Shown: positions 1 to 64,000 of the stretch, piece after piece
Position numbering within the stretch: position 1 is the stretch's first letter
How the letters are laid out: the number at the start of each line of letters is the position of its first letter
NCBI GenBank assembly: GCA_938086785.1
Contig: CALKCM010000003.1
Coordinates: forward strand, 155,104 to 219,103
Reading direction: 5' to 3'
Length of the DNA: 64,000 bases
Source: an uncultured Bacteroidia bacterium
GTDB lineage: Bacteria > Bacteroidota > Bacteroidia > NS11-12g > UBA955
The notes under the pieces: model-generated
Database searches by the model: none
The model's input: the letters and a program-made list of their open reading frames with translations, nothing else
Told to the model about the DNA's origin: nothing
Translations under genes and position numbers: made by a program

Positions 1-29
1 TCTTTTCTAAGGCTTCCAAACATTGGTGC

Positions 30-79
30 GAAATAACAAACAAAGCCCCAAAATTTCGCATTTTGAGGCTTTATTTTTT
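30..79 (-). terminator. Rho-independent terminator downstream of dnaK, probably bidirectional
   Basis: Read on the minus strand, AAAGCCTCAAAAT / ATTTTGGGGCTTT forms a stem of about 13 bp (one G-U, 42..72), followed by a U-rich GUUUGUU. On the plus strand the same hairpin is followed by ATTTTTT. Confidence 0.7.
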
Positions 80-97
80 GAATAATTAACTTAAACT

Positions 98-2020
98 TTA
101 CTTTACTTCTTCAAAGTCAACATCTTCTACTGCTCCATCTTCTGAATCACCTGCTTGTGCATTAGCTCCATTATCTGCTCCAGTTTCGGGCTGTCCTTGG
201 CTTGCATCGGCAGCTTGGGTGGCTTGGGCCATCTCTTCACTGGCCGCCTGCCATGCTGTATTTAGTTCTTCGGATGCGGCATCTATTTCTTCGAAGTTTT
301 TGCTATCTAAAGCAGCTTTTAGTTTGTCTTTTGCCGCTTCAATAACTGTTTTCTTTTCTTCTGGAATTTTATCTCCGTATTCTTTCAATTGCTTTTCAGT
401 ACTAAAAACAAGACCATCGGCAGCATTTACTTTATCTGCTTCTTCTTTCACTTTCTTGTCTGATTCAGCATTGGCTTCAGCTTCTTGGCGCATCTTATCA
501 ATTTCTTCTTGACTCAATCCGCTGCTCGCTTCAATTCTAATTTTTTGTTCTTTGCCAGTGGCTTTGTCTTTGGCACTCACATTTAAGATACCATTTGCAT
601 CAATATCAAAGGTTACTTCAATTTGAGGTACGCCTCTTGGAGCGGGCGGTAAACCATCTAATATAAATTTACCAATGGTTTTGTTATCTTTAGCCATTGG
701 ACGTTCTCCTTGCAACACATGTATTTCAACCTGGGGTTGATTTTCTTGCGCTGTACTAAAGGTTTCTTGCTTTTTTGTGGGGATGGTTGTGTTGCTTTCA
801 ATCATTTTGGTAAACACATTTCCCATGGTTTCAATACCAAGGCTTAGAGGAGTAACATCCAATAAAAGAATGTCTTTAACCTCTCCTGTTAATACTCCAC
901 CTTGAATGGCTGCACCTATAGCAACAACCTCATCTGGATTTACCCCTTTACTAGGAGCTTTGCCAAAAAATTCTGTTACCAATGTTTGAATCGCTGGTAT
1001 TCTAGTTGAACCTCCAACAAGTATCACCTCATCTATATCATTCGAAGTCATGTTCGCATCTTTCAAGGCTTTTTTACATGGCTCTAATGTTCTCTTGATT
1101 AAATCTGCCGCTAGTTGCTCGAACTTAGCTCGGCTTAGTTTGCGAACTAAATGCTTTGGTACATTGTCTACAACCGTTACATAAGGAAGGTTAACATCTG
1201 CTTCTGAGCTGCTACTTAATTCAATTTTAGCTTTTTCAGCTGCTTCTTTAAGACGTTGAAGCGCCATTGGATCTTTTCTTAAATCCATGCTTTCTTCAGC
1301 CATAAACTCTTCAGCCATCCAATCAATAAGTACTTGATCAAAATCATCACCTCCTAAATGAGTATCACCGTTGGTTGATTTTACTTCAAATACGCCATCA
1401 CCTAATTCAAGTATAGAAATATCAAATGTTCCTCCACCCAAATCATAAACGGCAATTTTCATTTCCTTATCGGTCTTATCTAAACCGTAAGCCAGGGCTG
1501 CCGCAGTTGGTTCGTTAATAATACGCTCTACTTTTAAGCCAGCAATCTCGCCAGCTTCCTTAGTAGCTTGTCTCTGTGAATCATTGAAATAGGCCGGCAC
1601 AGTTACTACCGCACGGGTTACTTCTGTTCCTAAAAAATCCTCGGCTGTTTTCTTCATTTTCTGAAGAACCATTGCACTTATTTCTTGAGGAGTATAATTT
1701 CTATCTCCAATTTTAACTCTGGGAGTGCCTCCTTCATTTATCACATTGTAGGCCACTCTACCTGTTTCATTCTTTACATTATCAAAGGATTCACCCATGA
1801 ATCGCTTGATAGAGGCAATGGTGTTTTGTGGATTAGTAATGGCTTGACGTTTGGCAGGATCTCCCACTTTGCGCTCTCCATTTCCATTATCTAAAAATGC
1901 TACAATAGAAGGTGTCGTTCTTCGACCCTCGCTGTTAGTAATTACTACGGGCTCATTTCCTTCCAGCACGCTCACGCAGCTGTTTGTTGTTCCCAAATCA
2001 ATTCCTATAATTTTACTCAT
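98..2020 (-). CDS. dnaK: Molecular chaperone DnaK (Hsp70)
   Basis: [24 protein letters not shown] and the full-length Hsp70 pattern are present, with an acidic C-terminus ending DVDFEEVK. The start is taken at the ATG giving MSKIIGID (2020), not at the 13-codon longer ORF start (2059). Confidence 0.97.
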
Positions 2021-2185
2021 ATTCAGGTAGGTATTATCAATTTGCTTGCCATGACACAATTTCTGTCATATTGTCATTGTGGGCCATGAAGTTTTTTTTA
2101 CTAGGCGATAAACGGCAGAAATTTTGCCATTTGAAATGCCAAATTATCATTAAAAGGATATCTTGGCTATCTTAATAAGAAGCCC

Positions 2186-2890
2186 TTATTTTTTAGGTTT
2201 AAGCGTGTACCTGTAACGCAATCCAACTATACTGGTCGACAATATGGGAGTGTTATTCACTTGCCTTTCAAAACGGTAAAACAATCCAAATTCCCCAAGC
2301 TGTTTGGCCTGGTAATTTGTTCCTAGGGTTATCCTAAACTTATTTACTGATGCTGGAACTCCTAACTCATTAAATAATTCAGCGGAGACTTTTGGATCAA
2401 ATGGCCATTTTTTGATGTTATACAAGGTTGAAATTTTAAAGCGCAGGGTGTACTCTGTTTTATCTCCCTCTGCTTCACTTACTTTTCTTTCGTTTTTGGC
2501 TTGCAATCGAGCCCGATAGCTAAACTTAAATGCCTCTAGCTTTTGCTTATACCCTAAATCGGCGTTCAATCGCACATGACTCTCATAACCGGTCTTTTTC
2601 CCCTTGGTATCATTTTTCGAAATATGCCTTGCTCCCAAGCCAAGATACATTTTTTTTGAAATATAATATTTAAGATTTATTTCCGTAAAATATTGGTCTG
2701 TAGTTTTATACTTGTCTTTTCTTCTCAGCTGTTGCTCTATGCCAAAAACCCATTTCTTAGTGGGTTTGAAACAAAACTGTGTGCTAATCCACAACTCCTG
2801 ATCTTCCAGTTCTGCACTTTGAGCAGACAGGGAGATATTATGTAGTAAAAATATACCAGCTATAAGTACAGGTACTTTATGTTTGATCAT
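2186..2890 (-). CDS. DUF2490-like outer-membrane beta-barrel protein with signal peptide
   Basis: N-terminal signal peptide (VLIAGIFLLHNISLSAQS). Alternating hydrophobic/polar strands rich in Y/R/K/N are typical of small OM barrels. Its start overlaps the upstream gene stop as ATGA. Confidence 0.55.
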   Translation of the reverse strand: MIKHKVPVLIAGIFLLHNISLSAQSAELEDQELWISTQFCFKPTKKWVFGIEQQLRRKDKYKTTDQYFTEINLKYYISKKMYLGLGARHISKNDTKGKKTGYESHVRLNADLGYKQKLEAFKFSYRARLQAKNERKVSEAEGDKTEYTLRFKISTLYNIKKWPFDPKVSAELFNELGVPASVNKFRITLGTNYQAKQLGEFGLFYRFERQVNNTPILSTSIVGLRYRYTLKPKK

Positions 2891-3489
2891 TGATTGCTGA
2901 GATAGGTAATTTTTATTTCAGCTGAATCCTTCAAAAAATCTATGTTCCCAACTTCAATTTCTTTAATTTTTAAGCCTGTACGGGTTTCTAAATCCTTTTT
3001 TAGCATTTCAAAATGCTGAGGTTTTATATTTTCTATAATTTCGTATTGAATGGTCTTTGTTGTTTCGCGCCCAACAAGCCATAAGCGTTCAATCACGTAC
3101 AAGGCTAACACAATAATTACGTTGCTACCTATAATCTCGGCGTAGCTCATTTTTTGGTTGGCGAGAGAATTAATGACAGCCACCCCAATAACCACAAAAA
3201 GGTACGTCATTTCTTTTATGTCAATCGCATTGGTGCGGTAGCGTATAATTCCAAAAATAGCGAAAAGACCCAAAGCCATTCCAATATCTAATTCATACTT
3301 TTTGAGGGTGAAACATAAAAAGAAAACAATAATACCAATCATGTAATAGGTAAAAAAGTAGTCTTTTCGCTTGGTAGCTGTGTAGTATAAACCTCTAATA
3401 ATAATGGTTAAAAAGCCCAAATTAAGGGCAAATCGGAACATCATTTTGTAGAAGTCATCGTCGAATAAGGGTATGCCTAGAAAGTCCAT
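2887..3489 (-). CDS. DUF4956-like integral membrane protein (about 5 TM helices plus a short soluble C-terminus)
   Basis: Five hydrophobic segments. This family commonly partners bacterial VTC-domain proteins. The ATG lies 1 nt after the stop of the VTC gene. Confidence 0.6.
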   Translation of the reverse strand: MDFLGIPLFDDDFYKMMFRFALNLGFLTIIIRGLYYTATKRKDYFFTYYMIGIIVFFLCFTLKKYELDIGMALGLFAIFGIIRYRTNAIDIKEMTYLFVVIGVAVINSLANQKMSYAEIIGSNVIIVLALYVIERLWLVGRETTKTIQYEIIENIKPQHFEMLKKDLETRTGLKIKEIEVGNIDFLKDSAEIKITYLSNQ

Positions 3490-3490
3490 A

Positions 3491-4222
3491 TTATGCTGTT
3501 AATTTTGTGATGGTTGAAATTTTTTGTTTGAAATGATTTTGCTTGAGTTTTGGATAGATACTTGCTAAACCAATGCAGTATTTACTGATACTATAAGGGT
3601 AAATGGATTCTTTTCGTAGCGCCGCAACTATGGGAGATTGCCGGTTAAATTTTTCTTGCTTTAACTCCACTATCATTAAGTCCGGGTTTAGTATTTTTCC
3701 GTTGTAGTCTAAATTTAAATCAATGGTAACGCGCTCTTTTAATGCCGAATTTACTAAAGTTATTCTCTTAAAGCTATTTCTCAAGGTTTTTATTAAGTCT
3801 AAGTTGTGGTTTGTGATCTGTTCAATGAACTGCAAAGATTCACTGGAGAGTGTGTTTTCATTAGCTGCTCTTGCAATTCTATTTTTCACTGTATTTCCCT
3901 TGGCATCTTTTTGTTTTATTTCTAAAAAAAATAGTCCAGATTCTACATAGTTTCTAATTCGAATTTTGGTTCGTCTTAAAATTTTATTGTGATGATCTAA
4001 GTAGAATTTATGTTCTTTCGTATCGTAATAGTCAGATGCATAGGTCATTAACCGATTTCCACTAATTTCTAAAACGGAGTACTGAGATTGTACCATTTGT
4101 AGTATTAGAGGCAATTGTTTCGCATGAATAATAAACTTAGTATCCTTACGCTTCATTAAAGCGACTTGATCCATTTGATCGAGTGAAATGGGCTCAAATT
4201 TATTCAGGATTGAAGGTATCAA
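3491..4222 (-). CDS. VTC-domain (polyphosphate polymerase / triphosphate-tunnel type) protein
   Basis: LNKFEPISLDQMDQVALMKRKDTKFII at the N-terminus and repeated E-x-K strands (FFLEIKQK, IVELKQE) fit the VTC/CYTH-like tunnel fold. No signal peptide. The only upstream start available is TTG at 4222. Confidence 0.65.
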   Translation of the reverse strand: MIPSILNKFEPISLDQMDQVALMKRKDTKFIIHAKQLPLILQMVQSQYSVLEISGNRLMTYASDYYDTKEHKFYLDHHNKILRRTKIRIRNYVESGLFFLEIKQKDAKGNTVKNRIARAANENTLSSESLQFIEQITNHNLDLIKTLRNSFKRITLVNSALKERVTIDLNLDYNGKILNPDLMIVELKQEKFNRQSPIVAALRKESIYPYSISKYCIGLASIYPKLKQNHFKQKISTITKLTA

Positions 4223-4354
4223 AATGGGAGTTGTTAAAAGCAGTTTTGCTTATTCTTCTTAGACGAAACTAGGTTTGATTTCCTTCGGAAGCCATAGGCT
4301 TATCTTTTAATCTAGCTGAATAATTGTTATCTAATCAATTGTAATGAAGGGATA

Positions 4355-5686
4355 TTATTGTCCACTAGCAGTATTCAAAGGCATATCCTTATGGGCATTT
4401 AACTTGGGGCTCTTTACGAATAACATGAGAATTATGCCAAGGATAAAGTAACTCATAAGAACAAGTATGCTGTTCCTCATGCTCCCCGTAAAGTGTTCTA
4501 TCAAACCAAAAGAAAGGGTTCCCAGCACAATGGCTAATTTTTCAGCAACCTCGTAAAAACTAAAGAAACTTGTATTGTCCACATCGCCAGGAATAAGCTT
4601 TGCATAGGTTGATCGACTTAGGCTTTGCACTCCACCCATAACAATACCAACCACACAAGCCAAACCAAAAAACTGATTGGGTTTACCTGCCTGCACAAAA
4701 TAGGCAATGACACAAGCAATGGCCCATATAATTAAAGAAACAATAAGGGCTTTTCTATTTCCTTGTTTCTTGGCTAGATAGGCAAAAAAGTAGGCCCCGG
4801 CAATTCCAATAAGCTGAATCAGTAGTATTGTTTTTAATAAGTCTCCCGATTCCAGTTTTAATTGTTTAGAACCATATATAGCCGCCACATAAATAACAGT
4901 TTGAACTCCCATGGTATACACAAAAAATGAAGAAAGAAAAAGTTTCAAAGTTTTCATTTGTTTAACCTGCTGGTATACCTTTCTCAATTCCTTATATCCC
5001 TTGCCTAGCATATTTGCTTTTATGGAACTGGTTTTAGGAACTTTTGGTAACTTAATAAGAGGCCAAAGTGACCAGGAGGCCCACCATACACCAACGGTTA
5101 AGAAACCAACACGAAAGGGGAGCGTATTGGTCGCAGATGGAGCTTCCATACCAAACCATTCGCTTTTTTGTAAAAACAATAAATTAAGAATTAATAGGGT
5201 TACACTTCCAATGTAACCAAGGGTAAAACCTCTGGCCGATAGTCGGTCAAATTTATCAGGCGAGGCAATGTCTGGAAGATAGGAATTGTAAAATACTAAA
5301 CTTCCAGCAAAGCCCACTGTGGCAAGCATAAAGCAAGATAGCCCAAAGAAGAGGTTGGTCCCGTAAAAAAAATACATGGCACTGCATGATAAAGAACCAA
5401 TGGCCACAAAAAACTTCATAAATGCCTTCTTCTGCCCACTAGCATCTGCAATACCACTTAAAATGGGAGCGAGCAATGCTACCAGTAGAAAGCTAATACT
5501 TAGACTGTATTCGTAAAGTACAGAGGACGCCACTTCACCCCCGAAAAGAGTGGTTGTTTTAGGGGTAAATTTTTCGTAAAATATAGGAAATATAGCACTT
5601 GAAATACTGAGTGAGTATACAGAGTTGGCCCAATCATACATACACCAGGCTGTTAGGGTGCTTTTATTGTTCTTAACAATTGACAT
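4355..5686 (-). CDS. MFS transporter, UMF1 (Atg22-like) family
   Basis: About 12 TM segments with an N-terminal TAWCMYDWANSVY motif typical of UMF1. The first ATG is at 5686. The ORF extends to a TTG at 5710. Confidence 0.8.
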   Translation of the reverse strand: MSIVKNNKSTLTAWCMYDWANSVYSLSISSAIFPIFYEKFTPKTTTLFGGEVASSVLYEYSLSISFLLVALLAPILSGIADASGQKKAFMKFFVAIGSLSCSAMYFFYGTNLFFGLSCFMLATVGFAGSLVFYNSYLPDIASPDKFDRLSARGFTLGYIGSVTLLILNLLFLQKSEWFGMEAPSATNTLPFRVGFLTVGVWWASWSLWPLIKLPKVPKTSSIKANMLGKGYKELRKVYQQVKQMKTLKLFLSSFFVYTMGVQTVIYVAAIYGSKQLKLESGDLLKTILLIQLIGIAGAYFFAYLAKKQGNRKALIVSLIIWAIACVIAYFVQAGKPNQFFGLACVVGIVMGGVQSLSRSTYAKLIPGDVDNTSFFSFYEVAEKLAIVLGTLSFGLIEHFTGSMRNSILVLMSYFILGIILMLFVKSPKLNAHKDMPLNTASGQ

Positions 5687-5723
5687 TTGGTTGCAATTTA
5701 CATTGCCCAATCTAAAATGTCAG

Positions 5724-8306
5724 TTAATCATTGCTAAAAACCAGGTCTTTATCAAAATCAACTCGAATATTTCCTCCTGGTTTTAGGGCTCCAGAAAGAA
5801 TTTTTTTACTTAATTCATCCAAAAGACGCTTTTGCATGACGCGTTTTAAGGGTCTTGCGCCAAATTGAGGATCGTAACCCAATTGTGCCAACCAGTCTAA
5901 AGCGGAGGCCGTCAATTCGAGCGTAATTTTACTTTCTTCCAATCGTTTTTGTATAAGTTCCAATTGAATTTCGGCAATTTTAGTAATGCTTTCGCGATTC
6001 AAGGGTTCGAACATGCTCACCTCATCAATTCTATTTAAAAATTCAGGACGGATGGTCTTTTTAAGAAGTTGGAATACCTCGTTTTTAGTTTTACTCAATA
6101 CTTGGTCCCTGTTTTTGTCATTCAGTTCATCAAAATTGGATTGAATAAGCTCACTCCCAATATTGCTAGTCATGATTATAATGGTATTTCTAAAGTTGGC
6201 GGTTCGTCCTTTGTTATCGGTTAATCTACCATCGTCTAATACTTGAAGGAGTATATTAAACACATCGGGATGTGCTTTCTCAATTTCGTCCAATAATACC
6301 ACAGAGTAGGGACGGCGCCTTACGGCTTCGGTGAGTTGACCGCCTTCATCATAACCTACATATCCTGGAGGCGCTCCGAGCAATCGACTTACCGTATGCT
6401 TTTCTTGGTACTCGCTCATGTCTATTCGAACCAAGGCTTCTTCGGTGTCGAAAAGGTATTCAGCCAGGGCTTTGGCAACTTCTGTTTTACCTACACCAGT
6501 GGTTCCTAAGAAAATAAAACTACCAATGGGTTTTTTGGGATCCTGTAGGCCTGCTCGGCTTCTTCTAATGGCGTTGGCCACAGCTTCTATAGGTTCTTCT
6601 TGCCCCACTACACGATTATGCAATACCTGTTCAAGGTGAAGTAATTTTTCTCTCTCGCTCTGCATCATTTTAGAAACGGGTATTCCCGTCCATTTGCTAA
6701 TAACCTCGGCAATATCCTGAGTATCTACTTCTTGTTTAACCAAGATATTTTTGCTTTCGCCCATCTTAACACTCAAGGCAAAGAGGTCTTCCTCTGCTTT
6801 TTTTATAATTCCGTAACGGAGCTCGGCCACACGGCCGTAATTTCCGTCTCGTTCGGCCTGTTCTGCTTCTAATTTAAAATTTTCTATGTCTTCTTTCTTT
6901 TGCTGGATAGATCCAAGAACTTGTTTTTCATTTTCCCATTGAGAACGAAAGGTTTTTTGATCTTCTTGCATGTTCGCAATCTTTTTGTTGAGTTCATCCA
7001 GTCGATCCTGATCACTTTCTCTTTTGATGGCCTCACGCTCAATTTCCAATTGCATGATTTTTCGATTTAACTCATCCAATTCTTCTGGAACAGAATTCAT
7101 TTCTAAACGCAGTTTAGATGCTGCCTCGTCCATTAAATCAATGGCTTTATCTGGTAGGAAACGATCACTTATGTATCGCTGACTCATTTCTACGGCACTA
7201 ATAATGGCTTCATCTTTGATGCGCACTTTGTGATGTGTCTCGTACTTGTCTTTTATTCCTCTCAAAATACTAATGGCTTCTTCCGCATCTGGTTCATCCA
7301 CTAAAACGGTTTGAAACCGACGTTCCAAAGCCTTATCTTTCTCAATATACTTCTGATATTCGGCTAAAGTAGTGGCGCCAATGGCCCTTAATTCTCCTCT
7401 TGCTAAAGCCGGTTTAAGGATGTTGGCCGCATCCATTGCACCTTCACTTTTTCCAGCTCCTACTAAGGTATGAATCTCATCAATGAAAAGCACCACCTCA
7501 CCATTGCTACTAACGACTTCTTTTATTACTGATTTTAAACGTTCCTCAAACTCTCCTTTGTATTTAGCACCTGCAATAAGTGCTCCCATATCAAGATTAA
7601 ATACCGTTTTGGATTTTAGATTTTCTGGGATATCGCCGCGAATAATTCGATGGGCTAATCCTTCCGCAATGGCAGTTTTTCCAACGCCTGGCTCACCAAT
7701 TAGAATGGGATTGTTCTTTGTTCTCCTGCTTAATATTTGAAGGATTCTGCGTATTTCGTCATCTCTGCCAATGACAGGGTCCAATTTTCCATCCTTGGCT
7801 GCTTGATTTAAGTTTAAGGCATATTTGGATAAGGCATCAAAGGAGGCTTCGCCAGTATCGGACGTTATTTTATTTCCTTTTCTTAATGCTAAAATAACCT
7901 GTTCTACCTCCTTCACTCTAAACCCTGCATCCTTTAAAATAGTACTTGCCGAACTTTTAGAATCGATAAGGCCCAGTAACAAATGTTCATTGGATATGAA
8001 TTCATCTGAAAATGAACTCATTTTTTTATCTGCCAAGGCCAATACTCTCGAAGCTTCTGTGGCAAAATAAGGAGTGCCTCCTTCCACTTTACCAAAGGTT
8101 TTTATTTCGGCTGCAGCAACCTGTGTTACACGATCCAGATTAGCGGATAGCTTTCCTGCTAAGAGGGTTATAAATTCATTATCGGTTTGTATAAGCGCTT
8201 GCAATAGATGAATAGGTTCTATGCTTTGTTGGGAGGCCGCAAGAACGCTGTTTTGCGCCTGTTGTAAGGTCTCTTGTGCCTTTAAAGTGAATTTTTGTGG
8301 GTTCAT
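5724..8306 (-). CDS. clpB: ATP-dependent chaperone / disaggregase ClpB
   Basis: 860 aa. Two AAA+ modules (GEPGVGKT and GTTGVGKT Walker A), a long middle coiled coil and a Clp N-domain. Confidence 0.97.
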   Translation of the reverse strand: MNPQKFTLKAQETLQQAQNSVLAASQQSIEPIHLLQALIQTDNEFITLLAGKLSANLDRVTQVAAAEIKTFGKVEGGTPYFATEASRVLALADKKMSSFSDEFISNEHLLLGLIDSKSSASTILKDAGFRVKEVEQVILALRKGNKITSDTGEASFDALSKYALNLNQAAKDGKLDPVIGRDDEIRRILQILSRRTKNNPILIGEPGVGKTAIAEGLAHRIIRGDIPENLKSKTVFNLDMGALIAGAKYKGEFEERLKSVIKEVVSSNGEVVLFIDEIHTLVGAGKSEGAMDAANILKPALARGELRAIGATTLAEYQKYIEKDKALERRFQTVLVDEPDAEEAISILRGIKDKYETHHKVRIKDEAIISAVEMSQRYISDRFLPDKAIDLMDEAASKLRLEMNSVPEELDELNRKIMQLEIEREAIKRESDQDRLDELNKKIANMQEDQKTFRSQWENEKQVLGSIQQKKEDIENFKLEAEQAERDGNYGRVAELRYGIIKKAEEDLFALSVKMGESKNILVKQEVDTQDIAEVISKWTGIPVSKMMQSEREKLLHLEQVLHNRVVGQEEPIEAVANAIRRSRAGLQDPKKPIGSFIFLGTTGVGKTEVAKALAEYLFDTEEALVRIDMSEYQEKHTVSRLLGAPPGYVGYDEGGQLTEAVRRRPYSVVLLDEIEKAHPDVFNILLQVLDDGRLTDNKGRTANFRNTIIIMTSNIGSELIQSNFDELNDKNRDQVLSKTKNEVFQLLKKTIRPEFLNRIDEVSMFEPLNRESITKIAEIQLELIQKRLEESKITLELTASALDWLAQLGYDPQFGARPLKRVMQKRLLDELSKKILSGALKPGGNIRVDFDKDLVFSND

Positions 8307-8423
8307 TGATTAGGTATTAAACAACAAATGTGTCTCCAATCTCTTTGGAGGCATCTTTGGAGCCCTTTTACAAGTCAAAGTGGCATTTATCCTAGGTAAA
8401 ACGGCTATTCTTAGGACAAAACG

Positions 8424-8996
8424 TCACATGTCTGTAGGCTCACTAAAGCCTTCTAAATCTTCTTTGTTCGTTCCGTATTCCTCATCAAAGATGCTTTTCT
8501 TTTCAGATTCTTCCGATTTATCTTCTTCTTCTTCTTCTTTCGTATCTAAAGCACTCAGGGTATTTTTCATAAGCATAGCAGCCAAGTCATCCATATCAGC
8601 TGATTCTTCGTCCTCTATAATGGCTGAAGGCCTTTGTTTTGGAGCGAAGCCTTTTGATTTTATGAGCTTTGGATAAGTTTCAGATGCTACTGTTTCGGAA
8701 AAACCTATCATCTCGCAGTACAAAACCCAATCCTGGTCCTCATCAGCAAGGTAAATAAATTTCTGATAGGGTTCGAAAACCGCATTTTTAAGAAGTGTCT
8801 TTTCTAAATTGGGAATCGATTTCTTTTTGCGCCAGGTATCATCACTAAGAATAAATACTCCTGCGAAAGTGCCATCGAATCCTATGGCAGCTTGAATGGC
8901 TTCGTGAAATTCCAAAAAATTGTTGCTGGGTTTTATTTCAAACGTTCGTGAAACATCCGCGTCATCCTCAAAAGTTAACCTAAACTTGTATACCAT
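8424..8996 (-). CDS. Hypothetical protein with a possible MM3350/pRiA4b-ORF3-like N-terminal fold and a polyacidic C-terminal tail
   Basis: VYKFRLTFEDDADVSRTFEIKPSNNFLEFHEAIQAAIGFDG resembles the start of that family. The C-terminal 60 aa are E/D-rich, including EEEEEED. ATG start. Confidence 0.4.
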   Translation of the reverse strand: MVYKFRLTFEDDADVSRTFEIKPSNNFLEFHEAIQAAIGFDGTFAGVFILSDDTWRKKKSIPNLEKTLLKNAVFEPYQKFIYLADEDQDWVLYCEMIGFSETVASETYPKLIKSKGFAPKQRPSAIIEDEESADMDDLAAMLMKNTLSALDTKEEEEEDKSEESEKKSIFDEEYGTNKEDLEGFSEPTDM

Positions 8997-9235
8997 TCAG
9001 AATGCAAAGGAAATATCTAGACTGCGTAATTAAAAAAGAGTATTTGTAATTTATTGAAGGAATTTGTAAAACTGACATACTCATGATGCATGATGCTTAA
9101 AGTGTTTATTTGTTCATTAATCTATTGTATACCAACTTATTGATGCTTTTAAAAAGTATATTCAGTTTAGTATTTCTTGTGAATTTACGATTTTATGTGA
9201 AAGCTGTAGCTGAGAATACATATTTTCGCAGCCTA

Positions 9236-11527
9236 ATGAGAGGCATAATCTTAATTACCTGCATTTTATTTCATTGTTTGTTCAGTGGACTTCAAGCACA
9301 AAATGGAGAAATAAAAGGTTTTGTATATGATAGTAAAAATGGTGAGCGTTTGGCAGGGGTTAAAATGACCTTGCTCGGTAACAATCGATCGATGTTTACG
9401 GATAAAGATGGGTTCTTCAGTTTTCCTCAATTAGCTTCTAAAAAATATGAAATCCTAGCGGAGTATTTGGGGTATGATACAACTTCTATGGAAGCATATA
9501 TTTCAAACAATAAAGTAATTAAACAAGATTTTTATTTGGAAAACCAATACCTCGATGCAGTAAAGATTGAAATAAAAAAGAGGGTTCAAATTGATGGTAG
9601 CCCAGTGCGCATCGTGGATGGTAAGAAAATTGCAGAAATGCCATCGGTTGGTTCAGAACCTGATTTAGTTCAGTATCTTCAGACCTTACCCGGTGTTGTT
9701 TTTAGCGGAGATCAAGGCGGGCAGTTATATATTAGAGGAGGTTCTCCTGTAATGAATAAGATTATGTTGGACGGTTTGCCTATCTACAACCCGTTTCACT
9801 CTATTGGTCTTTTTTCAGTGTTTGATGTAGACCTCATTAAAGATGCAGAAGTGTATACTTCGGGCTTTGGTGCAGAGCATGGAGGCAGAATAGGAGCGGT
9901 AATTGATGTGCATACGAGAGATGGAAATACCACTAATTTTGGAGGTAAAGTATCGGCCAGCACATTCGCAAGCAAGGTGCTGTTGGAAGGCCCCTTAAAG
10001 AAATTTAGCAAAGGGGAGTCTAATTCGTCTTTTGCTATTTCCTATAGAAATTCATACCTAAGAAATTCATCCAAGGTTTTTTATCCTTTTATTAACGAAC
10101 GTAAACTTCCTTATAATTTCGGGGACTTGTTTGCTAAGTTAACGCTGAACTCAAATAGTGGCGGTTACTTTAAGTTATTTGGTTTTAGATTTGGCGATAA
10201 TGTTAAATTTCCCGGCAGCACTCAATACAATTGGAAAAATGTTGGTTTGGGAGGACGGTTCTTACTTGTACCACAATACAGTAAAACTCAAATGGATGGG
10301 TTCTTCATGTACAGCAAGTATCAAATTAATCAGATTGAATTGGATAATTTGCCGCGCCGAAGTGGAATTGGTGGAATCAGTTTCGGGTTAAACTTCGCTT
10401 ATAACTTGAAAAAGGATAAAATTAGATGGGGTTTAGATGTAAATGGATTTCAAACAGATTTTAGTTTCTACAATCCAAACGACAGACGAGTAGAGCAAAA
10501 AGAAAGTACCACAGAACTCAATGGCTTTGCCAAGTATAACTTTAGAAGAAAACATTTCCTTGCTGAACTTGGAGTTAGAGGTCAATACTATGCAAGTCTT
10601 GGGAATAGCTCCATAGAGCCCAGAATTAATTTTAGCTGGAGGCCAAAGGCACGTATCAATATTTATGGAGCATTTGGCTATTACTCACAAAACTTGCTTA
10701 GTGCAGTGAGTGATAGAGATGTTGTTAATTTATTTTATGGTTTTTTAAGCGGTCCAGATAATCTTCCCAATACTTTCAATAATAAACCGGTAAATCATCG
10801 TTTGCAGAAGAGTCGTCATATAACGGGTGGTGTAGAATACTTGATTGGAAGAAAATTCGTGATTCGTTCAGAAGCTTTTTATAAGTTTTTTGACCAATTA
10901 ACCAATATAAATAGGGATAAACTGTTTGATGATGTGCCCGTTCACAATGACAAGCCGGAGCGGCTTAGAGAGGATTTTATTATTGAAAATGGAAATGCAT
11001 ATGGGACAGATGTTGCCTTAACCTATACTTCTAAGAAACTTTCTGGCTCCTTAAATTACAGTTTGACTTATGTAAATAGATTTGATGGAGTGCAGGAGTA
11101 TCAACCTATATTTGATCGAAGACACAACGGCAATATCATGTTAAATTATTCTCTAGGAAAGGGGAATTATCCTGTGAAGTTTGGCTTGAGATGGAGCATT
11201 GGAAGCGGTTTCCCATTTACGCAGACCCTTGGGTTTTATGAAAAATTTAATTTTGATAAAGGGATTGATGCTAATTACGCCAACTCTAATGGTAATTTAG
11301 GCATCCTTTATGACGACCTGAACGGTGGTAGACTCCCTTATTATCACAGGTTAGATTTCTCAGTGAGTAAAGATTTTGTTTTTAAACAACGACGGAAGAT
11401 TAATGTAAACTTTAGTATTACTAATATTTATGATCGTGAGAATATATTCTACTTTGATCGCGTCAATTTTACCAGAGAGAATCAGCTGCCTTTTTTACCC
11501 TCCATTGGTTTAAGCTATAAATTTTAG
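9236..11527 (+). CDS. TonB-dependent outer-membrane receptor with N-terminal carboxypeptidase-regulatory-like domain
   Basis: Signal peptide MRGIILITCILFHCLFSGLQAQ, a CarboxypepD_reg-like segment (GEIKGFVYDSKNGERLAGV), a plug region (GQLYIRGG) and a barrel ending in LSYKF. Start set at ATG 9236 rather than the longer ORF start at 9110. Confidence 0.85.
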   Translation: MRGIILITCILFHCLFSGLQAQNGEIKGFVYDSKNGERLAGVKMTLLGNNRSMFTDKDGFFSFPQLASKKYEILAEYLGYDTTSMEAYISNNKVIKQDFYLENQYLDAVKIEIKKRVQIDGSPVRIVDGKKIAEMPSVGSEPDLVQYLQTLPGVVFSGDQGGQLYIRGGSPVMNKIMLDGLPIYNPFHSIGLFSVFDVDLIKDAEVYTSGFGAEHGGRIGAVIDVHTRDGNTTNFGGKVSASTFASKVLLEGPLKKFSKGESNSSFAISYRNSYLRNSSKVFYPFINERKLPYNFGDLFAKLTLNSNSGGYFKLFGFRFGDNVKFPGSTQYNWKNVGLGGRFLLVPQYSKTQMDGFFMYSKYQINQIELDNLPRRSGIGGISFGLNFAYNLKKDKIRWGLDVNGFQTDFSFYNPNDRRVEQKESTTELNGFAKYNFRRKHFLAELGVRGQYYASLGNSSIEPRINFSWRPKARINIYGAFGYYSQNLLSAVSDRDVVNLFYGFLSGPDNLPNTFNNKPVNHRLQKSRHITGGVEYLIGRKFVIRSEAFYKFFDQLTNINRDKLFDDVPVHNDKPERLREDFIIENGNAYGTDVALTYTSKKLSGSLNYSLTYVNRFDGVQEYQPIFDRRHNGNIMLNYSLGKGNYPVKFGLRWSIGSGFPFTQTLGFYEKFNFDKGIDANYANSNGNLGILYDDLNGGRLPYYHRLDFSVSKDFVFKQRRKINVNFSITNIYDRENIFYFDRVNFTRENQLPFLPSIGLSYKF

Positions 11528-11581
11528 ATATGGAACCCTTAATTTCAAATATACAAAGGCTATACCCTTGTTACTTGTAAT

Positions 11582-13153
11582 TTAACTTAAATACTCCCAG
11601 AGCAATTCATTTCCAGAGCTAAAAATTTCTATAATTTGTTTTCTAGAGCCTATATGTAATGCATTGCATGAGTAGGAGAGTCCGTGTTGTTTTGCCAAGT
11701 ATTTGCAGCTTAAAAGATGTGGTGTTTGGATAAATTGTGCCATTTCTGGCATTTTCTTAGGCCCATCGATAAGGTTGAAAATATTCCCACCTCCGTTATT
11801 AAGTACTATTACCTGAAGGTTTAGAGGCTTTGGATTGCACCAAAAGGCATTGGAGTCGTACAAGAAACTTAAATCGCCTACAACGCAAGCTACCTTTTCA
11901 TTTGAATTGGATAGGGCATATCCTACTGCAGTAGATACGCAACCGTCTATTCCACTGGTTCCTCTGTTGCAAAAGACCTTCATCGCAGATTTAGGCAGTA
12001 AGCCTGCCAATCGAATTGGCGTGGAATTACCAATATGTAAAGCATCAAAATGACTGGCATAAATGGATTGAATACTACGTAATTCAACACTTAAATTTTG
12101 AGCTTCTTTAATTTTATATGAATTAGTCTGGAGTTTACTTATCCACGTTTGATTAAATGTTTTTTCATTTTTGTGTGTGGTAAGATATTCCAATATTTGG
12201 TCATTGGTATCGAATCTAATTGATTGAATATCAGTTTTAAATGGATTACCTACATACTGGTTAGTATGTACATGATAATGCATAATATTTGAATTTATTT
12301 GAATAAATTGTTTAAAACGTTTATTTACAAAATTCTTACCCAAAGTAATTAAAACATCAGGCACAGGTAATTTTTTTAAGCTTTGTGTATTCAGCTCCCA
12401 GCCATTAAGATTATCTATGATGCTATTTGAGGTTGCTTCTGTAAGTATAGGAAATTGATTTCTTAGTTTATTTAGATTTAAGATTCTTGACTCGCTGGGT
12501 TTGAGTTCACCAACAAATAAAACAATATTTGCATTGATGGGAATGGCTTGTGGAGTAGCCATTGATTTTCTTTCCAAAAAATGATCAAAGGATATGGAAT
12601 CTCCTTGCCATGCAGCATTTATTCCTTCGTAAATTGGATCGGCCAAGGGTATATTTACATGAATAGGTCCTTTATCCTGACTATTTATATCTACATGAAT
12701 TTGCTTGAGGAGTTTTTTTATTTCCCCTAAAGTCTTGCTTTGGTGCATATCGCCCTCCAGGGAGTGGGATGCTTTAATGTGTTGAGCAAATATATCATTT
12801 TGTCGAATGGTTTGTCCATCCCATTGATCAATTAGCTCTTTAGGTCTGTCTGCAGATAGCACGAGAAGCGGAATTTGGGCATAAAAGGCTTCACATATCG
12901 CGGGATAATAGTTTAACAGAGCTGTTCCTGATGTACATATGATACCGGTTGGTGTTTCAGCTATGTTGGCACCAAGCCCCATAAAGGCTGCGGAACGTTC
13001 ATCGGTTTGGCTTATTAATTTAAAGCCGCCTCTTTTTATAAATGAGGCTACTATAGGAGCATTTCTGCTTCCTGGTGAAACAATCCATTGCCGAATACCC
13101 ATTTGGTAAAATCCTTCAATAAGACTGTCAATATTTTTGCGAATATCTGCCAC
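11582..13153 (-). CDS. menD: 2-succinyl-5-enolpyruvyl-6-hydroxy-3-cyclohexene-1-carboxylate (SEPHCHC) synthase MenD
   Basis: ThDP-enzyme layout with GSRNAP near the N-terminus and GDLSFLYDSNA in the C-terminal ThDP-binding region. The GTG start overlaps the upstream stop by 1 nt (TAGTG). Confidence 0.85.
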   Translation of the reverse strand: MADIRKNIDSLIEGFYQMGIRQWIVSPGSRNAPIVASFIKRGGFKLISQTDERSAAFMGLGANIAETPTGIICTSGTALLNYYPAICEAFYAQIPLLVLSADRPKELIDQWDGQTIRQNDIFAQHIKASHSLEGDMHQSKTLGEIKKLLKQIHVDINSQDKGPIHVNIPLADPIYEGINAAWQGDSISFDHFLERKSMATPQAIPINANIVLFVGELKPSESRILNLNKLRNQFPILTEATSNSIIDNLNGWELNTQSLKKLPVPDVLITLGKNFVNKRFKQFIQINSNIMHYHVHTNQYVGNPFKTDIQSIRFDTNDQILEYLTTHKNEKTFNQTWISKLQTNSYKIKEAQNLSVELRSIQSIYASHFDALHIGNSTPIRLAGLLPKSAMKVFCNRGTSGIDGCVSTAVGYALSNSNEKVACVVGDLSFLYDSNAFWCNPKPLNLQVIVLNNGGGNIFNLIDGPKKMPEMAQFIQTPHLLSCKYLAKQHGLSYSCNALHIGSRKQIIEIFSSGNELLWEYLS

Positions 13154-13785
13154 TAAAAAAATGGATTGCTTGTTTTTTCTGATCCTATATCTGTTTCTGC
13201 TCCATGCCCAGAGAATATGGTATACTCATTGGGCAGCGTAAATAATTCGGATTTTATGCTGCTTATAAGCAGTTCATGATTTCCAAATGCTAAGTCTGTT
13301 CTTCCAATGCTGCCCTTAAATAACGTATCCCCGGCAATAATAGTTTTGCTTGCATGGTTTATGAATACAACATGGCCTGGCGCGTGGCCTGGTACAAATC
13401 GAATCTCTAAATCTGAATTGCCAAAGTTAAAGCCTGCATTAATGTTCATTTCTTTAGGCTCTACAAAGCTTGGGTTATAGGGCAAACCATACATTTGTGC
13501 CGTTTTTTCGGCATTGTTATAAATCACTAAATCTTCTGGATGAAGGTAAACATTCACAGGATATTTATCTGTAATGGATTTTAGACCCATGATGTGATCG
13601 ATGTGCGCATGGGTCAGAAGGATGCAATTGAGAATGAGATTTTCTTCATTGATAAAATCAATAATGGCCTTGTCTTCTGCTTGGTTCGAATTGCCGGGAT
13701 CAACCAAAACTGCTTCTTTGGAATCGTCGTATAGTAAATACGTGTTTTCCATAAAAGGGTTTAGACTCCATTTTTTTATTTTCAT
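13153..13785 (-). CDS. MBL-fold metallo-hydrolase (glyoxalase II / YcbL-like)
   Basis: THAHIDH metal motif, followed by downstream GHAPGH and a C-terminal SGHG. Confidence 0.85.
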   Translation of the reverse strand: MKIKKWSLNPFMENTYLLYDDSKEAVLVDPGNSNQAEDKAIIDFINEENLILNCILLTHAHIDHIMGLKSITDKYPVNVYLHPEDLVIYNNAEKTAQMYGLPYNPSFVEPKEMNINAGFNFGNSDLEIRFVPGHAPGHVVFINHASKTIIAGDTLFKGSIGRTDLAFGNHELLISSIKSELFTLPNEYTIFSGHGAETDIGSEKTSNPFF

Positions 13786-13888
13786 TCTAAGTGCAAATTA
13801 AAACAGAAAGAGCGATCTACGTTTAGTTTTTTGGAATACCGAATAAATTGTGGAACTCTTAAATGAAAACTATACGATCTTTGCAATA

Positions 13889-16132
13889 ATGGTGGTTTTA
13901 GATAGTCCTACGTATGCTCCTTATAAAGATAAGCTTCAGGAAAAGTATGACTATTTGTTAAGCTTGTTACACGATCGTGGAAAAAGCAAGCTTAAGAAGG
14001 TGGCGAAGGCTTTTGAAATGGCTGCCAATGCTCATGATGGAGTTAAACGCAAGAGTGGAGAACCTTATCTGTTCCATCCTTTAGAAGTAGCTATTATAGC
14101 GGTTGAAGTGCTCGGTTTAGGAAGCACAAGCGCAATTTGTTCCTTGTTGCATGACACGGTGGAGGATACTGAACTTACCTTGGAGGAGATTGAAACGGCT
14201 TTTGATCCAAAAATCAAGAATATTGTCGATGGACTTACAAAAATTTCTACGGTATTTGATACGGTTGAAAAGAATATAAGTATTCAGGCTGAGAACTTTA
14301 AGAAAATGCTTCTTACGCTAGGGGAAGATCTTAGGGTCATTTTAATTAAGTTATGTGATCGACTTCACAATATGCGAACCATTCATGCAGTATCGCAAAA
14401 AACACGTTTAAAAATCGCATCGGAGACCTTATATATTTATGCTCCCTTAGCTCATCGTTTGGGTCTAAATGTAGTAAAGTCAGAGCTTGAAGATTTATCT
14501 TTAGAGGTAACAGATCCATTGCTTTACATTGAGATTAAGACAAAATTAGAGGCGCAGAAACAGGATCGGGAGGATTATCTTAAGAGGTTTATTAAGCCCT
14601 TAAATGAGGAGCTTAATGCGTCTCAACTATCTGTATTTGATATCCAAAGTCGTACAAAAACGGTCTTTAGTATTGCGCAAAAAATGCGTAAACAGGGCAT
14701 TCCCTTTGAGGAGGTATACGATTTGTTTGCTATTCGAGTGATACTTGAGAGCCCCTTAAATCTCGAGAAAAACGATTGTTGGAGAGTATATGCAATTATA
14801 TCGCAGCAATACACTTCCAATCAAAGTCGCTTGCGTGACTGGCTTAGTAAGCCTAAGAGCAATGGATATGAGGCTTTGCATACCACTATTATAGGTCCAG
14901 ACAATAAGTATATTGAGGTTCAAATACGTAGCAAAAGAATGGATGATGTAGCCGAAAGAGGTGTTGCTGCTCATTGGAGATATAAATCTAAAGAGGGAGA
15001 ATTAAAGCCTAATGCGCAGGATATGGCTTTTGATCATTGGATGGCTCAAGTAAAGGAAACCATAAATAATAAAGACTTAAGCGCCATTGAATTAATCAAT
15101 GAGTTTAGATTTGGAATTTTAGCCGAAGATATCTTCATTTTTACACCAAAAGGGGAAGTAAAACGATTGTCAAAAGAAAGTACGGCCCTTGATTTTGCTT
15201 TTGCTATCCATACGGACGTGGGATACACGACTATTGGGGCTAAGGTGAATGGGAAATTAGTTCCAATTGGTACAGAACTAAGCAATAGTGATATTGTGGA
15301 GATCCTGACCACTTCTAAAAACAGGGTGAATTTAGACTGGCTTAAGATTGTTAAAACAGGGAAGGCTAGAAATAAGATAAAAGAATACCTTAACTCTCAA
15401 AAAAATGCGTTTAGTGCAGAAGGAAAAGAAATATTACAACGAAAATTTAAGTCGGCGAAACGTGCCTTCAATAATAGAAATGTAGAGCATTTTATAAAGT
15501 TTCACGGGTTTACTGTCCCCAATGATTTTTATCATGCCTTGGCCATGGGTGCCGTTAAACAAGAAAAGTTAAAGGTGGCTGCTTTTTTTAAAGGAAACCC
15601 AATTGAAAAGGTAAAAAAACAGCCGAAAAAAGGAGAGAGTAAGAGTTCATTTCCTTCAAAAAATAAGCTGAGTAGCGCTATTGTAGTGGGAGATGAGTAT
15701 GAGGTAGAATATGCCATGGCGGCATGTTGTAGTCCGGTTCCAGGAGATCAAATTTTTGGTTTTATTACAGTGAATGATGGAATTAAAATTCACCGAAGCA
15801 ATTGTTTAAATGCCACAAATTTAATGAGTGAATATGGCTATAGAATTGTTCATTGTAACTGGCGAGATAAGAGCTATGATCAATCGTTCATTAGTGAATT
15901 GATGGTAAATGGAATTGATGATGTGGGAATTGTGAGTAGTATTACCGATATCATTTCGAAAGATTTGGGTGTAAATATGCGCAGCATAAATATTAGAGCA
16001 GGATCTGAGGGGACTTTTGAGGGTGTGGTAGAGGTTATGGTCAAAAATCTATTTACCTTGGAAAAGCTAATTTCTACCATCCAAAATAAACATCAATATA
16101 TACAGGTAAAACGTTTAGATACTCTTAACTAA
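13889..16132 (+). CDS. relA: Bifunctional (p)ppGpp synthetase/hydrolase, RelA/SpoT (Rsh) family
   Basis: HD hydrolase domain (HPLEVA..LLHDTVEDT), synthetase domain, TGS domain and C-terminal ACT-like domain. First ATG is at 13889. The ORF also opens at GTG 13850. Confidence 0.93.
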   Translation: MVVLDSPTYAPYKDKLQEKYDYLLSLLHDRGKSKLKKVAKAFEMAANAHDGVKRKSGEPYLFHPLEVAIIAVEVLGLGSTSAICSLLHDTVEDTELTLEEIETAFDPKIKNIVDGLTKISTVFDTVEKNISIQAENFKKMLLTLGEDLRVILIKLCDRLHNMRTIHAVSQKTRLKIASETLYIYAPLAHRLGLNVVKSELEDLSLEVTDPLLYIEIKTKLEAQKQDREDYLKRFIKPLNEELNASQLSVFDIQSRTKTVFSIAQKMRKQGIPFEEVYDLFAIRVILESPLNLEKNDCWRVYAIISQQYTSNQSRLRDWLSKPKSNGYEALHTTIIGPDNKYIEVQIRSKRMDDVAERGVAAHWRYKSKEGELKPNAQDMAFDHWMAQVKETINNKDLSAIELINEFRFGILAEDIFIFTPKGEVKRLSKESTALDFAFAIHTDVGYTTIGAKVNGKLVPIGTELSNSDIVEILTTSKNRVNLDWLKIVKTGKARNKIKEYLNSQKNAFSAEGKEILQRKFKSAKRAFNNRNVEHFIKFHGFTVPNDFYHALAMGAVKQEKLKVAAFFKGNPIEKVKKQPKKGESKSSFPSKNKLSSAIVVGDEYEVEYAMAACCSPVPGDQIFGFITVNDGIKIHRSNCLNATNLMSEYGYRIVHCNWRDKSYDQSFISELMVNGIDDVGIVSSITDIISKDLGVNMRSINIRAGSEGTFEGVVEVMVKNLFTLEKLISTIQNKHQYIQVKRLDTLN

Positions 16133-17226
16133 AAGGGTTTTCCATGAGATTTACGAATCATCCATTTAGCGATAAACGGAAAGAGATGAGCTAATTGAAT
16201 AAATGCACTCATAATGAACGTTCTTCCAAAAATGTATTGAACAAAACGACCCAGTTTTATTCTTTGATTGAATTCCTTCTTCCACTGGATGGGGTATTGT
16301 GTTTTATTGTTTATTTGAGAGGCCAATAGGGCACTATGCATAGCCATACTCATCCCATTTCCACACAAGGGGGCAATAAGCCCAGCGGCATCTCCAAGCA
16401 TAAGAGCCTGGTTTTCACTTTTTGACTTATTTTGGAAGCTTATTTGTGAGATGGCTAAAGGCTGATCAAAAACAAACTGAGATTGGGTAAAAACATCTTT
16501 GATGAATGGATTCTTGTAGAGAAAGAGTTCCTCTGATTCCCGAACCGTTCTATTTTTGAGATTTTCGCTTCGCATAAGATAACAAATGCAAAAGGTATCG
16601 TTTTCAACCTTGCTCATTCCACAGTATCCATTTTTAAAGGTATGGAGGGATATCAAGTCTTTTTTCAATAGTTGAGATTTTACATGATATTTTATACCGA
16701 CCCAATTGGTTAACCTGCTTTTCTCATTTGAATAAAAGGGACGTTCCAGACTGTTATCTAACAGACTTCTTTTCCCCCATGCACCTATAACTTCTTTGGT
16801 GAGGTAGATGTTATTTTTTGTTCTTACTTCGTACAGATATTTATCTTTAGCGAAGGACAGTACGGTGTCTTTTAACCATTGACTGCCTGTATTTAAGCTC
16901 GCTTTTTTTAATTCGCTATCCATGAGGTATCGACTAATTCCAAAGCCTCCAAGCTCTAAGGGTAGGTCAATTGCTTTACCAGTTGGCTTACTTAATTGGA
17001 ACTGGTTTATTCTTGGAAGGTCAAAAGAATCTAAGGGAACTCCTAATCCCTTCATGAAATTATAGCTTTCCATGCTTACATACTCTCCACATACTTTATG
17101 CTTGGGGTATTCGTCTTTTTCAATAACTAATACGCTATATCCCTTTTGACCCATGAGGGTTGAAAAGGTACTGCCTGCAATCCCTCCGCCAATGACGATA
17201 TAGTCAAATACTTGCGATGATAACAT
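16129..17226 (-). CDS. FAD-dependent oxidoreductase / flavoprotein monooxygenase (SrsC/AgqB-like position in cluster)
   Basis: N-terminal DYIVIGGGIAGS dinucleotide-binding motif followed by VLVIEKD, and a later GDAAG motif. Overlaps the methyltransferase gene by 23 nt. Confidence 0.75.
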   Translation of the reverse strand: MLSSQVFDYIVIGGGIAGSTFSTLMGQKGYSVLVIEKDEYPKHKVCGEYVSMESYNFMKGLGVPLDSFDLPRINQFQLSKPTGKAIDLPLELGGFGISRYLMDSELKKASLNTGSQWLKDTVLSFAKDKYLYEVRTKNNIYLTKEVIGAWGKRSLLDNSLERPFYSNEKSRLTNWVGIKYHVKSQLLKKDLISLHTFKNGYCGMSKVENDTFCICYLMRSENLKNRTVRESEELFLYKNPFIKDVFTQSQFVFDQPLAISQISFQNKSKSENQALMLGDAAGLIAPLCGNGMSMAMHSALLASQINNKTQYPIQWKKEFNQRIKLGRFVQYIFGRTFIMSAFIQLAHLFPFIAKWMIRKSHGKPF

Positions 17227-17878
17227 AACGAAACATGGGTTTTTTGATGATGGAATAATTCGTATATCCAGCCACTGCTAACATTTGATTCCATTCGTTG
17301 AAAGAGTGTGCTCGTTTTACTGAAAGAGGAGCGTCATTTTTAAATAAATAGGAGAATGAAGGCCAAAGCTGAACAATATAAATCCCTAACCAAGCCCAGA
17401 AGCTTCTCTGCAAATCGTTGATCACTAAAATGGTTGAGTTTTGGGATGCCCATTTTAAAAAGGCAATATTTTCTTCTGGGTTTAAGTGATGGTTAAAAAG
17501 GGCCGTATGCATAAGTACCTTTTCTTTTGGTATTTGCGACTTTCTATAATCATTTGTGTGAAATTTTAAATTTGGATATTTCTCTGATGCATATTGGGTT
17601 GCTGCATGAGAAGAGTCAATGCCCTGGCCATCTTTTATTTTAAATTTTTTGCACAGTCTTGCAAGAGTATCTCCGCCTCCAGATCCCACATCGATTAGTT
17701 TAGTAATGGATGCCTTTTCGAACGCTTGACTTACGCCAAATGCACTTGCCTTGTATCCTCCGAGGTATTTATTTACCCAGTGCAGTTCCTTATAATTTTT
17801 ATAAAGGTCTTTTGCCGGAATAGTAGGCATATCCATAAGCTCTTTCGCATTATTTCTATGTTCTAAGGATTTAAACAC
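17204..17878 (-). CDS. Class I SAM-dependent methyltransferase
   Basis: SAM motif I LIDVGSGGGD. The GTG start overlaps the PKS stop by 8 nt. Confidence 0.8.
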   Translation of the reverse strand: MFKSLEHRNNAKELMDMPTIPAKDLYKNYKELHWVNKYLGGYKASAFGVSQAFEKASITKLIDVGSGGGDTLARLCKKFKIKDGQGIDSSHAATQYASEKYPNLKFHTNDYRKSQIPKEKVLMHTALFNHHLNPEENIAFLKWASQNSTILVINDLQRSFWAWLGIYIVQLWPSFSYLFKNDAPLSVKRAHSFNEWNQMLAVAGYTNYSIIKKPMFRYVIIASI

Positions 17879-18914
17879 GGGCAGTTATCATACTCTCTAA
17901 ACTTAGACCAGGTCCAAATGCTGCAGAGTAAATGGTTTCATTTTCTTTAGCCTGGGTGATAATTTCTTTTAGAACAAACAATACTGTGGGACTGCTCATG
18001 TTTCCATAAGACTGTAAGGTTTCATAAGAGACCTGTATTTGCTCTTTTTCTAAATGGAGTTCTTTCCCTATGTGATCCAGTATTTTTCGACCTCCGGGAT
18101 GAAATCCGAAATGGTCAATGGTATTTACTCCTATAGTATTTCTCCCATCTTCAATAAATCCTTGAATGGGTTCTGTTAATAAGTCTGGAATATAACTGCT
18201 TAGTTGCATCAGAAACCCATTTTCAGTAATGTTCCAAGACATGTCGCTCTGGCCCTTTAATGCCAATTGGCTATAAAACCCCTTGATGGCTAGTCTGCTT
18301 TGAGATTCTGGCTCTGCAGTAATAATACAGGCTGCAGCACCATCTGAAAATAGGGAGCACGCGGTTACTTGGTCCCAATGAATGTCATTTCGAAAATGCA
18401 ATGTACATAGCTCAACACTTACCACTAGAACCTTGGCCTTAGGCTCTGAGTTCGCAATACTATTTGCCCATTTTAATCCATGCATAGCAGCGTAACACCC
18501 CATAAAATTGATGCTGCTTCGGACTGTGTTTTCATTTAATCCTAAAGATACAATTAAATCAACATCTAAACCGGGTGCATACATTCCCGTACAACTAACT
18601 GTGATGATGTGCGTGATATCATCGAGGGTGTTTCTACCTAAACCTTTTATTGCTTTTAAACAAAGATTTACTGCTTCTTTGCGGTATAGATGCATGCGGT
18701 CTTGAACTCTCATTTGACTGAATCCATTTGTGGTTTCCTGAAAGTCTGAAAGACAGCTATATCTGTAATTTATGCCACTCTTGCCATAAATAAGTGCTAG
18801 CTTTCGATTAAATTCATCCTTTTGTTGATAGGAATTTGACATGAATTCGAGCAGTTCTGTCTGTTTGTATTTATGCGGCGGTAGGGCCGTTGCTATGTTC
18901 GATATATAACTCAA
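17871..18914 (-). CDS. Type III polyketide synthase (chalcone/stilbene synthase superfamily)
   Basis: Cys-His-Asn triad contexts are present: VSCTGMYAPGLD, FGFHPGGRKIL and YGNMSSPTVLFVL. I place the start at a TTG giving MSYISNIATALPPHKY. It overlaps the UbiA stop as TTGA. The long ORF start at 18962 would overlap UbiA by 52 nt. Confidence 0.9.
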   Translation of the reverse strand: MSYISNIATALPPHKYKQTELLEFMSNSYQQKDEFNRKLALIYGKSGINYRYSCLSDFQETTNGFSQMRVQDRMHLYRKEAVNLCLKAIKGLGRNTLDDITHIITVSCTGMYAPGLDVDLIVSLGLNENTVRSSINFMGCYAAMHGLKWANSIANSEPKAKVLVVSVELCTLHFRNDIHWDQVTACSLFSDGAAACIITAEPESQSRLAIKGFYSQLALKGQSDMSWNITENGFLMQLSSYIPDLLTEPIQGFIEDGRNTIGVNTIDHFGFHPGGRKILDHIGKELHLEKEQIQVSYETLQSYGNMSSPTVLFVLKEIITQAKENETIYSAAFGPGLSLESMITARV

Positions 18915-19783
18915 TGATTCAATTTTAAAATTAATAATGAAACCACCATTAAATTCATGCACAAGGCGCTTAAAAGAATGGCTCTCATGGTGTTTTTATA
19001 ATTGGCTTCTGCTTTATTTTTCAAGCATAAGTATTGCCAATAAATGAAATAACCAATACTAGGCAAAAGGAACGCTAAAGGGTACATCCAAAAAGTGGAG
19101 AATAGTTCTAAACTACTAAAAAAGAGCAGTCCAAGAAATCCAGCAATAAACAATATGCCACTAAAAATAAAGGTGCCTTGCACTCCTAAAACCATGCTTA
19201 GTGTTTTTACTCCATCTCTTTGATCTGTATCATGCTGATATATTTGAGTGAGGGGATAGGCTCCTCCAAAAAGAAGGCTGCTAATTAGTGCCATTTTTAT
19301 ATGATTCTCTTCGAATATATTCCCTCCGATGCTTGAAATAACAGTTAGATATATTAAAGCACCTTGGAACAGAAATACCGTTAAAAATCCCAAAATAGGA
19401 TGCTTTTTTAAGCGTATTTTCCGCCAACTATACACTTTTGACGCTCCTATGTAGACTAATATCAATACAAAAGTACTTTTTGGGCAATACAAGGCGATGA
19501 GTAACAGCCCGACTAAATCAAAAAGAACGGTAGTGTAAAAAAGGTCCTTAGAAGTGGGCAGAGGTGATTTTATTAACCCAATACTGCCTGTGTCCTTATC
19601 TTGATAGCTATTATAGGCATTGCTTGAAGGGTAGATGAATACATGTAAGCTAATAAAAAGTATGATAAGTGCTGGCGTGCTGGCACTTAGCAATGCTTGC
19701 GGTGCAATAAGTACGGCCAGAACAAAAACGGGCATGAGTAAAAACGAAAATGGAAACCTGAGGTGTTGGAGAATACTATGCAT
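18911..19783 (-). CDS. UbiA-family aromatic prenyltransferase (integral membrane)
   Basis: About 8 TM helices. Asp-rich motifs NSYQDKDTG and YQHDTDQRDG sit at the positions typical of UbiA enzymes. The ATG overlaps the upstream stop by 8 nt. Confidence 0.8.
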   Translation of the reverse strand: MHSILQHLRFPFSFLLMPVFVLAVLIAPQALLSASTPALIILFISLHVFIYPSSNAYNSYQDKDTGSIGLIKSPLPTSKDLFYTTVLFDLVGLLLIALYCPKSTFVLILVYIGASKVYSWRKIRLKKHPILGFLTVFLFQGALIYLTVISSIGGNIFEENHIKMALISSLLFGGAYPLTQIYQHDTDQRDGVKTLSMVLGVQGTFIFSGILFIAGFLGLLFFSSLELFSTFWMYPLAFLLPSIGYFIYWQYLCLKNKAEANYKNTMRAILLSALCMNLMVVSLLILKLNH

Positions 19784-20432
19784 CGTGTTTCTTTTTAAAG
19801 TACTTCATCCATTTTCTTCCATCACTTACATAGGTCTTGGAATGGGTTTTAATCCGCCTGTTTTTACCTATTACTTTACCGGTATTGTGATAATGAAAAG
19901 CATCACTATATCTATCTTTTTTTAATAAATGTCCATACTCATTCGCAATCCATTTCATGCCATGCTTTACTGCTGCAGGCCCTCGCAAGTCCTTAATTAG
20001 TATTCCTTCTTGAACAACTTTATAGCCCATGATTTGAAAGGGTCCCCAACTACTGGCTAAATTCTTGATTGCTGATTCATTGGCATCCTTAAGCGTTTCG
20101 ATGGTTACTTTCTCATAATGCGTTCTTTTCCCTGCTTTAAGGTTCATTAACCGACGATAGATATGCTTTTCAAAGCGACTGGGCGAGGGTCTGCGCCCCC
20201 CGCATTCAAGCATGCAAAGAGCCATAAAGTATTCTGGATTTAAACCTAATCGATTCGCTTCCTTATAAATTTCTTTTGAATAATTATCAATAACCTGATT
20301 AGACCCAATGGCATGATTGTTTTTTCTAGGCGGCAGTTTGCTCTCTCTCCAAATTAAAAAGATGCTCAAACTCAATAAAAAAATAAGGAAGAAAAAAATA
20401 ATTGTTCGAATTCGATTATTATTTGATACCAT
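19776..20432 (-). CDS. Membrane-anchored N-acetylmuramidase-family (peptidoglycan hydrolase-like) protein
   Basis: N-terminal TM anchor. MLECGGRRPSPSRFEKHIYRRL and SWGPFQIMGY match the conserved Glu and FQIMG blocks of the N-acetylmuramidase family. First ATG is at 20432. The GTG at 20444 lies inside the predicted -7 box. Confidence 0.6.
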   Translation of the reverse strand: MVSNNNRIRTIIFFFLIFLLSLSIFLIWRESKLPPRKNNHAIGSNQVIDNYSKEIYKEANRLGLNPEYFMALCMLECGGRRPSPSRFEKHIYRRLMNLKAGKRTHYEKVTIETLKDANESAIKNLASSWGPFQIMGYKVVQEGILIKDLRGPAAVKHGMKWIANEYGHLLKKDRYSDAFHYHNTGKVIGKNRRIKTHSKTYVSDGRKWMKYFKKKHDA

Positions 20433-20443
20433 TTGATGCTTCA

Positions 20444-20451
20444 CAAATGTA
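20444..20451 (-). promoter_or_regulatory. Bacteroidota-type -7 promoter box (TACATTTG) for the muramidase-UbiA-PKS-MT-FAD operon
   Basis: Exact TAnnTTTG match on the minus strand, 11 nt upstream of ATG 20432. Confidence 0.5.
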
Positions 20452-20533
20452 AGAACTGAAAGGTTGAAAAAAGCTATTGGTACTTAAAATTATTAATTTG
20501 AAAAATATGACTTTGATGTGCAATCGAGAGATG

Positions 20534-20541
20534 TATATTTG
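20534..20541 (+). promoter_or_regulatory. Bacteroidota-type -7 promoter box (TATATTTG)
   Basis: Exact TAnnTTTG match 7 nt upstream of ATG 20549. Confidence 0.5.
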
Positions 20542-20548
20542 TGACTCA

Positions 20549-21028
20549 ATGAAAAAGAATAAATGGTTAATTATGTTATGTCTAGCGGGGGTATTCGTTT
20601 TTGCGGCATGCAAGAAAGACAAAGTTGAGGATGGATCAAATAATGGTTCAGGCAATGTTACTACAGAGGGCAAGAACAAAATGGAAATTGTTATGATGCA
20701 GAACTGGAGATGGGCTGACGAGTTGGATAGTGCAGAAAACGGAACTGAATGGGTATCTAACATGTTAGACTGCAATAAAGACGATGTTTATACCTTTAAA
20801 GCAGCAGGTGTTGTAACAATTAACGAAGGAATCGATGATTGTGATCCAGGCATAGGCCAAGAATATAATAGCACTTGGAGTATGCAAAATGGTACCAGTA
20901 ATTACATTAAGGTGCATGAAATTCAATGGAAAATTGTATCTCAAACGAATAATGAAATGATTTTTGAAAGAACCTATAATCCAGGTAGTGAGGATCACCT
21001 CATTCGACAATATTGGAAAAAGAATTAA
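20549..21028 (+). CDS. Lipocalin-like domain lipoprotein
   Basis: Lipoprotein signal MKKNKWLIMLCLAGVFVFAAC. The pattern C..DDVYTF...G......C fits the bacterial lipocalin-like domain. Start set at ATG 20549. Confidence 0.6.
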   Translation: MKKNKWLIMLCLAGVFVFAACKKDKVEDGSNNGSGNVTTEGKNKMEIVMMQNWRWADELDSAENGTEWVSNMLDCNKDDVYTFKAAGVVTINEGIDDCDPGIGQEYNSTWSMQNGTSNYIKVHEIQWKIVSQTNNEMIFERTYNPGSEDHLIRQYWKKN

Positions 21029-21047
21029 TTGCTTAAAAGCAATAAGT

Positions 21048-21078
21048 AAAAAGTCGAGCTGCAAGGTTCGACTTTTTT
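21048..21078. terminator. Probable bidirectional terminator between convergent genes
   Basis: AAAAAGTCGA ... TCGACTTTTT inverted repeat (A-tract, hairpin, T-tract), with only 5 G/C-containing core pairs. Confidence 0.45.
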
Positions 21079-21081
21079 ATG

Positions 21082-21942
21082 TTACATACTTTTAGCTCTT
21101 TTGCCAAAAAACACAATCATTAGCCCGCCGGTTCCAAACATAATTAAACTATAAATAGCTGGGGCAATGGCAAAGGTTGTATTGCTTAAAAGGACGGTAG
21201 CAATCATGATGGCCATAGTGCCATTTTGAATCCCTGATTCAATCGAAATAGAAACGGCTTGTTTTGGAGCCAAATTTAGAAGTTTGGAAGAAAAGTAACC
21301 TAAAGCCATGGTAACAACATTAAGAGCAAGAGTAATTGCACCTGCTTGCTTGAAATATGGAATTATATTTGCTTTTTCTTTCAAAATAATTCCTGCAATA
21401 ACCAATATTAAAACAACACCAGATGCGGTACGTACTGGTTTAGCCATATTAATGGCAAATTCTGGCCTCTTCGCTTTAATGATCATACCTATGCATATTG
21501 GAATAAGAACTATTGCAAAGATTTGTGCAATTGTTTGAGCAATGGGTAATTGAATTATTTGGCCGACCTTAATAAACTGTGTTAATGCAAAGTTTACAAT
21601 TAGAGGAATGGTAATTATAGTGATCAAGCTACTTATGGCTGTAAGAGAAACAGAAAGAGCGGTATCTCCTTTTGCTAAATGAGCGATGAGGTTAGATGTT
21701 GGACCACCCGGACAGGCGGCCAGTATCATTACACCAATGGCTATTTCTGGGGTTGTAGGATATATGCTAAGTAGAAAATATGCGATAATGGGTAGGAGTA
21801 TTATTTGGTTTGCCAAGCCCAGAATAATGGCTTTGGGATGTTTGAGAATTCGTGTAAAATCGTTTTTTACAAGAGATAAACCCATGCCCAACATGATAAT
21901 AAAAAGAGCTATGGCGAGTATTACAGTGGATGAACTATTCAT
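21082..21942 (-). CDS. Bile acid:sodium symporter (BASS) family transporter
   Basis: About 9-10 TM helices. The N-terminal MLGMGLSL..DF..ILKHPKA pattern is typical of the family. Confidence 0.8.
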   Translation of the reverse strand: MNSSSTVILAIALFIIMLGMGLSLVKNDFTRILKHPKAIILGLANQIILLPIIAYFLLSIYPTTPEIAIGVMILAACPGGPTSNLIAHLAKGDTALSVSLTAISSLITIITIPLIVNFALTQFIKVGQIIQLPIAQTIAQIFAIVLIPICIGMIIKAKRPEFAINMAKPVRTASGVVLILVIAGIILKEKANIIPYFKQAGAITLALNVVTMALGYFSSKLLNLAPKQAVSISIESGIQNGTMAIMIATVLLSNTTFAIAPAIYSLIMFGTGGLMIVFFGKRAKSM

Positions 21943-21952
21943 TTGATGCGCT

Positions 21953-21960
21953 CAAAGTTA
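21953..21960 (-). promoter_or_regulatory. -7 promoter box (TAACTTTG)
   Basis: Exact TAnnTTTG match on the minus strand, 10 nt upstream of ATG 21942. Confidence 0.4.
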
Positions 21961-22030
21961 AGCAAAGTATTGAGGTATTAAGAGATGAGAGACTAAACCC
22001 TGGAGAGTCTAGTTAATTAGTGCGATATCA

Positions 22031-23689
22031 TTAGGTGGAATGCAGCAGGTTCTTCGCTGCTTCTTGGGCAGCTGCATCTGGATTTCTTCCTTGCATCATT
22101 TCGGCTAAAATTTGAATTCGTTGTGCTTCTGTCTGTTCTTTTATGCGGCTGCTGCTTGAATCTGCCGTTGAGAATTTGGACACGTGGTAATGATGAACGC
22201 CCTTACTTGCGACTTGAGGTAAGTGAGTGATGGCAATCACTTGATGCTTTTCTCCTATTTCTTCCATAAGAATGCCCATGCGTTGAGCTACTTCTCCACT
22301 CACTCCTGTATCGGCCTCATCAAAAATTAATGTAGGCAATTGAACCTTGTGCGCGAGTATGCTTTTGATACAAAAAAACACGCGGCTTAACTCACCTCCA
22401 GATGCTGATTTTTCAATAGATCCTGCCGCTCTGCCGGCATTGGCGCTAAACATGAACTGTGCAATGTCTCCTCCATTTGAGTTTAAATTATCTGCATCAA
22501 AATCCAACTCAATGCTAAATATAGCATCCTTTATTTCCAAACGTTTTAGCTCAATTTGAACCAAGTGCGACAGTTTCTCAGCAGCTTTTTCTCGAGCTGT
22601 ATGAAGTGTTGTAGCCATCTTAATACAATCTTCCTTGGCATGCAACATTTCAGATTGTGCCTCTTGTATTAACCGATCAATATTTTGCGAATTGAAACTC
22701 TTTTCCTCTAGTTCATCTTTTACTTGAACCAATGCTTCAATGCTTTTTATATTATGCTTTCTAAATAAGGACTGTATCTGAGTAAATCGTTCGTTTAAAC
22801 GGCTTAATTCCTCTGGATTTGCCTCCGTCTCATCAGCTGTTTTCTGCAGTAAATCTGAAATATCTCTTAATTCAATAAGATTGCTATCCAATCTTTCCAA
22901 GGCTTCTTTTAAGGATGCATTCATGGAAGTGAAATTTCGAAGTTCAGCTTTTATTTCAGATATTTTTGATAGGATAGATTGCTCATTTCCATCAAGACTA
23001 AATGCCGATTGTCCAGCTATATTTGAAATCTCTTCGGCATTGCCTAAAGTATCAATTTTTTCTTCAATGTCTTTATCTGACAATACATCAGGATTAAGTT
23101 CAATTAATTCTTGAAGTAAAAAATCAGTATAGTCTTGTTCTTTAGATAAGGAGGATTTTTGTTGTTCTAATTGGTCCAATTTTCGTCTTGTTTCCTTTAG
23201 AAAGGAAAAGGCTTTTTGATAGTTGTTTAATTGCTCTTCATTTTGGCCATAATCATCTACAATACCTAATTTGCTTGCGGATGATTTAAAATCATAGGTG
23301 CTGTTTTGGGTGTGTATTTCAATGAGATATCCCCCCAATTGAGAAAGTACAGAAAGGGTAGTAGGGGTATCATTTACAAAAGCTCTACTCTTTCCTTCAG
23401 CCGTAATTTCTCTACGAATGCGCAATAACTTTTCGAAGTCTAAATTGTGTTCTTCAAAAAATGATTCCAAGCCTAAGGCATCAATATTGTATTCAGCTTC
23501 TATAATAGCCTTACCATTCTTCCCAACAGATTTGGGATCTGCTCTATGTCCTAAGGTTAAGCCCAAGGCATCAAGCATAATTGTTTTACCAGCACCAGTT
23601 TCGCCGGTAATTATATTCAAACCCGAACCAGGTTCAAATTTGGTTTCTTCAATAAGTGTAAAGTTCTTTATGTATAAGGAGGCAAGCAT
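22031..23689 (-). CDS. recN: DNA repair protein RecN
   Basis: SMC-like protein with an N-terminal Walker A (ITGETGAGKT), a long coiled coil, and C-terminal signature and Walker B (SGGELSR, LIFDEADTG). It directly abuts the pfkA stop. Confidence 0.93.
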   Translation of the reverse strand: MLASLYIKNFTLIEETKFEPGSGLNIITGETGAGKTIMLDALGLTLGHRADPKSVGKNGKAIIEAEYNIDALGLESFFEEHNLDFEKLLRIRREITAEGKSRAFVNDTPTTLSVLSQLGGYLIEIHTQNSTYDFKSSASKLGIVDDYGQNEEQLNNYQKAFSFLKETRRKLDQLEQQKSSLSKEQDYTDFLLQELIELNPDVLSDKDIEEKIDTLGNAEEISNIAGQSAFSLDGNEQSILSKISEIKAELRNFTSMNASLKEALERLDSNLIELRDISDLLQKTADETEANPEELSRLNERFTQIQSLFRKHNIKSIEALVQVKDELEEKSFNSQNIDRLIQEAQSEMLHAKEDCIKMATTLHTAREKAAEKLSHLVQIELKRLEIKDAIFSIELDFDADNLNSNGGDIAQFMFSANAGRAAGSIEKSASGGELSRVFFCIKSILAHKVQLPTLIFDEADTGVSGEVAQRMGILMEEIGEKHQVIAITHLPQVASKGVHHYHVSKFSTADSSSSRIKEQTEAQRIQILAEMMQGRNPDAAAQEAAKNLLHST

Positions 23690-24658
23690 TTACTTACCCA
23701 AGATAGCGTTCATTTCCCACAGTTTATTGTTAATATCCTTTTTGTCAAAAATGGCCTTTTCGAAAGGAGTAAACTCTACTTCTTGGTTCACAATACCTAC
23801 GGCATGATTGGAAAATCCTTCTGTAATACCCTTTACAGCATGAGTTCCAAGTCTCGAAGCAAGTATTCTATCTTCACTGGTGGGACTTCCTCCTCGCTGT
23901 ACGTGTCCTAGAACAGTAACTCTACAATCTGCATCGGGGTGTAATGCCTTAAATCGCTCTGCAATTTCATAGGCATTGCCTTCGGTTTCTCCCTCAGCTA
24001 CTATGTATATACTAAACTCTTTCTGGCGAGTTCTTTTAACATATTTTTCAATGATAGTCTCAAATTCATTATCTCTCTCGGGAAGAAATATTCCCTCGGC
24101 ACCTCCAGCTATTCCTGCATGCAATGCGATGTGCCCACTATGTCTTCCCATCACTTCAACAAAAAATACTCTATGGTGACTATCAGCAGTGTCTCTAATT
24201 TTATCTATTGCATCTACCGCGGTGTTAATACTTGTATGAAACCCAATGGTATAATCCGTACCTGACAAGTCATTGTCTATGGTTCCTGGACATCCTAAAA
24301 TAGGTATGCCATGTTCTCTATTCAGATGCATTGCACCAGTATATGTTCCGTTTCCACCAATAACAATGAGCCCTTCGATGCCATGCTTTTTTAAATTCTC
24401 AAATGCTTTTTTTCTTCCTGCTTTTTCCATGAAGTCTGAGCAGCGAGCTGTTTTTAAAATAGTTCCACCGTATTGAATAATGTTGGCCACATCCTTGGAT
24501 TCAAGGAGATGAATTTCATCATCAATCATGCCTTGATACCCATTTCTTATACCAAACACTTCAAGTTTATAATGAACTCCTGCTCTTACAACTGCACGTA
24601 TGCAAGCATTCATTCCTGGGGAGTCCCCACCTGAAGTCATTATTCCAATTCTTTTCAT
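23690..24658 (-). CDS. pfkA: ATP-dependent 6-phosphofructokinase
   Basis: MKRIGIMTSGGDSPGMNA, GGNGTY, PGTIDND and MGRHSG motifs. Start set at the ATG giving MKRIG. Confidence 0.95.
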   Translation of the reverse strand: MKRIGIMTSGGDSPGMNACIRAVVRAGVHYKLEVFGIRNGYQGMIDDEIHLLESKDVANIIQYGGTILKTARCSDFMEKAGRKKAFENLKKHGIEGLIVIGGNGTYTGAMHLNREHGIPILGCPGTIDNDLSGTDYTIGFHTSINTAVDAIDKIRDTADSHHRVFFVEVMGRHSGHIALHAGIAGGAEGIFLPERDNEFETIIEKYVKRTRQKEFSIYIVAEGETEGNAYEIAERFKALHPDADCRVTVLGHVQRGGSPTSEDRILASRLGTHAVKGITEGFSNHAVGIVNQEVEFTPFEKAIFDKKDINNKLWEMNAILGK

Positions 24659-24844
24659 TTTATATATGCAAAAAAAGAACATATAACCGATATTAAAAAC
24701 TATCCAACGAACAAATCAGATGGGATTACTGCACATGATGTAGATTAATATTTCAAATTACACTATTGGTGCTGTTAATTTACCTTGTTTAAGGTAGATA
24801 TCAAAAGTATACAAAATACAAAATGATAAAAGTGAAGCAAGTAT

Positions 24845-24852
24845 TACCTTTG
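24845..24852 (+). promoter_or_regulatory. -7 promoter box (TACCTTTG) for rnpB
   Basis: Exact TAnnTTTG match ending 3 nt before the 5' strand of helix P1. Confidence 0.5.
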
Positions 24853-24855
24853 CAG

Positions 24856-25242
24856 AGGCAGTTCAGTTCATCGCTTGCGCAAGCAAGAGGAAAGTCTGGG
24901 CAACGCAGGGCACCATGCTTCTTAACGGGAAGGCGTTTTGTGGCAACACAAATCGACAGATAGTATCGCAGAAAGGTAAACCGCCAAACCATTTTGGTTA
25001 GGTAAGGGTGAAAAAGAGGTGTAAGAGACCCCTCGTTCGCGACGTGAGTTGCAAATTGAGAGAAACCTCATGGGTTGAAAAACCAAATAAACCGAGGGCA
25101 ATGACGGCTCGTTAGTGGAAACCTTAAAAGGTGGAAGTCTCGGAGGGTAGGTTGATGGATTCTAAAAGTGATTTTAGAACTAGATAAATGATGAACATCT
25201 CAATGTGAATTGAGTTACAGAACCCGGCTTATGGACTGCCTT
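24856..25242 (+). ncRNA. rnpB: RNase P RNA, bacterial type A
   Basis: Universal P4 strands are present: AGAGGAAAGTCTGGGC (5') and ACAGAACCCGGCTTA (3'). Terminal P1 pairing is AGGCAGTTC / GGACTGCCT, followed by a T-run. No credible protein coding. Confidence 0.92.
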
Positions 25243-25338
25243 TTTAAATGTTAGTAGCGCTTCTGGAAATTGTGTAAAACTTTAATTGGACATTTGCTTG
25301 AAAAACAAAGCATGTAATTATTAATATTGCATTTAAGA

Positions 25339-25971
25339 ATGGCTAAACACATCGCAATCGCAGGTAATATAGGAGCAGGTAAAACAACACTTGCTAAATT
25401 ACTTTCTACTCATTTTGATTGGGAGGTTCAACTGGAGGATATGAACGATAACCCTTACATCTCTGACTTTTACGAGGATATGCAACGGTGGAGTTTTAAC
25501 TTACAAGTTTATTTTCTAACTCAGCGATGGAATGGGATTAAGGCTATTAGGAAAGGCAAAAGAACTGTAGTGCAAGACCGAAGCATTTATGAAGATGCAC
25601 ATATTTTTGCGCCAAATCTCCATGCTATGGGCTTAATGAGTACGCGTGATTTTGAAAACTACACGGATCTTTTCGATTCGATTAGTGAGCAAGTTCAACA
25701 ACCCGATTTGCTTATTTATTTAAGAACAGGTATTCCTAAACTCGTTAATCAAATTCAAATGAGAGGCAGAGATTATGAGGATGCCATCCGTTTAGATTAT
25801 CTTAAACGATTGAATGAACGTTATGAAGCTTGGATTAATACCTATGAGGGCGAACTCCTTATTTTTAATACGGATGATCTAGAATTTGCAGATAATCCCG
25901 ATGATCAAAATAAAATTATCTCGCAGATTGACAGCGTAATGAACGGTCTGTTTAGTAAGAAAAAGGCATAA
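25339..25971 (+). CDS. Deoxynucleoside kinase
   Basis: IAIAGNIGAGKTT P-loop, plus DRS and the ERY..W pattern of the dNK family. First ATG is at 25339. Confidence 0.88.
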   Translation: MAKHIAIAGNIGAGKTTLAKLLSTHFDWEVQLEDMNDNPYISDFYEDMQRWSFNLQVYFLTQRWNGIKAIRKGKRTVVQDRSIYEDAHIFAPNLHAMGLMSTRDFENYTDLFDSISEQVQQPDLLIYLRTGIPKLVNQIQMRGRDYEDAIRLDYLKRLNERYEAWINTYEGELLIFNTDDLEFADNPDDQNKIISQIDSVMNGLFSKKKA

Positions 25972-25981
25972 ACCTTTTTAC

Positions 25982-26389
25982 TTATTTCCAAGAAAAGTTT
26001 ACTTCCTGAATAATTTCAGGGTGCAGCGATCGTCCCACTGGGCAAGTTTTAGCTACGCGTTCAATAATGGTTTTTAATGAGGCATCAGCTGCGGGTATCT
26101 CTATCTCAATATTTACCTCAATCTTTGCGATTCGCCTAGGTTTCGATTCCATGATTTTGGTAGTTTCCGCCTTGCATGATTTTAAGTCAAATGCATTTCT
26201 TTGGGCATATATACCAATGGTGGTAATGATACAGTTGGTTAGTGAAAGAGCGCATAAATCCGTAGGAGAGAAGTTCGCACCTTTTCCGTAATTGTCAGTA
26301 GGAGCATCCGTTATGACAACAGAACCGCTTTGGATATGAATGTTTTCAGTTCTAAGTTCTTGTAAATAGGTAGTTTTAGCTGTAGCCAT
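25982..26389 (-). CDS. OsmC-family peroxiredoxin-like protein
   Basis: Size and two conserved Cys contexts (PTDLCALSLTNC and AKTCPV) fit OsmC/Ohr. ATG 26389 overlaps the DUF2147 stop as TAATG. Confidence 0.75.
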   Translation of the reverse strand: MATAKTTYLQELRTENIHIQSGSVVITDAPTDNYGKGANFSPTDLCALSLTNCIITTIGIYAQRNAFDLKSCKAETTKIMESKPRRIAKIEVNIEIEIPAADASLKTIIERVAKTCPVGRSLHPEIIQEVNFSWK

Positions 26390-26844
26390 TATTGTTTGGT
26401 CCAAACGGTTGTTTTTCCGATAAGCGAGATTCCTATATAGCCTCTTACTTTAATTGCTTTATCCCCTTTCTTGGTGATAGTACAGCTATAAGTCTTTCCT
26501 GTTTTTGGATCATAAATAGTACCTCCAGACCAATCTTTATCGCTTGCGTCGTAGCTAAACCCTTTCAATATTTGCATACCCATAATAGGCGCTTTTCTTT
26601 TCGCTTTATCCGGATTTTCATCATCCATCTTAGGCTTTCCATTTCTGTTGGGCTCTTTAAGCCAAACAATTTTACCATAATATTTTTTATTCTTAGCTTT
26701 AAAAATGCGAACTTTTGCAGTCCCTTCTTCGTTTAACCAAGTGGCAACGATATCTGTAGGTTTATTTTGACTTGTTTGAATGACAGAAAACAGGAATCCA
26801 GGAATTAAAACGGCAAGAAGTATGCTTAATTTTTTCTTATTCAT
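26389..26844 (-). CDS. DUF2147 domain-containing secreted protein
   Basis: Signal peptide. TWLNEEGTAKVRIFKAKNKKYYGKIVWLKEP ... GGTIYDPKTGKTY ... VRGYIG matches the DUF2147 pattern. Confidence 0.75.
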   Translation of the reverse strand: MNKKKLSILLAVLIPGFLFSVIQTSQNKPTDIVATWLNEEGTAKVRIFKAKNKKYYGKIVWLKEPNRNGKPKMDDENPDKAKRKAPIMGMQILKGFSYDASDKDWSGGTIYDPKTGKTYSCTITKKGDKAIKVRGYIGISLIGKTTVWTKQ

Positions 26845-26859
26845 GCCTCAAAAGTACAA

Positions 26860-27729
26860 TCAGCGATCCATAAAATCCAAGATGAGTTTCTTAACTCTTT
26901 CTTCACTGTTCCATAATATTGGATGTCCCTGGCCTGGAAAATCAATGCAGGTCAATTCTTTCGCTTTAATGAAGGTGTTTTTTGAGTAGTTTACATTGCT
27001 GTAATAAACGAGCTGATCTGCTGTTCCATGAAGGATCAATAAAGTTCCATTATACGTTTTAATTAGAGGCGCTATCGATTGTAAGGCTTGTTTGTGAGAT
27101 AGTTTCTCTATGCTTGGTAGATAGAGTAAAGTTGGGAATGCCCATTTCCAGCCAGGCTTAACAATTGTTTTAGAAATTCCATACACTTTTTCTTCTCCTG
27201 GAGCCATTGCACTGGCTACTAAAATCACTTTTTTTGCTTTTCCATGGCTTATTACCGCCATAGTTGCGGCAATTGGACCACCATAAGAGTTTCCTAAGAT
27301 TGTGAACTCTCTATGCTGCAACCAAGGCTTTAGGGCTTGAAGTATGACTTTAGATTGGTTTAATACACTGGTGTCTGCTTGACCCCAATTGCTATAGCCA
27401 TATCCTGGTCTGTCGCAGAGAACAATACAATATTTATTGGTAAATGTGGTATCCTTTATGTAAGCGTCATAATCCATGTTAGAGCCCGGAGAGCCATGAA
27501 TCATAAGAAAGTAGGGCAGTGTAGTATCACCCACACGAATGGCCCGTATGGTATTTGAATTTACGGAAAAGTACCTTACCTGAGCTCGTATGTTATTTTT
27601 GCTATAAAATCGCCTGAGTTGTTTGTCAGTTCTCGTAAGCCTACTTGCTTTTTGATTAACACAGCCATTGCATATTTGTAGGATGAGGTAAAAGATAAAG
27701 GAGATTAAACTCAGCTTTGTTAACTTCAT
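26860..27729 (-). CDS. Alpha/beta hydrolase (secreted or lipoprotein)
   Basis: GNSYGG nucleophile elbow, HG oxyanion region (IHGSPG) and a C-terminal GHP. ATG 27729 gives signal peptide MKLTKLSLISFIFYLILQIC and sits 6 nt downstream of a -7 box. Confidence 0.8.
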   Translation of the reverse strand: MKLTKLSLISFIFYLILQICNGCVNQKASRLTRTDKQLRRFYSKNNIRAQVRYFSVNSNTIRAIRVGDTTLPYFLMIHGSPGSNMDYDAYIKDTTFTNKYCIVLCDRPGYGYSNWGQADTSVLNQSKVILQALKPWLQHREFTILGNSYGGPIAATMAVISHGKAKKVILVASAMAPGEEKVYGISKTIVKPGWKWAFPTLLYLPSIEKLSHKQALQSIAPLIKTYNGTLLILHGTADQLVYYSNVNYSKNTFIKAKELTCIDFPGQGHPILWNSEERVKKLILDFMDR

Positions 27730-27735
27730 CACGAG

Positions 27736-27743
27736 CAAAAATA
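27736..27743 (-). promoter_or_regulatory. -7 promoter box (TATTTTTG)
   Basis: Exact TAnnTTTG match 6 nt upstream of ATG 27729. It lies inside the longer ORF, which argues against the 27771 start. Confidence 0.45.
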
Positions 27744-27884
27744 GCTTAAATCGGCAGGCTGTTGACAACATAAATTGTTAATTTTATCTCATCGTTGGAT
27801 AAAAAGCATAATTAATGAACATCTTTTTAAAGGTATCGTGTATATATAAAAGGAATCCCCCATTTTTGCATAAGAATAGATTTC

Positions 27885-29156
27885 ATGTTAACATTAACTG
27901 ATATAAGAGTAAATTCTGAAGAGCTAATCCAACGATTAGAAATTAGAGGTATTGATGCAAAAGGTTTCATACATCAGGCTTTAAATTTAGACTCCGAGGC
28001 TCGGAAGCTGCGTTCAGGAATGGAATCCTTAAAAGCAGAATCCAACGCAATAGCTAAAACAGTTGGGGGTTTTATGAAGAATAAGGATTTCGAAAAAGCC
28101 GAAGAAGCCAAAAAAAGTACTGCTGAGTTAAAACGCAAGGTCAAATCAGCAGAAGATGCGCTTGCTTCGATTGAAGAAAAACTTCAAGTATTGCTCTACG
28201 AAATTCCTAATGCACCTCAGTTAGATGTGCCTACTGGAGTGAATGAAACGGATAATGTAACGATTTTAGAATGGGGAGATAAACCCATGCTCCATAAAGA
28301 TGCCAAGCCACATTGGGAGTTGGCGGCAGATTATGATATTGTAGATTTTGAACTAGGAGTTAAAATTACTGGCGCGGGCTTTCCTGTTTATAAAGGTGCG
28401 GGCGCAAGATTGCAAAGAGCCTTAATTAATTTCTTTTTGGATGAAGCGATGGAGGCGGGGTATAAAGAAATTATTCCTCCCTTAATGGTTAATGAAGCCA
28501 GTGGTATAGGAACAGGTCAATTGCCCGATAAGGAAGGTCAAATGTATTATGTTCCAAAAGATGATCTATATCTTATACCAACTGCCGAGATTCCAATAAC
28601 AAATATTTATCGTGATGTGATTCTAAATGAATCTGATTTGCCAATAAAAAATACGGGATATACGCCATGCTTCAGAAGAGAAGCGGGGAGCTATGGCTCA
28701 CATGTTCGAGGGCTTAATCGCCTTCATCAATTCGACAAGGTAGAGATTGTACAGATTGTAAATCCAGAAGATAGCAAGTTAGTATTGGATGATATGAGTA
28801 ATTATGTGCAAGGCCTCTTAAAGAAACTTGGTTTAAAATATAGAGTGCTTCTCCTTTGTGGAGGAGATACTGGATTTGCTAGTGCAAAAACCTATGATAT
28901 GGAAGTTTGGAGTGCTGCTCAAGAGAGATGGTTGGAATGCTCATCGGTATCAAATTTTGAAACGTTTCAAACGAATCGATTAAAATGTAGGTACAAGACA
29001 TCAGATGGGAAAAAAGCATTAGCACATTCTTTAAATGGTTCAGCCTTAGCATTGCCCCGCATAATGGCTGCCTTATTAGAAAACAATCAAACGGCAGAGG
29101 GCATAAGTATACCTGAAGTTTTACAGCCTTACACTCGATTTGACAAAATATCATAA
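27885..29156 (+). CDS. serS: Seryl-tRNA synthetase
   Basis: N-terminal coiled-coil arm and class II motifs (FRREAGS, GSALA..R). Confidence 0.96.
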   Translation: MLTLTDIRVNSEELIQRLEIRGIDAKGFIHQALNLDSEARKLRSGMESLKAESNAIAKTVGGFMKNKDFEKAEEAKKSTAELKRKVKSAEDALASIEEKLQVLLYEIPNAPQLDVPTGVNETDNVTILEWGDKPMLHKDAKPHWELAADYDIVDFELGVKITGAGFPVYKGAGARLQRALINFFLDEAMEAGYKEIIPPLMVNEASGIGTGQLPDKEGQMYYVPKDDLYLIPTAEIPITNIYRDVILNESDLPIKNTGYTPCFRREAGSYGSHVRGLNRLHQFDKVEIVQIVNPEDSKLVLDDMSNYVQGLLKKLGLKYRVLLLCGGDTGFASAKTYDMEVWSAAQERWLECSSVSNFETFQTNRLKCRYKTSDGKKALAHSLNGSALALPRIMAALLENNQTAEGISIPEVLQPYTRFDKIS

Positions 29157-29157
29157 C

Positions 29158-29673
29158 ATGGAAAATCAAAACCCTTTTGATTGGAAATACAGTCCAAGTT
29201 TAAATGAGTTGCTGCAAGATGTGGTAGAGCTCCAGCAATTGCCTGCTAATTTGGCAAGTTTGTTAAAAGAATTACCCGTTGAAGGATTAAAATACACCTA
29301 TCGTGATGGCGGTTGGACGATAGGGCAAATAGTACATCATCTGGCAGATTCTTGCATGAATAATTTTATTCGAACCAAGCTTGCCTTAGTAGAAGATAAT
29401 CCCACAATAAAACCATGGGATCAGGATGATTGGGCCGCTGAATTGGATTATACTTTTAGTATAGAGTCTTCATATACCACATTAATAGGATTGATCCAGC
29501 GATGGTCATTGCTATTGCTTGAAATAATGAAAAGGCCAGAACTATTACTCAAAACATTTCATCATCCTGAAACAAAGGAAGACATCCCTCTAAATACATT
29601 TATTCATTTCAATGCCTGGCATGTAAAAAGGCATATTGCTCATATAAAACAAGCCATAGATAATCAGATATAA
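29158..29673 (+). CDS. YfiT/DinB-family metal-dependent hydrolase (putative bacillithiol transferase)
   Basis: WTIGQIVHHLADSCMNNFIRTKL and a C-terminal WHVKRHIAHI match YfiT-like DinB_2 proteins. The ATG follows 1 nt after the serS stop. Confidence 0.8.
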   Translation: MENQNPFDWKYSPSLNELLQDVVELQQLPANLASLLKELPVEGLKYTYRDGGWTIGQIVHHLADSCMNNFIRTKLALVEDNPTIKPWDQDDWAAELDYTFSIESSYTTLIGLIQRWSLLLLEIMKRPELLLKTFHHPETKEDIPLNTFIHFNAWHVKRHIAHIKQAIDNQI

Positions 29674-29674
29674 T

Positions 29675-30217
29675 ATGGAATTAACCATCAGTCAATACAC
29701 TACAATAATGGATACGTGCAAATCCATTTTCCAAAGAAAAAATAAGGATTATGGAGATTCATGGAGAGAATTTAGACCAAGTAGCTTAACCGATCAAATT
29801 TATATTAAGGCTCAACGAATTAGAAATATCGAATTGACCAGTAAAAATCAGGTCGGCGATTCCATTACTTCTGAGTTTAGAAGTATCATTAACTATGGTA
29901 TTATAGCACTTATTCAATTGGATATATTTCCTTCGGAACGATTAATAACAGAAGATGAATTGATGGGCTTATATGACATGAAGTTTAAGTTGACTCAAGA
30001 GTTGATGATTAAGAAAAACTCTGATTATGGTGAGATTTGGAGAGATATGAGAGCTACTAGCTTTACAGATATGATTTTGGTTAAATTGTTGAGAATAAAA
30101 CAAATAGAAGACAATGATGGAGCTACCGAAATCAGTGAAGGAGCAGATGCAAATTATCAAGATATTATTAACTACGCTATATTTGCCTTAATTAGACTGG
30201 AAAAATGGCCAGAATAA
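29675..30217 (+). CDS. Tandem DUF1599 domain protein
   Basis: Two internal copies of the same module: KNKDYGDSWREFRPSSLTDQIYIKAQRIRNIE...IINYGIIALIQL and KNSDYGEIWRDMRATSFTDMILVKLLRIKQIE...IINYAIFALIRL. Confidence 0.7.
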   Translation: MELTISQYTTIMDTCKSIFQRKNKDYGDSWREFRPSSLTDQIYIKAQRIRNIELTSKNQVGDSITSEFRSIINYGIIALIQLDIFPSERLITEDELMGLYDMKFKLTQELMIKKNSDYGEIWRDMRATSFTDMILVKLLRIKQIEDNDGATEISEGADANYQDIINYAIFALIRLEKWPE

Positions 30218-31920
30218 CAACACAATTTTTACGCATCGCTGTTGGAGCTTTGTTTATCTTTTCGGGGATTGTTAAATTGAATGATCCAAGCGGTTTTGCC
30301 ATAAAGCTAGATGAGTATTTTCACGTATTCTCAGAGGATGCGGCGGCAGATCAACCAGATATTGTTGTTCGTTTAACAGATGATATGGACGAGGTGCTTG
30401 AAACCACATTGCCACTTTATTCATTTGATAATACACGTGATCTATTCATCGAATCATCTATCTCCGAGAAAACGGTAGCAGATAAATTAGAATTTGAGCA
30501 AACGGTAATTGCTTCGATTGATGATAAACAAATTATAGAGTACAAAGCTATATTTAGGGATGCGAAGTCAGTACGAACTTTTGGTTTTGAAGTTTCCATA
30601 GATAACAATCCTATTTATCAGCAATCTTTTAATAGCCAAAAACTTATTCAAGAGCCACAACAAGCAAAATTAGAGTTGAAAAAATACATTCATGAAAATT
30701 CATTTCTGGTTGATTTTTTTTCACATCTTACAGAGTATAGTCTCTGGTTTAGCCTTATTTTTTGTGCATTAGAAGTAATTTTAGGCTTTGCTTTAGTCAT
30801 AGGTTGGAGAGTTGCTTTAGTCGCTTGGCTAATGTTCTTATTGGTTGTGTTTTTCACATTCCTAACGGCTTACAGTTATTATGCAGGTTATTGCCCCAAT
30901 CGTTTTGCCTTCGCAGGGTTTAGTGTATTGCTTCTATTTAGTATTCTTGTTTTTATCAAAAAGTCTAGTGCTTTATTCTACAAATTATTGCTTTTACTCT
31001 TCATTCTAATTGGAACTTTTGTTGCCTTGTGCGCATTTACTGATTTGTGTTTCGCTTGTGAGTTTAATAAACTTAAAATGAAAGTGACTGATTGTGGATG
31101 TTTTGGAGATTTTCTCAAGCTCAAGCCTTGGGAGTCTTTTTACAAGGATATAGCTCTTACCTTATTCATTGCTGTTATTTTGATCAACTCAGAAGTCATA
31201 AAACCTTGGTTCTCAAAAAAGTTTGGAAATCGACTTATGGCTATTTTCTCCATATTCACAGTAGGATTTGGAGTGTTTTGCTATTTTTACTTGCCACTTT
31301 GGGATTTTTTACCTTACAAAAAAGGAAATGATGTAAAACAAGTAATAGAGTATCTCCCAGCAGGAGAAAGAGCCCAAGATAGTATGCTTATTACCTTTTC
31401 CTTACGAAAAGGAGATGACTCCGTTCGAGTGTCTTCTTCCAATATGGTTTCTTACATGAATCAAGGGTATAAATTTGTGCCTAATAGCAGAAAGGATAAG
31501 ATTATTGTTGAAGGTTATAAATCTCCAATTCATGACTTTACATTTACACGCAACTCTGATGATAGGGATATTACAAATGATATTTTAAATGGCACCGACT
31601 ATATGCTCATTTGGATTTGTTCAGACATTACAGAGACCTCGCAAAAGGACTTTAAGAACATAGTCCCAATACAAAAATGGGCTACCGCTGAGGCTGTAAA
31701 ATTTATGACCAGTACCTACACAGGACCAGATTTAGCCTCAAAATTGTTAAAAGAGAAGGGATTGGATGATGAAGTATATCGATGCGATCAGAAAACATTG
31801 TTAACTATGGCACGATATAATTCAACTCTGTATTTGTTTAAAGGCCCTGTAATAATCAATAAATGGAGTGCTCGATCCCTACCAAGCACGAAGAAATTGA
31901 CGAAGTTGTGTAAAGAGTAA
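30205..31920 (+). CDS. BT_3928-like membrane protein with MauE/DoxX-type N-terminal region and a thioredoxin-fold-like C-terminal domain
   Basis: FLRIAVGALFIFSGIVKLNDP (DoxX/MauE-like TM1), a soluble insert of about 130 aa, further TM helices carrying a DCGCFGDF motif, then a soluble C-terminus of about 200 aa. Overlaps the DUF1599 gene by 13 nt. Confidence 0.6.
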   Translation: MARITTQFLRIAVGALFIFSGIVKLNDPSGFAIKLDEYFHVFSEDAAADQPDIVVRLTDDMDEVLETTLPLYSFDNTRDLFIESSISEKTVADKLEFEQTVIASIDDKQIIEYKAIFRDAKSVRTFGFEVSIDNNPIYQQSFNSQKLIQEPQQAKLELKKYIHENSFLVDFFSHLTEYSLWFSLIFCALEVILGFALVIGWRVALVAWLMFLLVVFFTFLTAYSYYAGYCPNRFAFAGFSVLLLFSILVFIKKSSALFYKLLLLLFILIGTFVALCAFTDLCFACEFNKLKMKVTDCGCFGDFLKLKPWESFYKDIALTLFIAVILINSEVIKPWFSKKFGNRLMAIFSIFTVGFGVFCYFYLPLWDFLPYKKGNDVKQVIEYLPAGERAQDSMLITFSLRKGDDSVRVSSSNMVSYMNQGYKFVPNSRKDKIIVEGYKSPIHDFTFTRNSDDRDITNDILNGTDYMLIWICSDITETSQKDFKNIVPIQKWATAEAVKFMTSTYTGPDLASKLLKEKGLDDEVYRCDQKTLLTMARYNSTLYLFKGPVIINKWSARSLPSTKKLTKLCKE

Positions 31921-32975
31921 TGCTGCGTTTTTTTAAACAACGAATTGGAAAGGCATTAGCCATACTCTTAGGGTTGGTTTTTCTCATATATTTCATGTTT
32001 ATGGCTCTTCCTAATCCAGATGATGTTCTGATGGGTCAGAGAGGGAATGCAGATGTAAGAGCAGCCATTGTTAAGGATTTGGGCATGGACCAATCTAAAC
32101 CAATGCAATTGGCTTTGCTCGTCAATGACTTGTCACCCATCTCATTTTATGATAAAGAAAGCAGCAAGCTATCTGAAATTAGTGGATTTGCCTTATTGAA
32201 CGTAAAGGGAACAAGAGTAGTGATAAAATGGCCCTATCTGAGAAAGTCATTTTTAACTAGAAATTATGTTTCGCATATCTTATGGGAAGGGTTTAAAGGG
32301 ACCTCCGTGTTGGCTCTTGCAGCACTTTTTATTTCCATGATCATAGGAATTCCATTAGGTATTTTAGCCTCTGTAAAGAGAGGGACCTGGATTGATTCAT
32401 TTATTGTTGGAATAAGCACCATCGGAATTTCTGTGCCTTCTTTCTTTTCAGCCATGATATTTTCTTGGCTATTTGGCTATGTTCTAAAGGTGTACACTGG
32501 ATTGAACATGGTAGGTCATTTATTTGAGGTTGACCCCCTGGGAAATGGACATGTTTTAATGTTAAAAAACCTGATTTTACCAGCTCTAGCCTTAGGTATA
32601 AGGCCATTGGCTGTTTTTGTGCAATTAACCAGAAATACGATGGTAGAGATTCTAGATTTGGATTATGTGCGTACAGCACAAGCCAAAGGACTTTCATTCA
32701 AAAAAGTGATTCTTAAGCATGCATTTCCTAATGCCATTAATCCATTAGTTACAAGCGTGGGCGGATGGTTAAGTAGCCTACTAGCAGGGGCCTTTTTTAC
32801 GGAGTATATTTTTAATTGGAAAGGCCTAGGAAAGATAGGAATAGAAGCACTTCAGCAAAGCGATTTACCCGTGATCATGGGAACTGTTTTATTCACAGCT
32901 GGGGTATTTTTTATTATTAATTTATTGACGGAGTATTTATACATTCGCCTAGATCCAAAAATTAAGTATGAATAA
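31920..32975 (+). CDS. ABC transporter permease (DppB/OppB-type), orphan
   Basis: 6 TM helices with an EAA-like loop (DYVRTAQAKGLSFKKVILKHAFPNA). The start overlaps the upstream stop as TAATG. No ATPase, substrate-binding protein or partner permease is adjacent. Confidence 0.85.
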   Translation: MLRFFKQRIGKALAILLGLVFLIYFMFMALPNPDDVLMGQRGNADVRAAIVKDLGMDQSKPMQLALLVNDLSPISFYDKESSKLSEISGFALLNVKGTRVVIKWPYLRKSFLTRNYVSHILWEGFKGTSVLALAALFISMIIGIPLGILASVKRGTWIDSFIVGISTIGISVPSFFSAMIFSWLFGYVLKVYTGLNMVGHLFEVDPLGNGHVLMLKNLILPALALGIRPLAVFVQLTRNTMVEILDLDYVRTAQAKGLSFKKVILKHAFPNAINPLVTSVGGWLSSLLAGAFFTEYIFNWKGLGKIGIEALQQSDLPVIMGTVLFTAGVFFIINLLTEYLYIRLDPKIKYE

Positions 32976-33492
32976 GGTTTATGTGGTAGGACTTCCGGCT
33001 AGTGGTAAAACATGGACAGGTCGCTGGTTGGCAAATAAGTTAGGTTGGGAGTTTGTTGATCTAGATTCTTTAATTGAAATCAGAGCCAAGGATACGATAA
33101 GTACTATCTTTAATTCAAAAGGAGAGGATTATTTCAGGGCTCTTGAATCAGAAGTGCTCAGAGAAACATCCCAAAAAGAAAACTGCGTAATTAGTACAGG
33201 AGGAGGTACGGCATCGCATACCGATAATATAGATTGGATGAATGCCGAAGGTCTAACGCTCTATTTAAATACAAACAAAGAGACGATAACTGAACGAATT
33301 ATACTAGAAAATGATAAAAGGCCCATGTTTCAGGACTTAAAAGGAGCTGAAATAGCAGATTATCTTGAGGAATTACACAACTTTCGAAAAATATTTTACA
33401 GTAAATCTAAACTTGTGTACAATAAAACAGAGATTAATGAAAGTCTTTATTTCGCTGTAAATCAATTGGTTAGTATTTATTCTGAGGTTTAG
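32968..33492 (+). CDS. aroK: Shikimate kinase
   Basis: VGLPASGKT P-loop followed by the STGGG pattern. Overlaps the permease gene by 8 nt. Confidence 0.88.
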   Translation: MNKVYVVGLPASGKTWTGRWLANKLGWEFVDLDSLIEIRAKDTISTIFNSKGEDYFRALESEVLRETSQKENCVISTGGGTASHTDNIDWMNAEGLTLYLNTNKETITERIILENDKRPMFQDLKGAEIADYLEELHNFRKIFYSKSKLVYNKTEINESLYFAVNQLVSIYSEV

Positions 33493-33551
33493 CGTTCCTG
33501 CTGTGTGGATACAGCGTTAATAATTATAATAATCGTAAAAGTCTACAGGGC

Positions 33552-33581
33552 TTGACATTGCTGAGGTTTTGAGTACATTTG
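33552..33581 (+). promoter_or_regulatory. Bacteroidota-type promoter of hup (-33 TTGACA, -7 TACATTTG)
   Basis: TTG at 33552 and an exact TAnnTTTG at 33574..33581, 28 nt upstream of the ATG. Confidence 0.55.
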
Positions 33582-33609
33582 CTTTCATACAAAAACAAAA
33601 AAGAACATT

Positions 33610-33882
33610 ATGAACAAATCAGATTTAATTGGACAGATAGCAGCTGACGCTGGTATCACTAAGGCACAAGCTCAATCAGCTTTAAACAGTTTCACTTCAG
33701 CTACTACTGGCGCTTTGAAAAAAGGTGACAAAGTAATTCTTGTTGGATTTGGAACATTCTCTATCAGCAACAGAGCTGCAAGAACTGGAAGAAACCCACA
33801 AACAGGTAAAGAAATCCAAATTGCTGCAAAAAATGTAGTAAAATTCAAAGCAGGTGCTGACTTATCAAAAACAGTAAATTAA
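33610..33882 (+). CDS. hup: HU family DNA-binding protein
   Basis: MNKSDLI...GFGTF....[15 protein letters not shown]......FK.G, the canonical HU/IHF pattern. 90 aa. Confidence 0.96.
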
Positions 33883-33902
33883 GTAATTTATTACTTTAAA
33901 GT

Positions 33903-33935
33903 AAACCTCTTATCTTTTAGATAAGAGGTTTTTTT
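33903..33935 (+). terminator. Rho-independent terminator of hup
   Basis: CCTCTTATC / GATAAGAGG 9-bp stem with a short T-rich loop, followed by TTTTTTT. Confidence 0.85.
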
Positions 33936-34088
33936 GTGAGAAATCTGTCTTTTCTATGATAAAATCTTCTTTTAATTTTAAGACTTGCCTGCAACCACAT
34001 TCCTAATACAAGGCATTTCAAAAATCATTTTTTACGATTCCATGTGATTTTCACGTCAAAGCGTGAACCAAATCTAAAATGCATAGAA

Positions 34089-34096
34089 TATCTTTG
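34089..34096 (+). promoter_or_regulatory. -7 promoter box (TATCTTTG)
   Basis: Exact TAnnTTTG match 14 nt upstream of ATG 34111. Confidence 0.45.
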
Positions 34097-34110
34097 TATT
34101 AAACAAAGAA

Positions 34111-36690
34111 ATGAAGAAAACGCTACAAATTTTATTTACCTGCGCTATCCTGGGCGTTATTTATATTGCTCAAGGGAACTCAGGTGGCCCAAGTTGGGGA
34201 TATACTAGCGCTCCTGGGAGCTCTAATTGTAGAGGTTGTCACAGCACTTATGGCTTGCAAAATTCGGGTCCTTTACATTCTAAAATAGATTTACGAATGA
34301 ATACTTTCAAAGGGGGCGGATATTTGCCCGATTCGTCTTACGAGTTCTTGCTAGTTTTTAAGGATACGCTGAACTCTGCAGCTGGTTTCCAAATGACTGT
34401 TTTAGATGAGAATGATGAACCAGCTGGTACGTTTGCGACACTAGATGCTAGAACTCAAGTTGGTTCTAAGTTTGTGAGTGGAAAAACAAGAAGTTTAATC
34501 GGACATACAAGTTCGGGTAATAGCCATCAGGCTTCAGACTCCATTTCATGGCGGATAAAATGGACTGCACCTACTAAAAACCTTGGAAAAATTACGTTTT
34601 ATCTGAATGTTGTTTCCGCCAATATGGCCATGGGCAATAGGGGAGATTATGTTTTTGATAAGACGTTTACGGCAGAACCCTCTAACCTCTTACCAAAAGC
34701 AACAATATCTCTCAAAACATTAAAAGCGTGCAGAAGATCTGCTTTGAGTTTTGAGGCTGCCACCACCGGAACTCCTACCTCATATGACTGGTCTTTTCCT
34801 GGGGCATCTCCAAGCAGTAGTACACAAAGTAAACCTTCAGTAGAATACTTAAATTCGGGTAAGAAAACAGTATATCTAAGCACAACAAATATCTATGGAA
34901 AAGGAGGAGTTGATACCTTTGATTTCACTGTTTTAAATGGTCCATTTAGGGCCTTTATTGAGCAATCTAAATCTGGAACTGCTCGTAAATGTAATATAGA
35001 AGATCTTGTTTTAACCGTATCTAAGCGTTCTTCCGAAAACTATATTTGGTTTCCGGATTCAGTTTTGCAGGATTCATTTGTGGTGACCAAGCCAGGCCTG
35101 TATAGTGTAAAATCTGTCCTTAAAACAACAGGCTGCACAGTAGATGGAAACCGCGTAAATGTGGTAAACCATGATTCCACCTATTTTAGTGTGAATAAAA
35201 TTAGTTCAGATACATTGTGTGCTGGATTAGACTCCATAAGGTTTACTATAAATTCAGGTTCAATAATTACAAATAGTTTTGTTCTTGATGGAGTAGATAC
35301 AGTCAGTTTAAACACAAATTCCATCACCTTGTCTCCGGTGCTTATTTCAGGAGCTAAAACCTTCAAAGTATATGCAAGGGATAGTGTAAACTGTGCAATG
35401 AGTGAACAAGACGTTGCCTTCTACTTTAAAGATCAAGAGCCAGCACCTCGTTTATTGGGTTCTACCAAGCGAAATTTACAGGGGATACAGCTCAATTGGC
35501 GCAGCATGCCCCGTGTATTGGTCTATGAGGTGAGTATTAATGGCAAAAGCTATTTCCCCTCTAGTTCAGGAGGAAAAGATACTTTTTATACCCTTACAGG
35601 ATTAAATCCTAACACCACGTTTACGTATGATGTAAGAGGAGTGACCTTTTCTCAATGCCTCAGTTCTAAGGCTGCGTCAGGTGTCGATTCATCCTTGGCA
35701 TGTAGCCCATTAAACTTTACTATTGCGGGTGATAAGATGTATTGTGAAGGAGATACTGCAGAGATTGAAATTAGCGGGGTTTCAGTACCTAATCACAAGC
35801 TTTATATAAACAACTCTTTAGCATCAAATTCAATGAATTATTCATTTGCTAAATTAGAGTCTCAAAGTGCTACTGTTTTTATTTCCGATTCAACAGGTCT
35901 CTGTTCTTCAGACACACAAAGAATTAATATCATTTATGATGTTATAGATAAGCACCTTATCGATACCACGTACCGACCCATATGTAGTGAAGCTAGTTCA
36001 TCTCGAAATATTCAGTTTTCATTGAATCCGAAAACATCGAAAAAATATAATTGGTATGTAAATGGAACTTTGCGTACAAGCGGTAGTTCAGGTTCACAAT
36101 TAATTGCCATTAAAAATAATGACCAAGTATTTGTTCGAGCAGAAAATGGAGCCTGTCAATCGAATACAGACACGGCCACTATATCTTACTTAAAAGCACT
36201 TAATTGTAAAATAGCTGTGAGACGAGGCGAAGATGGAATTTATTCCATCACATCCGAGGAAAAAGGAGGGGTGCATAGCTGGTTTATTAATGGGATAGAG
36301 CAGTCAAATACATCAGATAGTTTTGATTATGACTTTTCTAGTTTAGCTGGAACAACAGCGGATATAACGCATGTCTTAGATTTGGGTTCAAATTGCAGTT
36401 GTATCGATTCAACTTCAATAGATTTGACCGTGTTGTCCGTAAATAAGCCAAATTCAACTCCATTTAAAGTTTTTCCAAACCCCGCTAATGATTTTATTAT
36501 AGTTTCCTCTAACTCACCTGATACTCATATTCCTTACCAAATTTTATCGAGCACTGGTCGCTTGGTTAAAGAGGGAAATATTAATGGGAGGGCTAGTCGG
36601 ATTAAAGTCAACGGCTTAGCTAAAGGACTTTATCAATTAGTGCTTGGTGAAAATCTACAGGATGTATTTAAAATAGCTGTAATGCATTAG
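34111..36690 (+). CDS. Large secreted T9SS cargo protein (type A C-terminal sorting domain) with N-terminal CXXCH-containing domain and PKD/Ig-like repeats
   Basis: Signal peptide. GGPSWGYTSAPGSSNCRGCHS near the N-terminus. PKD-like YDWSFPGASPSSS...YLSTTNIYG. C-terminal FKVFPNPANDFIIVS...KGLYQLVL is a typical Por/T9SS tail. Confidence 0.8.
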   Translation: MKKTLQILFTCAILGVIYIAQGNSGGPSWGYTSAPGSSNCRGCHSTYGLQNSGPLHSKIDLRMNTFKGGGYLPDSSYEFLLVFKDTLNSAAGFQMTVLDENDEPAGTFATLDARTQVGSKFVSGKTRSLIGHTSSGNSHQASDSISWRIKWTAPTKNLGKITFYLNVVSANMAMGNRGDYVFDKTFTAEPSNLLPKATISLKTLKACRRSALSFEAATTGTPTSYDWSFPGASPSSSTQSKPSVEYLNSGKKTVYLSTTNIYGKGGVDTFDFTVLNGPFRAFIEQSKSGTARKCNIEDLVLTVSKRSSENYIWFPDSVLQDSFVVTKPGLYSVKSVLKTTGCTVDGNRVNVVNHDSTYFSVNKISSDTLCAGLDSIRFTINSGSIITNSFVLDGVDTVSLNTNSITLSPVLISGAKTFKVYARDSVNCAMSEQDVAFYFKDQEPAPRLLGSTKRNLQGIQLNWRSMPRVLVYEVSINGKSYFPSSSGGKDTFYTLTGLNPNTTFTYDVRGVTFSQCLSSKAASGVDSSLACSPLNFTIAGDKMYCEGDTAEIEISGVSVPNHKLYINNSLASNSMNYSFAKLESQSATVFISDSTGLCSSDTQRINIIYDVIDKHLIDTTYRPICSEASSSRNIQFSLNPKTSKKYNWYVNGTLRTSGSSGSQLIAIKNNDQVFVRAENGACQSNTDTATISYLKALNCKIAVRRGEDGIYSITSEEKGGVHSWFINGIEQSNTSDSFDYDFSSLAGTTADITHVLDLGSNCSCIDSTSIDLTVLSVNKPNSTPFKVFPNPANDFIIVSSNSPDTHIPYQILSSTGRLVKEGNINGRASRIKVNGLAKGLYQLVLGENLQDVFKIAVMH

Positions 36691-36782
36691 GCAAGTGATG
36701 CACTGGTAACAATTTCGAATGAGGGCAGGCCTTTTTAAGTAATTCTACGTGATGCTATTAATCATCCCATAAATTTTTATCG

Positions 36783-36790
36783 TAAATTTG
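36783..36790 (+). promoter_or_regulatory. -7 promoter box (TAAATTTG)
   Basis: Exact TAnnTTTG match 19 nt upstream of ATG 36810. Confidence 0.4.
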
Positions 36791-36809
36791 CCCTTGTAAT
36801 TTTAAAATT

Positions 36810-37934
36810 ATGCAAACAACAGAACTTACAAAAGCTACAGAAGTAGTGGATTTTTTACCACTTAATGGAACGGATCATATTGAATTTTACTGCGGAAATG
36901 CAAAGCAATCAGCCTATTATTATCAGCATGCTTGGGGATATGAACTCATTGCCTATGCGGGCCCTGAAACTGGGGTAAGAGAAAAAGCGAGCTATGTTCT
37001 AAAGCAAGGAAAAGTAATCTTGGTTTTGTCAACGGCTATGAATTCGGATAACGATATATCCAAACATGTTCTAGAACATGGAGATGGTGTAAAATATTTA
37101 AGTCTATGGGTGGATGATGCAACAAAGAGTTTTGAAGAAACCGTTAAAAGAGGTGCAGAGGCAGTACTAGAGCCAACCAAATTTGAAGACGAACACGGTT
37201 ATGTAGTTGTTTCTGCCATTAAGACATATGGTGAAACCGTTCATAAATTTGTTGAAAGAAGCAATTATAGCGGGCCATTTTTACCGGGTTTCAAAAAAGT
37301 CGAAAATGCGATGAAAGTTAAACCAGTTGGACTAAAGCATATTGACCACTGTGTAGGCAATGTTGAATTGGGTAAAATGAACGATTGGGTCAAGTTCTAT
37401 GAAGATGTAATGGGATTTAAATTGCTTTTGACCTTTGACGATGAAGATATATCTACGGAATACAGCGCTCTCATGAGTAAAGTAGTTAGCAATGGGAATG
37501 GTTGGGTTAAATTTCCAATAAACGAACCTGCCGAAGGTAAAAAGAAATCTCAGATTGAAGAGTACTTAGACTTTTATGGTACTGCTGGTGTTCAGCATAT
37601 AGCTCTTGAAACGCCTAATATTTTAGAGACAGTCCAAGACTTGCGTAATCGTGGAATTGAATTTCTTCATGTACCTAGTAATTATTACGAAGATGTTTTA
37701 GATAGAGTAGGTGAGATAGAAGAAAATATCGATGATTTAAGAAAGTTGAATATTTTAATAGACAGAGATCAAGACGGTTATTTATTGCAAATTTTCACAA
37801 AACCAGTAGAAGATAGACCTACATTATTTTTTGAAATAATTCAACGTAAAGGAGCTAAAAGCTTTGGTAAAGGAAATTTCAAAGCCCTTTTTGAAAGCAT
37901 CGAACGCGAACAAGAGTTAAGAGGTAATCTTTAA
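36810..37934 (+). CDS. hppD: 4-hydroxyphenylpyruvate dioxygenase
   Basis: Two VOC-fold halves. HIDHCVGNV, GVQHIAL and FFEIIQRKG...FGKGNFKALFESIE match the HPPD iron ligands and C-terminal helix. Confidence 0.93.
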   Translation: MQTTELTKATEVVDFLPLNGTDHIEFYCGNAKQSAYYYQHAWGYELIAYAGPETGVREKASYVLKQGKVILVLSTAMNSDNDISKHVLEHGDGVKYLSLWVDDATKSFEETVKRGAEAVLEPTKFEDEHGYVVVSAIKTYGETVHKFVERSNYSGPFLPGFKKVENAMKVKPVGLKHIDHCVGNVELGKMNDWVKFYEDVMGFKLLLTFDDEDISTEYSALMSKVVSNGNGWVKFPINEPAEGKKKSQIEEYLDFYGTAGVQHIALETPNILETVQDLRNRGIEFLHVPSNYYEDVLDRVGEIEENIDDLRKLNILIDRDQDGYLLQIFTKPVEDRPTLFFEIIQRKGAKSFGKGNFKALFESIEREQELRGNL

Positions 37935-38072
37935 ATAAAACGAAGCGTATAACACCGCTTTAACCTTATGCTTCAAAACTGTTGGTAATTTTGACTTGCT
38001 AAGAAGAAGTAATATTGGCAATTTTGAGTAATGATAGCCTTTGGCAAACTCTTTGTAATTTGTATATCAAAC

Positions 38073-40118
38073 ATGCGTAACTCAGCTTTAATTATTTTTT
38101 TGATTATTCCTTTTATTGCCCTGAGCCAAAGTCTCGAGGAACTCAAGGTAACTGCCGCCAAAGAGATTCTTCGTGTTGATTTATTAGACGGACTGGAGGA
38201 TGAAAGCATACAAATGCAAACTCATTCGCAAACCCTCAGATCTCAGACTGCTTTTTTTAAGCAGTTTCGAAAAATTAAGAATAATCTCATAAGAGCAGAG
38301 AAGTTCGATCAAAATGTCCTTCCGCAATGGCGCGAATGGGTTTTTGCACTTCAACATTTGTCAGAGAATAATACAAGATACCTCGCTTTTTACGAGCAAT
38401 ACTTTCATATGGTTGCCATCGTTACGGAATCAAGAGATGAACAAAAAGAAAAAGAATATCTTAAAAATCATGTGATGTTTGCTTTGGATGGCATACGTTA
38501 TTATATAGACAAGCCATACGACAAAGAAGTACTATTGCATGCTGCTACCATAAAACCATATGAGGTTTTAACTAAATATCTTGCCTATAATAGAGAACCT
38601 TATTTTTTAGAGTTATTAGAAATGGTAGCTATGAATGACCCCAATGCTATTAAACAATATTTTGCATCCAATCATCTCATAAGCAGTACATTAAGCATGA
38701 GTAAAAATCCTGTAGTATTGGATTTATATAAGATATTTAGACGCTATGGATCGGGGAGTTATAGTTATGCAAATATTCATAGCATACACAATAAGCGTCT
38801 AACTCTAGATGAGAGTGATAAGCTAACGAAGAATAAAACAGAGTGGTTCAGAGCCTTATCCCAGCTTAAATCTCAAAAAAATATTTTAGGTAATTATTCA
38901 GTTGATAAAGAATTAGAGAAATATAGCCTCAAAGCTATTATACAAATAAACCTTCTACACGAGCGCCCCGATGCCATTCGATTTGCCTCATGCAATAAGT
39001 ATAATGCACATGAAATGTATACTTTGATGGTTTATGCTCAAGATGAAATATTTACCAGTACATACTTGGGCATGTTTAAGCGACTTTTGGCAAAAAGAAA
39101 AGAAAAAAGCATGTATAAACTCATGGAAAACATGGGATTTAATTACTTTAGGACTTTTGTTCAGATGGCCGCAGGATACAATACTTTGCAAGAGTTGCTG
39201 TCAACTATGACTGTCGAAGAGCAGGATTTATTGATGGAACGTGTGGTAGAAGGCCTGGATAAAACAGGTGGGAATTTACAGCCAGCAGTTGAAGTGGCAG
39301 ATATATATGGAAGTCTCCAATCCGATACACTAAAACAAATCTTATCCTCCAAAGTGAAAAGAGAGCTAAAAAGGTGTGTGAGTGAAGATAATGACTATGG
39401 CATTCGTTTGTACGGCTTGTTATACAAATTGGCCGGCTATGACCCCATTGAAATCACAACCGAATCCTATTCATTCGATGTGCCTGATCTTTTGAAAGTT
39501 TCAGGTAAGGAACTATTCCCTGATGGGACGAATATACAGCAGCATATTTTCTATAACGACGAAGATGGAGAGGCTGCATTTAGTCTATTCCTTGCTCATT
39601 TTGGGGGAGATAAAAACTGGAAGATTTCGAAATTTGAGAAATATACACTTATTGAATCCACCCAAGGAAAATCGATAAAAATGTACTTAAACAGTCCTAA
39701 ATTCGAAAATAGTGCAAATGTGGTTAGTGCCATATTCGAAAAAAATACCAGATATCCAGACGTGGTGGTACACCGAGGACACAGCTATTATTTATATGCA
39801 ACGGTAAAGCGATTAACCAATAACGCTAAAGTGGCTATTTTAGGCTCCTGTGGAGGATATCACAACATGGCCAGTGTTCTGGAAAATGCGTCGGATGCAC
39901 AGATTGTAAGTAGTAAGCAAATTGGAACTTGGACAGTAAATAATGTCTTAATAAAAGATATGGCTGATCAAATGCGAGTTGGAGATGGTGGAATCGACTG
40001 GCAAGAACTATGGGCTGAACTTGACGTTAAACTAGCTAGAAACGATAAATGGAGCGACTACGTGCCCCCGTATAAAAATTTAGGGATGAAGTTCATTAAA
40101 GCTTTTGAAACGCTGTGA
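38073..40118 (+). CDS. Secreted hypothetical protein (681 aa) with C-terminal His/Cys-dyad domain, possibly a caspase/CHAT-like clan CD fold
   Basis: Signal peptide MRNSALIIFLIIPFIALSQS. A helical N-terminal two-thirds is followed by PDVVVHRGHSYY (nt 39771..) and AKVAILGSCGGYHN (Cys at nt 39849..39851). I recognise no family with certainty. Confidence 0.5.
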   Translation: MRNSALIIFLIIPFIALSQSLEELKVTAAKEILRVDLLDGLEDESIQMQTHSQTLRSQTAFFKQFRKIKNNLIRAEKFDQNVLPQWREWVFALQHLSENNTRYLAFYEQYFHMVAIVTESRDEQKEKEYLKNHVMFALDGIRYYIDKPYDKEVLLHAATIKPYEVLTKYLAYNREPYFLELLEMVAMNDPNAIKQYFASNHLISSTLSMSKNPVVLDLYKIFRRYGSGSYSYANIHSIHNKRLTLDESDKLTKNKTEWFRALSQLKSQKNILGNYSVDKELEKYSLKAIIQINLLHERPDAIRFASCNKYNAHEMYTLMVYAQDEIFTSTYLGMFKRLLAKRKEKSMYKLMENMGFNYFRTFVQMAAGYNTLQELLSTMTVEEQDLLMERVVEGLDKTGGNLQPAVEVADIYGSLQSDTLKQILSSKVKRELKRCVSEDNDYGIRLYGLLYKLAGYDPIEITTESYSFDVPDLLKVSGKELFPDGTNIQQHIFYNDEDGEAAFSLFLAHFGGDKNWKISKFEKYTLIESTQGKSIKMYLNSPKFENSANVVSAIFEKNTRYPDVVVHRGHSYYLYATVKRLTNNAKVAILGSCGGYHNMASVLENASDAQIVSSKQIGTWTVNNVLIKDMADQMRVGDGGIDWQELWAELDVKLARNDKWSDYVPPYKNLGMKFIKAFETL

Positions 40119-40633
40119 TGAGGTATTTAAGTGCCCTTGGTTTTATTCTAATTCTGTTTTCATGTAATTCAGATTTAAAGGAGGGTAGATTAAAAGACGA
40201 AACGCTTGTTGACACATTGGGAATTACAGCATATGTCTCATTCAACTCCGAATGCCCCAATTGCTTGAGATCTAAATCTGCACTCATTGATGCAGCAACA
40301 GCATATCCTAATGTTAAATGGAAAGCATTACTTATCGATGATCTTGATAGCAACACTTTGCCCGATGCTATCTTCCAAAAATATCAAGCGGCTGATGCCA
40401 AAAACATAGCTAAAAAGCTTCTTTTTACGGTTACCCCAGAGGTTCTATTGATGAGTCATGGAAGAAAAGTGTATCAGGGTGCCATTACAGACCAGAACAA
40501 AGTACTTGGACAAGGCAAACTACTGCCCCAATTGAATTATCTAATGGATGCATGTACAGCTCTCGAATTTAATCCAGACACCACTTTACAGAGTACTAAA
40601 GCCATGGGTTGTTTTATTGAGTTTAACCTTTAG
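40115..40633 (+). CDS. Thioredoxin-fold (redoxin-like) lipoprotein with CxxC motif
   Basis: Lipobox ILFSC. CPNC at nt 40253..40264. The C-terminal pattern VYQGAITDQ...NYLMDA...GCFIE resembles the YRGRIDD...GC.I redoxin subfamily. ATGA overlap with the upstream gene. Confidence 0.6.
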   Translation: MMRYLSALGFILILFSCNSDLKEGRLKDETLVDTLGITAYVSFNSECPNCLRSKSALIDAATAYPNVKWKALLIDDLDSNTLPDAIFQKYQAADAKNIAKKLLFTVTPEVLLMSHGRKVYQGAITDQNKVLGQGKLLPQLNYLMDACTALEFNPDTTLQSTKAMGCFIEFNL

Positions 40634-41504
40634 GAGTCCAAAGTTTTAAACTTTTAGATTGAACTAAAACCTCTGCTTTAGAACTCGCCAATCCAATATA
40701 GTCACCATCCACATGCATGGGTTGTTCTCCTTCAAAGTTGAGCACAAAGGCCTCGCCCTTTACTCTATAAATATCCGTACTTCTTTTAGACATATTGGTA
40801 GCTATTTTAAAACCAACAATAGGAATCTTTAAAGTGGGGATCTTTTTAAATACAACAGCAGTCAATGTGCCATCATCATCTCTTGTATTCGGGGCTATTT
40901 TAATATTGTTTCCCCATTGGCTCCCATTTGCAAAATCCACCATAAATGTTTCTCCCTTCCAATCGGCATCTTTGTTCTGAAGAACCGTTTCAAATGCTCC
41001 TGTTTTTAAATTCTTCCCTATACTCTTCAAATACCCCCTTAAACCTCTTCCTTTTGCGTTTTTGAATTCCGCACTAATTTTTGCAGAATATCCAACTCCA
41101 GCCATATTTAAAAAGTGGACTCCGTTGATAGTTCCCGTATCACGTAAAGTTTCATGATGTGCATCGATTGTTTGAACTGCACCTTTCCAATTCAAAGGCA
41201 AATGATGATGGCGAGCATATCCATTTCCACTGCCAAAGGGAATGATACCCATTGCCGTGGGTGTGTTAATTAAATTTTCTGAAATTAGATTTAAAGTACC
41301 GTCCCCGCCACACGCATACACAGCTTCAAAATTCTTTTGGACCATATCTCTGGTTGCTTCCTTAATTTCATTGGCGTTATCAAGTCGCAAGCAATTATAA
41401 GAAGTTTCTTTCTTTATGAAACGTTCAAATTCATCTTTCTTTTTCTTTCGCCTTGAGCTGCCAGAACCAGAATGTATAATGAAACCTATTTTGTTTTTTG
41501 TCAC
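40623..41504 (-). CDS. Diacylglycerol/lipid kinase family protein (YegS/BmrU-like)
   Basis: ACGGDGTLN motif and overall DAGK catalytic-domain layout. Confidence 0.85.
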   Translation of the reverse strand: MTKNKIGFIIHSGSGSSRRKKKKDEFERFIKKETSYNCLRLDNANEIKEATRDMVQKNFEAVYACGGDGTLNLISENLINTPTAMGIIPFGSGNGYARHHHLPLNWKGAVQTIDAHHETLRDTGTINGVHFLNMAGVGYSAKISAEFKNAKGRGLRGYLKSIGKNLKTGAFETVLQNKDADWKGETFMVDFANGSQWGNNIKIAPNTRDDDGTLTAVVFKKIPTLKIPIVGFKIATNMSKRSTDIYRVKGEAFVLNFEGEQPMHVDGDYIGLASSKAEVLVQSKSLKLWTPKG

Positions 41505-41509
41505 AGTAT

Positions 41510-42187
41510 CTAATCTTTGTTAAAAGCGTATTTGATGATGTTAGCACCCATTTTTAGGGCCTCAATTCTTATGTTCTCTGGGTCATTATACGTTTCAGCA
41601 TCCTCCCATCCATTGCCCAAGTCGCTCTCATAATCATAGAAAAGAACCAATCGTTCCTCTTCAAATATGCCCAAACCCTTGGGTGCTTTGCCCTCGTGCT
41701 TATGAATCTTTGGAAGACCATTATCAAAAGTGTAGGCTCCTTGGTATACTGAATGAGAAAAAGGAACTTCTCTCAAAGTTTTATCTGGAAATAAGCGCTT
41801 GATTTCCCTCCGAATATTTTTATCCATTCCATAATTATCACAAATGTGCAAAAATCCTCCTGCGCTGAGATAGGTCCGAATATTTTGAATGTCTTTCGGG
41901 TTAAAAATCACATTTCCATGACCCGTCATAAAAACGTAGGGATAAAGGAATATATCTTCGCTACTAGCCTCCACTACGGATTCTTCTGTTTTTATACTCG
42001 TTCCAATATTCTTATTGCAGAATCTAGCTAAATTCGGAAGCGCAGTTCTACTGCTATACCAATCTCCACCACCATTATATTTTAAACGAGCTATAGGAAT
42101 ACTATTAGAGGTTTTGTTGCGTTGAGACATAACTATACCTGCAATCATCAATATACCAATACCAGCAAGTAGAACTCTTATTCGCAT
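41510..42187 (-). CDS. DUF4159 domain-containing protein (N-terminal membrane anchor)
   Basis: ARLKYNGGGDWYSSRTALPNLARF and the FMTGHG block match DUF4159. First ATG is at 42187, 5 nt after a -7 box. Confidence 0.7.
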   Translation of the reverse strand: MRIRVLLAGIGILMIAGIVMSQRNKTSNSIPIARLKYNGGGDWYSSRTALPNLARFCNKNIGTSIKTEESVVEASSEDIFLYPYVFMTGHGNVIFNPKDIQNIRTYLSAGGFLHICDNYGMDKNIRREIKRLFPDKTLREVPFSHSVYQGAYTFDNGLPKIHKHEGKAPKGLGIFEEERLVLFYDYESDLGNGWEDAETYNDPENIRIEALKMGANIIKYAFNKD

Positions 42188-42192
42188 CACAG

Positions 42193-42200
42193 CAAAATTA
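42193..42200 (-). promoter_or_regulatory. -7 promoter box (TAATTTTG)
   Basis: Exact TAnnTTTG match 5 nt upstream of ATG 42187. Confidence 0.45.
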
Positions 42201-42445
42201 CATATTATTATCGTTTAGATTTATCTTTTCTTCGGCCTTTCATTATGAATAATTAAGCTAAGAAGAGTCAAGAAAAAAATTTTACAGATGATATTATGTA
42301 AGATAAAACGTCCAAAACTTATCTTGAAACTAAAAATAAAATATCTTTTTTGACTTCTTTGCATTCCACGAATAAACAGTTTTGAATATTTTACTCACAT
42401 ACACCCGAAAAGTCAGATAAGTGTCGTTTTTTTGCATACCGAAAA

Positions 42446-43549
42446 ATGATAGCTACAATTGCAAAACCAGCTTATCTTGTCTTACAAGACGGAACTGTAT
42501 TTAAAGGAGAAGCCGTTGGAAAAATAGGGACAACCTCTGGTGAGATTGCCTTTAATACAAGTATGACAGGTTACCAAGAAGTGTTTACTGATCCCAGTTA
42601 TTTTGGACAAATTATTGTTATGACGAACAATCATATAGGTAATTATGGAGCCAATGAAATGGATATTGAAAGTGATGGCATTAAAATAAATGGCCTTGTC
42701 TGCAAGAAGTTCTCCAATAAGTTCAGTCGTAAAATGGAATCTACCAGCTTAGATTCCTATTTTATGGATAATGAATTGGTAGGTATTAGCGAGATAGATA
42801 CCAGACAATTGGTTAGACATATTCGTGAAAAAGGAGCCATGAATGGAGTGATATCATCGGAGATAGAAGATATAGACACCTTGAAAAAAATGGTCTCTGA
42901 ATGTCCAGACATGAGTGGTTTGGAACTAGCATCTAGAGTGAGTACAAAAGAATTTTACACCATGGGAGAAAATAGTGCACCCTTGAAGGTAGCACTTATG
43001 GACTATGGAACTAAAAAGAACATCGCCCAGTCATTGGTAAATAGAGGATGCTTTGTAGGGCTTTTTCCTGCAGAAACAAAAGCTTCCGAAGTCTTGGCAT
43101 GGGGAGCCGATGGAATTATGCTTAGCAATGGCCCTGGAGATCCCTCTGTAATGGACTATGCCATTGAAAATATTAAAGAACTAGTAGCCAGCGGAACCCC
43201 CATTTTTGGCATTTGCTTGGGACATCAATTATTATCCTTGGCAAGTGGCCTGAGCACTTATAAGATGCATCATGGTCACAGAGGCAGTAATCATCCAGTA
43301 AAAAATCTAATTTCCGGTAGAAGTGAGATTACGGCACAAAACCATGGTTTCGCCGTAAAATTTGATGATGCCGCCGCCGCTGAAGTAGAATTAACGCATG
43401 TTAACTTAAATGATGATACCGTTGAAGGCATTCGTTTGAAAAATAAGCCCGCTTTTAGTGTACAACATCATCCAGAATCAAATCCAGGGCCGCATGATAG
43501 CTGGTACCTTTTTGATGATTTTATTACCTTAATGAATAAAAATAAATAA
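42446..43549 (+). CDS. carA: Carbamoyl-phosphate synthase small (glutaminase) subunit
   Basis: LVLQDGTVFKGE N-terminus and GATase triad contexts (GICLGHQ, HHPE). Confidence 0.95.
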   Translation: MIATIAKPAYLVLQDGTVFKGEAVGKIGTTSGEIAFNTSMTGYQEVFTDPSYFGQIIVMTNNHIGNYGANEMDIESDGIKINGLVCKKFSNKFSRKMESTSLDSYFMDNELVGISEIDTRQLVRHIREKGAMNGVISSEIEDIDTLKKMVSECPDMSGLELASRVSTKEFYTMGENSAPLKVALMDYGTKKNIAQSLVNRGCFVGLFPAETKASEVLAWGADGIMLSNGPGDPSVMDYAIENIKELVASGTPIFGICLGHQLLSLASGLSTYKMHHGHRGSNHPVKNLISGRSEITAQNHGFAVKFDDAAAAEVELTHVNLNDDTVEGIRLKNKPAFSVQHHPESNPGPHDSWYLFDDFITLMNKNK

Positions 43550-44838
<1,289 letters not shown>

Positions 44839-44839
<1 letters not shown>

Positions 44840-45705
44840 TGGGAGAAACACAAGTTATGGCAAATACAGAAGAATTAAAAACAATCGCCACTCAGGTGCG
44901 TAGAGATATTGTGCGGATGGTGCATGCAGTAAGCAGTGGTCACCCGGGCGGTTCTCTGGGCTGTGCCGATTATTTTACAGCATTGTTTTTTACTATTATG
45001 AAGCACGACCCTTCCAACTTTACGATGGAGGCAAAAGACCAAGATGTTTTTTATTTAAGTAATGGACACATTAGCCCTGTATACTACTCAGTGCTTGCTA
45101 GAAATGGTTATTTCCCAGTTTCGGAATTAAGCTCTTTCAGAAAGTTAAACACTCGATTACAGGGGCATCCTGCAACTCATGAAGGCTTAGAAGGTATCCG
45201 AGTTGCTACCGGAAGCTTAGGTCAAGGATTTAGTGTTGCAGTGGGTCATGCCAAACAAAAGAAAATGGATGGAGATGATGGATTGGTTTATGTGGTAACC
45301 GGAGACGGGGAATTACAAGAAGGTCAAATTTGGGAAGCAGCTATGTTTGCTCCGCATAATAAATTGGATAACATGATTGTGGCTGTTGATTTCAACAATG
45401 CACAAATCGATGGATCAACACTAGATATCATGGGCTTTGACGAACTTGGCAACAAGTTTGCAGCATTTGGTTGGGAAGTGTTATACATGGACGGCAACAA
45501 TATGGACGATATTCTTAAAACCAATGCAGAAGCAAAAGCTAAGTTAGGCAATGGAAAACCCGTAGTTATCATTATGAAAACAGAAATGGGGCAAGGAGTT
45601 GATTACATGATGGGTTCTCATGCTTGGCATGGGAAAGCGCCAAATGATGAGCTCTTAGAAAAAGCATTGAACCAACTTCCCGAAACACATTTGGGAGACT
45701 ATTAA
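44839..45705 (+). CDS. Transketolase, N-terminal (ThDP-binding PP) subunit
   Basis: SGHPGGSLG, GSLGQG and GDGELQEG motifs. TAATG overlap with the eno stop. An alternative ATG lies at 44857. Confidence 0.92.
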
Positions 45706-47078
45706 TGAAAAAAGGATTCATCTTACTTCTCGCCTGTTTTACTGTTTGCAGCAGTCAGGCACAAATCACAAACGATTATAAGGGCCGTAAAACGCGCTTG
45801 CTATTTCTATTAGATGGCAGCGGCAGTATGGTAGCGGCGATGGACAAATCAACACGATGGTCTATTGCTGTGGATTTAATGAGTCGAATGGTAGATTCAT
45901 TAAGAAACGTGAACGATTTAGAAGTAGGATTAAGAGTGTTTGGACATACCGTGCCTATCACGCGTAAAGATTGTTATGATACCAAGCTAGAAGTTCCCTT
46001 TGGTCCACATAATCATAAACTGTTCAAAAATGCCCTGAGAAGGGTCATGCCTCTGGGATACACATCAATAACAGAGTCCATATTGGCTAGCGCCGAGGAT
46101 TTCCCCAAAGATGATAACGCACGCAACGTTCTGGTTATCATTACAGATGGGGTCGAGGAATGCGGTGGAGATCCTTGTGCAGTTAGTGCTGCTCTTCAAA
46201 AGAAAGGAATTATACTTAAACCCTTTATTGTGGGAATAGGGAGTGCTAGTGATGAGTTTAGAACCACTTACAGTTGTGCTGGAACCTTCTTTAATGCTCA
46301 AACGCGTGAAGAATTTGATAAGATTATGGGTTTAATCATCAGTTCAGCGCTTAATGCAACTACAGCACAAATAAGCTTATTAGATAATCAGGGAAAACCA
46401 CTAGAAACAAATGTTCCCGTTTCGGTATACTCCAATACCTCCGGCCAAATTGTAGAATCTTGGATTCATACCTTAAACGGAAAAAATAATCCCGATACCA
46501 TTTTTCTAGATCCCGTGTTAACCTATAATATTGAGGTGCATACAACTCCTAAGATCATTAAAAGAAATGTCTCTCTCGTGCCAGGTAGGCATAACACCAT
46601 CGCTATAGATGCTGCGCAAGGGGATATTTTCTTTAAAATAAAAGGGGTAACTCGTTATGGAAGACTTCCCGTATTAGTGAGTAAAGGCAAACAAACCGAT
46701 CGAATAACCATTCAAGACTTTAATACCAAAAAGAAATATTTAGTAGGGGATTACGATGTAGAAATTCTTACCGTTCCACCTACAAAAATAAAAGGCATTA
46801 ATGTAAAGCAAAACCGAACCACAACAGTAGAAATTGCATCTCCAGGTAAATTACAACTCACCAATAGTGCCGATATGGTTGCAAGTATTTTTACGATGAA
46901 TAAAGGCTCGCAAATGTGGGTAGCAGATATTCCTCAAAATGCGGGAAAATATGATTTAACGATGCAGCCGGGTAAATATCAGGTAATCTATAGAGCTAAA
47001 AATGAGACTCGCATGATTTATAGCAAAACAAAAGACTTTAAAATAACATCACTCACCAGTACATACATAACGATTTAA
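45705..47078 (+). CDS. Secreted von Willebrand factor A (VWA) domain protein with complete MIDAS motif
   Basis: Signal peptide MKKGFILLLACFTVCSSQAQ. MIDAS DGSGS (nt 45813..45827), then a later T (GYTSIT) and D (ITDGVE). The C-terminal half is beta-rich and of unknown function. TAATG overlap with the preceding gene. Confidence 0.8.
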   Translation: MKKGFILLLACFTVCSSQAQITNDYKGRKTRLLFLLDGSGSMVAAMDKSTRWSIAVDLMSRMVDSLRNVNDLEVGLRVFGHTVPITRKDCYDTKLEVPFGPHNHKLFKNALRRVMPLGYTSITESILASAEDFPKDDNARNVLVIITDGVEECGGDPCAVSAALQKKGIILKPFIVGIGSASDEFRTTYSCAGTFFNAQTREEFDKIMGLIISSALNATTAQISLLDNQGKPLETNVPVSVYSNTSGQIVESWIHTLNGKNNPDTIFLDPVLTYNIEVHTTPKIIKRNVSLVPGRHNTIAIDAAQGDIFFKIKGVTRYGRLPVLVSKGKQTDRITIQDFNTKKKYLVGDYDVEILTVPPTKIKGINVKQNRTTTVEIASPGKLQLTNSADMVASIFTMNKGSQMWVADIPQNAGKYDLTMQPGKYQVIYRAKNETRMIYSKTKDFKITSLTSTYITI

Positions 47079-47081
47079 ATA

Positions 47082-48038
47082 ATGAAAAACTTTGAAATAA
47101 GCGGAAACAAAGACACCCGAAGTGGATTTGGTCAAGGGCTCCTAGAAGCAGGCCAAAAGAATGATAATATTGTGGCTCTTTGTGCCGATCTGACCGGTTC
47201 TTTGCAGATGCAACATTTCCAAGGGGCATACCCCGACCGTTTTATACAAGCGGGTATATCAGAAGCCAATATGATGAGTATGGCCGCAGGACTTGCCACA
47301 GGTGGAAAGATTCCTTTTACGGGAACCTTTGCCAACTTTAGTACAGGTAGGGTGTATGATCAAATACGTCAGAGCATTGCGTACTCACATAAGAATGTGA
47401 AGATTTGTGCATCGCATGCAGGTTTAACCTTGGGTGAAGATGGAGCAACGCATCAAATACTTGAAGATTTAGGTTTAATGAAAATGTTGCCCGGCATGAC
47501 GGTTATTAATCCATGTGATTATAATCAAACAAAGGCGGCTACATTGGCCATTGCAGATTTCGACGGTCCGTGTTACTTGCGTTTTGGCCGTCCCAAATGG
47601 CCTGTTTTTACTCCCGAAAATCAAACCTTTGAAATAGGTAAAGCTTTAATGCTTAACGAGGGAAAAGATGTGACCATATTTGCTACAGGACACTTGGTAT
47701 GGAAAGCCATCGAGGCTGGTCATATATTGGCTGAAAGAGGCATTGATGTTGAAATCATAAACATACATACCATTAAACCTTTAGATAAGGAAGCAATTTT
47801 AAATTCCGCACGCAAGACGCGCTGTGTAGTTACGGCTGAAGAACACCAGATGAATGGTGGTTTAGGTGATTCAGTGGCACAGGTACTAGCTTTAAACTTA
47901 CCCACTCCTATGGAAATGGTTGCCGTTAATGACTCTTTTGGAGAGAGCGGAACGCCAGCTCAATTAATGGCTAAATACCATATTGATACTCCAGATGTAG
48001 TTGCTGCTGTGGAAAGAGCAATGGTCCGAAAGGTATAA
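47082..48038 (+). CDS. Transketolase, C-terminal (Pyr plus C-terminal domain) subunit
   Basis: [15 protein letters not shown] and [14 protein letters not shown] motifs. 318 aa. Confidence 0.93.
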
Positions 48039-48040
48039 TT

Positions 48041-50725
48041 TTATAGATCCTCAAAGCCTTGCAAATGATCTCCGCCAGTTAATTCCTGGTAAATTTCATC
48101 TCGTACATACACATCTTTTAGCGCACTTTGATATCTCTGTGATTCCGCGGTTTGACCTACTGCGTTAAATAGCTGCACAGCTACTCGGTAAAATTGATCA
48201 CCAAAAGGTTGTAGCTCTATTGATTTCTTTATATCTACTATAGCATCTGCCATTCCATTATTATTGGCTTTACAAATAGAACGCATATAGTACGCCTGAG
48301 CTTCTTTAGGTCTTGTTACCAATACATTATTCAATTTTTCTATAGCTTTGTCAAACATCTTGGCATTTTGATACCCTTGCGCCATGAGGTACATACACAC
48401 ATGCATTTCAGGATAAATACTTAAGGCTTTGTTTCCATATTTCTCCATATTTGGAATATCGCCCTTCATTGCATAAGCTTGAGCCATTTTATACAGAATT
48501 TCATTGCTATTCGTATCTGCCTTTAGCGCTCTTTTAAAGAAATATAAAGCACTATCTGGATTGCTCTTTGACGGATTATTAGCGGATAAATACAAATTAG
48601 CCTGAATATCATTTTTATCCATTCGTTCAATAACAACACCCACGGGTTTGCCATCTACCGTAGGAGAGTAAATAGTGTTTTTAGGAGGGTAATTTCCATT
48701 TAATAAGCGACTGCCATCCATGTATGCATTATAAAATATAGCATACTTCCAATCCGAGGCTCCTCTATCGTCAAATCGAGCAAAACCTACATGAACATTG
48801 GGGTAGTCTCGTAAATAATATTTCACAATATTGGGATCGTAGGATACAATCGTAATCTTTTTATCCGGATTTTGCTTAATCTTATTTTCGATGAGCCAAT
48901 CCGTGCTTTGGCGCAATCCAGCCAAATAATAATCCATTTCATACTGGCCGTAAGCACCCGCCGTTCCTCCTACGGTTTCATTGAAATAAATATACTCCAA
49001 AGGATGGTTTTTTACAATAAAAGACGCCGGCAATAAACTCAAAGCTACGGGTAGTATAAAGGTAAATTTACCAATATTTGGCATTTTAGATTTTAAGAAT
49101 TTCTCCAACATATGCCAGCCGACCATAGCCGAAGCTATGCACATGGGTAAAACAAAGAGAATATGTCTAAGACCTCCATACACATTGGATTTTTGAATGT
49201 ATATATAAACAACAGGGAATATGGCTGCAAAGAGCACCAAGAAAACCGGTAAGCTCATTTTCCTTTGAATAGCCGATAGAATTATAAATATAAAAAAACC
49301 TGCAATACTCACTAGGGGTAGCGTAATCCAGACATATTTAATGAGGTAATACCTTGGGAGCAAATCAGAATCCCACAATTGCCCTTCAAATAATTGGCGG
49401 ATGCTGCCTGAATAACTACTAAACTCCGTTAGAGCCGCAATGGGATTACTTAAAGGTGCACTCCAGCCCCAAGGCCAAAGTATTATCCCGATAAAATAGG
49501 AGAGGAGTACAACCAAAAAAACGGTACTTACAGGCTTTATAAAACCAGCCCACTTAAGTTTAATAAACTGAGACCACCCAATATCTTCAATATATTTAAG
49601 GGCTGCATAAAATACGGAAATGGCAACAACAAGTACGCCACCAATACGAATACTTATGGCCAAAGCACAACCCACCACCAAACCAATTAAATGGCTAGTA
49701 CGCATGTTTCTTATGTTTGAAAAAGCCATTAACGTATAATAAATGGCAATGGTATAGCCAGCTGCAAAAGGAATATCCTTGGGGTTATTGAAGGATTCAC
49801 CCAATAAGCGAGGAGTAAAGAATAGAACAATTAGCGCTAAACAAGCATAGGCATAACTCCCTGTTAATCTTTTTACAATAAGTGCTGCAAAAAGCATAAT
49901 CAAAAGGCCAAACAAGGCATTTATCTTATGTCTAAAACCATAGATATCGGTTACACCAAAAGTATGTATCAAAGCAGAGCAAATCGTATCAAAGGAGGAG
50001 CCATATAAGTGCATCTTTCTAGCCTCATCCGGAATAGTGGCCAAATCAGAGCCTAAGGTTTTCGCTTTTGAGATGTAATTGGCAGCAAATCGATTGCTTT
50101 TTAGAGCCACTGTATCTACCTCATTATTTCCCGTGTAATAGTTTAGAATAAGCTGACTGTATTCATGCTGTACTATTTCGTCACCTGTAATACCCGCTTT
50201 ATTACTAAGGGCAGGCATGGCAAAAGTTAAGATCAAGGCTAAGGCATAAAAAGCCATTAGAAAAGGCTGTCCCTTAACGCTAGCTTTTGCATAATTAATC
50301 CAGGCAGTAAAGTTGCCTTTAAGACCGTTTAGTAGATTAGATTTAAAAGAGCCTATTTTTCCATGCTCCAAAAAAAGTGTTTTACTTGAATTTCGCCGAA
50401 ACCAGTAATTGTAATCAACTTTACTTTTTAATGAATGGCTTCTTTGAGATAAAAGTTTAAATTGAGCACATGAACAAATGATTCCACTCATGCTTGCCTC
50501 TGGTATACTTATTCCTGAAAAAAGCTCATACATCCTATTTCGCTTGCCTTTAGGCACAATGTAAATGCATTCTGAATCCTTGAGATTTACAGTGCTGTAC
50601 TTTAGCCCTTTCGCAGAACCCATTTGAATAAATACCTGATCATTTGAATTTAAATGATTCTCTGATAGCCATTCTGCTATTGTTTGCGCATCTTCTTTAA
50701 AAGGGGAATATGTATATAAAGCCAT
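48041..50725 (-). CDS. Large membrane glycosyltransferase-like protein (GT-C / GT39-PMT-like TM core) with C-terminal TPR repeats and an N-terminal soluble domain of about 150 aa
   Basis: About 11-13 TM helices in the centre, with a loop after TM1 carrying acidic residues (ITGDEIV). The C-terminal 200 aa or so have TPR-like A/Y/L periodicity. The family call is tentative. Confidence 0.5.
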   Translation of the reverse strand: MALYTYSPFKEDAQTIAEWLSENHLNSNDQVFIQMGSAKGLKYSTVNLKDSECIYIVPKGKRNRMYELFSGISIPEASMSGIICSCAQFKLLSQRSHSLKSKVDYNYWFRRNSSKTLFLEHGKIGSFKSNLLNGLKGNFTAWINYAKASVKGQPFLMAFYALALILTFAMPALSNKAGITGDEIVQHEYSQLILNYYTGNNEVDTVALKSNRFAANYISKAKTLGSDLATIPDEARKMHLYGSSFDTICSALIHTFGVTDIYGFRHKINALFGLLIMLFAALIVKRLTGSYAYACLALIVLFFTPRLLGESFNNPKDIPFAAGYTIAIYYTLMAFSNIRNMRTSHLIGLVVGCALAISIRIGGVLVVAISVFYAALKYIEDIGWSQFIKLKWAGFIKPVSTVFLVVLLSYFIGIILWPWGWSAPLSNPIAALTEFSSYSGSIRQLFEGQLWDSDLLPRYYLIKYVWITLPLVSIAGFFIFIILSAIQRKMSLPVFLVLFAAIFPVVYIYIQKSNVYGGLRHILFVLPMCIASAMVGWHMLEKFLKSKMPNIGKFTFILPVALSLLPASFIVKNHPLEYIYFNETVGGTAGAYGQYEMDYYLAGLRQSTDWLIENKIKQNPDKKITIVSYDPNIVKYYLRDYPNVHVGFARFDDRGASDWKYAIFYNAYMDGSRLLNGNYPPKNTIYSPTVDGKPVGVVIERMDKNDIQANLYLSANNPSKSNPDSALYFFKRALKADTNSNEILYKMAQAYAMKGDIPNMEKYGNKALSIYPEMHVCMYLMAQGYQNAKMFDKAIEKLNNVLVTRPKEAQAYYMRSICKANNNGMADAIVDIKKSIELQPFGDQFYRVAVQLFNAVGQTAESQRYQSALKDVYVRDEIYQELTGGDHLQGFEDL

Positions 50726-50792
50726 TGTTATAATTAGATAGTATTAGCAATATTACTATGTATAATTATATATTGTATACTTAGATATGATT

Positions 50793-50819
50793 AATTCTAA
50801 TCAATTCTATTCTAATTCT
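50793..50819. repeat. Three helically phased AATTCT direct repeats
   Basis: AATTCT at 50793, 50803 and 50814 (spacing 10 and 11 nt), in the AT-rich region upstream of the 894-aa gene. Confidence 0.5.
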
Positions 50820-50869
50820 GACTTTAAGGATATATTTTTTTTCTTCTTATGCAATCTGCAAATAGGGCA

Positions 50870-50903
50870 GAAAAAAAGAATGGAGCCCAAAGGGCTCCAT
50901 TCT
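50870..50903 (-). terminator. Rho-independent terminator of the acyl-CoA dehydrogenase gene
   Basis: AGAATGGAGCCC / GGGCTCCATTCT 12-bp stem with a 3-nt loop (50877..50903), followed on the minus strand by TTTTTTT. Confidence 0.9.
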
Positions 50904-50931
50904 AAAAGTAGAACTAATCTTTTCTAAAAGA

Positions 50932-52074
50932 CTAATCTCTTAAAATATCTCTGCTAATAACCACGCGCTGTACCTCACTGGTACCTTCATAAATTTGAGT
51001 GATTTTAGCGTCTCGCATTAAGCGTTCTACATGGTACTCTTTCACAAATCCATATCCTCCATGAATTTGCACAGCCTCAACGGTTGTTTTCATCGCTGTT
51101 TCGCTTGAAAATAATTTAGCCATACTACTTGCACGACTATAATCGCCTCCAACATCTTTGAGCCAAGCCGCTTTTAAACAAAGTAGGCGAGAAGTTTCTA
51201 TTTCAGTAGCCATATCAGCCAACTTAAACGCAATAGCCTGATGATTTTTTATTTCAGTACCAAAAGCTTTTCTTTCTTTAGAATATTGCTTTGCCAATTC
51301 ATAGGCACCGCTTGCTATTCCTAGGGCCTGTGCCGCTATTCCTATGCGTCCACCGGCAAGTGTTTTCATAGCAAACTTAAATCCAAATCCGTCCTCACCA
51401 ATTCTATTCTCTTTTGGAACTTTAACATCAGTAAACATAATACTATGCGTGTCACTGCCTCTAATGCCTAATTTTTCTTCCTTTTTTCCAACGGTAAATC
51501 CTTCCCAAGTCTTATCTACAATAAATGCATTAATTCCTTTATGGCCTTTATCTACATCTGTTTGAGCGATGACTAAATAGTAATCGGCACTGTTTCCGTT
51601 GGTTATCCAGTTTTTGGTTCCGTTAAGTAGATAGTAATCTCCCTTATCTTCAGCTGTAGTTTGTTGGCTTGTTGCATCACTTCCTGCTTCTGGCTCGCTT
51701 AGGCAAAATGCGCCTATACATTGGCCACTAGCCAGTGGCTTCAAGTATTTTTCCTTCTGAAATTCATTTGCAAAGGTTTCCAAACCCCAACAAACTAAAC
51801 TATTATTAACACTTACTACAACAGAAGCACTCGCATCTACTTTACTTAATTCCTCCATGGCCAAAACGTAGCTAATCGTATCCATACCACTTCCGCCGTA
51901 TTTGGGATCAACCATCATGCCCATAAAACCTAATTCACCCAACTTTTTAATTTGCTCTGTAGGAAATTTTTCATCCCTATCACGATCTATTACGCCGGGT
52001 AATAACTCCGTTTGAGCAAAATCACGTGCCGCTTGCTGCACTGCCAAATGTTCTTCAGTTAATTCAAAATTCAT
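50932..52074 (-). CDS. Acyl-CoA dehydrogenase (short/medium-chain type)
   Basis: Full ACAD pattern (GSDA, the Glu in YEGTSE). First ATG 52074 gives MNFELTEEH. Confidence 0.93.
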   Translation of the reverse strand: MNFELTEEHLAVQQAARDFAQTELLPGVIDRDRDEKFPTEQIKKLGELGFMGMMVDPKYGGSGMDTISYVLAMEELSKVDASASVVVSVNNSLVCWGLETFANEFQKEKYLKPLASGQCIGAFCLSEPEAGSDATSQQTTAEDKGDYYLLNGTKNWITNGNSADYYLVIAQTDVDKGHKGINAFIVDKTWEGFTVGKKEEKLGIRGSDTHSIMFTDVKVPKENRIGEDGFGFKFAMKTLAGGRIGIAAQALGIASGAYELAKQYSKERKAFGTEIKNHQAIAFKLADMATEIETSRLLCLKAAWLKDVGGDYSRASSMAKLFSSETAMKTTVEAVQIHGGYGFVKEYHVERLMRDAKITQIYEGTSEVQRVVISRDILRD

Positions 52075-52080
52075 TAAATG

Positions 52081-52088
52081 CAAAATTA
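52081..52088 (-). promoter_or_regulatory. -7 promoter box (TAATTTTG)
   Basis: Exact TAnnTTTG match 6 nt upstream of ATG 52074. It overlaps the TTG that opens the longer ORF. Confidence 0.45.
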
Positions 52089-52193
52089 AGAAAGATTAAG
52101 TATATCTGCACTATGTTACTCATTCATGATTTCCTTTTGAATGGAACGCTTCATTTTATTCAATAAATGTATGCCGCCCATTTTAGGGATTAT

Positions 52194-52901
52194 TTATCCA
52201 CTAATTTGTGTGGCAGGTATGATTTCTTTTCCAACTAATTTTAAATATACATTAATAAGTGTAGAAACATCTTTTTTGCAATAGGTAGCTATTTTCTCTA
52301 AATCTTCCTCTACCCAATAGACATCGCCCACCATACTTCCATCAATTACATCTTTAGGAGTAGGAATACCAAAGATTGCAGCCATTAAATCCAATGAGGT
52401 GAAGTTCTTGTAATCCCCAAATTTCCATAACTCCATCGTATCTAAATGCTTAATTTCCCAAGGCTTTTTACCCGCCATTTGCAAGGGAACAGGGAGGGGG
52501 ATTCCATGCACCAACATTCTTCTGGCAATGTATGGAAAATCGAACTCCTTCCCATTGTGGCCGCACAGATAGTGTTGTGCTCCACTAAAGTTTTTTTGAA
52601 CTAAAGCGGCAAACTCCTGCAAGAGTATTTGTTCATCATGCCCATGTATTGATTTTAACTTAATCGCATGTTTGCCTTCGGTATCCGTATATATAACACC
52701 TACACAAATAGCTACAATCTTACCAAATTCCGCGTAAATAGAAGCTCTTTCGTATACATCACTGGCTGTTTGTTCATCCTTAGCAATAAATTTAGCTTTC
52801 TTTTCCCAAAGAGCTTTCCAGCGTTCATCCAACTCTTCGAAGCCTCTGCTTTGCCTTACGGTTTCTATATCTAAAAATAAAATATTGTTTAATTCGGCCA
52901 T
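52194..52901 (-). CDS. RNase H-like 3'-5' exonuclease (PolB-exonuclease-related) protein
   Basis: ILFLDIETV (ExoI D-x-E), HNGKEFDFPY (ExoII) and YCKKD (ExoIII-like). ATG 52901 lies 5 nt after a -7 box. Confidence 0.75.
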   Translation of the reverse strand: MAELNNILFLDIETVRQSRGFEELDERWKALWEKKAKFIAKDEQTASDVYERASIYAEFGKIVAICVGVIYTDTEGKHAIKLKSIHGHDEQILLQEFAALVQKNFSGAQHYLCGHNGKEFDFPYIARRMLVHGIPLPVPLQMAGKKPWEIKHLDTMELWKFGDYKNFTSLDLMAAIFGIPTPKDVIDGSMVGDVYWVEEDLEKIATYCKKDVSTLINVYLKLVGKEIIPATQISG

Positions 52902-52906
52902 GTTAT

Positions 52907-52914
52907 CAAAGATA
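52907..52914 (-). promoter_or_regulatory. -7 promoter box (TATCTTTG)
   Basis: Exact TAnnTTTG match 5 nt upstream of ATG 52901, inside the longer ORF that opens at 52937. Confidence 0.45.
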
Positions 52915-52968
52915 TATTTTGAGAAAATATTTTCCAAAAAATCCTCAGGTTTAATATAATTTAGCCGG

Positions 52969-54903
52969 ATGCAAGCAGCTAATACAAATTATCCTCATAA
53001 AATTCGTTCGGAATCAGAGTATAATGAGACCTACCAAAGAAGTGTGACAGATCCGAGAGGTTTTTGGGCTGAAATTGCAGATCACTTTCACTGGCATAGA
53101 AAATGGGATTCTGTGCTTGATTTTAATTTTGATGAACCAAAAATTGAATGGTTTAAAGGAGCAAAACTAAATATTACAGAAAATTGCATTGATCGTTGGG
53201 CGAAATCTCATCCGGACAAAGTTGCTTTACTATGGGAACCTAATGATCCCAGTGAGAGCCATCGAAAGATTACGTATGCTCAATTATTGCAAGAAGTGAG
53301 CAATTGGGCTAAAGTGCTTAAATCTAGAGGAATAGGTAAAGGAGATCGAGTTTGCTTGTATATGCCCATGATACCTGAACTAGCCTTTGCTGTTTTAGCA
53401 TGTGCCAGAATAGGAGCCATTCATTCTGTCATATTTGGCGGATTTTCTCCGGCAAGTATTGCCGATCGAGTCAAAGATGCATCAGCCAAAGCTATTATAA
53501 CAGCAGATTCTGTAATGCGAGGAGCCAAAAAAATAGCCTTAAAGGACATCATAGATTCTTCTTTAGAAGACTGTACCGTGGAGGCAGTGATTGTTTTCAA
53601 TAGAAACAAGGATACAGTGGAAATGAAAGAAGGGAGAGATTTTTGGTATTCGGAATTAGTAGAAAGGCTAGATTTAACAGCTATAGAACCTGCAGAAGTA
53701 ATGGACTCTGAAGACCCTTTATTTATTCTATACACTAGTGGAAGCACTGGAAAACCGAAAGGAGTCGTTCATACTTGTGGTGGTTATATGGTTTACACCA
53801 ATTACTCTTTTCTAAATGTATTTCAATACGAGTTTGATGATGTCTATTTTTGCACTGCAGATATTGGTTGGATTACGGGGCATTCTTATATTCTCTATGG
53901 TCCTTTATCAGCTGGTGCAACTACCTTAATGTTCGAAGGAATCCCAAATTATCCGAGCCCATCAAGATTTTGGGAAATCACGGATAAATTTAAAGTGAAT
54001 CAATTATATACCGCACCAACAGCTATACGAAGTCTGATGTCTTGTGGTTTAGATCAGTTCAAGGGAACAGATTTAAGTAGCCTAAAAGTACTTGGAACAG
54101 TGGGAGAACCCATAAATAAAGAAGCTTGGGAATGGTATTTTAAATATGTAGGGAAGGAGCAATGCCCCATAGTGGATACCTGGTGGCAAACAGAGACAGG
54201 AGGAATACTGATATCCAATCTTGCGGGAATTACTAAACACAAATCAACATACGCTACTAAACCTTTGCCTGGAATACGTCCAGCGCTAATGAACGATAAA
54301 GGGCATAGGCATCCGCTATCTCAAGCCAACCTAAGTAAGGCCAATACTCAAAAGTTGCAAGGAAATTTGGTAGTAGAATTTCCATGGCCGGGAATGATTC
54401 GAACAGTTTGGGGAGATCATGAAAGGTGCAAGCAAACCTACTTTAGCGCTTATCCCGGTAATTATTTTACAGGAGATGGCTGTTTTAAAGACACAGATCA
54501 AGATTACCGAATAACAGGTAGAGTAGACGATGTGCTCAATGTTAGTGGCCATAGAATAGGCACAGCAGAGGTCGAAAATGCTATAAATGCATGCGAAAAT
54601 GTAATAGAAAGTGCAGTCATTGGATATCCGCATCCCATCAAGGGAGAAGGCATTTATGCCTATATTATTTGTCAAGGAGAAGTGACGCAAAGTGCTGTAA
54701 ATGATAAAATAAAAGATATTATTGGGCCTATTGCTAAATGTGATAAAGTACAGCTTGTTTCTGGCTTACCAAAAACACGAAGCGGTAAGATTATGCGCCG
54801 TATTCTAAGAAAAATTGCATCGGGAGAAAAATCTTGGGGAGATGCTAGCACCTTACTAAATCCGGAAGTTGTGGACGAAATATGGAAGAATAGAGTGGTT
54901 TAA
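52969..54903 (+). CDS. acs: Acetyl-CoA synthetase (AMP-forming)
   Basis: YTSGSTGKPKG, WWQTETGG and PKTRSGKIMRR motifs. 644 aa. Confidence 0.96.
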   Translation: MQAANTNYPHKIRSESEYNETYQRSVTDPRGFWAEIADHFHWHRKWDSVLDFNFDEPKIEWFKGAKLNITENCIDRWAKSHPDKVALLWEPNDPSESHRKITYAQLLQEVSNWAKVLKSRGIGKGDRVCLYMPMIPELAFAVLACARIGAIHSVIFGGFSPASIADRVKDASAKAIITADSVMRGAKKIALKDIIDSSLEDCTVEAVIVFNRNKDTVEMKEGRDFWYSELVERLDLTAIEPAEVMDSEDPLFILYTSGSTGKPKGVVHTCGGYMVYTNYSFLNVFQYEFDDVYFCTADIGWITGHSYILYGPLSAGATTLMFEGIPNYPSPSRFWEITDKFKVNQLYTAPTAIRSLMSCGLDQFKGTDLSSLKVLGTVGEPINKEAWEWYFKYVGKEQCPIVDTWWQTETGGILISNLAGITKHKSTYATKPLPGIRPALMNDKGHRHPLSQANLSKANTQKLQGNLVVEFPWPGMIRTVWGDHERCKQTYFSAYPGNYFTGDGCFKDTDQDYRITGRVDDVLNVSGHRIGTAEVENAINACENVIESAVIGYPHPIKGEGIYAYIICQGEVTQSAVNDKIKDIIGPIAKCDKVQLVSGLPKTRSGKIMRRILRKIASGEKSWGDASTLLNPEVVDEIWKNRVV

Positions 54904-54913
54904 GTTTTAACTA

Positions 54914-55873
54914 TTAAAGCAAACCTATTTCGGTTAAACGCTGTATCAGAAATTCATTAGCTGTGCAATTCTCATATTTTTTTGGATGGTTACTGGTGCA
55001 ACAACTATCTAGGCAATTTAAAGGCACCTCAGGTCTGGGATGTAAGAAAAAAGGAATGCTAAAACGGGGGCTACTCCATTTTTGCTTCGGTGGGTTAATG
55101 ACTCTGTGAGTGGTACTTTTTAACCGATCATTGGTTAAGCGTTCCAGCATATCTCCCACATTCACAATAATGTGATCCTCCACTTCAGTTACTCCAATCC
55201 ATTCATTATTCTTATTCAATACTTCCAATCCATCAGCACTTGCACCAACCAAGAGCGTAATTAAGTTTATGTCTTCATGCTCACCAGCTCGTATCGCATC
55301 CTTAGGCTCTTCTGTAATGGCAGGGTAGTGTATTGGGCGGAGTATGCTATTTCCATTGTGTATTTTAGCATCAAAATAATGTTCGTCTAGTTGAAGAAAA
55401 AGAGCAATTGCTTGCAACACTTTCGAACCAGTTATTTCTAAAGCCGCGTAAATTTCCTTACCCACAGAATTAAAGCGAGGTAACTCATCCACAATTCTAT
55501 TCGGCGGATAAAAATCAGAAAGAACATCGGCGTCGTCTACATACTGTCCAAAGTGCCAAAACTCCTTTAAATCGCCTGTATTTCTGTCTTTGGCATGTTC
55601 TTTTCCAAATCCAGTATATCCTCTTTGCCCTCCACCTTTACTATCATCGTATTTTAACTTTGTCTCAAGAGGAAGGGCGTAGAAAGCTTCTACCTGTCTA
55701 TACATCTCCTCTAACAAAGCTTTATCAATCCCATGATTGCTTATGGCAACAAAGCCAATTTCTTCATATGCTTTTCCCAGGTTCTGAACAAAGGCCAATT
55801 TACTTTCTTGATTTCCATGCGTGAAATCGGATAAATCGAGCTTTGGAATTTCTTGAATTGCTTCTGCTGCCAT
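54914..55873 (-). CDS. 2-oxoglutarate/Fe(II)-dependent oxygenase (isopenicillin N synthase family)
   Basis: HEDINLITLL (H-x-D) and STTHRV (distal His) with an RFS 2OG-binding context. First ATG is at 55873. The ORF opens at TTG 55882. Confidence 0.85.
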   Translation of the reverse strand: MAAEAIQEIPKLDLSDFTHGNQESKLAFVQNLGKAYEEIGFVAISNHGIDKALLEEMYRQVEAFYALPLETKLKYDDSKGGGQRGYTGFGKEHAKDRNTGDLKEFWHFGQYVDDADVLSDFYPPNRIVDELPRFNSVGKEIYAALEITGSKVLQAIALFLQLDEHYFDAKIHNGNSILRPIHYPAITEEPKDAIRAGEHEDINLITLLVGASADGLEVLNKNNEWIGVTEVEDHIIVNVGDMLERLTNDRLKSTTHRVINPPKQKWSSPRFSIPFFLHPRPEVPLNCLDSCCTSNHPKKYENCTANEFLIQRLTEIGLL

Positions 55874-55954
55874 GTACTGCAAGTTTACAAATTATTGTTT
55901 AAATCATTCACACCAAATTAATATCATATTCATAGATGTGTTAAATGTGATCAT

Positions 55955-56860
55955 CTATTTAAAATACCCATTGATTATATCCTTTGATGCTTGATTTTGT
56001 TTCCCCGGAATTTTAAGAGACACTACCTCTAAAGACCCATTGCTACAGGGCCAATAAAGTTTATTTTCATAAACAAAGAAATCAGTCTCATCCCTTACAG
56101 GAGTTTCAGATTTAAGAGTAGCTGTAAGTTTCACCTTGCCAAATTTTACAGAATGGCACCAGGCACCAGGAAAAGGGTTTAAACCTCGAACCTTATTGTG
56201 CGCAGCTTCAACACTCAAATTTCTTTTTATTTCGCAGTATTCTTTAAAAATTTTGGGTGCATGTTTCTCCTTACCTGTTAAATTCTGCTTTACTAGCGCG
56301 TAAGAACCAGCTTTAATGAGTTGAATAGAACGCTCTACCAACTCTGAACCTTTCATCATTAAGCGTTCGTAAAGTTCGCCAACAGTTTCGTTTTCTCCAA
56401 TATTTACCTTCTGCTGAAGTAGTATATCTCCTGTATCAATTTCATGTTTTAAAAAGAAAGTAGTTATTCCAGTTTCTTTTTCACCATTAATTATCGCGTG
56501 ATTGATGGGTGCAGCTCCACGGTAGTTGGGCAGCAAAGACGCATGAAGGTTAAATGTACCAATTGTTGGCAGGCTCCAAACTTTTTCAGGGAGCATTCTA
56601 AAAGCTATGATAATAGACAAATCTAAATGGAACGACTGCAACTCATCCAAGAATTCTTGAGATTTCAAATTTTTTGGTTGAAGCACAGGAATACCATTCG
56701 CCAAAGCCACTTCTTTTACCGAAGAAGGCTGGAGTTTTAAACCTCTGCCCTTTGGCTTATCAGGCGCAGTTACAACGCAAACCACGTTGTGGCCATTATC
56801 AAGCATCGTTTTTAACGAAAAACTTGCAAATTCTGGGGTGCCGAAGAAACATATTCGCAT
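55955..56860 (-). CDS. fmt: Methionyl-tRNA formyltransferase
   Basis: MRICFFGTPEFA and NLHASLLPNYRGAAPI motifs. Confidence 0.95.
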   Translation of the reverse strand: MRICFFGTPEFASFSLKTMLDNGHNVVCVVTAPDKPKGRGLKLQPSSVKEVALANGIPVLQPKNLKSQEFLDELQSFHLDLSIIIAFRMLPEKVWSLPTIGTFNLHASLLPNYRGAAPINHAIINGEKETGITTFFLKHEIDTGDILLQQKVNIGENETVGELYERLMMKGSELVERSIQLIKAGSYALVKQNLTGKEKHAPKIFKEYCEIKRNLSVEAAHNKVRGLNPFPGAWCHSVKFGKVKLTATLKSETPVRDETDFFVYENKLYWPCSNGSLEVVSLKIPGKQNQASKDIINGYFK

Positions 56861-56914
56861 TATATTGCGTCTATACTAGTAAGTAAAGTGCAAAAATGCA
56901 CAAAATAAACCAAT

Positions 56915-59900
56915 TTGAAGCATCATCAACTCATATTATTCATTTTCCTCGTTGGTCTTCTAAATCCTTTATTATCGGCCTCAGAGAGCCGTAGCTTTAT
57001 TCCTAACGAAGGGCAATGGGATAATCCATCTTATTTTATGGCTCCAATAAATAATGGGCGCGTTTGGGTGGTGGATGATGGACTTATCTTTAATCGATGG
57101 TCTGAGGATTTAGCGGAGCATATGCACTCTCGCTCTAATGTGCCCTATGAAGGAAAAGGCCATGCTCTAAAACTCGAATTTAAGGGAGCTCATTTTAACC
57201 AAGTGAAAAAGCTAGATAAAACGTCGTTCTATTTAAATTACTTTATTGGATCAAACTCAAATCGCTGGAAATCTAAAATATATGGCTATAAAGTTATCGT
57301 TTTTGAAAATATTTACCCTCATGTAGATTTAAGACTAACCATAACTGAAACAGGCTTTAAATATGATATTATTGCGGATAATGTTTCATATTTAGAACAG
57401 GTTAAATTGGTATATCACGGGGCAGATGCATTGCACTTGGAACAGAATATTCTTAAAATAGAAACGGCATTGGGCACCTTAGTTGAGAATATTCCTGCTT
57501 CTTGGCTAGAAGGTAGAAATGAAACGAAGGAATCTCTGAGAGTGCTGTACAAGCTTGAAGATTCCACTGTGACCTTTAACCTACCTAAAGGTTTAAAAAG
57601 AAAATATAAAGTAGTCATTGATCCGGTAGTCGTTTTTTCTTCTTTTAGTGGTTCTACAGCGGATAACTTCGGTTGTACTGCAACCTATGACGAGGATGGG
57701 CACGCTTTTAGTGGCGGAACAGTATTTAGTGTAGGCGGAAGATTTCCTACTACCATGGGCGCATATCAAACATCTTTTCAAGGAGGTGTGGAGCCTGCAA
57801 ATGGTTCAGAAACGACTTATGGTGGAGCTCGAGATGTTGGATTGCTTAAGTTTAGTCCGGACGGTTCCCGTTTGCTCTTTGCGACTTATCTCGGTGGCAG
57901 AAATAATGAGCAGCCGCATTCAATGGTCACAGATAAAGATGGAAGTTTATACATTATGGGAAGCACTGCAAGTGCTAATTTCCCTGTTAAAAATGCGTAT
58001 GATTCAACGCATAACGGAAGCTATGACTTTTTTGTAAGCCATTTGTCTGCTGATGGAACAGTTCTTTTGGGGAGTACATATATTGGTGGGAGTTCAATAG
58101 ACGCGCTCTTGGCTTTTAGAGATGGAGTGGTTAATGTAAATGACTATGATTTACTCTATAATTATGCAGATGAATTTAGAGGAGAAATTATTCTTAATGG
58201 CAATGATGTCTTAGTATGTGGAACCTCCTACAGTTTAGATTTCCCGCGAACTGTAAATGGAGATTTTTTCTCAGGAAAGCAAGATGCTACGGTGTTCTCT
58301 TTGGCAAAAACGCTGACGGATTTAAACTGGACTCGACTTATAGGAGGAGTTGGAGCAGATGCCTTTTACGGTTTGGCCATTGGTCAAAATAATGATTTAT
58401 TTGTATCTGGGGGAAGCAGTTCCTCAGCATTAGACACCAAATATCCAGCTTTTACTAATGCATATCAAGGGGGTCTAACAGATGGGCTTATTTTTAAATT
58501 AGATGTAAGGGATGGATCGATACGCAATGCCAGATATCATGGGACATCCAGTTATGATCAAGCGTATTTTGTTCAAACAGATAATAGCGGGAAACCCTAT
58601 ACTTATGGTCAAACAAGTGGGTTTATGCCTATTATTGGATCCGCATTAGATTACGGACAAAAAGGGCAATTTGTAACGCGTTTTGATACCTCCTTAACAA
58701 ATATAGAACTCAATACAAATATTGGAGGCAATACCGCTGTTCCTAATTTAAGCCCTTCTGCTTTTTTGGTCGATCAATGTGAACGAATATTTATTAGTGG
58801 ATGGGGCGGAGCAACCAATAGTTCAGGTCTCAGTGCCAAAATAAATAGAAATAAAGGTTTTACTGTGGGACTTCCCACCACAGCAGATGCATTTCAATCT
58901 GAAACAGATGGCAGTGATTTCTATGTTGCTGTATTTGCACAGGAAATGAATTCCTTACTTTACGGTACTTTCTTCGGTGGAGTTTCTAAAAATGGGAAGA
59001 TATCGCAGGAACATGTGGATGGTGGAACCAGTCGGTTTGATAAAAAAGGAGTCATTTATCAAGCGGTTTGTGGAGGCTGTGGAGGCAATTTTAATAATGG
59101 GTTATTCCCAACCACTGCAGGCGCCTACAGTCGAACCATGAAAAGTAACAATTGCAATAATGCAGTGTTTAAAATTGATTTTGAAAATTTAAATAGAAAA
59201 CCATTCATGGCTGATACTTTTATAAAGGTTACAGCTACCAACCAGATTTTAGTTGAATTAGACATAGAAGACCCCGATTATTTCGATCAAGTGCAGGTAA
59301 AGTATACATACTTGAGCCGAGGTGGAGCAATTCTGGCTGATACACCTCGTATTTTGATCACGAATGCTCTTTCGTTTCCACCGAATGGCATAATGAGGCC
59401 CAGCAAGCTAAACCTGGTTTGGAATACGACCTGCGCTAATGTATCCAGAGATACGACCATTATAGAGGTAACTATTGTAGATTTTGGATGCCCAACGCAA
59501 GATACTCATGTGGCTTTGCTAAAATTTTTGGTTGAGCCTCCTCCTCTTGTTATCCCGCCAGAATCGGTCTGTTTAAATTTTGATAGAGCAACAAACGAAT
59601 TGTCTATAAGTTGGGATCCTATCAGCCCAATACTTCAGTATTTTAAACAATTAGAATTGCGGATGGACAAGCCAGATGGAACGACCGAAACCCTTTTTAT
59701 TGCCACTGATGCGAATGGAGGTTCTTATTCCTTGGTAATGCCTACCGATCCTTTTACAGAGGATTATTGCTTCTACCTCGTGGGTATTAATATTTGTGAT
59801 AAAGAGGTTTACCCGAGCGAAAAATTTTGTACAATTCGAGAATTAAATAAACCGATAGAGGGCGTTGCAATGAAGTTTGTAACAGTTGAAGAGGACAGGC

Positions 59901-60679
59901 GAGTGCGTGTGGAGTGGAATAATTCCAATGAACCCGATTTTAAGGAATTTGAGATTTACCGTGGTTCCAGAGATATTCATAGCTCATTTTCTCTTTTTAA
60001 AAGAACTACAGATACCTTTTTAATTGACTCCTCGTTTAATGTAGATGAATCGAGCTATTGTTATGCAGTAGTGGTAACAGATATATGTGGACATGCTTCT
60101 GAGAAATCCTTGAAGCAGTGCAATATTGTTCTCCGCGGAAATGAAAAAGGAAATCCCGACTTTTTATTTAATTTGAATTGGCAAGCCTATATCAATTGGG
60201 AACGAGGGGTTACTGATTATCAGTTGGAGTATAGGAATGATGTAGAAAACTGGAGAAAAGGATCAAATACAGAGAGTTTACTCACGCAAAATATCACCGA
60301 TAATTATGATTGGGGAGGCTATTATTTTAGAGTTACTGCAACAGAAAAGACATTGCAAACAAAACCCTATCAGAGTGAGAGTAATTGGATATATCTTATA
60401 CATCAGCCAGAAATGTGGGTTCCAAGTGGAATGTCTCCTAATGGCGATGGAGTAAATGATATATGGGGTGTAACTCCATTGTATGCTAAAACCTATCACA
60501 TGCGTGTATTTAATCGTTGGGGCCAAAAAGTCTGGGAAACTCAAAATAGAAAAGAGCAATGGAATGGTCAAACCAAAGGAGAAAAATCCGAGGATCGGGT
60601 TTATGCCTGGTATTTAACATTTACTGGCTGGGATGATAAAGAATATAAAATGACAGGTACAGTTACCCTTGTGCATTAG
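56915..60679 (+). CDS. Very large secreted protein with SBBP-type beta-propeller repeats and a T9SS type B (gliding-motility CHU_C) C-terminal sorting domain
   Basis: Signal peptide. Repeated GG...D.g.....D..GN.Y..G.T.S..FP-like propeller blades. C-terminal VPSGMSPNGDGVNDIWGV...VFNRWGQKVWE...WNG. TTG 56915 is the only start available after an in-frame TAA at 56906. Confidence 0.8.
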   Translation: MKHHQLILFIFLVGLLNPLLSASESRSFIPNEGQWDNPSYFMAPINNGRVWVVDDGLIFNRWSEDLAEHMHSRSNVPYEGKGHALKLEFKGAHFNQVKKLDKTSFYLNYFIGSNSNRWKSKIYGYKVIVFENIYPHVDLRLTITETGFKYDIIADNVSYLEQVKLVYHGADALHLEQNILKIETALGTLVENIPASWLEGRNETKESLRVLYKLEDSTVTFNLPKGLKRKYKVVIDPVVVFSSFSGSTADNFGCTATYDEDGHAFSGGTVFSVGGRFPTTMGAYQTSFQGGVEPANGSETTYGGARDVGLLKFSPDGSRLLFATYLGGRNNEQPHSMVTDKDGSLYIMGSTASANFPVKNAYDSTHNGSYDFFVSHLSADGTVLLGSTYIGGSSIDALLAFRDGVVNVNDYDLLYNYADEFRGEIILNGNDVLVCGTSYSLDFPRTVNGDFFSGKQDATVFSLAKTLTDLNWTRLIGGVGADAFYGLAIGQNNDLFVSGGSSSSALDTKYPAFTNAYQGGLTDGLIFKLDVRDGSIRNARYHGTSSYDQAYFVQTDNSGKPYTYGQTSGFMPIIGSALDYGQKGQFVTRFDTSLTNIELNTNIGGNTAVPNLSPSAFLVDQCERIFISGWGGATNSSGLSAKINRNKGFTVGLPTTADAFQSETDGSDFYVAVFAQEMNSLLYGTFFGGVSKNGKISQEHVDGGTSRFDKKGVIYQAVCGGCGGNFNNGLFPTTAGAYSRTMKSNNCNNAVFKIDFENLNRKPFMADTFIKVTATNQILVELDIEDPDYFDQVQVKYTYLSRGGAILADTPRILITNALSFPPNGIMRPSKLNLVWNTTCANVSRDTTIIEVTIVDFGCPTQDTHVALLKFLVEPPPLVIPPESVCLNFDRATNELSISWDPISPILQYFKQLELRMDKPDGTTETLFIATDANGGSYSLVMPTDPFTEDYCFYLVGINICDKEVYPSEKFCTIRELNKPIEGVAMKFVTVEEDRRVRVEWNNSNEPDFKEFEIYRGSRDIHSSFSLFKRTTDTFLIDSSFNVDESSYCYAVVVTDICGHASEKSLKQCNIVLRGNEKGNPDFLFNLNWQAYINWERGVTDYQLEYRNDVENWRKGSNTESLLTQNITDNYDWGGYYFRVTATEKTLQTKPYQSESNWIYLIHQPEMWVPSGMSPNGDGVNDIWGVTPLYAKTYHMRVFNRWGQKVWETQNRKEQWNGQTKGEKSEDRVYAWYLTFTGWDDKEYKMTGTVTLVH

Positions 60680-60728
60680 TTGTTAGCGTTCATTTTTATT
60701 TTGGAAACTATTGAATTATTTTTACCGA

Positions 60729-61988
60729 ATGCAGTTACTCAAGTTCGCTTTATTTAACCTTTTGCTCTTGTTCACTTCTCTCTCAAATGCGCAGCTCTGC
60801 GAGGGTAGATACCAAAATGATATTTTTTCTGAAACTACAAAAAGCACCGTTAAGTATGGAAGATCTGTAAATAGTGCCAGTGAATATCAGGATTTATATA
60901 TGGACATTTATGAAGGCAAAGGCGATACTGCACGCCTTAGACCGCTCGTTATTTTTTGTTTTGGAGGTTCTTTTATTTCTGGCAGTAAAGAGTCTTCAAC
61001 TTTGGTTTATATGGCCAAAGAAATGGCGAAAAGGGGTTATGTAGCTGCTTGCATTGATTACAGACTGGTTTCAAATATCGCTTTCTTACTCGTGGAGCAA
61101 AGCATGATTAAAACAGTATTTCGTGCGATTCAAGACGGAAAAGCAGCAGTGAGGTTTTTTAGGAAGGATGCTAAAACTTCAAATACATATAAGATAGACA
61201 AAGACCAAATTTTCATGGGAGGAACATCGGCAGGTGGTATCCTATCTGTTAATTTAGCCTATCTCGATGATATTAATAAAGTATCACCCGACTGGAAAAA
61301 ATGGATTTCAGACATTGGCGGCCTGGAGGGAAATAGCGGAAATCCAGGCTATTGCTCATACGTAAATGGGGTTTTTAGCTTTGCCGGGGGCATTGCAGAT
61401 ACTTCTTATATTGAACGAAATGATCCTCCTTTATATGCGAGCCATTCTCTATTGGATCAGACAGTTCCCTTTGGCATAGGTAGGCCTCTTGGGGGATTAG
61501 CACCGATTAATTTATTTGGAAGTGGACCATTAATTAGAAATTTAAACAGTAAAGGGATTTATACTCAATTTGATAGTTTTGGAGGGGTTCTGCATCCGCC
61601 ACATGTTACCCAAGCAACACTTATTTCTACGAAGGACCATTTATCTGAATTTTTATATGCTATTTTGGACTGTAATCCATCCAACAAAAAAAATACATAC
61701 CAACAGGATTGCAGTACGTTTCCCTTGTCTCTAAAACGCAAATTTGAATTAAAGAATCTCAAATTCGAGGTGTTCCCAAACCCAACCAATGGGATAGTGC
61801 GCATCAAAAGCAACCAACTAATAAAAGGAGCTTCTCTTTTAGATTACGCGGGTAGAGTAATTTATGAAACGAATGTAATGAGGGAAGAAATGAAATTAAA
61901 CCTCAGCCATATTTCTAAAGGAATATATTCCCTCAGAGCTCAGTATTTAGATGATAAACGTGCTACTTTAAAAGTAATAATTAAATAA
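60729..61988 (+). CDS. Secreted alpha/beta-hydrolase esterase with T9SS type A C-terminal sorting domain
   Basis: Signal peptide MQLLKFALFNLLLLFTSLSNAQ, oxyanion FGGSF, nucleophile elbow GGTSAGG, and C-terminal FEVFPNPTNGIVRIKS...KGIYSLRA. Confidence 0.82.
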   Translation: MQLLKFALFNLLLLFTSLSNAQLCEGRYQNDIFSETTKSTVKYGRSVNSASEYQDLYMDIYEGKGDTARLRPLVIFCFGGSFISGSKESSTLVYMAKEMAKRGYVAACIDYRLVSNIAFLLVEQSMIKTVFRAIQDGKAAVRFFRKDAKTSNTYKIDKDQIFMGGTSAGGILSVNLAYLDDINKVSPDWKKWISDIGGLEGNSGNPGYCSYVNGVFSFAGGIADTSYIERNDPPLYASHSLLDQTVPFGIGRPLGGLAPINLFGSGPLIRNLNSKGIYTQFDSFGGVLHPPHVTQATLISTKDHLSEFLYAILDCNPSNKKNTYQQDCSTFPLSLKRKFELKNLKFEVFPNPTNGIVRIKSNQLIKGASLLDYAGRVIYETNVMREEMKLNLSHISKGIYSLRAQYLDDKRATLKVIIK

Positions 61989-61989
61989 A

Positions 61990-63114
61990 TTACGAGTGAG
62001 TACCTAGCATCATTGGCATAATGAGCATGGTAATATCTTCATTTTCCTCATTCTGTGAAGGAAGAATCAAACCTGCTCTGTTGGGCTCACTTAATTTAAG
62101 AACCACTTCATCGCTATCCACAGCACTAATGATATCCTTAAGGAACCGGGCATTAAACCCAATTTCTAAATCATCTCCATTGAAGTTGCAAGACAAGGTT
62201 TCTTTCCCCTCATTAGCCATTTCTATGTCTTCTGCGCGCATATCTAGCTCATTGCCAGTAATTTTAAGCCTAATTTGTTGGGTGGCTTTATTTGCGAATA
62301 AACTAACTCTATTAATAGAATCATAAAAATTACCTCTATCAATACTTAAGTCTTTTTCGTTTTCCGAAGGAATTACCTGCTCATAGTTTGGATAGTTGGC
62401 GGCAATTAATCGACAACTCAACTCAGTATCTCCATAACTAAAATAAATGGTGTTTTTGTTAAACTCAACGGATACCTCACTATCGTCTTCTGGCAATGAT
62501 TTTGAAAGAAGATTCATTGGTTTTTTAGGGATAATAATACTTGCATCAAATCCAGGCTTTACATCCGTACGAGTAAAGCGAACCAAGCGATTGGAGTCTG
62601 TAGCTACAAAAATTAGTCTATCTTCCTTGAAATCAATATTTATTCCATTTAAATTTACTCTTAATTCATCTGAACTTGTTGCAAAGGCGGTTTTGGTAAT
62701 CGCTCGGCTCAAAATATTTGCTGGAATTTTTATAGCATTATCTACTATTTTTTCCTGCATTTTTGGGTAATCATCGGAACTAGTACCAGCAATTTTATAA
62801 TCACTATTATCGCGTATTACCTCTACTCTAAAGTTGGTAGGGTCTACTTTAAAAGTTAAAGGCTGATCTGGTAAACTTCTAAGTACATCTTGCAACATTT
62901 TGCCGGGTATAGCAAACTTAATATCTTCACTGGCCTCTACCGAAAGGCTGCTAACCATACTGGTTTCCATATCAGTACTGTAAATGGTTAGGGTGTTATC
63001 TTTAATATCGAATAAAAAGTTTTCTAAGACAGGAAGTGCAGGCTTATTAGAAATTAGGCCCCCCATTTCGATTAATCGGTTTAGTAGTTCTCTTGACGGA
63101 ATGATAAAATTCAT
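61990..63114 (-). CDS. dnaN: DNA polymerase III beta subunit (sliding clamp)
   Basis: 374 aa. LPVLENFLF and a three-domain clamp pattern ending in LIMPM. Confidence 0.95.
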   Translation of the reverse strand: MNFIIPSRELLNRLIEMGGLISNKPALPVLENFLFDIKDNTLTIYSTDMETSMVSSLSVEASEDIKFAIPGKMLQDVLRSLPDQPLTFKVDPTNFRVEVIRDNSDYKIAGTSSDDYPKMQEKIVDNAIKIPANILSRAITKTAFATSSDELRVNLNGINIDFKEDRLIFVATDSNRLVRFTRTDVKPGFDASIIIPKKPMNLLSKSLPEDDSEVSVEFNKNTIYFSYGDTELSCRLIAANYPNYEQVIPSENEKDLSIDRGNFYDSINRVSLFANKATQQIRLKITGNELDMRAEDIEMANEGKETLSCNFNGDDLEIGFNARFLKDIISAVDSDEVVLKLSEPNRAGLILPSQNEENEDITMLIMPMMLGTHS

Positions 63115-63240
63115 ATGATACTCTTAATACAACCTCAAAGAAACAACAAATTAGACCTTCCTAAAAATAACTAATTCACATCTTACACCAAAATATGAAC
63201 AAAAGGGTTCTTGATAAAGCAAGTTTCTGAAGTGTCGAGG

Positions 63241-63543
63241 CTATTTGTTTTGCTTTTTCTTAGGAACAATAACAAATAGATCTTCATCCTCTTTTTTCAT
63301 AAAGTAGGTTTCACGCGCAAAAACCTCCAAGGCTGACTGATTTCCCAGAATAGATTTTTGAGTGTATTGCAAGTCTTGTATTTTAGCTTTGTGCTTTACA
63401 ATGCTCTTTTTAAGTTCATTGACTTGCCTATTTAACTTTACTCGGAAGAATATATTGTTTGAGTCTATAAAAAGCATCCATATTGTTAGGAATGCCGTGA
63501 AGAGATAGTATCTATATTTCTCTAAAAGCTCCAATAAATTCAC
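63241..63543 (-). CDS. Septum formation initiator family protein (FtsB/DivIC-like)
   Basis: Short N-terminus, one TM helix (YYLFTAFLTIWMLFI), then a coiled coil (LNRQVNELKKSIVKHKAKIQDLQ). GTG start. Confidence 0.7.
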   Translation of the reverse strand: MNLLELLEKYRYYLFTAFLTIWMLFIDSNNIFFRVKLNRQVNELKKSIVKHKAKIQDLQYTQKSILGNQSALEVFARETYFMKKEDEDLFVIVPKKKQNK

Positions 63544-63547
63544 GAAA

Positions 63548-63555
63548 CAAATTTA
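63548..63555 (-). promoter_or_regulatory. -7 promoter box (TAAATTTG)
   Basis: Exact TAnnTTTG match 4 nt upstream of GTG 63543. Confidence 0.35.
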
Positions 63556-63618
63556 CGAATGATTGCCGGACAACGCCCCACATAAATTAGAGGTGTATAG
63601 TATAACAGAATACACTGA

Positions 63619-64000
63619 ATGGCCTTAAGTTTGCATGTGGTTCGATCCATAAGTATATGTACCGTAATCTTAGTTTTATTTGCTTGCACGGGCAAAAAGG
63701 CTGTCACTGATGATGAGATTCTATGGCAACAAAATAGCTATGCAAGGCTATTTAAAATAGGTATTAAAGGAGATAATCAAGTGCTTTTTATCTATCATCC
63801 TTTGATTAAAGATAAAATTATTCAGAAGTTTTACAGAGGCTCTCAGATTGAAGCAGGAAAGGATTGGCAAAAAATAGACTCTTGCCAATCATTAGCGGTT
63901 TCTAGTTGTGTAATAGCTAGATATGTTGAATTACTTGGAGAGTCCCGTAGGGTAGTTGCAGTGGATAATTTAGATTATTTTAGTTCTGAGTTCTTTCAAA
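63619..64000 (+). CDS. Periplasmic-binding-protein-type ABC substrate-binding lipoprotein (FecB/BtuF-like), 5' partial that runs off the window
   Basis: My own translation from ATG 63619 gives MALSLHVVRSISICTVILVLFACTGKK (lipobox LFAC) ... YARLFKIG...SLAVSSCVIARYVELLGESRRVVAVDN. The frame stays open to the window end. This ORF is not in the supplied track because it has no stop. Confidence 0.6.
   Translation, partial: MALSLHVVRSISICTVILVLFACTGKKAVTDDEILWQQNSYARLFKIGIKGDNQVLFIYHPLIKDKIIQKFYRGSQIEAGKDWQKIDSCQSLAVSSCVIARYVELLGESRRVVAVDNLDYFSSEFFQ

Follow-up and report, generated by a model that had tools for sequence, protein, structure and literature searches.

A conserved VTC, DUF4956 and DUF2490 gene triad in Bacteroidota as a candidate polyphosphate synthase coupled to envelope export

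Polyphosphate synthases and envelope systems related to the triad

Synthesis of polyphosphate (polyP) in bacteria is normally ascribed to PPK1 and PPK2, and we know of no mechanism that places polyP outside the cytoplasmic membrane. PPK1 works by a phospho-histidine mechanism and PPK2 is a P-loop kinase. These enzymes would make the same product from a nucleoside triphosphate as the three-gene module described here, with unrelated folds and mechanisms. They work in the cytoplasm, and envelope conduits are not encoded alongside them. The eukaryotic VTC complex (yeast Vtc4/Vtc3/Vtc1; structures 7ytj, 8i6v, and 3g3q) is closer, sharing with the triad the Pfam VTC catalytic family and its tunnel fold, the same triphosphate and Mn2+ ligands, including Lys458, and a soluble polymerase domain that is genetically coupled to a polytopic membrane protein. 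By analogy, this coupling suggests that synthesis may be coupled to translocation. However, the VTC complex contains an SPX domain and DUF202 (Vtc1-type) three-helix channel subunits, and the triad has neither. Its membrane partner is instead an unrelated DUF4956 protein (five helices and a beta-alpha-beta-beta domain) with a gene of its own, and the module includes an outer-membrane barrel as well. In the enzyme, Phe takes the place of Y359 and strand 1 carries an extra invariant Asp. The proposed target is the periplasm or cell surface rather than the vacuole.

Two kinds of envelope system offer functional parallels. In synthase-dependent exopolymer systems (cellulose Bcs, alginate, Pel, and PNAG), a polymerase at the cytoplasmic face, an inner-membrane conduit, and an outer-membrane beta-barrel are encoded in one operon. 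The triad resembles these systems in logic only, with no homology; its polymer would be inorganic, and it contains no periplasmic TPR scaffold or c-di-GMP receptor. The Pseudomonas porins OprP and OprO are selective for phosphate and polyphosphate, and DUF2490 could, as a basic outer-membrane barrel, select phosphate anions in an analogous way. DUF2490 is nevertheless a different and much smaller family (TC 1.B.81; ≈210 mature residues) with no established substrate.

The pairing of VTC and DUF4956, with or without a CotH kinase, has already been described beside Gram-positive pel operons (bioRxiv 10.1101/768473; 10.1101/2024.04.20.589940; PMC2879425). In streptococci, clostridia, and bifidobacteria, the genes for CotH, VTC, and DUF4956 directly adjoin pel exopolysaccharide operons, and in NELoc-2 of C. 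perfringens they adjoin a glycosyltransferase locus (same references). CotH is the dominant neighbor in Bacteroidota too, but the Bacteroidota module adds DUF2490 and is unlinked to pel genes, and in the clade of the present locus it lies without CotH between clpB and dnaK. We found no experimental characterization of any bacterial VTC/DUF4956 member in the searchable literature, which agrees with the original prediction that the pairing lacks a defined function. Our preferred reading, held at slightly less than even confidence, is that the triad is the Bacteroidota form of a widespread VTC-type polyP synthase coupled to envelope export.

The tunnel enzyme and its membrane and envelope partners

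The window (the whole stretch of DNA analyzed, 64 kb from an uncultured Bacteroidia bacterium) contains at positions 2186-4222 three tightly joined minus-strand open reading frames, identified from the ORF list and raw sequence:

ORF1, 3491..4222, minus strand: 243 aa, TTG start; cytoplasmic triphosphate-tunnel (TTM) domain of the VTC type, putative catalytic subunit of a polyphosphate polymerase.
ORF2, 2887..3489, minus strand: 200 aa; inner-membrane protein of the DUF4956 family, proposed to serve ORF1 as membrane partner or conduit.
ORF3, 2186..2890, minus strand: 234 aa; putative beta-barrel of the outer membrane (DUF2490), strongly basic, with a signal peptide at the N terminus.

The ORF1 stop ends at 3491 and the ORF2 ATG begins at 3489, leaving the single-base gap (3490) that had been predicted, and the predicted ATGA overlap of ORF2 and ORF3 (2887-2890) was likewise seen in the raw sequence. 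ORF1 to ORF3 are one operon. The domain assignments made beforehand from the sequence (VTC, DUF4956, and DUF2490) held for all three proteins, with Pfam scores far above the gathering thresholds; NCBIfam returned nothing informative for the triad. An anti-phage defense role was considered and rejected, as PADLOC gave zero matches for all three proteins.

ORF1 matched the Pfam VTC family PF09359 (E 8.3e-26, 91.4 bits, cut-off 23), with residues 24-223 spanning profile positions 1-235 of 235; its 243 residues hold the VTC domain only, with no SPX domain. The family is large, with 5926 cluster representatives at 50% identity matching the Bacteroidota profile. The AF2 model of ORF1 (pLDDT 92.2, pTM 0.88) retrieved Vtc4 or Vtc3 chains at all of ranks 1-12 in Foldseek (E 7e-12 to 2e-8, TMq 0.58-0.66). 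The best match was the yeast Vtc4 catalytic domain (E 7e-12, TMq 0.66), and Vtc4 structures with AppNHp-Mn2+ or polyP (3g3r, 3g3q) were among the best (E ≈1e-11). The fold also matched ygiF, ThTPase, CYTH proteins, and AtTTM3, and these TTM hydrolases ranked below Vtc4. Thus, the assignment of ORF1 to the triphosphate-tunnel enzymes, made originally from three peptides that we located at residues 24-32 (KRKDTKFII), 98-105 (FFLEIKQK), and 184-190 (IVELKQE), is borne out by the model and its fold matches. PDB sequence searches with ORF1 and with a 37-sequence profile (E up to 10) did not reach Vtc4, and local hhalign covered the N-terminal half only, at a probability of 34-37%; hence the case for homology of ORF1 to Vtc4 is built on the Pfam model and the fold. 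The unreached Vtc4 and the low hhalign value count against the synthase and export reading.

The residues that line the tunnel were compared with Vtc4 by hhalign and MAFFT L-INS-i, using a Vtc4 reference sequence verified against PDB 8i6v_E. Vtc4 K200, R264, R266, K281, K294, R361, R373, E426, K428, S457, and K458 correspond to ORF1 K29, R88, R90, K103, K113, R153, R164, E186, K188, S213, and K214, the C-terminal part of this mapping being taken from MAFFT. A global hhalign of the ORF1 family with Vtc4 gave a nonsense alignment and was discarded. All 11 mapped positions are invariant in 37 ORF1 homologues, so that the tunnel-lining Lys, Arg, and Glu residues anticipated for ORF1 are indeed kept. 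In the cryo-EM structure, K200, R264, R266, K281, R361, S457, K458, and E426 coordinate the triphosphate and Mn2+, and mutants lower polyP; K458, which is Ile or Leu in the inactive Vtc2 and Vtc3, separates active Vtc4 from these paralogs (bioRxiv 10.1101/2023.01.27.525886). The K458 equivalent, K214, is Lys in 37/37 homologues, and eight of the nine residues in the set K200, R264, R266, K281, Y359, R361, E426, S457, and K458 are identical in ORF1. ORF1 therefore combines a Vtc4-like fold with the ligand set of a polyP polymerase.

The sole exception is Y359, which is Phe in ORF1 (F151) and in all bacterial homologues; the Y359F change reduces polyP in yeast (bioRxiv 10.1101/2023.01.27.525886), an observation that speaks against a synthase. 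Strand 1 of ORF1 (K24-R-K-D-T-K29-F) aligns to Vtc4 R196-Q-T-T-K200, and where Vtc4 has T198 the ORF1 family has an invariant Asp (D27), which suggests that metal binding may differ from that in Vtc4.

These two substitutions could also fit a module that runs in reverse, in which environmental polyP or tripolyphosphate would enter through DUF2490 and DUF4956 and be hydrolyzed by the tunnel enzyme for phosphorus scavenging. Most characterized TTM/CYTH enzymes are phosphohydrolases, and ygiF, ThTPase, and AtTTM3 are among the ORF1 fold matches; yet in the fold search every hydrolase ranks below the Vtc4 structures, and the polymerase-specific Lys is invariant. An ExExK motif on strand 1 is generally known to mark the hydrolytic CYTH/TTM enzymes (ygiF-type triphosphatase, CyaB-type cyclase), and this motif is absent from ORF1 strand 1 (KRKDTKF). 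The source is apparently an aquatic Bacteroidota population, with relatives that come from environmental metagenomes, which would suit scavenging, but no Pho-type or pst genes occur among the conserved module neighbors. Taken together, we regard scavenging as quite unlikely.

ORF2 matched DUF4956 (PF16316; E 1.1e-53, 181.9 bits, threshold 30.6), has at least 7967 homologues, and is better conserved than ORF1 and ORF3, with 70-93% identity across Bacteroidota. The roughly five transmembrane helices expected for it appear as five predicted helices (11-136) in a low-confidence AF2 model (pLDDT 67), followed by a C-terminal beta-alpha-beta-beta domain (141-198); hydropathy peaks were computed alongside the AF2 helices. 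Its invariant charged residues are K63, K64, E66, D68, R83, R85, E93, E118, and E134, and many of them sit in the membrane helices, which is unusual for a mere anchor. No PDB relatives of ORF2 were found by sequence or fold (no Foldseek match with E < 0.04), and there was no detectable sequence or fold similarity to the Vtc1/3/4 channel helices in the PDB. The C-terminal 60 residues gave weak, non-significant Foldseek matches to ACT-type regulatory domains. Given the poor DUF4956 model and the empty fold search, we claim neither a pore nor membership in the ACT domains. The dissimilarity to the Vtc1/3/4 helices and the pLDDT of 67, which leave the pore as a proposal, stand against the synthase and export reading.

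The same properties of ORF2 bear on a reading without export, in which polyP made by ORF1 stays in the cytoplasm, DUF4956 tethers or regulates the enzyme (for example, as an ACT-like ligand sensor), and DUF2490 brings in substrate as a porin for phosphate or another anion. In the study that described the streptococcal homologue (among the references on the pel-linked clusters given above), cytoplasmic polyP was proposed on the ground that the remaining subunits of the VTC complex are lacking, and the streptococcal DUF4956 protein was described as four transmembrane helices with an intracellular ACT domain. The suggestion by those authors that polyP may stay cytoplasmic is an observation against export, and the weak ACT-type matches of ORF2 and its lack of similarity to Vtc1-type channel helices agree with them. 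However, this reading accounts neither for the secreted, lipoprotein, and Ca2+-binding neighbors and the dedicated outer-membrane barrel, nor for the polytopic membrane protein encoded ≤14 nt after VTC in 80/80 loci, and the invariant charges within the membrane helices are not those of an ordinary anchor. We consider retention of polyP in the cytoplasm unlikely, with perhaps a small chance of being correct.

ORF3 matched DUF2490 (PF10677; E 8.9e-23, 81.4 bits, threshold 29.8), with weak secondary Pfam matches to the outer-membrane barrel families PorP_SprF and BBP2, and its N-terminal hydrophobic leader, read from the sequence, ends in SLSA. DUF2490 is a putative porin family (TC 1.B.81) whose function is not established (PMC4827864), and based on this literature the beta-barrel fold of ORF3 is putative. 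The mature protein contains 41 Lys and Arg compared to 22 Asp and Glu residues (net +19, pI 9.8). This basicity is not universal, as the net charge of DUF2490 orthologues has a median of +6 and ranges from -7 to +29, and that spread is a further point against the synthase and export reading. The ORF3 gene is missing in a sister lineage with 70% VTC identity, and the described Gram-positive VTC and DUF4956 clusters are without DUF2490. Absence from hosts that have no outer membrane, together with dispensability in one sister lineage, is expected for an outer-membrane-specific accessory of a VTC and DUF4956 core.

Conservation of the triad and a model for polyphosphate export

The order VTC, DUF4956, DUF2490 was colinear in 79/80 loci from other Bacteroidota species, and at the 80th locus the contig ends inside DUF4956. 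The junction between VTC and DUF4956 is ≤14 nt in all 80 loci and that between DUF4956 and DUF2490 is ≤34 nt in 76/79, lengths that are consistent with translational coupling. With the same genes in the same order at nearly every locus, the arrangement is far beyond chance, and the triad is conserved as the unit that had been postulated. The usual fourth partner, missing from the original prediction, is a secreted CotH-family kinase (60/73 Bacteroidota loci). Genes for ECF sigma/anti-sigma factors, LTXXQ proteins, and EF-hand proteins are often upstream of the module, and in Flavobacteriaceae it is frequently preceded by ECF sigma/anti-sigma and LTXXQ (CpxP/Spy-like) genes. Other conserved neighbors are secreted proteins or lipoproteins (EF-hand, LTXXQ, YHYH, and Cthe_2159 proteins), and thus ORF1 is the lone cytoplasmic enzyme in an otherwise envelope-directed gene set.

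Under the synthase and export reading, we infer that ORF1 would bind ATP-Mn2+ in its basic beta-tunnel and move the gamma-phosphate onto a growing polyP chain, like yeast Vtc4. ORF1 would dock on a DUF4956 oligomer, probably through the cytoplasmic beta-alpha-beta-beta domain of ORF2, and the chain would be threaded through ORF2 into the periplasm. The basic DUF2490 barrel of ORF3 would then pass polyP through the outer membrane or anchor it there. The product would be extracytoplasmic polyP, which could bind cations (Ca2+), store phosphorus, form a matrix at the surface, or, in most other species, act as a substrate for the secreted CotH-type kinases encoded near the module. A broader claim is that diderms have a third, VTC-type route to polyP that is mechanically coupled to export through a DUF4956 inner-membrane channel and a DUF2490 barrel. 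It would be the first secretion system devoted to polyP and would deliver the polymer to the envelope or the cell exterior, where, in the absence of ATP, surface CotH kinases might use it as a phosphodonor or scaffold. We hold this broader claim to be doubtful, if still a serious candidate.

If the model is true, phosphorus-cycling estimates for the Bacteroidota of the sea and the gut would have to be revised. The model would also give a biochemical reason for the secreted CotH kinases and for the pel-linked clusters of Gram-positive bacteria, and it would offer a simple prokaryotic parallel to the eukaryotic VTC complex in which to study translocation coupled to synthesis. What was already known is the VTC and DUF4956 set, with or without CotH, in Gram-positive bacteria; the Bacteroidota version adds DUF2490. 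The module comprises only three small genes and has tractable orthologues in B. thetaiotaomicron (BT3498-99 and the VTC gene upstream of them; BT3497 is an ORF1 orthologue) and in flavobacteria, so the hypothesis is directly testable.

The frequency of CotH beside the module, and the proximity of CotH, VTC, and DUF4956 to Gram-positive pel operons and to the NELoc-2 glycosyltransferase locus, could also mean that no free polyP is made and that the tunnel enzyme, in concert with polysaccharide machinery and kinases of the CotH type, helps to phosphorylate a polymer or protein on the surface, DUF4956 being a carrier or flippase. However, CotH was undetected in the 64-kb window (best tblastn E 0.4) and none was found at the loci of close relatives, yet the triad there is intact and conserved. 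Moreover, 13/73 other loci have no nearby CotH, and the ligand set is of the polyP polymerase type. This explanation seems to us the least probable of those set out here.

With regard to other enzymes that could make polyP, tblastn for PPK2 was negative in the 64-kb window, and Pfam scans of ten large ORFs in the same visible 64 kb revealed no PPK1-like protein. One sister lineage carries a PPK2 gene at a distance of 7 kb from its copy of the module, implying that both systems can coexist.

The clpB-dnaK context and upstream elements

In the window, the triad lies in a same-strand run of genes from clpB to dnaK, whose reality was confirmed from the ORF list and Pfam matches:

clpB, 5724..8306, minus strand: 860 aa; identified by translation and by Clp_N/AAA/AAA_2/ClpB_D2-small matches on identical-length orthologues at two related loci (L081 and L085).
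Atg22-like (UMF1-type) MFS transporter gene, 4355..5710, minus strand: Pfam PF11700, E 2.6e-69.
dnaK (Hsp70), 98..2020, minus strand: identified by translation and by HSP70 Pfam matches on orthologues; the ORF list gives 98-2059.
Conserved block CGAAGGAA-N8-TAGTTTCGTCTAA, 4259..4287, minus strand: in the spacer of 132 nt that precedes ORF1; a candidate operator or promoter for the triad.

Based on gene calls of 428 and 639 aa in relatives, the probable start of the MFS gene is M24 (5641), making its gap to clpB 82 nt and not 13 nt, and dnaK probably starts at the ATG at 2020. The MFS gene was rejected as part of the module, as it is near the triad in 0/80 other species and is a clade-specific neighbor.

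In the original prediction, the module could be tied to the ClpB-DnaK disaggregase; on a functional reading of this tie, heat shock would co-induce the module to supply chaperone-like polyP. The clpB-MFS-triad-dnaK run is unbroken, its first predicted terminator follows dnaK, and the arrangement is kept in at least three related lineages, with 84%, 77%, and 70% VTC identity. In Flavobacteriaceae, the upstream ECF sigma/anti-sigma and LTXXQ genes provide another stress context. However, no ClpB, DnaK, or MFS gene lies within 10 kb of the module in any of the 80 other species, and the clpB-triad-dnaK context occurs only in close relatives. The adjacency thus recurs beyond one genome, but as lineage-specific synteny of a narrow clade (≥70% VTC identity) and not as a conserved association, and the general genomic tie to DnaK-ClpB was not supported. 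In addition, polymer once exported would do nothing for aggregates in the cytoplasm. Insertion between clpB and dnaK is particular to this clade and gives no evidence of a chaperone function; the chaperone link is not supported, and we regard it as very unlikely. This linkage is the most eye-catching part of the locus, but it does not generalize and is a poor guide for experiments.

Regulatory elements bear on the same point. The block CGAAGGAA-N8-TAGTTTCGTCTAA is invariant in the window, L081, and L085, where its flanks diverge, and it is restricted to the clade with the clpB-dnaK context (7 loci). The consensus of the Bacteroidota -7 box is TAnnTTTG. The triad block holds a one-mismatch version of this box. 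TAnnTTTG itself occurred at chance frequency in the scan and was absent from the three spacers. In this clade, clpB has its own conserved upstream block (CACTTTGACTT) and a 45-nt conserved block lies just upstream of dnaK. The three blocks differ and the triad motif is not common to the chaperone genes, an argument that clpB, the triad, and dnaK are controlled separately and a point against the chaperone reading. Sigma-70 promoter and terminator scans did no better than on shuffled sequence. No internal minus-strand terminator was predicted within the clpB-dnaK run, so that read-through along it may occur, and the only strong minus-strand terminator of the run is a terminator-like hairpin of 17 pairs at 76..38, after dnaK.

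Layout and identity of the three-gene module

The module consists of three minus-strand ORFs that lie in the following setting:

98-2059, minus, dnaK, downstream of the module
2186-2890, minus, ORF3, 234 aa
2887-3489, minus, ORF2, 200 aa
3491-4222, minus, ORF1, 243 aa, TTG start
4355-5710, minus, Atg22-like MFS transporter gene, upstream of the module
5724-8306, minus, clpB, upstream of the module

The ORF table and the reverse-strand sequence confirmed this three-ORF layout, in which base 3490 is the sole gap between ORF1 and ORF2, and ORF2 and ORF3 overlap in an ATGA at 2887-2890. The domain assignments of the original prediction were right: Pfam matched ORF1 to VTC (PF09359, E 8e-26, over the full-length profile), ORF2 to DUF4956 (PF16316, E 1e-53), and ORF3 to DUF2490 (PF10677, E 9e-23), and the peptides cited in support were found in the ORF1 translation. 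NCBIfam and PADLOC added nothing for the three proteins. The mechanically called MFS and dnaK ORFs begin at TTG 5710 and TTG 2059, respectively. Because the 428-aa and 639-aa genes called in close relatives correspond to ATG 5641 and ATG 2020, these are probably the true starts, and the clpB-MFS gap would then be 82 nt.

Relationship of ORF1 to Vtc4

A word-index search returned 581 ORF1 homologues, chiefly from Flavobacteriia and Bacteroidia, which NCBI names "polyphosphate polymerase domain-containing protein" or "VTC domain-containing protein". A 37-homologue profile matched 5926 cluster representatives (50% identity) at E up to 1e-3, which implies that the family is large. The AlphaFold2 model built on the 37-homologue alignment was confident (pLDDT 92.2, pTM 0.88), and its top 12 matches in the PDB were Vtc4 or Vtc3 chains (E 7e-12 to 2e-8, TMq up to 0.66). 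Hydrolytic ygiF, thiamine triphosphatase, CYTH proteins, and AtTTM3 ranked below them; a rival reading of the module is that it imports environmental polyphosphate (polyP) and hydrolyses it.

Sequence searches of the PDB with ORF1 or the 37-homologue profile did not reach Vtc4, the catalytic subunit of the yeast VTC polymerase, and we therefore aligned Vtc4 directly to the bacterial family. The Vtc4 reference sequence was identical to 8i6v_E over residues 190-480. Alignment by hhalign covered the N-terminal half and MAFFT L-INS-i the entire domain; the two concurred on the N-terminal pairs, and the C-terminal pairs come from MAFFT only. All 15 paired ORF1 residues are invariant across the 37-sequence alignment.

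Aligned residue pairs (Vtc4/ORF1)
R196/R25; K200/K29; R264/R88; R266/R90; E279/E101
K281/K103; K294/K113; R296/R115; R361/R153; R373/R164
D377/D168; E426/E186; K428/K188; S457/S213; K458/K214

In the cryo-EM structure of the VTC complex, Vtc4 K200, R264, R266, K281, R361, K458, S457, and Y359 hold the triphosphate and E426 chelates Mn2+; mutation of any such ligand, E426 included, lowers cellular polyP, and Vtc2 and Vtc3, which are inactive paralogues, differ at one ligand only, K458, where they have Ile/Leu (bioRxiv 10.1101/2023.01.27.525886). Retention of the K458 equivalent (K214) together with the other ligands indicates that, as judged from the alignment, the bacterial ORF1 family bears the signature of an active polymerase subunit. 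There are two departures from Vtc4: the Y359 position is Phe151 in ORF1, and a Y359F change in yeast Vtc4 reduced polyP (bioRxiv 10.1101/2023.01.27.525886); and an invariant Asp27 of ORF1 occupies the position of Vtc4 Thr198.

Proposed membrane partners and conservation of the module

ORF2 is the best conserved protein of the triad (70-93% identity over Bacteroidota; at least 7967 homologues scored), with invariant charged residues in or between its helices (K63, K64, E66, D68, R83, R85, E93, E118, and E134). Its model was weak (pLDDT 67) and consistently contained five helices (11-136), in agreement with the predicted number of about five TM helices, and a C-terminal beta-alpha-beta-beta domain (141-198). 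Under the positive-inside rule, the KRK and RYR loops suggest that this C-terminal domain lies on the cytoplasmic side, where it could contact ORF1. No solved structure resembled ORF2 by sequence or by fold, and it shows no detectable relationship to the Vtc1-type channel helices. The last 60 residues gave faint fold matches to ACT-type domains and nothing else, echoing the description of a streptococcal DUF4956 homologue as "4 TM plus ACT" (bioRxiv 10.1101/2024.04.20.589940). The same report suggests that polyP may be cytoplasmic, in keeping with a rival reading in which polyP remains in the cytoplasm and DUF4956 is a tether or sensor.

ORF3 begins with a hydrophobic leader, and the mature protein is very basic (41 K+R versus 22 D+E); net charge among its orthologues varies widely around a median of +6. 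TCDB lists DUF2490 as putative porin family 1.B.81, without an assigned function (PMC4827864), and the family is described as predicted outer-membrane barrels with Sec signal peptides (2026 preprint).

Scanning GTDB at one genome per species yielded 401 loci with ORF1 relatives, the best 80 of which were examined by tblastn with the window proteins as queries. The triad is conserved as a unit: in 79 of 80 loci, VTC, DUF4956, and DUF2490 follow one another in this order on a single strand, and the contig of the remaining locus ends within DUF4956. The VTC-DUF4956 junction spans -13 to +14 nt (80/80) and the DUF4956-DUF2490 junction is ≤34 nt in 76 of 79. Neighbouring ORFs were clustered and the cluster representatives scanned, and the gene for a CotH-family kinase that carries a lipoprotein signal emerged as a fourth conserved element. 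Of the 73 loci with enough flank, 60 have it within 6 kb, usually directly downstream of DUF2490 (for example, L079:11139-12560; also L008, L034, and L061). Phosphorylation of a surface polymer by a CotH-linked module is a further rival reading. CotH and PPK2 were not found by tblastn in the 64-kb window, nor was a PPK1-like protein found by Pfam scan of its ten largest unassigned ORFs; the family is very large, and the window locus, lacking CotH, is one of its ordinary members. In 17-21 Flavobacteriaceae loci, which come from related genera and are not independent observations, same-strand genes for an ECF sigma factor, a putative anti-sigma factor, an LTXXQ (CpxP/Spy-like) protein, and a secreted EF-hand protein lie upstream of the module, and YHYH and Cthe_2159-type proteins are encoded after it. 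Nearly all conserved partners are extracytoplasmic, and they point to a surface system linked to envelope stress and Ca2+.

Related sets have been mentioned in passing. VTC+DUF4956(+CotH) adjoins Gram-positive pel operons (bioRxiv 10.1101/768473; 10.1101/2024.04.20.589940); NELoc-2 of C. perfringens contains a VTC+CotH set whose VTC-paired genes, annotated "tubulin/FtsZ" (PMC2879425), are presumably DUF4956; and the DUF4956+DUF2490 pair BT3498-99 of B. thetaiotaomicron occupies a single line of an iron-stimulon table (PMC10434189). A literature search found no functional study of the module. Profile, fold, and ligands all place the ORF1 catalytic domain in the VTC family. In contrast to the eukaryotic complex, the bacterial assembly has no SPX or Vtc1-type channel modules and hence is not a VTC complex; the module, already present in databases, represents a bacterial variation on the VTC principle.

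The best-supported reading is that a putative Vtc4-type polymerase in the module makes polyP for delivery to the envelope. This reading is based on the fold and active-polymerase ligand set of ORF1, its constant operon linkage to a polytopic inner-membrane protein with conserved charges, the addition of a predicted outer-membrane barrel in diderm Bacteroidota that is missing from Gram-positive clusters, and the secreted nature of the remaining conserved neighbours. ORF1 would make polyP and contact ORF2, polyP would move toward the envelope, and the ORF3 barrel would carry it across the outer membrane or hold it there. The polymerase/translocase idea of the original prediction is reasonable and gains support from the apparent catalytic residues and operon conservation, and this putative synthesis/export hypothesis is attractive and testable.

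The clpB-dnaK setting

The proposed functional tie to the DnaK-ClpB disaggregase pair was not supported; the arrangement is lineage-specific synteny, as tblastn detected ClpB, DnaK, and the MFS protein within 10 kb of the module in 0 of 80 other-species loci. Close-relative loci, located by exact-match look-ups of near homologues, gave the following:

L081-L084, 84%-identity lineage, clpB-to-dnaK run retained
L085-L088, 70%-identity sister lineage, clpB, MFS, VTC, DUF4956, and dnaK kept, DUF2490 lost
L089-L091, the window's own population, run retained
L092-L093, lineage with DUF2490 77% identical, run retained

Thus, the adjacency is not unique to the window genome, and it is limited to one clade and missing from all 80 more distant species. 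In L085-L088, 121 nt are left between DUF4956 and dnaK, and a PPK2 gene lies 7 kb past dnaK; the L092 lineage has no PPK2 at that site.

A genuine heat-shock or chaperone role is the remaining rival reading. Spacer alignments within the clade revealed three different conserved blocks. The block upstream of clpB (CACTTTGACTT, within 8307-8423, minus) is conserved in three lineages and is unlike the other two; that upstream of the triad (CGAAGGAA-N8-TAnTTTCGTCTAA, 4259-4287) is confined to the clade with the clpB-dnaK setting; and a 45-nt block directly upstream of dnaK (TGACAATATGACAGAA...CATGGCAAGCAAATTGATAAT, within 2021-2185, minus) is near-invariant over three lineages despite diverged flanks and is probably a dnaK promoter or operator. 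The same spacer also contains a near-palindrome (TTGGCATTTCAAATGGCAA), farther upstream of dnaK. The block pattern fits three separately controlled, side-by-side units. No minus-strand terminator was predicted within the clpB-to-dnaK run, the only strong one being after dnaK, and there may be transcriptional read-through along the run.

Just upstream of clpB, 8424-8996 (minus) encodes a PRiA4_ORF3-like protein with an acidic tail, whose position is kept in L081 and L092 and not in L085. A 695-aa ORF (38031-40118, plus) and an overlapping 172-aa ORF (40115-40633, plus) matched nothing in Pfam at E up to 1e-5. Proteins with type IX secretion C-terminal sorting domains (Por_Secre_tail) are encoded at 34111-36690 (plus) and 60711-61988 (plus) and establish that the DNA is from a Bacteroidota source. 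ORF1 and ORF3 of the window match proteins on a 219-kb NCBI contig at 100% identity. About 10 kb from the module, a 760-aa ORF (13850-16132, plus) corresponds by synteny with L081 to a RelA/SpoT (p)ppGpp synthetase/hydrolase; (p)ppGpp affects polyP levels in E. coli.

Follow-up and report, generated by a model that had tools for sequence, protein, structure and literature searches.

The five minus-strand genes at positions 16129-20432 of the window (the whole 64,000-nt stretch analyzed here) form an uninterrupted chain that opens with a muramidase-like gene, P1, and continues with genes for a UbiA-family prenyltransferase, a type III polyketide synthase (PKS), a methyltransferase (MT), and a flavoprotein (FAD). 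This arrangement raises the question of whether the locus makes a phenolic lipid that is functionally tied to peptidoglycan remodeling, as proposed in the first-pass annotation, or joins functions that are otherwise separate. The reading we favor, at a probability of roughly 0.6, is that two units of different origin, a four-gene cassette (16129-19783) and P1 (19776-20432), have been fused into one transcription unit, with the cassette making a phenolic lipid.

All five overlapping open reading frames annotated previously are present at their coordinates, and their junctions were confirmed. P1 and ubiA overlap by 8 nt, ATGCATAG, whereas the 4-nt TTGA overlap between ubiA and the PKS gene holds given a PKS start at TTG 18914, which is favored over the GTG at 18962 that opens the longest ORF because the N termini of the homologues show the consensus MSxIxxIxTAxP. 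Likewise, the 8-nt overlap between the PKS and MT genes is contingent on an MT start at GTG 17878, a choice supported by the conservation of R8...ELMD upstream of the first ATG; the MT and FAD genes overlap by 23 nt. GC content is uniform and thus gives no hint of recent transfer.

An exact match to the Bacteroidota-type TAnnTTTG element, TACATTTG, is located upstream of P1 on the minus strand (20444..20451). The final base of the box doubles as the first base of the GTG codon at the head of the longest P1 ORF, and the likely P1 start, ATG 20432, lies 11 nt downstream of the box. Although this box had been described as single, a second exact minus-strand copy of TAnnTTTG resides within ubiA (19468-19475), and the count of this element in the window matches chance (89 found vs 87 ± 9.5 expected). 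An identical TACATTTG precedes P1 in all four related loci (the window, L005, L090, and L091); because the octamer is retained amid intergenic DNA that has otherwise diverged, it is probably real and probably serves as the promoter of P1. Between the P1 and ubiA starts, no TAnnTTTG was found in any of the four clade loci, and internal sites resembling promoters or terminators were not in excess in the five-gene chain. Given the chained overlaps and the lack of detectable internal signals, co-transcription of the five genes is likely, in agreement with the operon annotated from the start, and the cassette, lying directly behind P1 with a start/stop overlap, would most likely be transcribed from the P1 promoter; alternatively, a non-consensus promoter inside P1 may drive ubiA.

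Relatives of the PKS were found in at least 598 GTDB species genomes, and gene order was counted at the 80 best PKS loci. The order ubiA-pks-mt-fad, identical to that in the window, is present at 38 of these loci, and another 17 display the arrangement fad, ubiA(-), pks, mt; overall, ubiA adjoins the PKS gene at 67 of the 80, the MT gene follows the PKS gene at most, and no UbiA gene is found nearby at seven fad-pks-mt loci and one pks-mt-fad locus. The cassette has no fifth gene conserved at its flanks: any one flanking family occurs at no more than 6 of the 38 canonical loci. The ubiA-pks-mt-fad set is a self-contained cassette across Bacteroidota and, far from being rare, is one of the most frequent conserved sets of this type in the phylum; the evidence that the set is not a product of chance is this conservation across genomes rather than the motifs of its proteins. 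Our literature search found no paper on the Bacteroidota cassette. A homologous PKS-MT-FAD core, in the same gene order as in the window, is found in alphaproteobacteria, in the type III PKS cassettes of Paracoccus and Novosphingobium, with no UbiA annotated alongside.

The PKS (17871..18914; 347 aa from TTG) matches Chal_sti_synt_N and Chal_sti_synt_C above cut-off, and the catalytic triad noted earlier corresponds to Cys140, His272, and Asn305, all invariant in alignments of 19 to 81 homologues. The closest solved structures are Steely1, Mycobacterium tuberculosis PKS18, and 4b0n ("polyketide synthase III"), with plant CHS behind, and the protein scores far under the DpgA cut-off; its sequence fits resorcinol or pyrone cyclization alike, so that the two cannot be told apart. 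The MT (17204..17878; 224 aa from GTG) is a class I SAM-dependent methyltransferase (Methyltransf_25, 31.1 bits; cut-off, 27) that also matches NF004851/PRK06202 below cut-off (E=4e-23); its previously recognized SAM motif I, LIDVGSGGGD, is conserved, and the protein is homologous to the MT of the Paracoccus cassette (25% identity, E=3e-13). The ubiA product (18911..19783; 290 aa) belongs to the UbiA superfamily of membrane prenyltransferases (PF01040, 65.7 bits; cut-off, 34.2), reaching no NCBIfam equivalog. The first-pass annotation credited it with both Asp-rich motifs; the family assignment stands, but both motifs are non-canonical, N58-x3-D62-x-D64 and Y182-Q-H-x2-D187-x2-D190. N55, N58, D62, D64, R124, K126, and D187 are invariant among 68 cassette homologues, and the window UbiA represents a divergent subfamily with the first motif N-x3-D-x-D.

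The flavoprotein (16129..17226; 365 aa) is an FAD-dependent oxidoreductase of the geranylgeranyl-reductase (GGR)-like group (FAD_binding_3, 32.4 bits; cut-off, 22), in which the GxGxxG pattern noted before takes the form GGGIAG and the motifs KVCGE and GDAAG...P.CGNG are conserved. Its best flavoprotein model is TIGR02032 (98.7 bits; cut-off, 158.8), with weaker matches to QhpG, LodB, MenJ, and halogenases. The "FAD-dependent monooxygenase" of the cassettes in Paracoccus and Novosphingobium is a homologue (26% identity, E=3e-37), and because those cassettes have no annotated UbiA, the flavoprotein tracks the polyketide rather than the prenyl group. Of the flavoprotein hydroxylase claimed earlier, the flavoprotein family holds, but the protein falls in the GGR-like branch (TIGR02032, below cut-off), and hence its role as a hydroxylase is putative.

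In composition, the cassette resembles agqABCD, or srsABC/hidABC with a prenyltransferase added. The agqABCD cluster of Actinoplanes missouriensis makes alkyl-O-dihydrogeranyl-methoxyhydroquinones (Awakawa et al. 2011, as cited in PMC10896814), products that the citing paper describes as prenylated, hydroxylated alkylresorcinols. Compared by composition, the domain families match, as anticipated by the first-pass annotation: both sets consist of a type III PKS, an oxygenase, a methyltransferase, and a UbiA-like prenyltransferase, and share a predicted logic in which an alkylresorcinol is hydroxylated, methylated, and prenylated. They differ in phylum, in the non-canonical N-x3-D-x-D motif of the window UbiA, and in the muramidase-like gene that heads the operon in the window. 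The srsABC operon of Streptomyces griseus is said to yield alkylresorcinols and alkylquinones, reportedly in work by Funabashi et al. in 2008. It has the order PKS, MT, oxygenase in common with the cassette, and both have a type III PKS, primed with fatty acyl groups in srs and predicted to be so in the cassette, but the srs operon has no prenyltransferase. Moreover, SrsB orthologues are membrane enzymes of the isoprenylcysteine carboxyl methyltransferase (ICMT) type (PMC6669644), whereas the MT in the window is soluble and has a class I Rossmann fold; the methylation step is thus analogous rather than orthologous to that of srs, and the cassette is not an srs orthologue, so that the earlier description as srs-like applies to the PKS/MT/oxidoreductase composition but not to strict orthology. 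Compared by description, hidABC of picocyanobacteria and the Planctomycetota mtr-fdo-t3pks operon contain the MT-oxidoreductase-PKS trio, which is, like the cassette, widespread within one phylum, but in the order MT, oxidoreductase, PKS rather than PKS, MT, FAD. When expressed heterologously, their PKSs made alkylresorcinols of the pentadecyl and heptadecyl type (PMC10896814), and hid-type clusters have no UbiA gene, apart from one cluster in Raphidiopsis (PMC8086630).

What is observed is which enzyme families are present and that they occur together; all of the chemical steps that follow are inferred by analogy with agq, srs, and hid. The PKS would accept a fatty acyl thioester primer from primary metabolism, extend it with malonyl-CoA, and cyclize the resulting chain to give an alkyl-phenol, of which a 5-alkylresorcinol is the most likely. 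Hydroxylation of the ring by the flavoprotein, its methylation by the class I SAM methyltransferase, and attachment of an isoprenoid chain by the membrane UbiA-family enzyme would yield a membrane-seated prenylated, methylated alkyl-(hydro)quinol or resorcinol lipid.

A different chemistry, in which the PKS makes alkylpyrones or acyl-phloroglucinol-type products and/or the flavoprotein is a prenyl reductase of the geranylgeranyl type, saturating the isoprenoid that UbiA attaches rather than hydroxylating the ring, is conceivable but rather unlikely. The presence of the pyrone-forming PKS18, along with Steely1, among the closest solved PKSs is consistent with a pyrone, on which, however, a methyltransferase and an oxygenase would be less obviously useful than on a phenol. 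The flavoprotein could be a reductase given that GGR is its best model (below cut-off), with MenJ and archaeal lipid reductases also matched, and that its invariant K-V-C-G-E resembles the GGR cysteine motif. Judging by the title of Awakawa 2011, the agq products also bear a reduced prenyl group, dihydrogeranyl. Yet the flavoprotein is kept in UbiA-less cassettes (8/80 loci, as well as Paracoccus and Novosphingobium), all GGR-type scores are well under their cut-offs, and QhpG and LodB, true hydroxylases, belong to the same superfamily branch. We consider it very unlikely that the product is a polyketide-derived prenylated benzoquinone acting as a redox carrier rather than a structural or protective lipid. 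UbiA, SAM-MT, and FAD hydroxylase are ubiquinone-pathway families, and weak NCBIfam matches to UbiG, UbiE, and UbiH/F were obtained, but all Ubi-model scores are far under cut-offs. Cytophagales and Chitinophagaceae, in which the cassette is vertically widespread, are largely aerobic, but the cassette is missing from many Bacteroidota and has variable flanks, like an accessory module. Mycobacterial type III PKS quinones are cited as electron carriers (Anand 2015, as cited), whereas the only link to a respiratory gene here is an incidental menD, 3 kb off and in the window clade only.

The product of P1 (19776..20432; 218 aa) is a bitopic protein with a predicted N-terminal transmembrane helix at approximately residues 5-30, in line with the membrane anchor annotated earlier, and a lysozyme-like domain. 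The protein has no Pfam match at E<=0.01, matching PF11860 (Muramidase) at E=0.027 (15.2 bits; cut-off, 22.3) and the phrog_2860 endolysin at E=1e-4, and PF11860 is matched by 27 of 40 P1 family members (best, 8.3e-5). In a Foldseek search of the PDB with the AF2 model (pLDDT 93.2), the top matches were the PF11860 endolysins AP3gp15, LysT84, and Pae87. Thus, P1 remains below the threshold of the N-acetylmuramidase family to which it had been assigned, but has a lysozyme fold with endolysins as the closest solved relatives. In the profile alignment, E76 falls on Glu29 of Pae87, and E88/H90 on Glu46/His48; all three are invariant or nearly so across the P1 family and are candidate catalytic residues. 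This conservation, the model, and a natural fusion of a P1-family domain to a YkuD L,D-transpeptidase (P0270) all favor a lysozyme-like peptidoglycan glycosidase anchored in the membrane. Structure comparison does not distinguish a hydrolase from a lytic transglycosylase, because SLT and goose-lysozyme-type lytic transglycosylases are equally among the matches to viral structures. The fold and the SWGxFQxMG motif are common to P1 and the PF11860 endolysins, but the latter are phage-borne and carry a PG_binding_1 domain or nothing in place of the membrane anchor, whereas P1 is cellular; no P1 homologue was found in phage genomes by tblastn. We propose that P1 represents a Bacteroidota family of inner-membrane-anchored, lysozyme-fold peptidoglycan glycosidases that would face the periplasm, distantly related to PF11860 muramidases with the putative Glu/Glu/His catalytic residues kept.

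P1 and the cassette are joined only in the clade of the window, at four related loci (that of the window, L005/L006, L090, and L091/L007) with conserved synteny, within a clade-wide block of PFK, RecN, SBF, lipoprotein, P1, cassette, RelA, MBL, and MenD. Elsewhere in Bacteroidota, none of 80 cassettes has a P1 homologue within 8 kb, which answers in the negative the question of whether such clusters are generally joined to a muramidase-family gene, and at the six loci examined outside the clade, which represent four distinct contexts, the P1 homologue has unrelated neighbors. Divergent from P1 lies a lipoprotein gene (20549..21028, plus strand; 159 aa) with a weak lipocalin-like match (Lipocalin_4, E=0.0015, below cut-off); its homologues have this orientation relative to P1 at L005, L090, and L091 as well as at L008, a locus without the cassette. 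The lipoprotein gene is a conserved neighbor of P1, not of the cassette, and outside the clade the P1-type gene would stand alone beside it.

The functional coupling proposed in the first-pass annotation, in which, for example, the lipid would modulate or localize peptidoglycan cleavage or protect the envelope while P1 is active, with the linkage selected for this reason, is distinctly unlikely. In every one of the four clade members, the stop of P1 overlaps the start of ubiA (by 8, 8, 8, and 4 nt) despite divergence of P1 to 55-64% identity, ubiA has no promoter motif of its own, both products would act at the cytoplasmic membrane and periplasm, and for srsABC an envelope-related phenotype is reported, inactivation of srsA having raised beta-lactam sensitivity (as cited in PMC10896814). 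Retention of this overlap goes beyond simple adjacency and would fit selection for coupling of expression. However, the adjacency within the clade adds little beyond shared descent because the entire neighborhood is syntenic, no cassette elsewhere among the 80 lies near P1, and the P1 family occurs without the cassette in Sanyastnella, in Bacteroidales (with MoxR and OstA_2 neighbors), and in others. Confined as it is to one syntenic clade, the linkage does not bear out the earlier suggestion of a lipid-peptidoglycan tie, and the join looks like a local accident of gene order rather than a general partnership.

The simplest form of the two-unit reading is a lineage-specific operon fusion through which the cassette would be expressed in the manner of an envelope housekeeping gene; the lipid and the muramidase need not depend on each other mechanistically. 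Overall, the Bacteroidota cassette would produce a phenolic lipid that is both prenylated and methylated, and in one small lineage this cassette has been joined to P1, a member of a widespread, cell-wall-cleaving type of gene.

Five consecutive ORFs, all on the minus strand, occupy positions 16129-20444 of the window and encode P1, a 218-aa muramidase-like membrane protein (19776-20432), followed by a cassette (16129-19783) for a UbiA prenyltransferase, a type III polyketide synthase (PKS), a methyltransferase (MT) and a flavoprotein (FAD). The first-pass annotation had described these genes as chained, and the junctions read from the sequence agree with that description: in stop/start overlaps, P1 and ubiA share 8 nt (ATGCATAG), ubiA and the PKS gene 4 nt (TTGA) given a PKS start at TTG 18914, the PKS and MT genes 8 nt given an MT start at GTG 17878, and the MT and FAD genes 23 nt. 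The longest PKS ORF opens at GTG 18962; the TTG 18914 start (347 aa) is favored because it fits the N-termini of the homologs, which follow the consensus MSxIxxIxTAxP, one homolog being exactly 347 aa long. For the MT, the first ATG lies downstream of a conserved stretch (R8...ELMD), which favors the start at GTG 17878 (224 aa), and ATG 20432 is the likely start of P1, given that its homologs begin with MxSN.. or MAK... In the related public contigs of the same clade (L005, L090 and L091), the PKS is called as a 363-aa protein from the upstream GTG and the MT as a 210-aa protein from an internal ATG. The overlap between P1 and ubiA is present in all four related loci, including the window (8, 8, 8 and 4 nt); in L091, the conserved N-terminus indicates that the ubiA start was probably miscalled as an ATG and is a TTG overlapping the P1 stop. 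At the other end, the FAD gene and a relA/spoT-type gene (13850-16132, plus strand) converge and overlap at their ends by 4 nt (16129-16132), so that there is no space for an intergenic terminator between the two. Beyond it, on the minus strand, lie genes for an MBL-fold hydrolase and then a menD-like TPP enzyme (11582-13785), which share 1 nt (stop/start) at 13153; synteny of this relA/spoT-type, MBL and menD-like neighborhood is limited to the clade of the window.

An exact box of the TAnnTTTG type, TACATTTG, lies on the minus strand at 20444-20451, upstream of the likely P1 start. The box noticed earlier is indeed present, but because a second exact minus-strand copy is located inside ubiA, and because TAnnTTTG occurs in the window at the frequency expected by chance (89 observed versus 87 +/- 9.5 expected), the motif by itself is no evidence. 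However, all four related loci retain the identical octamer ahead of P1, although the remaining spacer has diverged. Upstream of ubiA in cassettes elsewhere, the motif was found in 8 of 45 cases versus 2 of 45 in a coding-region control, a difference too weak to use. Scans for sigma-70-type promoters and intrinsic terminators, which are uninformative for Bacteroidota, gave counts of internal signals that matched or fell short of those expected from shuffled sequences, and the search of the window against Rfam at the gathering threshold gave nothing near the operon, the sole match being a bacterial class A RNase P RNA (24854-25247, plus strand; 223.5 bits).

Both Chal_sti_synt domains of the PKS score above the Pfam threshold (PF00195, 93.9 bits; PF02797, 75 bits; cut-off 27 each), and the Cys/His/Asn triad noticed earlier is confirmed, with C140 (NFMGCYAA), H272 (HPGG) and N305 (GNMSS) being invariant in the alignment of PKS homologs (A1) and in 81 sequences. 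For comparison with the Srs, Agq, Hid and Ars proteins, the ranking of PDB structures, literature descriptions and annotated alphaproteobacterial plasmid cassettes served as substitutes; the ranking shows only that the PKS is closer to Steely1, Mycobacterium tuberculosis PKS18 and 4b0n (deposited as "polyketide synthase III"), its nearest solved structures, than to plant CHS. Assignment of the PKS as DpgA was rejected (125 bits versus a cut-off of 425 in NCBIfam). The UbiA protein belongs to the PF01040 superfamily (residues 16-260; 65.7 bits versus a gathering score of 34.2), with no NCBIfam equivalog being reached. It had been credited with both Asp-rich motifs; superfamily membership holds, but neither the canonical NDxxDxxxD nor the canonical DxxxD motif is found, the first reading N58-S-Y-x-D62-x-D64 and the second Y-Q-H-x-x-D187-x-x-(D/R)190. 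Given that N55, N58, D62, D64, R124, K126 and D187 are invariant across 68 homologs, these motifs represent a conserved variant and not decay. The MT is a class I SAM methyltransferase whose only Pfam matches are Methyltransf_25, Methyltransf_2 and Methyltransf_31. The flavoprotein matches FAD_binding_3 (32.4 bits versus a cut-off of 22); its nearest NCBIfam model, TIGR02032 geranylgeranyl reductase, stays below the cut-off (98.7 versus 158.8 bits), with weaker matches to QhpG, LodB, MenJ and halogenases. Since the flavoprotein gene accompanies the PKS even where no UbiA gene is nearby, both among the 80 loci examined in detail and in the alphaproteobacterial cassettes, we prefer ring hydroxylation over prenyl reduction as its role.

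To map the distribution of the cassette, the PKS alignment was used to scan one genome per GTDB species, which identified at least 598 genomes with a PKS relative, and the best 80 of these were analyzed in detail. All of the best 80 loci belong to Bacteroidota, including Chitinophagaceae, Cytophagales, Sphingobacteriales and Chryseolinea. In tblastn searches with the five window proteins, 38 of the 80 displayed the gene order of the window (ubiA-pks-mt-fad), 17 the order fad, ubiA (opposite strand), pks, mt, and 7 the order fad-pks-mt without ubiA, the others being mostly truncated contigs. The PKS, MT and FAD genes, contiguous and overlapping in the window, are kept together as a trio in most of these loci, and ubiA adjoins the PKS gene in the window and in 67 of the 80. 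Among the 38 loci with the canonical order, no conserved fifth gene flanks the cassette, any one flanking family being common to at most 6. A gene for a YceI-like (polyisoprenoid-binding) lipoprotein, recognized by eye from motifs only, lies near the cassette in five of them, including locus L087 (5183-5725). The type III PKS operon of "Saltatorellus ferox" reportedly includes a gene for a "lipid/isoprenoid-binding protein," resembling this YceI-like neighbor.

The gene content of the cassette invites comparison with several experimentally studied systems. As had been proposed, the window shares with agqABCD a UbiA-like prenyltransferase encoded together with a PKS, an oxygenase and a methyltransferase, a likeness at the level of composition; AgqA is described as an alkylresorcinol synthase, with products that are prenylated and hydroxylated (cited in PMC10896814). 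A type III PKS beside a methyltransferase and an FAD-dependent oxidoreductase is likewise shared with srsABC and hidABC. The proposed resemblance to srs stands for this arrangement but not for the methyltransferase: orthologs of the srs operon (51-63% identity) are annotated as stilbene synthase, isoprenylcysteine carboxyl methyltransferase (ICMT) and monooxygenase (PMC6669644), whereas the window MT is of the Methyltransf_25 type, so that it and SrsB represent different fold classes. According to work cited in PMC10896814, the products of SrsA and FtpA are oxidized to alkylquinones, and inactivation of srsA increases sensitivity to beta-lactams. The hidABC operon and MT-oxidoreductase-PKS operons of Planctomycetota yielded alkylresorcinols upon heterologous expression, with the role of the oxidoreductase still unresolved (PMC10896814), and cyanobacteria have provided one reported instance of a hid-like cluster with a prenyltransferase attached (PMC8086630). 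The window PKS, MT and FAD proteins are also homologous to those of PKS-MT-FAD cassettes on alphaproteobacterial plasmids, namely, in Paracoccus, where the gene order is as in the window (MT, 25% identity, E=3e-13; FAD, 26% identity, E=3e-37), and in Novosphingobium (PKS, 35% identity, E=3e-58). A tblastn search of plasmids with the UbiA protein gave no match, leaving a plasmid-borne UbiA gene without support. In the locus on plasmid pLA3 of Novosphingobium pentaromativorans (L095, 2413-6056), ACP and KAS genes directly precede those for the type III PKS and a homologous FAD monooxygenase, which suggests a dedicated supply of starter units that the Bacteroidota cassette does without. No paper on the Bacteroidota cassette, and no relevant one on type III PKSs or prenyltransferases of Cytophaga, was found in the searchable literature. 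The cassette is an uncharacterized, phylum-wide relative of phenolic-lipid clusters, with an agq-like composition and a hid-like core trio. In the pathway that we propose, the PKS would convert a fatty acyl starter and malonyl-CoA into an alkylresorcinol, the flavoprotein would hydroxylate and the MT methylate the ring, and UbiA would prenylate it in the membrane, the predicted product being a prenylated methoxy-alkyl-quinol or resorcinol lipid.

P1 had no hit to Pfam or NCBIfam at E<=0.01, its match to PF11860 ("Muramidase") falling below threshold (15.2 bits versus a gathering score of 22.3; E=0.027), and it matched a PHROG endolysin family with E=1e-4. Its homologs form a family of ~200-460 clusters of "hypothetical" Bacteroidota proteins. 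Among 40 members, E76 (LE[CS]xG), E88, the motifs SWGPFQxMGYK and AFHxHNxG, and Y201 are invariant, and H90 (FExH) nearly so; 27 of the 40 match PF11860 at E<=0.1 (best, 8.3e-5). In the confident AlphaFold model built on the family alignment (pLDDT 93.2), an N-terminal helix (residues 5-30) precedes a lysozyme-like domain that is all-alpha apart from a small beta element. The top Foldseek hits in the PDB were the PF11860 endolysins AP3gp15 (5nm7), LysT84 (7rum) and Pae87 (7q4s/7q4t), with E values from 6.5e-4 to 9e-3, followed by goose-type lysozymes and MltE/Slt lytic transglycosylases; against a viral structure library, SLT, LT_GEWL and muramidase domains were retrieved, with SLT/GEWL-type lytic transglycosylases matching equally well. 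In the profile alignment to Pae87, whose PDB chain includes a 20-residue tag, E76 aligns to Pae87 Glu29 and E88/H90 to Glu46/His48, the residues identified as catalytic by mutagenesis (PMC8972805). The assignment of the first gene to the muramidase family therefore holds for the lysozyme-like fold and for the catalytic Glu/Glu(/His) set established for Pae87 and LysT84, but not for the PF11860 score. We conclude, from sequence and model, that P1 is probably a lysozyme-superfamily peptidoglycan glycosidase, anchored in the membrane and remotely related to PF11860, with either hydrolase or lytic transglycosylase activity. A peptidoglycan-related role is independently supported by P0270, a 361-aa relative with a natural fusion between the P1-like domain and the catalytic domain of a YkuD_2 L,D-transpeptidase. 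In a second tier of proteins (300-500 aa), the P1-like domain is N-terminal and the C-terminal regions match nothing in Pfam. The strongly basic N-termini of the family preceding the hydrophobic helix suggest an N-in topology with a periplasmic domain. A tblastn search of phages with P1 gave no match, leaving a prophage origin without support. Within a known enzyme superfamily, the P1 family forms an unannotated branch, one that escapes current Pfam and NCBIfam models. Divergently from P1, a 159-aa lipoprotein with a weak lipocalin-like match below the cut-off is encoded at 20549-21028 (plus strand), and homologs lie beside P1 in L005 (7405-7851), L090 (3936-4409), L091 (3927-4406) and L008 (5811-6263). 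The lipoprotein is a conserved neighbor of P1 and occurs even in L008 (24% identity), a context that lacks the PKS cassette; the example of lipoprotein lysozyme inhibitors invites the speculation that it is a partner or inhibitor of P1.

The association of P1 with the cassette is confined to the clade of the window. There, the whole neighborhood is syntenic (PFK, RecN, [SBF], lipoprotein, P1, cassette, RelA, MBL, MenD) over a range of identities to the window (~87% in L005/L006; PKS 72% in L090; PKS 64% and P1 55% in L091/L007), and the cassette would be expressed from the promoter of the peptidoglycan glycosidase gene. Outside it, no P1 homolog was found by tblastn within 8 kb of the cassette in any of the best 80 loci. 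The closest PKS among the GTDB representatives scanned is only 46-47% identical to that of the window, and in L092, which has the next closest PKS after the clade (48% identity), ubiA leads the cassette and adjoins an unrelated, divergently oriented gene. Conversely, P1 homologs outside the clade reside in unrelated contexts: alone in Sanyastnella, followed by a glycosyltransferase gene in other Bacteroidia, and, in Bacteroidales-type loci (L002/L003, 8001-11285; L004, 8001-11074), followed on the same strand by genes for a MoxR-type AAA ATPase and OstA_2 (LptD-N-like). This last trio recurs, unconnected with the PKS cassette. The functional tie between the lipid and peptidoglycan remodeling that had been read from the operon is not borne out by the comparative evidence: the P1-cassette fusion is real but local and may be incidental. 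It is nonetheless conceivable that, in this clade, translational coupling ties production of a prenylated phenolic or quinone lipid to P1 so that the lipid is available at the place and time of wall cleavage, where it might protect the membrane or act as a redox-active cofactor while the envelope is remodeled. In a second, separate proposal, the product of the Bacteroidota-wide cassette could be a polyketide-derived prenylquinone serving as an alternative respiratory carrier; mycobacterial polyketide quinones are electron carriers (cited in PMC10896814). We regard it as rather improbable that either of these proposals is correct, and favor the local, possibly incidental fusion.

P1 itself emerges as a candidate housekeeping peptidoglycan glycosidase. 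If the coupling were true, it would offer the first genetic handle on the long-puzzling connection between bacterial alkylresorcinol/alkylquinone lipids and cell-wall stress to which the beta-lactam phenotype of srs points, and the operon fusion hints, in a way that is cheap to test, at a possible co-regulation of phenolic lipids and wall remodeling. At least about 600 Bacteroidota species representatives carry the cassette. Its predicted product would be a membrane lipid typical of the phylum, uncharacterized in structure and role, which makes the cassette a reasonable target for heterologous expression.

What the first reader, a model, noticed from the sequence alone, without database searches (positions are those of the whole stretch)
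38073..40633. Secreted 681-aa protein with a caspase/CHAT-like His-Cys dyad, translationally coupled to a CxxC thioredoxin-fold lipoprotein
Seen: the ORF has a clean signal peptide and a long helical N-terminal region. Its C-terminal domain of about 200 aa contains a hydrophobic strand ending in His (PDVVVHRGHS, nt 39771-39782). This is followed 23-26 residues later by a hydrophobic strand ending in small residues and Cys (AKVAILGSCGG, Cys at nt 39849-39851). The next gene overlaps it by ATGA and encodes a lipoprotein with CPNC (nt 40253-40264) and a C-terminal GCFIE motif. Established: a strand-His ... strand-(G/S/A)-Cys arrangement is the catalytic signature of clan CD peptidases (caspases, gingipains, legumains, separase/CHAT). 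Inference: this may be an envelope-located clan-CD-like protease, or a pseudo-protease, whose active-site thiol is maintained or regulated by a dedicated periplasmic thiol-disulfide oxidoreductase. I do not recognise the large N-terminal region as any named family. The His-Cys spacing is shorter than in caspases proper, so the call is tentative.
Basis: partly seen in the sequence, partly recalled or inferred. Interest (0 to 1): 0.65.

Follow-up and report, generated by a model that had tools for sequence, protein, structure and literature searches.

The report
Uncharacterised exported protein with invariant His/Cys
This is a real, strongly conserved but unnamed family of exported Bacteroidota proteins whose C-terminal domain carries an invariant His/Cys/Asp site that looks catalytic; no test here showed it to be a caspase relative, and the neighbouring thioredoxin-like gene accompanies it in only one sub-clade.

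Summary
ORF 38073-40118 encodes a 681-aa protein with a signal peptide, an all-helical N-terminal region of about 435 aa, and a C-terminal alpha/beta domain of about 200 aa. H567/H570 end one strand, and C593 follows the next strand.

These residues are under extreme constraint. C593 is kept in 265 of 265 aligned domain copies. H567, H570, D496, D498, R568, S571 and K615 are kept in 98% or more.

The family is large: 898 clusters at 50% identity and 380 GTDB species, essentially all Bacteroidota MAGs. It matches nothing in Pfam, NCBIfam or PDB sequences.

Confident AF2 models (pLDDT 90-91) find only generic GTPase-like alpha/beta folds (TM 0.26-0.37). No clan CD structure appears in the top 50 Foldseek hits.

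Two defining clan CD features are missing: the His-Gly pair and the sixth antiparallel strand. The minimal beta-His-alpha-beta-Cys core is compatible.

The downstream gene is a thioredoxin/peroxiredoxin-fold lipoprotein of the 2cvb/2ywi type. Its conserved cysteines are C46 and C165, not the CxxC pair. It follows the big gene in relatives at 44% identity or more (20 of 22 GTDB loci directly, one more a gene apart, one contig too short) and in 0 of 58 more distant loci.

Best reading: a new family of periplasmic Cys-His(-Asp) thiol enzymes, analogous to clan CD but not demonstrably homologous. The main rival is a metal site built from HxxH and Cys.

The parts
38073..40118 (+). Gene for the 681-aa exported two-domain protein, stop codon included. 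An in-frame ATG at 38031 would give 695 aa.
   Evidence: The exact 681-aa sequence is in public collections as 'hypothetical protein', alongside 695-aa and 667-aa gene calls.
38073..38126 (+). Signal peptide, residues 1-18 (MRNSALIIFLIIPFIALS). Predicted SPI cleavage comes before Q19.
   Evidence: Read directly from the sequence. AF2 pLDDT is below 50 for residues 1-17. The family-wide N-terminal hydrophobic stretch followed by small-Q is shown. The Q-rule is from PMC5837995.
38133..39437 (+). N-terminal all-helical (solenoid-like) region, residues about 21-455. Its own invariant polar residues are N293, R303, T328 and S329, with H296 nearly invariant.
   Evidence: AF2 DSSP string. Invariant columns in 65 diverse members. 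No PDB sequence match apart from designed helical repeats at E>0.01.
39495..40115 (+). C-terminal alpha/beta domain, residues about 475-681. This is the conserved core of the family.
   Evidence: AF2 of the domain alone gives pLDDT 91.2 and pTM 0.89. Its profile finds 898 clusters at 50% identity.
39558..39566 (+). D496-E-D498, the acidic pair directly after the first strand of the domain.
   Evidence: D496 and D498 are each kept in 263 of 266 copies. The strand spans 486-493.
39771..39785 (+). H567-R-G-H570-S571 at the end of strand 564-568.
   Evidence: Counts of 264, 264, 264, 263 and 264 out of 266 copies. Both H570L representatives carry a His three residues later.
39843..39857 (+). G591-S-C593-G-G595, a strand-to-helix turn carrying the only conserved cysteine.
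   Evidence: C593 is kept in 265/265 and G594 in 265/265. C307 and C435, the only other cysteines, are not among the conserved columns.
39915..39920 (+). K615-Q616, directly after strand 610-614.
   Evidence: K615 is 260 K, 5 R and 1 Q.
40118..40633 (+). Gene for a 171-aa membrane-anchored thioredoxin/peroxiredoxin-fold lipoprotein. A GTG at 40115 is an alternative start. The gene overlaps the stop codon of the upstream gene.
   Evidence: The family profile hits PDB 2cvb, 2ywi and 3u5r at E 3e-8 to 3e-7. Pfam Thioredoxin_8, Redoxin and AhpC-TSA match its homologues.
40163..40165 (+). Lipobox cysteine C16, in the context ILFS-C.
   Evidence: Read directly from the sequence. Homologues have either a lipobox or an N-terminal membrane anchor.
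40253..40264 (+). C46-P-N-C49. Only C46 and P47 are invariant.
   Evidence: Alignment A2: the motif is CPLS in L017, L018, L019 and L054.
40436..40438 (+). P107, at the conserved proline position of the thioredoxin fold (inferred cis-proline).
   Evidence: Invariant in A2. Aligned with the tPeV motif of 2cvb and 2ywi.
40607..40621 (+). G-C165-F-I-E, the C-terminal motif with the second invariant cysteine.
   Evidence: Invariant G164, C165, I167 and E168. The same GCxI motif is aligned in 2cvb and 2ywi. PMC3091736 treats the C-terminal Cys of 2ywi as a resolving cysteine.

Best explanation
The 681-aa product is exported by Sec and signal peptidase I into the periplasm. There it works as a thiol-dependent hydrolase or transferase of a family not described before.

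Proposed mechanism:
- C593 sits on a Gly-rich G-S-C-G-G turn between a buried strand and a helix N-terminus. It is the nucleophile.
- H567, at the tip of the neighbouring strand, is the general base. H570 assists.
- D496 and D498, at the tip of the first strand, orient or polarise the His.
- R568, S571, K615 and N623 line the same C-terminal edge of the sheet. They would bind an anionic group of the substrate, such as a carboxylate or phosphate.
- The rigidly packed N-terminal helical region, with its own invariant N293, R303, T328 and S329, supplies substrate recognition or gating.

In the window's sub-clade the co-transcribed, membrane-anchored thioredoxin/peroxiredoxin-like lipoprotein may keep this single free thiol reduced.

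Shown here: export signals, domain architecture, position of the residues on secondary-structure elements, their invariance, and the lack of any known relative.
Inferred: that Cys and His are adjacent in 3D, the chemistry, the substrate, and the link to the redoxin.
For: Invariance across 266 domain copies drawn from representatives that are mostly under 50% identical: C593 265/265, H567 264, H570 263, D496/D498 263, R568 264, S571 264, G591 264, G594 265, K615 260 (plus 5 R).

All of these lie at the C-terminal ends of successive strands of an alpha/beta domain that is predicted with pLDDT 91 and pTM 0.89. That is where alpha/beta enzymes place their active sites.

H567 and C593 are on consecutive strands joined by one short helix. 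Such strands are normally adjacent and parallel.

The motif small-x-Cys-x-small at a strand-helix junction is the geometry of a nucleophile elbow (established knowledge of alpha/beta-hydrolases and class I amidotransferases).

C593 is the only conserved cysteine, so it is not a structural disulfide partner.

Full-length pTM of 0.85 indicates a fixed arrangement of the two domains.

An N-terminal signal-like stretch is seen in 199 of 242 near-full-length representatives.

The redoxin gene overlaps the stop codon and stays next to the big gene in the window's own clade, even though the haem/copper gene is absent there.
Against: - No homology to any characterised thiol enzyme was detected, and Foldseek gives only generic matches.
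- No Cys-to-Ser exchange occurs anywhere in the family. Such exchanges often accompany nucleophiles.
- H-x-x-H followed 22 residues later by Cys also fits the short-spacer/long-spacer pattern of catalytic metal sites.
- The redoxin is absent from 58 of 58 more distant loci.
Confidence: 0.45

Rival explanations
1. H567, H570 and C593, with D496 or D498, form a mononuclear metal site (Zn, or Cu/Fe). The domain would then be a metallohydrolase, or a metal- or redox-handling protein, rather than a thiol nucleophile enzyme.
For: The spacing H-x-x-H then 22 residues to Cys matches the classic pattern of catalytic zinc sites, with a short spacer between two ligands and a long spacer to the third (established knowledge). 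His, Cys and Asp are the usual ligands, and all are invariant. In the sister clade the operon continues with a thioredoxin-like gene and a haem-c plus Cu2_monoox_C protein, which is a metal and redox context. No Cys/Ser exchange is seen in the family.
Against: Two independent cluster representatives (P0196, P0212) have H570 replaced by Leu, with a His three residues further on. That is easier to tolerate for an auxiliary base than for a ligand. The all-Gly/Ser frame around the Cys at a helix N-terminus is typical of nucleophile elbows. No metalloenzyme fold was found by Foldseek. The haem/copper neighbour is absent from the window clade and from 58 distant loci.
Confidence: 0.25
2. The domain is a true but extremely divergent member of clan CD (caspase-haemoglobinase fold). 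On this reading it is a periplasmic endopeptidase or transpeptidase with a His-Cys dyad.
For: The order His then Cys, at the C-terminal ends of consecutive strands joined by one helix. The secondary-structure order is beta1-alpha1-(hairpin)-beta-alpha2-beta(His)-alpha3-beta(Cys), which is compatible with the minimal CHF core of four strands plus alpha1-alpha3 (PMC4357240). An acidic residue follows the first strand. A helical N-terminal region precedes the C-terminal catalytic domain, as in separase and TPR-CHAT (my knowledge, not tested here). The single best local hhalign segment against caspase-3 orthologues puts C593 on the catalytic Cys163, but at probability 0.4%.
Against: No clan CD Pfam model hits any of 65 members at E<=5. 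The domain profile hits no clan CD chain in the PDB at E<=10. No clan CD structure is among the best 50 Foldseek PDB hits, whereas GTPases and peptidyl-tRNA hydrolase score best. The Gly that follows the catalytic His in all clan CD families is missing (H567-R, H570-S). There is no sixth antiparallel strand, only helices after strand 610-614. The His-Cys spacing of 23-26 residues is shorter than the 33 counted here in the gingipain alignment (H186 to C219).
Confidence: 0.15
3. The protein is a non-catalytic periplasmic binding or scaffold protein (a pseudo-enzyme). On this reading the conserved polar patch binds a ligand or a partner protein.
For: No enzymatic family could be assigned. The large helical-repeat region is typical of binding modules. 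The most conserved neighbourhood, mutS-spoU, gives no functional hint.
Against: Near-absolute invariance of a Cys, two His, two Asp, Arg, Ser, Lys and Asn clustered at strand ends over hundreds of lineages is the signature of catalysis rather than binding. Tandem paralogues keep all of these residues.
Confidence: 0.1

Closest known systems
Clan CD cysteine peptidases (caspases C14, gingipains C25, legumain C13, separase C50, CHAT)
   Same: His precedes Cys, each at the C-terminal end of a hydrophobic strand, with the two strands linked by one helix in a three-layer alpha/beta sandwich. An acidic residue follows the first strand. As in separase and TPR-CHAT, the catalytic domain is C-terminal to a long helical-repeat region (this last point is from my knowledge, not tested here).
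   Different: No sequence, profile or Foldseek similarity. No His-Gly. The Cys lies in a G-x-C-x-G turn that starts a helix, rather than at the end of the strand. There is a beta-hairpin insertion and no sixth antiparallel strand. Spacing is 23-26 residues. Additional invariant Arg, Ser, Lys, Asn and two Trp are present.
Nucleophile-elbow thiol enzymes on alpha/beta scaffolds (dienelactone hydrolase; class I glutamine amidotransferases)
   Same: A small-x-Cys-x-small motif at a tight strand-to-helix turn. Sporadic sub-threshold Pfam hits to GATase_3 (2 of 65 members) and to arylmalonate decarboxylase (E 0.027 over residues 585-630) fall on this motif.
   Different: In those families the His and the acid come after the Cys in the sequence, whereas here they come before it. 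No significant similarity was found.
Small GTPase / P-loop-like and peptidyl-tRNA hydrolase folds (best Foldseek hits)
   Same: The overall order of secondary-structure elements, beta-alpha-beta-hairpin-(alpha-beta)n, in a three-layer sandwich.
   Different: TM is only 0.26-0.37 and rmsd 6-14 A. I saw no Walker A (GxxxxGK[ST]) or NKxD motif in the domain sequence: after the first strand it reads NDEDGEAAF. The protein is exported. The similarity is generic.
Thioredoxin/peroxiredoxin-like proteins of the 2cvb (TTHA0593) / 2ywi / 3u5r type (for the downstream gene)
   Same: Thioredoxin fold, a Cys-Pro at the start of helix 1, the conserved proline, and a C-terminal G-C-x-I motif aligned over about 135 residues. 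PMC3091736 regards the C-terminal Cys of 2ywi as a resolving cysteine.
   Different: The window protein is a lipoprotein. Its CxxC is shifted by three residues relative to 2cvb (CPNC versus CNHC-P). No function is known for these PDB entries.

Membership tests
Clan CD cysteine peptidases | Catalytic His then Cys at the C-terminal ends of consecutive parallel strands (beta3, beta4) | tested here: met
   AF2 DSSP gives strand 564-568 ending at H567-R568 and strand 587-590 with C593 three residues later, joined by helix 571-579. Both residues are invariant.
Clan CD cysteine peptidases | A Gly immediately after the catalytic His, structurally conserved in all families (PMC4357240) | tested here: not met
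   H567 is followed by R568 (264/266) and H570 by S571 (264/266). G569 lies between the two His.
Clan CD cysteine peptidases | Six-stranded sheet in order 2-1-3-4-5-6 with strand 6 antiparallel, plus five helices (PMC4357240) | tested here: not met
   After the fifth parallel strand (610-614) the model has only helices. The extra antiparallel strands (516-520, 524-529) lie between alpha1 and the beta2 equivalent instead. The minimal four-strand CHF core remains compatible. Strand order itself could not be read without coordinates.
Clan CD cysteine peptidases | Structural similarity to solved clan CD enzymes | tested here: not met
   Foldseek of the pLDDT-91 domain model against 350,542 PDB chains shows GTPases and peptidyl-tRNA hydrolase in the best 50 hits, at TM 0.26-0.37. 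No clan CD entry is listed. The full-length model has no hit at E<=1e-3.
Clan CD cysteine peptidases | Sequence or profile similarity to the C11, C13, C14, C25, C50, C80 or CHAT models | tested here: not met
   Pfam scan of 65 diverse members at E<=5 gives no clan CD family among the 25 most recurrent listed, and no family is matched by more than 4 members. The domain profile finds nothing in PDB sequences at E<=10.
Clan CD cysteine peptidases | Profile-profile (HH) similarity to a clan CD family | tested here: inconclusive
   hhalign gives probability 0.14-0.28% against a gingipain C25 alignment and 0.4% against caspase-3 orthologues. The positive control, C25 against C14, also gives 0.4%. 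The test with these shallow alignments therefore has no power at clan level.
Clan CD cysteine peptidases | Cys-dependent peptidase activity with strict P1 specificity | not testable with these tools
   This requires recombinant protein.
Thioredoxin-fold thiol-disulfide oxidoreductases (downstream gene) | Thioredoxin fold | tested here: met
   The profile of 15 homologues hits 2cvb (E 2.9e-8), 2ywi, 3u5r, tryparedoxins, and DsbE- and ResA-like chains. Thioredoxin_8 matches 13 of 15 members and Redoxin 10 of 15. The window protein alone is below detection.
Thioredoxin-fold thiol-disulfide oxidoreductases (downstream gene) | Conserved CxxC redox pair at the N-terminus of helix 1 | tested here: not met
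   C46 and P47 are invariant, but the second Cys is replaced (CPLS) in 4 of 15 homologues. The second invariant cysteine is C165, in GCxIE.
Thioredoxin-fold thiol-disulfide oxidoreductases (downstream gene) | Conserved cis-proline loop | tested here: met
   P107 is invariant in the (V)TPEV context and aligns to the same motif in 2cvb and 2ywi.
Dedicated enzyme-redoxin gene pair | Synteny of the two genes across the family | tested here: not met
   An HMM search of six-frame ORFs finds the redoxin directly downstream in 20 of 80 GTDB loci. All 20 encode a big protein at 44% identity or more to the window's. In L005 the redoxin lies one gene further on, and in L007 the contig ends. It is also present in four closer loci (L081-L084). 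It is found in 0 of 58 loci at 40% identity or less.

The most novel reading that the evidence does not exclude
The C-terminal domain founds a new clan of periplasmic cysteine hydrolases or transpeptidases. On this reading it reached the clan CD solution independently: His and Cys on neighbouring strands, and a helical-repeat substrate-recognition arm as in separase and CHAT. It would be widespread in uncultured aquatic Bacteroidota. In one clade it would be wired to a peroxiredoxin-like lipoprotein and a haem/copper monooxygenase-like protein as a redox-controlled envelope module.
Probability: 0.3. Interest if true: 0.65.

Novelty: new variant of a known kind. Interest (0 to 1): 0.45.

Why it matters
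If the Cys-His site is catalytic, this is an enzyme family of about 900 sequence clusters that no curated resource covers. It sits in the cell envelope of abundant freshwater and marine Bacteroidota, and no cultured source appeared among the loci and proteins listed here. Its substrate would point to an envelope process (protein, peptidoglycan or lipid processing) that is currently unannotated in these genomes. It would also be a further example of convergent evolution of a His/Cys active site on a doubly wound alpha/beta scaffold. If it is a metal site instead, it defines a new periplasmic metalloprotein family. Either way the family merits a domain definition and a structure.

Tried and rejected
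- Small GTPase / P-loop reading (top Foldseek hits). Rejected: I saw no Walker A or NKxD motif in the domain sequence, the protein is exported, and TM is at most 0.37.
- Arylmalonate decarboxylase / Asp-Glu racemase (Pfam E 0.027, NCBIfam 0.11). Rejected: far below the cut-offs, seen in 2 of 65 members, and confined to the strand-Cys-Gly-Gly-helix motif.
- Peptidyl-tRNA hydrolase (2lgj, TM 0.37). Treated as a generic match.
- Polysaccharide deacetylase (CE4), LmbE/PIG-L, beta-carbonic anhydrase, isochorismatase-like, receiver/HAD-like and PTP C-X5-R readings. These were considered from memory of their motifs. They were set aside because motif order or spacing does not fit and none appears in the Foldseek or Pfam results.
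- hhalign against real C25 and C14 alignments. Negative, but shown to be powerless by the failed C25-versus-C14 control.
- Literature search for the motifs HRGHS, GSCGG and LGSCGGY. Nothing relevant.
- Pfam on eight long architectural variants (839-1814 aa). One sub-threshold match in P0126 (RhoGAP-FF1, 23.3 bits against a cut-off of 30.1) and nothing in the other seven.
- First synteny pass by tblastn and longest-ORF picking. It under-counted the redoxin, because L016 and L022 were masked by a longer antisense ORF. An Rfam scan of that gap found nothing. This was corrected by ORF listing and an HMM search.
- Sigma-70 promoter and terminator scan. At chance level, and not applicable to Bacteroidota promoters.
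- PHROGs and PADLOC libraries were not searched.
Full report
**1. What is in the sequence**

The + strand carries an ORF from 38031 or 38073 to 40118 (695 or 681 aa). It is followed by a 171/172-aa ORF that ends at 40633.
- HRGH is at 39771-39782 (H567 and H570 in 681-aa numbering).
- C593 is at 39849-39851.
- CPNC is at 40253-40264.
- GCFIE is at 40607-40621.

The junction is CTGTGATGAGG. The second gene therefore starts either at GTG 40115 (a GTGA overlap) or at ATG 40118 (one shared base). It is not an ATGA overlap. Public gene calls use the ATG.

The 681-aa form begins MRNSALIIFLIIPFIALS|QS. That is a basic residue, a hydrophobic core, and a small residue followed by Gln, which is the Bacteroidota signal-peptidase-I 'Q-rule' (PMC5837995). 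Across the family, 199 of 242 near-full-length representatives have an N-terminal hydrophobic stretch, and 124 of those are followed by small-Q.

The window is from an uncultured Bacteroidia bacterium. Identical or near-identical proteins are named only 'hypothetical protein'.

**2. The family**

A word-indexed search found 155 relatives, all unnamed and without Pfam domains. A profile of the C-terminal 220 residues, scored against 1.84 billion cluster representatives, found 898 proteins at E<=1e-3 and 551 at E<=1e-30. Most are 660-745 aa, but some reach 1814 aa.

A pattern scan of one genome per GTDB species found 380 species with a relative. The 80 best are nearly all Bacteroidota MAGs from lakes, reservoirs and sea water.

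Neither Pfam nor NCBIfam recognises the window protein. A Pfam scan of 65 diverse members at E<=5 gave no recurrent family: none is matched by more than 4 members, and no clan CD model is among the 25 most recurrent listed. Profiles of the C-terminal domain and of the whole protein find no solved structure by sequence.

**3. Conservation**

In alignments spanning 22-78% identity, the invariant columns concentrate in the C-terminal domain. Counts over 266 domain copies are as follows:

| Residue | Count |
|---|---|
| C593 | 265/265 |
| G594 | 265 |
| H567 | 264 |
| R568 | 264 |
| G569 | 264 |
| S571 | 264 |
| G591 | 264 |
| S592 | 264 |
| H570 | 263 |
| D496, D498 | 263 each |
| K615 | 260 (plus 5 Arg) |
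| N623 | 264 |
| W643, W647, Y663, P666 | 266 each |

C593 is the only conserved cysteine of the protein. Two related representatives (P0196, P0212) have H570 replaced by Leu, with a His three residues further on and K615 replaced by Arg.

The N-terminal region has its own invariant polar residues: N293, R303, T328 and S329. This is far beyond chance.

**4. Structure**

AF2 with the family alignment gives a confident full-length model (pLDDT 90.2, pTM 0.85) and a confident model of the domain alone (pLDDT 91.2, pTM 0.89).

Residues 21-455 are all-helical. Residues 486-681 form an alpha/beta domain with this order of elements: beta(486-493), alpha, a three-strand meander (516-540), alpha, beta(564-568), alpha(571-579), beta(587-590), alpha(595-605), beta(610-614), and then helices only.

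- D496 and D498 follow the first strand.
- N540 follows the meander.
- H567 through S571 follow the next strand.
- G-S-C593-G-G follows the next strand, at a helix N-terminus.
- K615-Q616 follow the last strand.

That is the canonical active-site edge of a doubly wound alpha/beta fold. The Cys-His distance and the strand order are therefore inferred, not measured.

**5. Comparison with known folds**

Foldseek of the full-length model against the PDB gave nothing at E<=1e-3. The domain model gave six hits at E<=1e-3. The best 50 are small GTPases, peptidyl-tRNA hydrolase and a terminase ATPase, with query-normalised TM of 0.26-0.37 and rmsd mostly 6-14 A. The viral structure library gave the same picture. 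No caspase, metacaspase, gingipain, legumain, separase, CPD or CHAT structure is listed.

I saw no Walker A or NKxD motif in the domain sequence, so the GTPase similarity is a generic topological match.

**6. The clan CD question**

McLuskey and Mottram (PMC4357240) define the clan by four features:
- a six-stranded sheet in order 2-1-3-4-5-6, with strand 6 antiparallel;
- the His/Cys dyad at the ends of strands 3 and 4;
- a Gly next to the His, in all families;
- a minimal core of the first four strands plus helices 1-3.

The dyad position is met here, and the minimal core is compatible. The His-Gly is absent (H567-Arg, H570-Ser). No sixth antiparallel strand follows the fifth parallel one. 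The Cys starts a helix in a G-x-C-x-G turn.

I built real C25 and C14 alignments, starting from sequences recalled from memory but composed only of retrieved database proteins. hhalign gave 0.14-0.4% probability against the domain. The C25-versus-C14 control also gave 0.4%, so this test is uninformative.

The best local segment against caspase-3 orthologues does place C593 on Cys163, but without significance, and the His does not align.

Membership is therefore not supported, although remote homology is not excluded. I put it at about 0.15.

**7. The downstream gene**

Alone it matches no Pfam model. A profile of 15 homologues hits thioredoxin-fold structures. The best are 2cvb, 2ywi and 3u5r (E 3e-8 to 3e-7), which share the C-terminal G-C-x-I motif. 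Thioredoxin_8, Redoxin and AhpC-TSA match most homologues.

The invariant residues are C46, P47, P107 (the conserved proline position of the fold), and G164-C165-x-I-E. The second Cys of CPxC is lost (CPLS) in four homologues. The conserved redox pair is thus C46 and C165, as in an atypical 2-Cys peroxiredoxin-like protein (compare PMC3091736 on 2ywi). It is not the CxxC pair.

The protein is a lipoprotein (ILFS-C16). In some relatives it is instead anchored by an N-terminal membrane helix.

**8. Synteny**

An HMM search of all six-frame ORFs finds the redoxin directly after the big gene in 20 of the 80 GTDB loci. All 20 encode a big protein at 44% identity or more to the window's. In L005 the redoxin lies one gene further on, and in L007 the contig ends before it could be seen. 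The redoxin is also present in the four closest loci, L081-L084. It is present in 0 of 58 loci at 40% identity or less.

In that sister clade the redoxin is usually followed by a protein of about 460 aa with a CxxCH haem motif and a Cu2_monoox_C domain, and then by a 368-aa ORF. In L005 the redoxin stays with that gene rather than with the big gene. In the window's own clade the haem/copper gene is absent and the redoxin stays with the big gene. The pairing is real but clade-specific, and the redoxin has an alternative client.

Family-wide, the commonest neighbours are mutS (opposite strand) and a SpoU methylase directly upstream, seen in 50 of 80 loci. These give no functional clue.

**9. Interpretation**

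- Most likely (0.45): an exported thiol enzyme. C593 is the nucleophile on an elbow-like turn, H567 (assisted by H570) is the base, D496/D498 are the third member, and R568, S571, K615 and N623 bind an anionic substrate group. The helical region acts as the recognition arm.
- Main rival (0.25): a metal site. H-x-x-H followed by a 22-residue spacer and Cys fits the catalytic-zinc spacing rule.
- True clan CD membership: 0.15.
- A non-catalytic role: 0.1.

Its interpretation is partly supported.

**10. Novelty and interest**

The family is not covered by any curated resource or solved structure searched here, but an exported Cys/His hydrolase is a known kind of thing. A specialist would find it worth a structure and an activity screen, without being astonished. 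I score interest at 0.45.

Noticed in passing
window 34111-36690 (+): An 859-aa protein with an N-terminal choice-of-anchor V domain (NCBIfam NF041895, E 2e-20), PKD/fn3-like repeats and a T9SS type A sorting domain. The N-terminal domain contains a CxxCH-like CRGCH motif. The same gene is conserved two genes upstream in the closest relatives (L081-L083).
   Followed up: partly
L001:7313-8698 and the equivalent gene in L004-L006, L008-L011, L013-L019, L022, L045, L054: In the sister clade the redoxin gene is followed, often with overlap, by a protein of about 460 aa with a CxxCH haem motif (weak Haem_bd and Cytochrome_CBB3 hits) and a Cu2_monoox_C domain (E 1e-5). In many of these loci a 368-aa ORF without Pfam or NCBIfam hits comes next. 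This looks like a possible four-gene redox operon. Both genes are absent from the window.
   Followed up: partly
L069, L070, L072, L075-L080: These loci (several labelled Chitinophagales or Chitinophaga) carry two tandem paralogues on the same strand: a long form of 864-1196 aa followed by a form of about 700 aa. Long-form representatives in the protein set, such as P0144 (1020 aa), keep the invariant D, D, H, H, C, K set.
   Followed up: partly
50 of 80 GTDB loci, e.g. L001:4207-4740, L017, L030: A SpoU-family RNA methylase gene lies immediately upstream on the same strand, with mutS divergent before it in many loci. In L001 the stop of SpoU abuts or overlaps the start of the big gene. The window clade instead has 4-hydroxyphenylpyruvate dioxygenase upstream (36810-37934).
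   Followed up: partly
P0196 and P0212 (cluster representatives): A sub-lineage with H570 replaced by Leu, a His three residues downstream (HRGLS[TS]H), K615 replaced by Arg, and L590 replaced by Asp (IINDGSCGG). This suggests that the position of the second His can shift.
   Followed up: partly
P0189 (1814 aa), P0263, P0205, P0126: The domain also occurs in much longer proteins with extra C-terminal regions. Two of these regions carry a GGID(F/L) motif, and the N-terminal part of P0205 is made of repeated 'E.AAE.(D/N)PW.A...ADKYIDQPYAQRVI' units. One sub-threshold Pfam match was found in P0126 and none in the other long forms tested. Their source organisms were not determined.
   Followed up: no
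window 38031-38072: The 14 codons upstream of Met15 (MIAFGKLFVICISN) are conserved at the protein level in relatives at 70-78% identity (MMAFGKLF.., MNTFGKQF..). Public gene calls are split between 695, 681 and 667 aa. The true start codon is therefore uncertain. A Bacteroidota-like -7 element (cAATTTTG, about 38019-38026) lies just before the first ATG.
   Followed up: no
L016:7504-8067 and L022 (about 7958-8617): The redoxin gene here is hidden under a longer antisense ORF, which misled a longest-ORF gene caller. An Rfam scan of the L016 interval found no RNA family.
   Followed up: yes
BFVD entry A0A1P8DJ94 (264 aa, unnamed): This is the best structural match of the C-terminal domain in any library searched: Foldseek probability 1.00, TM 0.48/0.41, rmsd 4.8 A over 202 columns. 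It is better than any PDB hit, but it carries no annotation.
   Followed up: no
window 40623-42190 (-): Convergent with the redoxin gene are a YegS/DAGK-type lipid kinase (its 3' end overlaps the redoxin's 3' end by 11 nt) and a DUF4159 protein. Both are conserved at this position in the closest relatives (L081, L084).
   Followed up: partly
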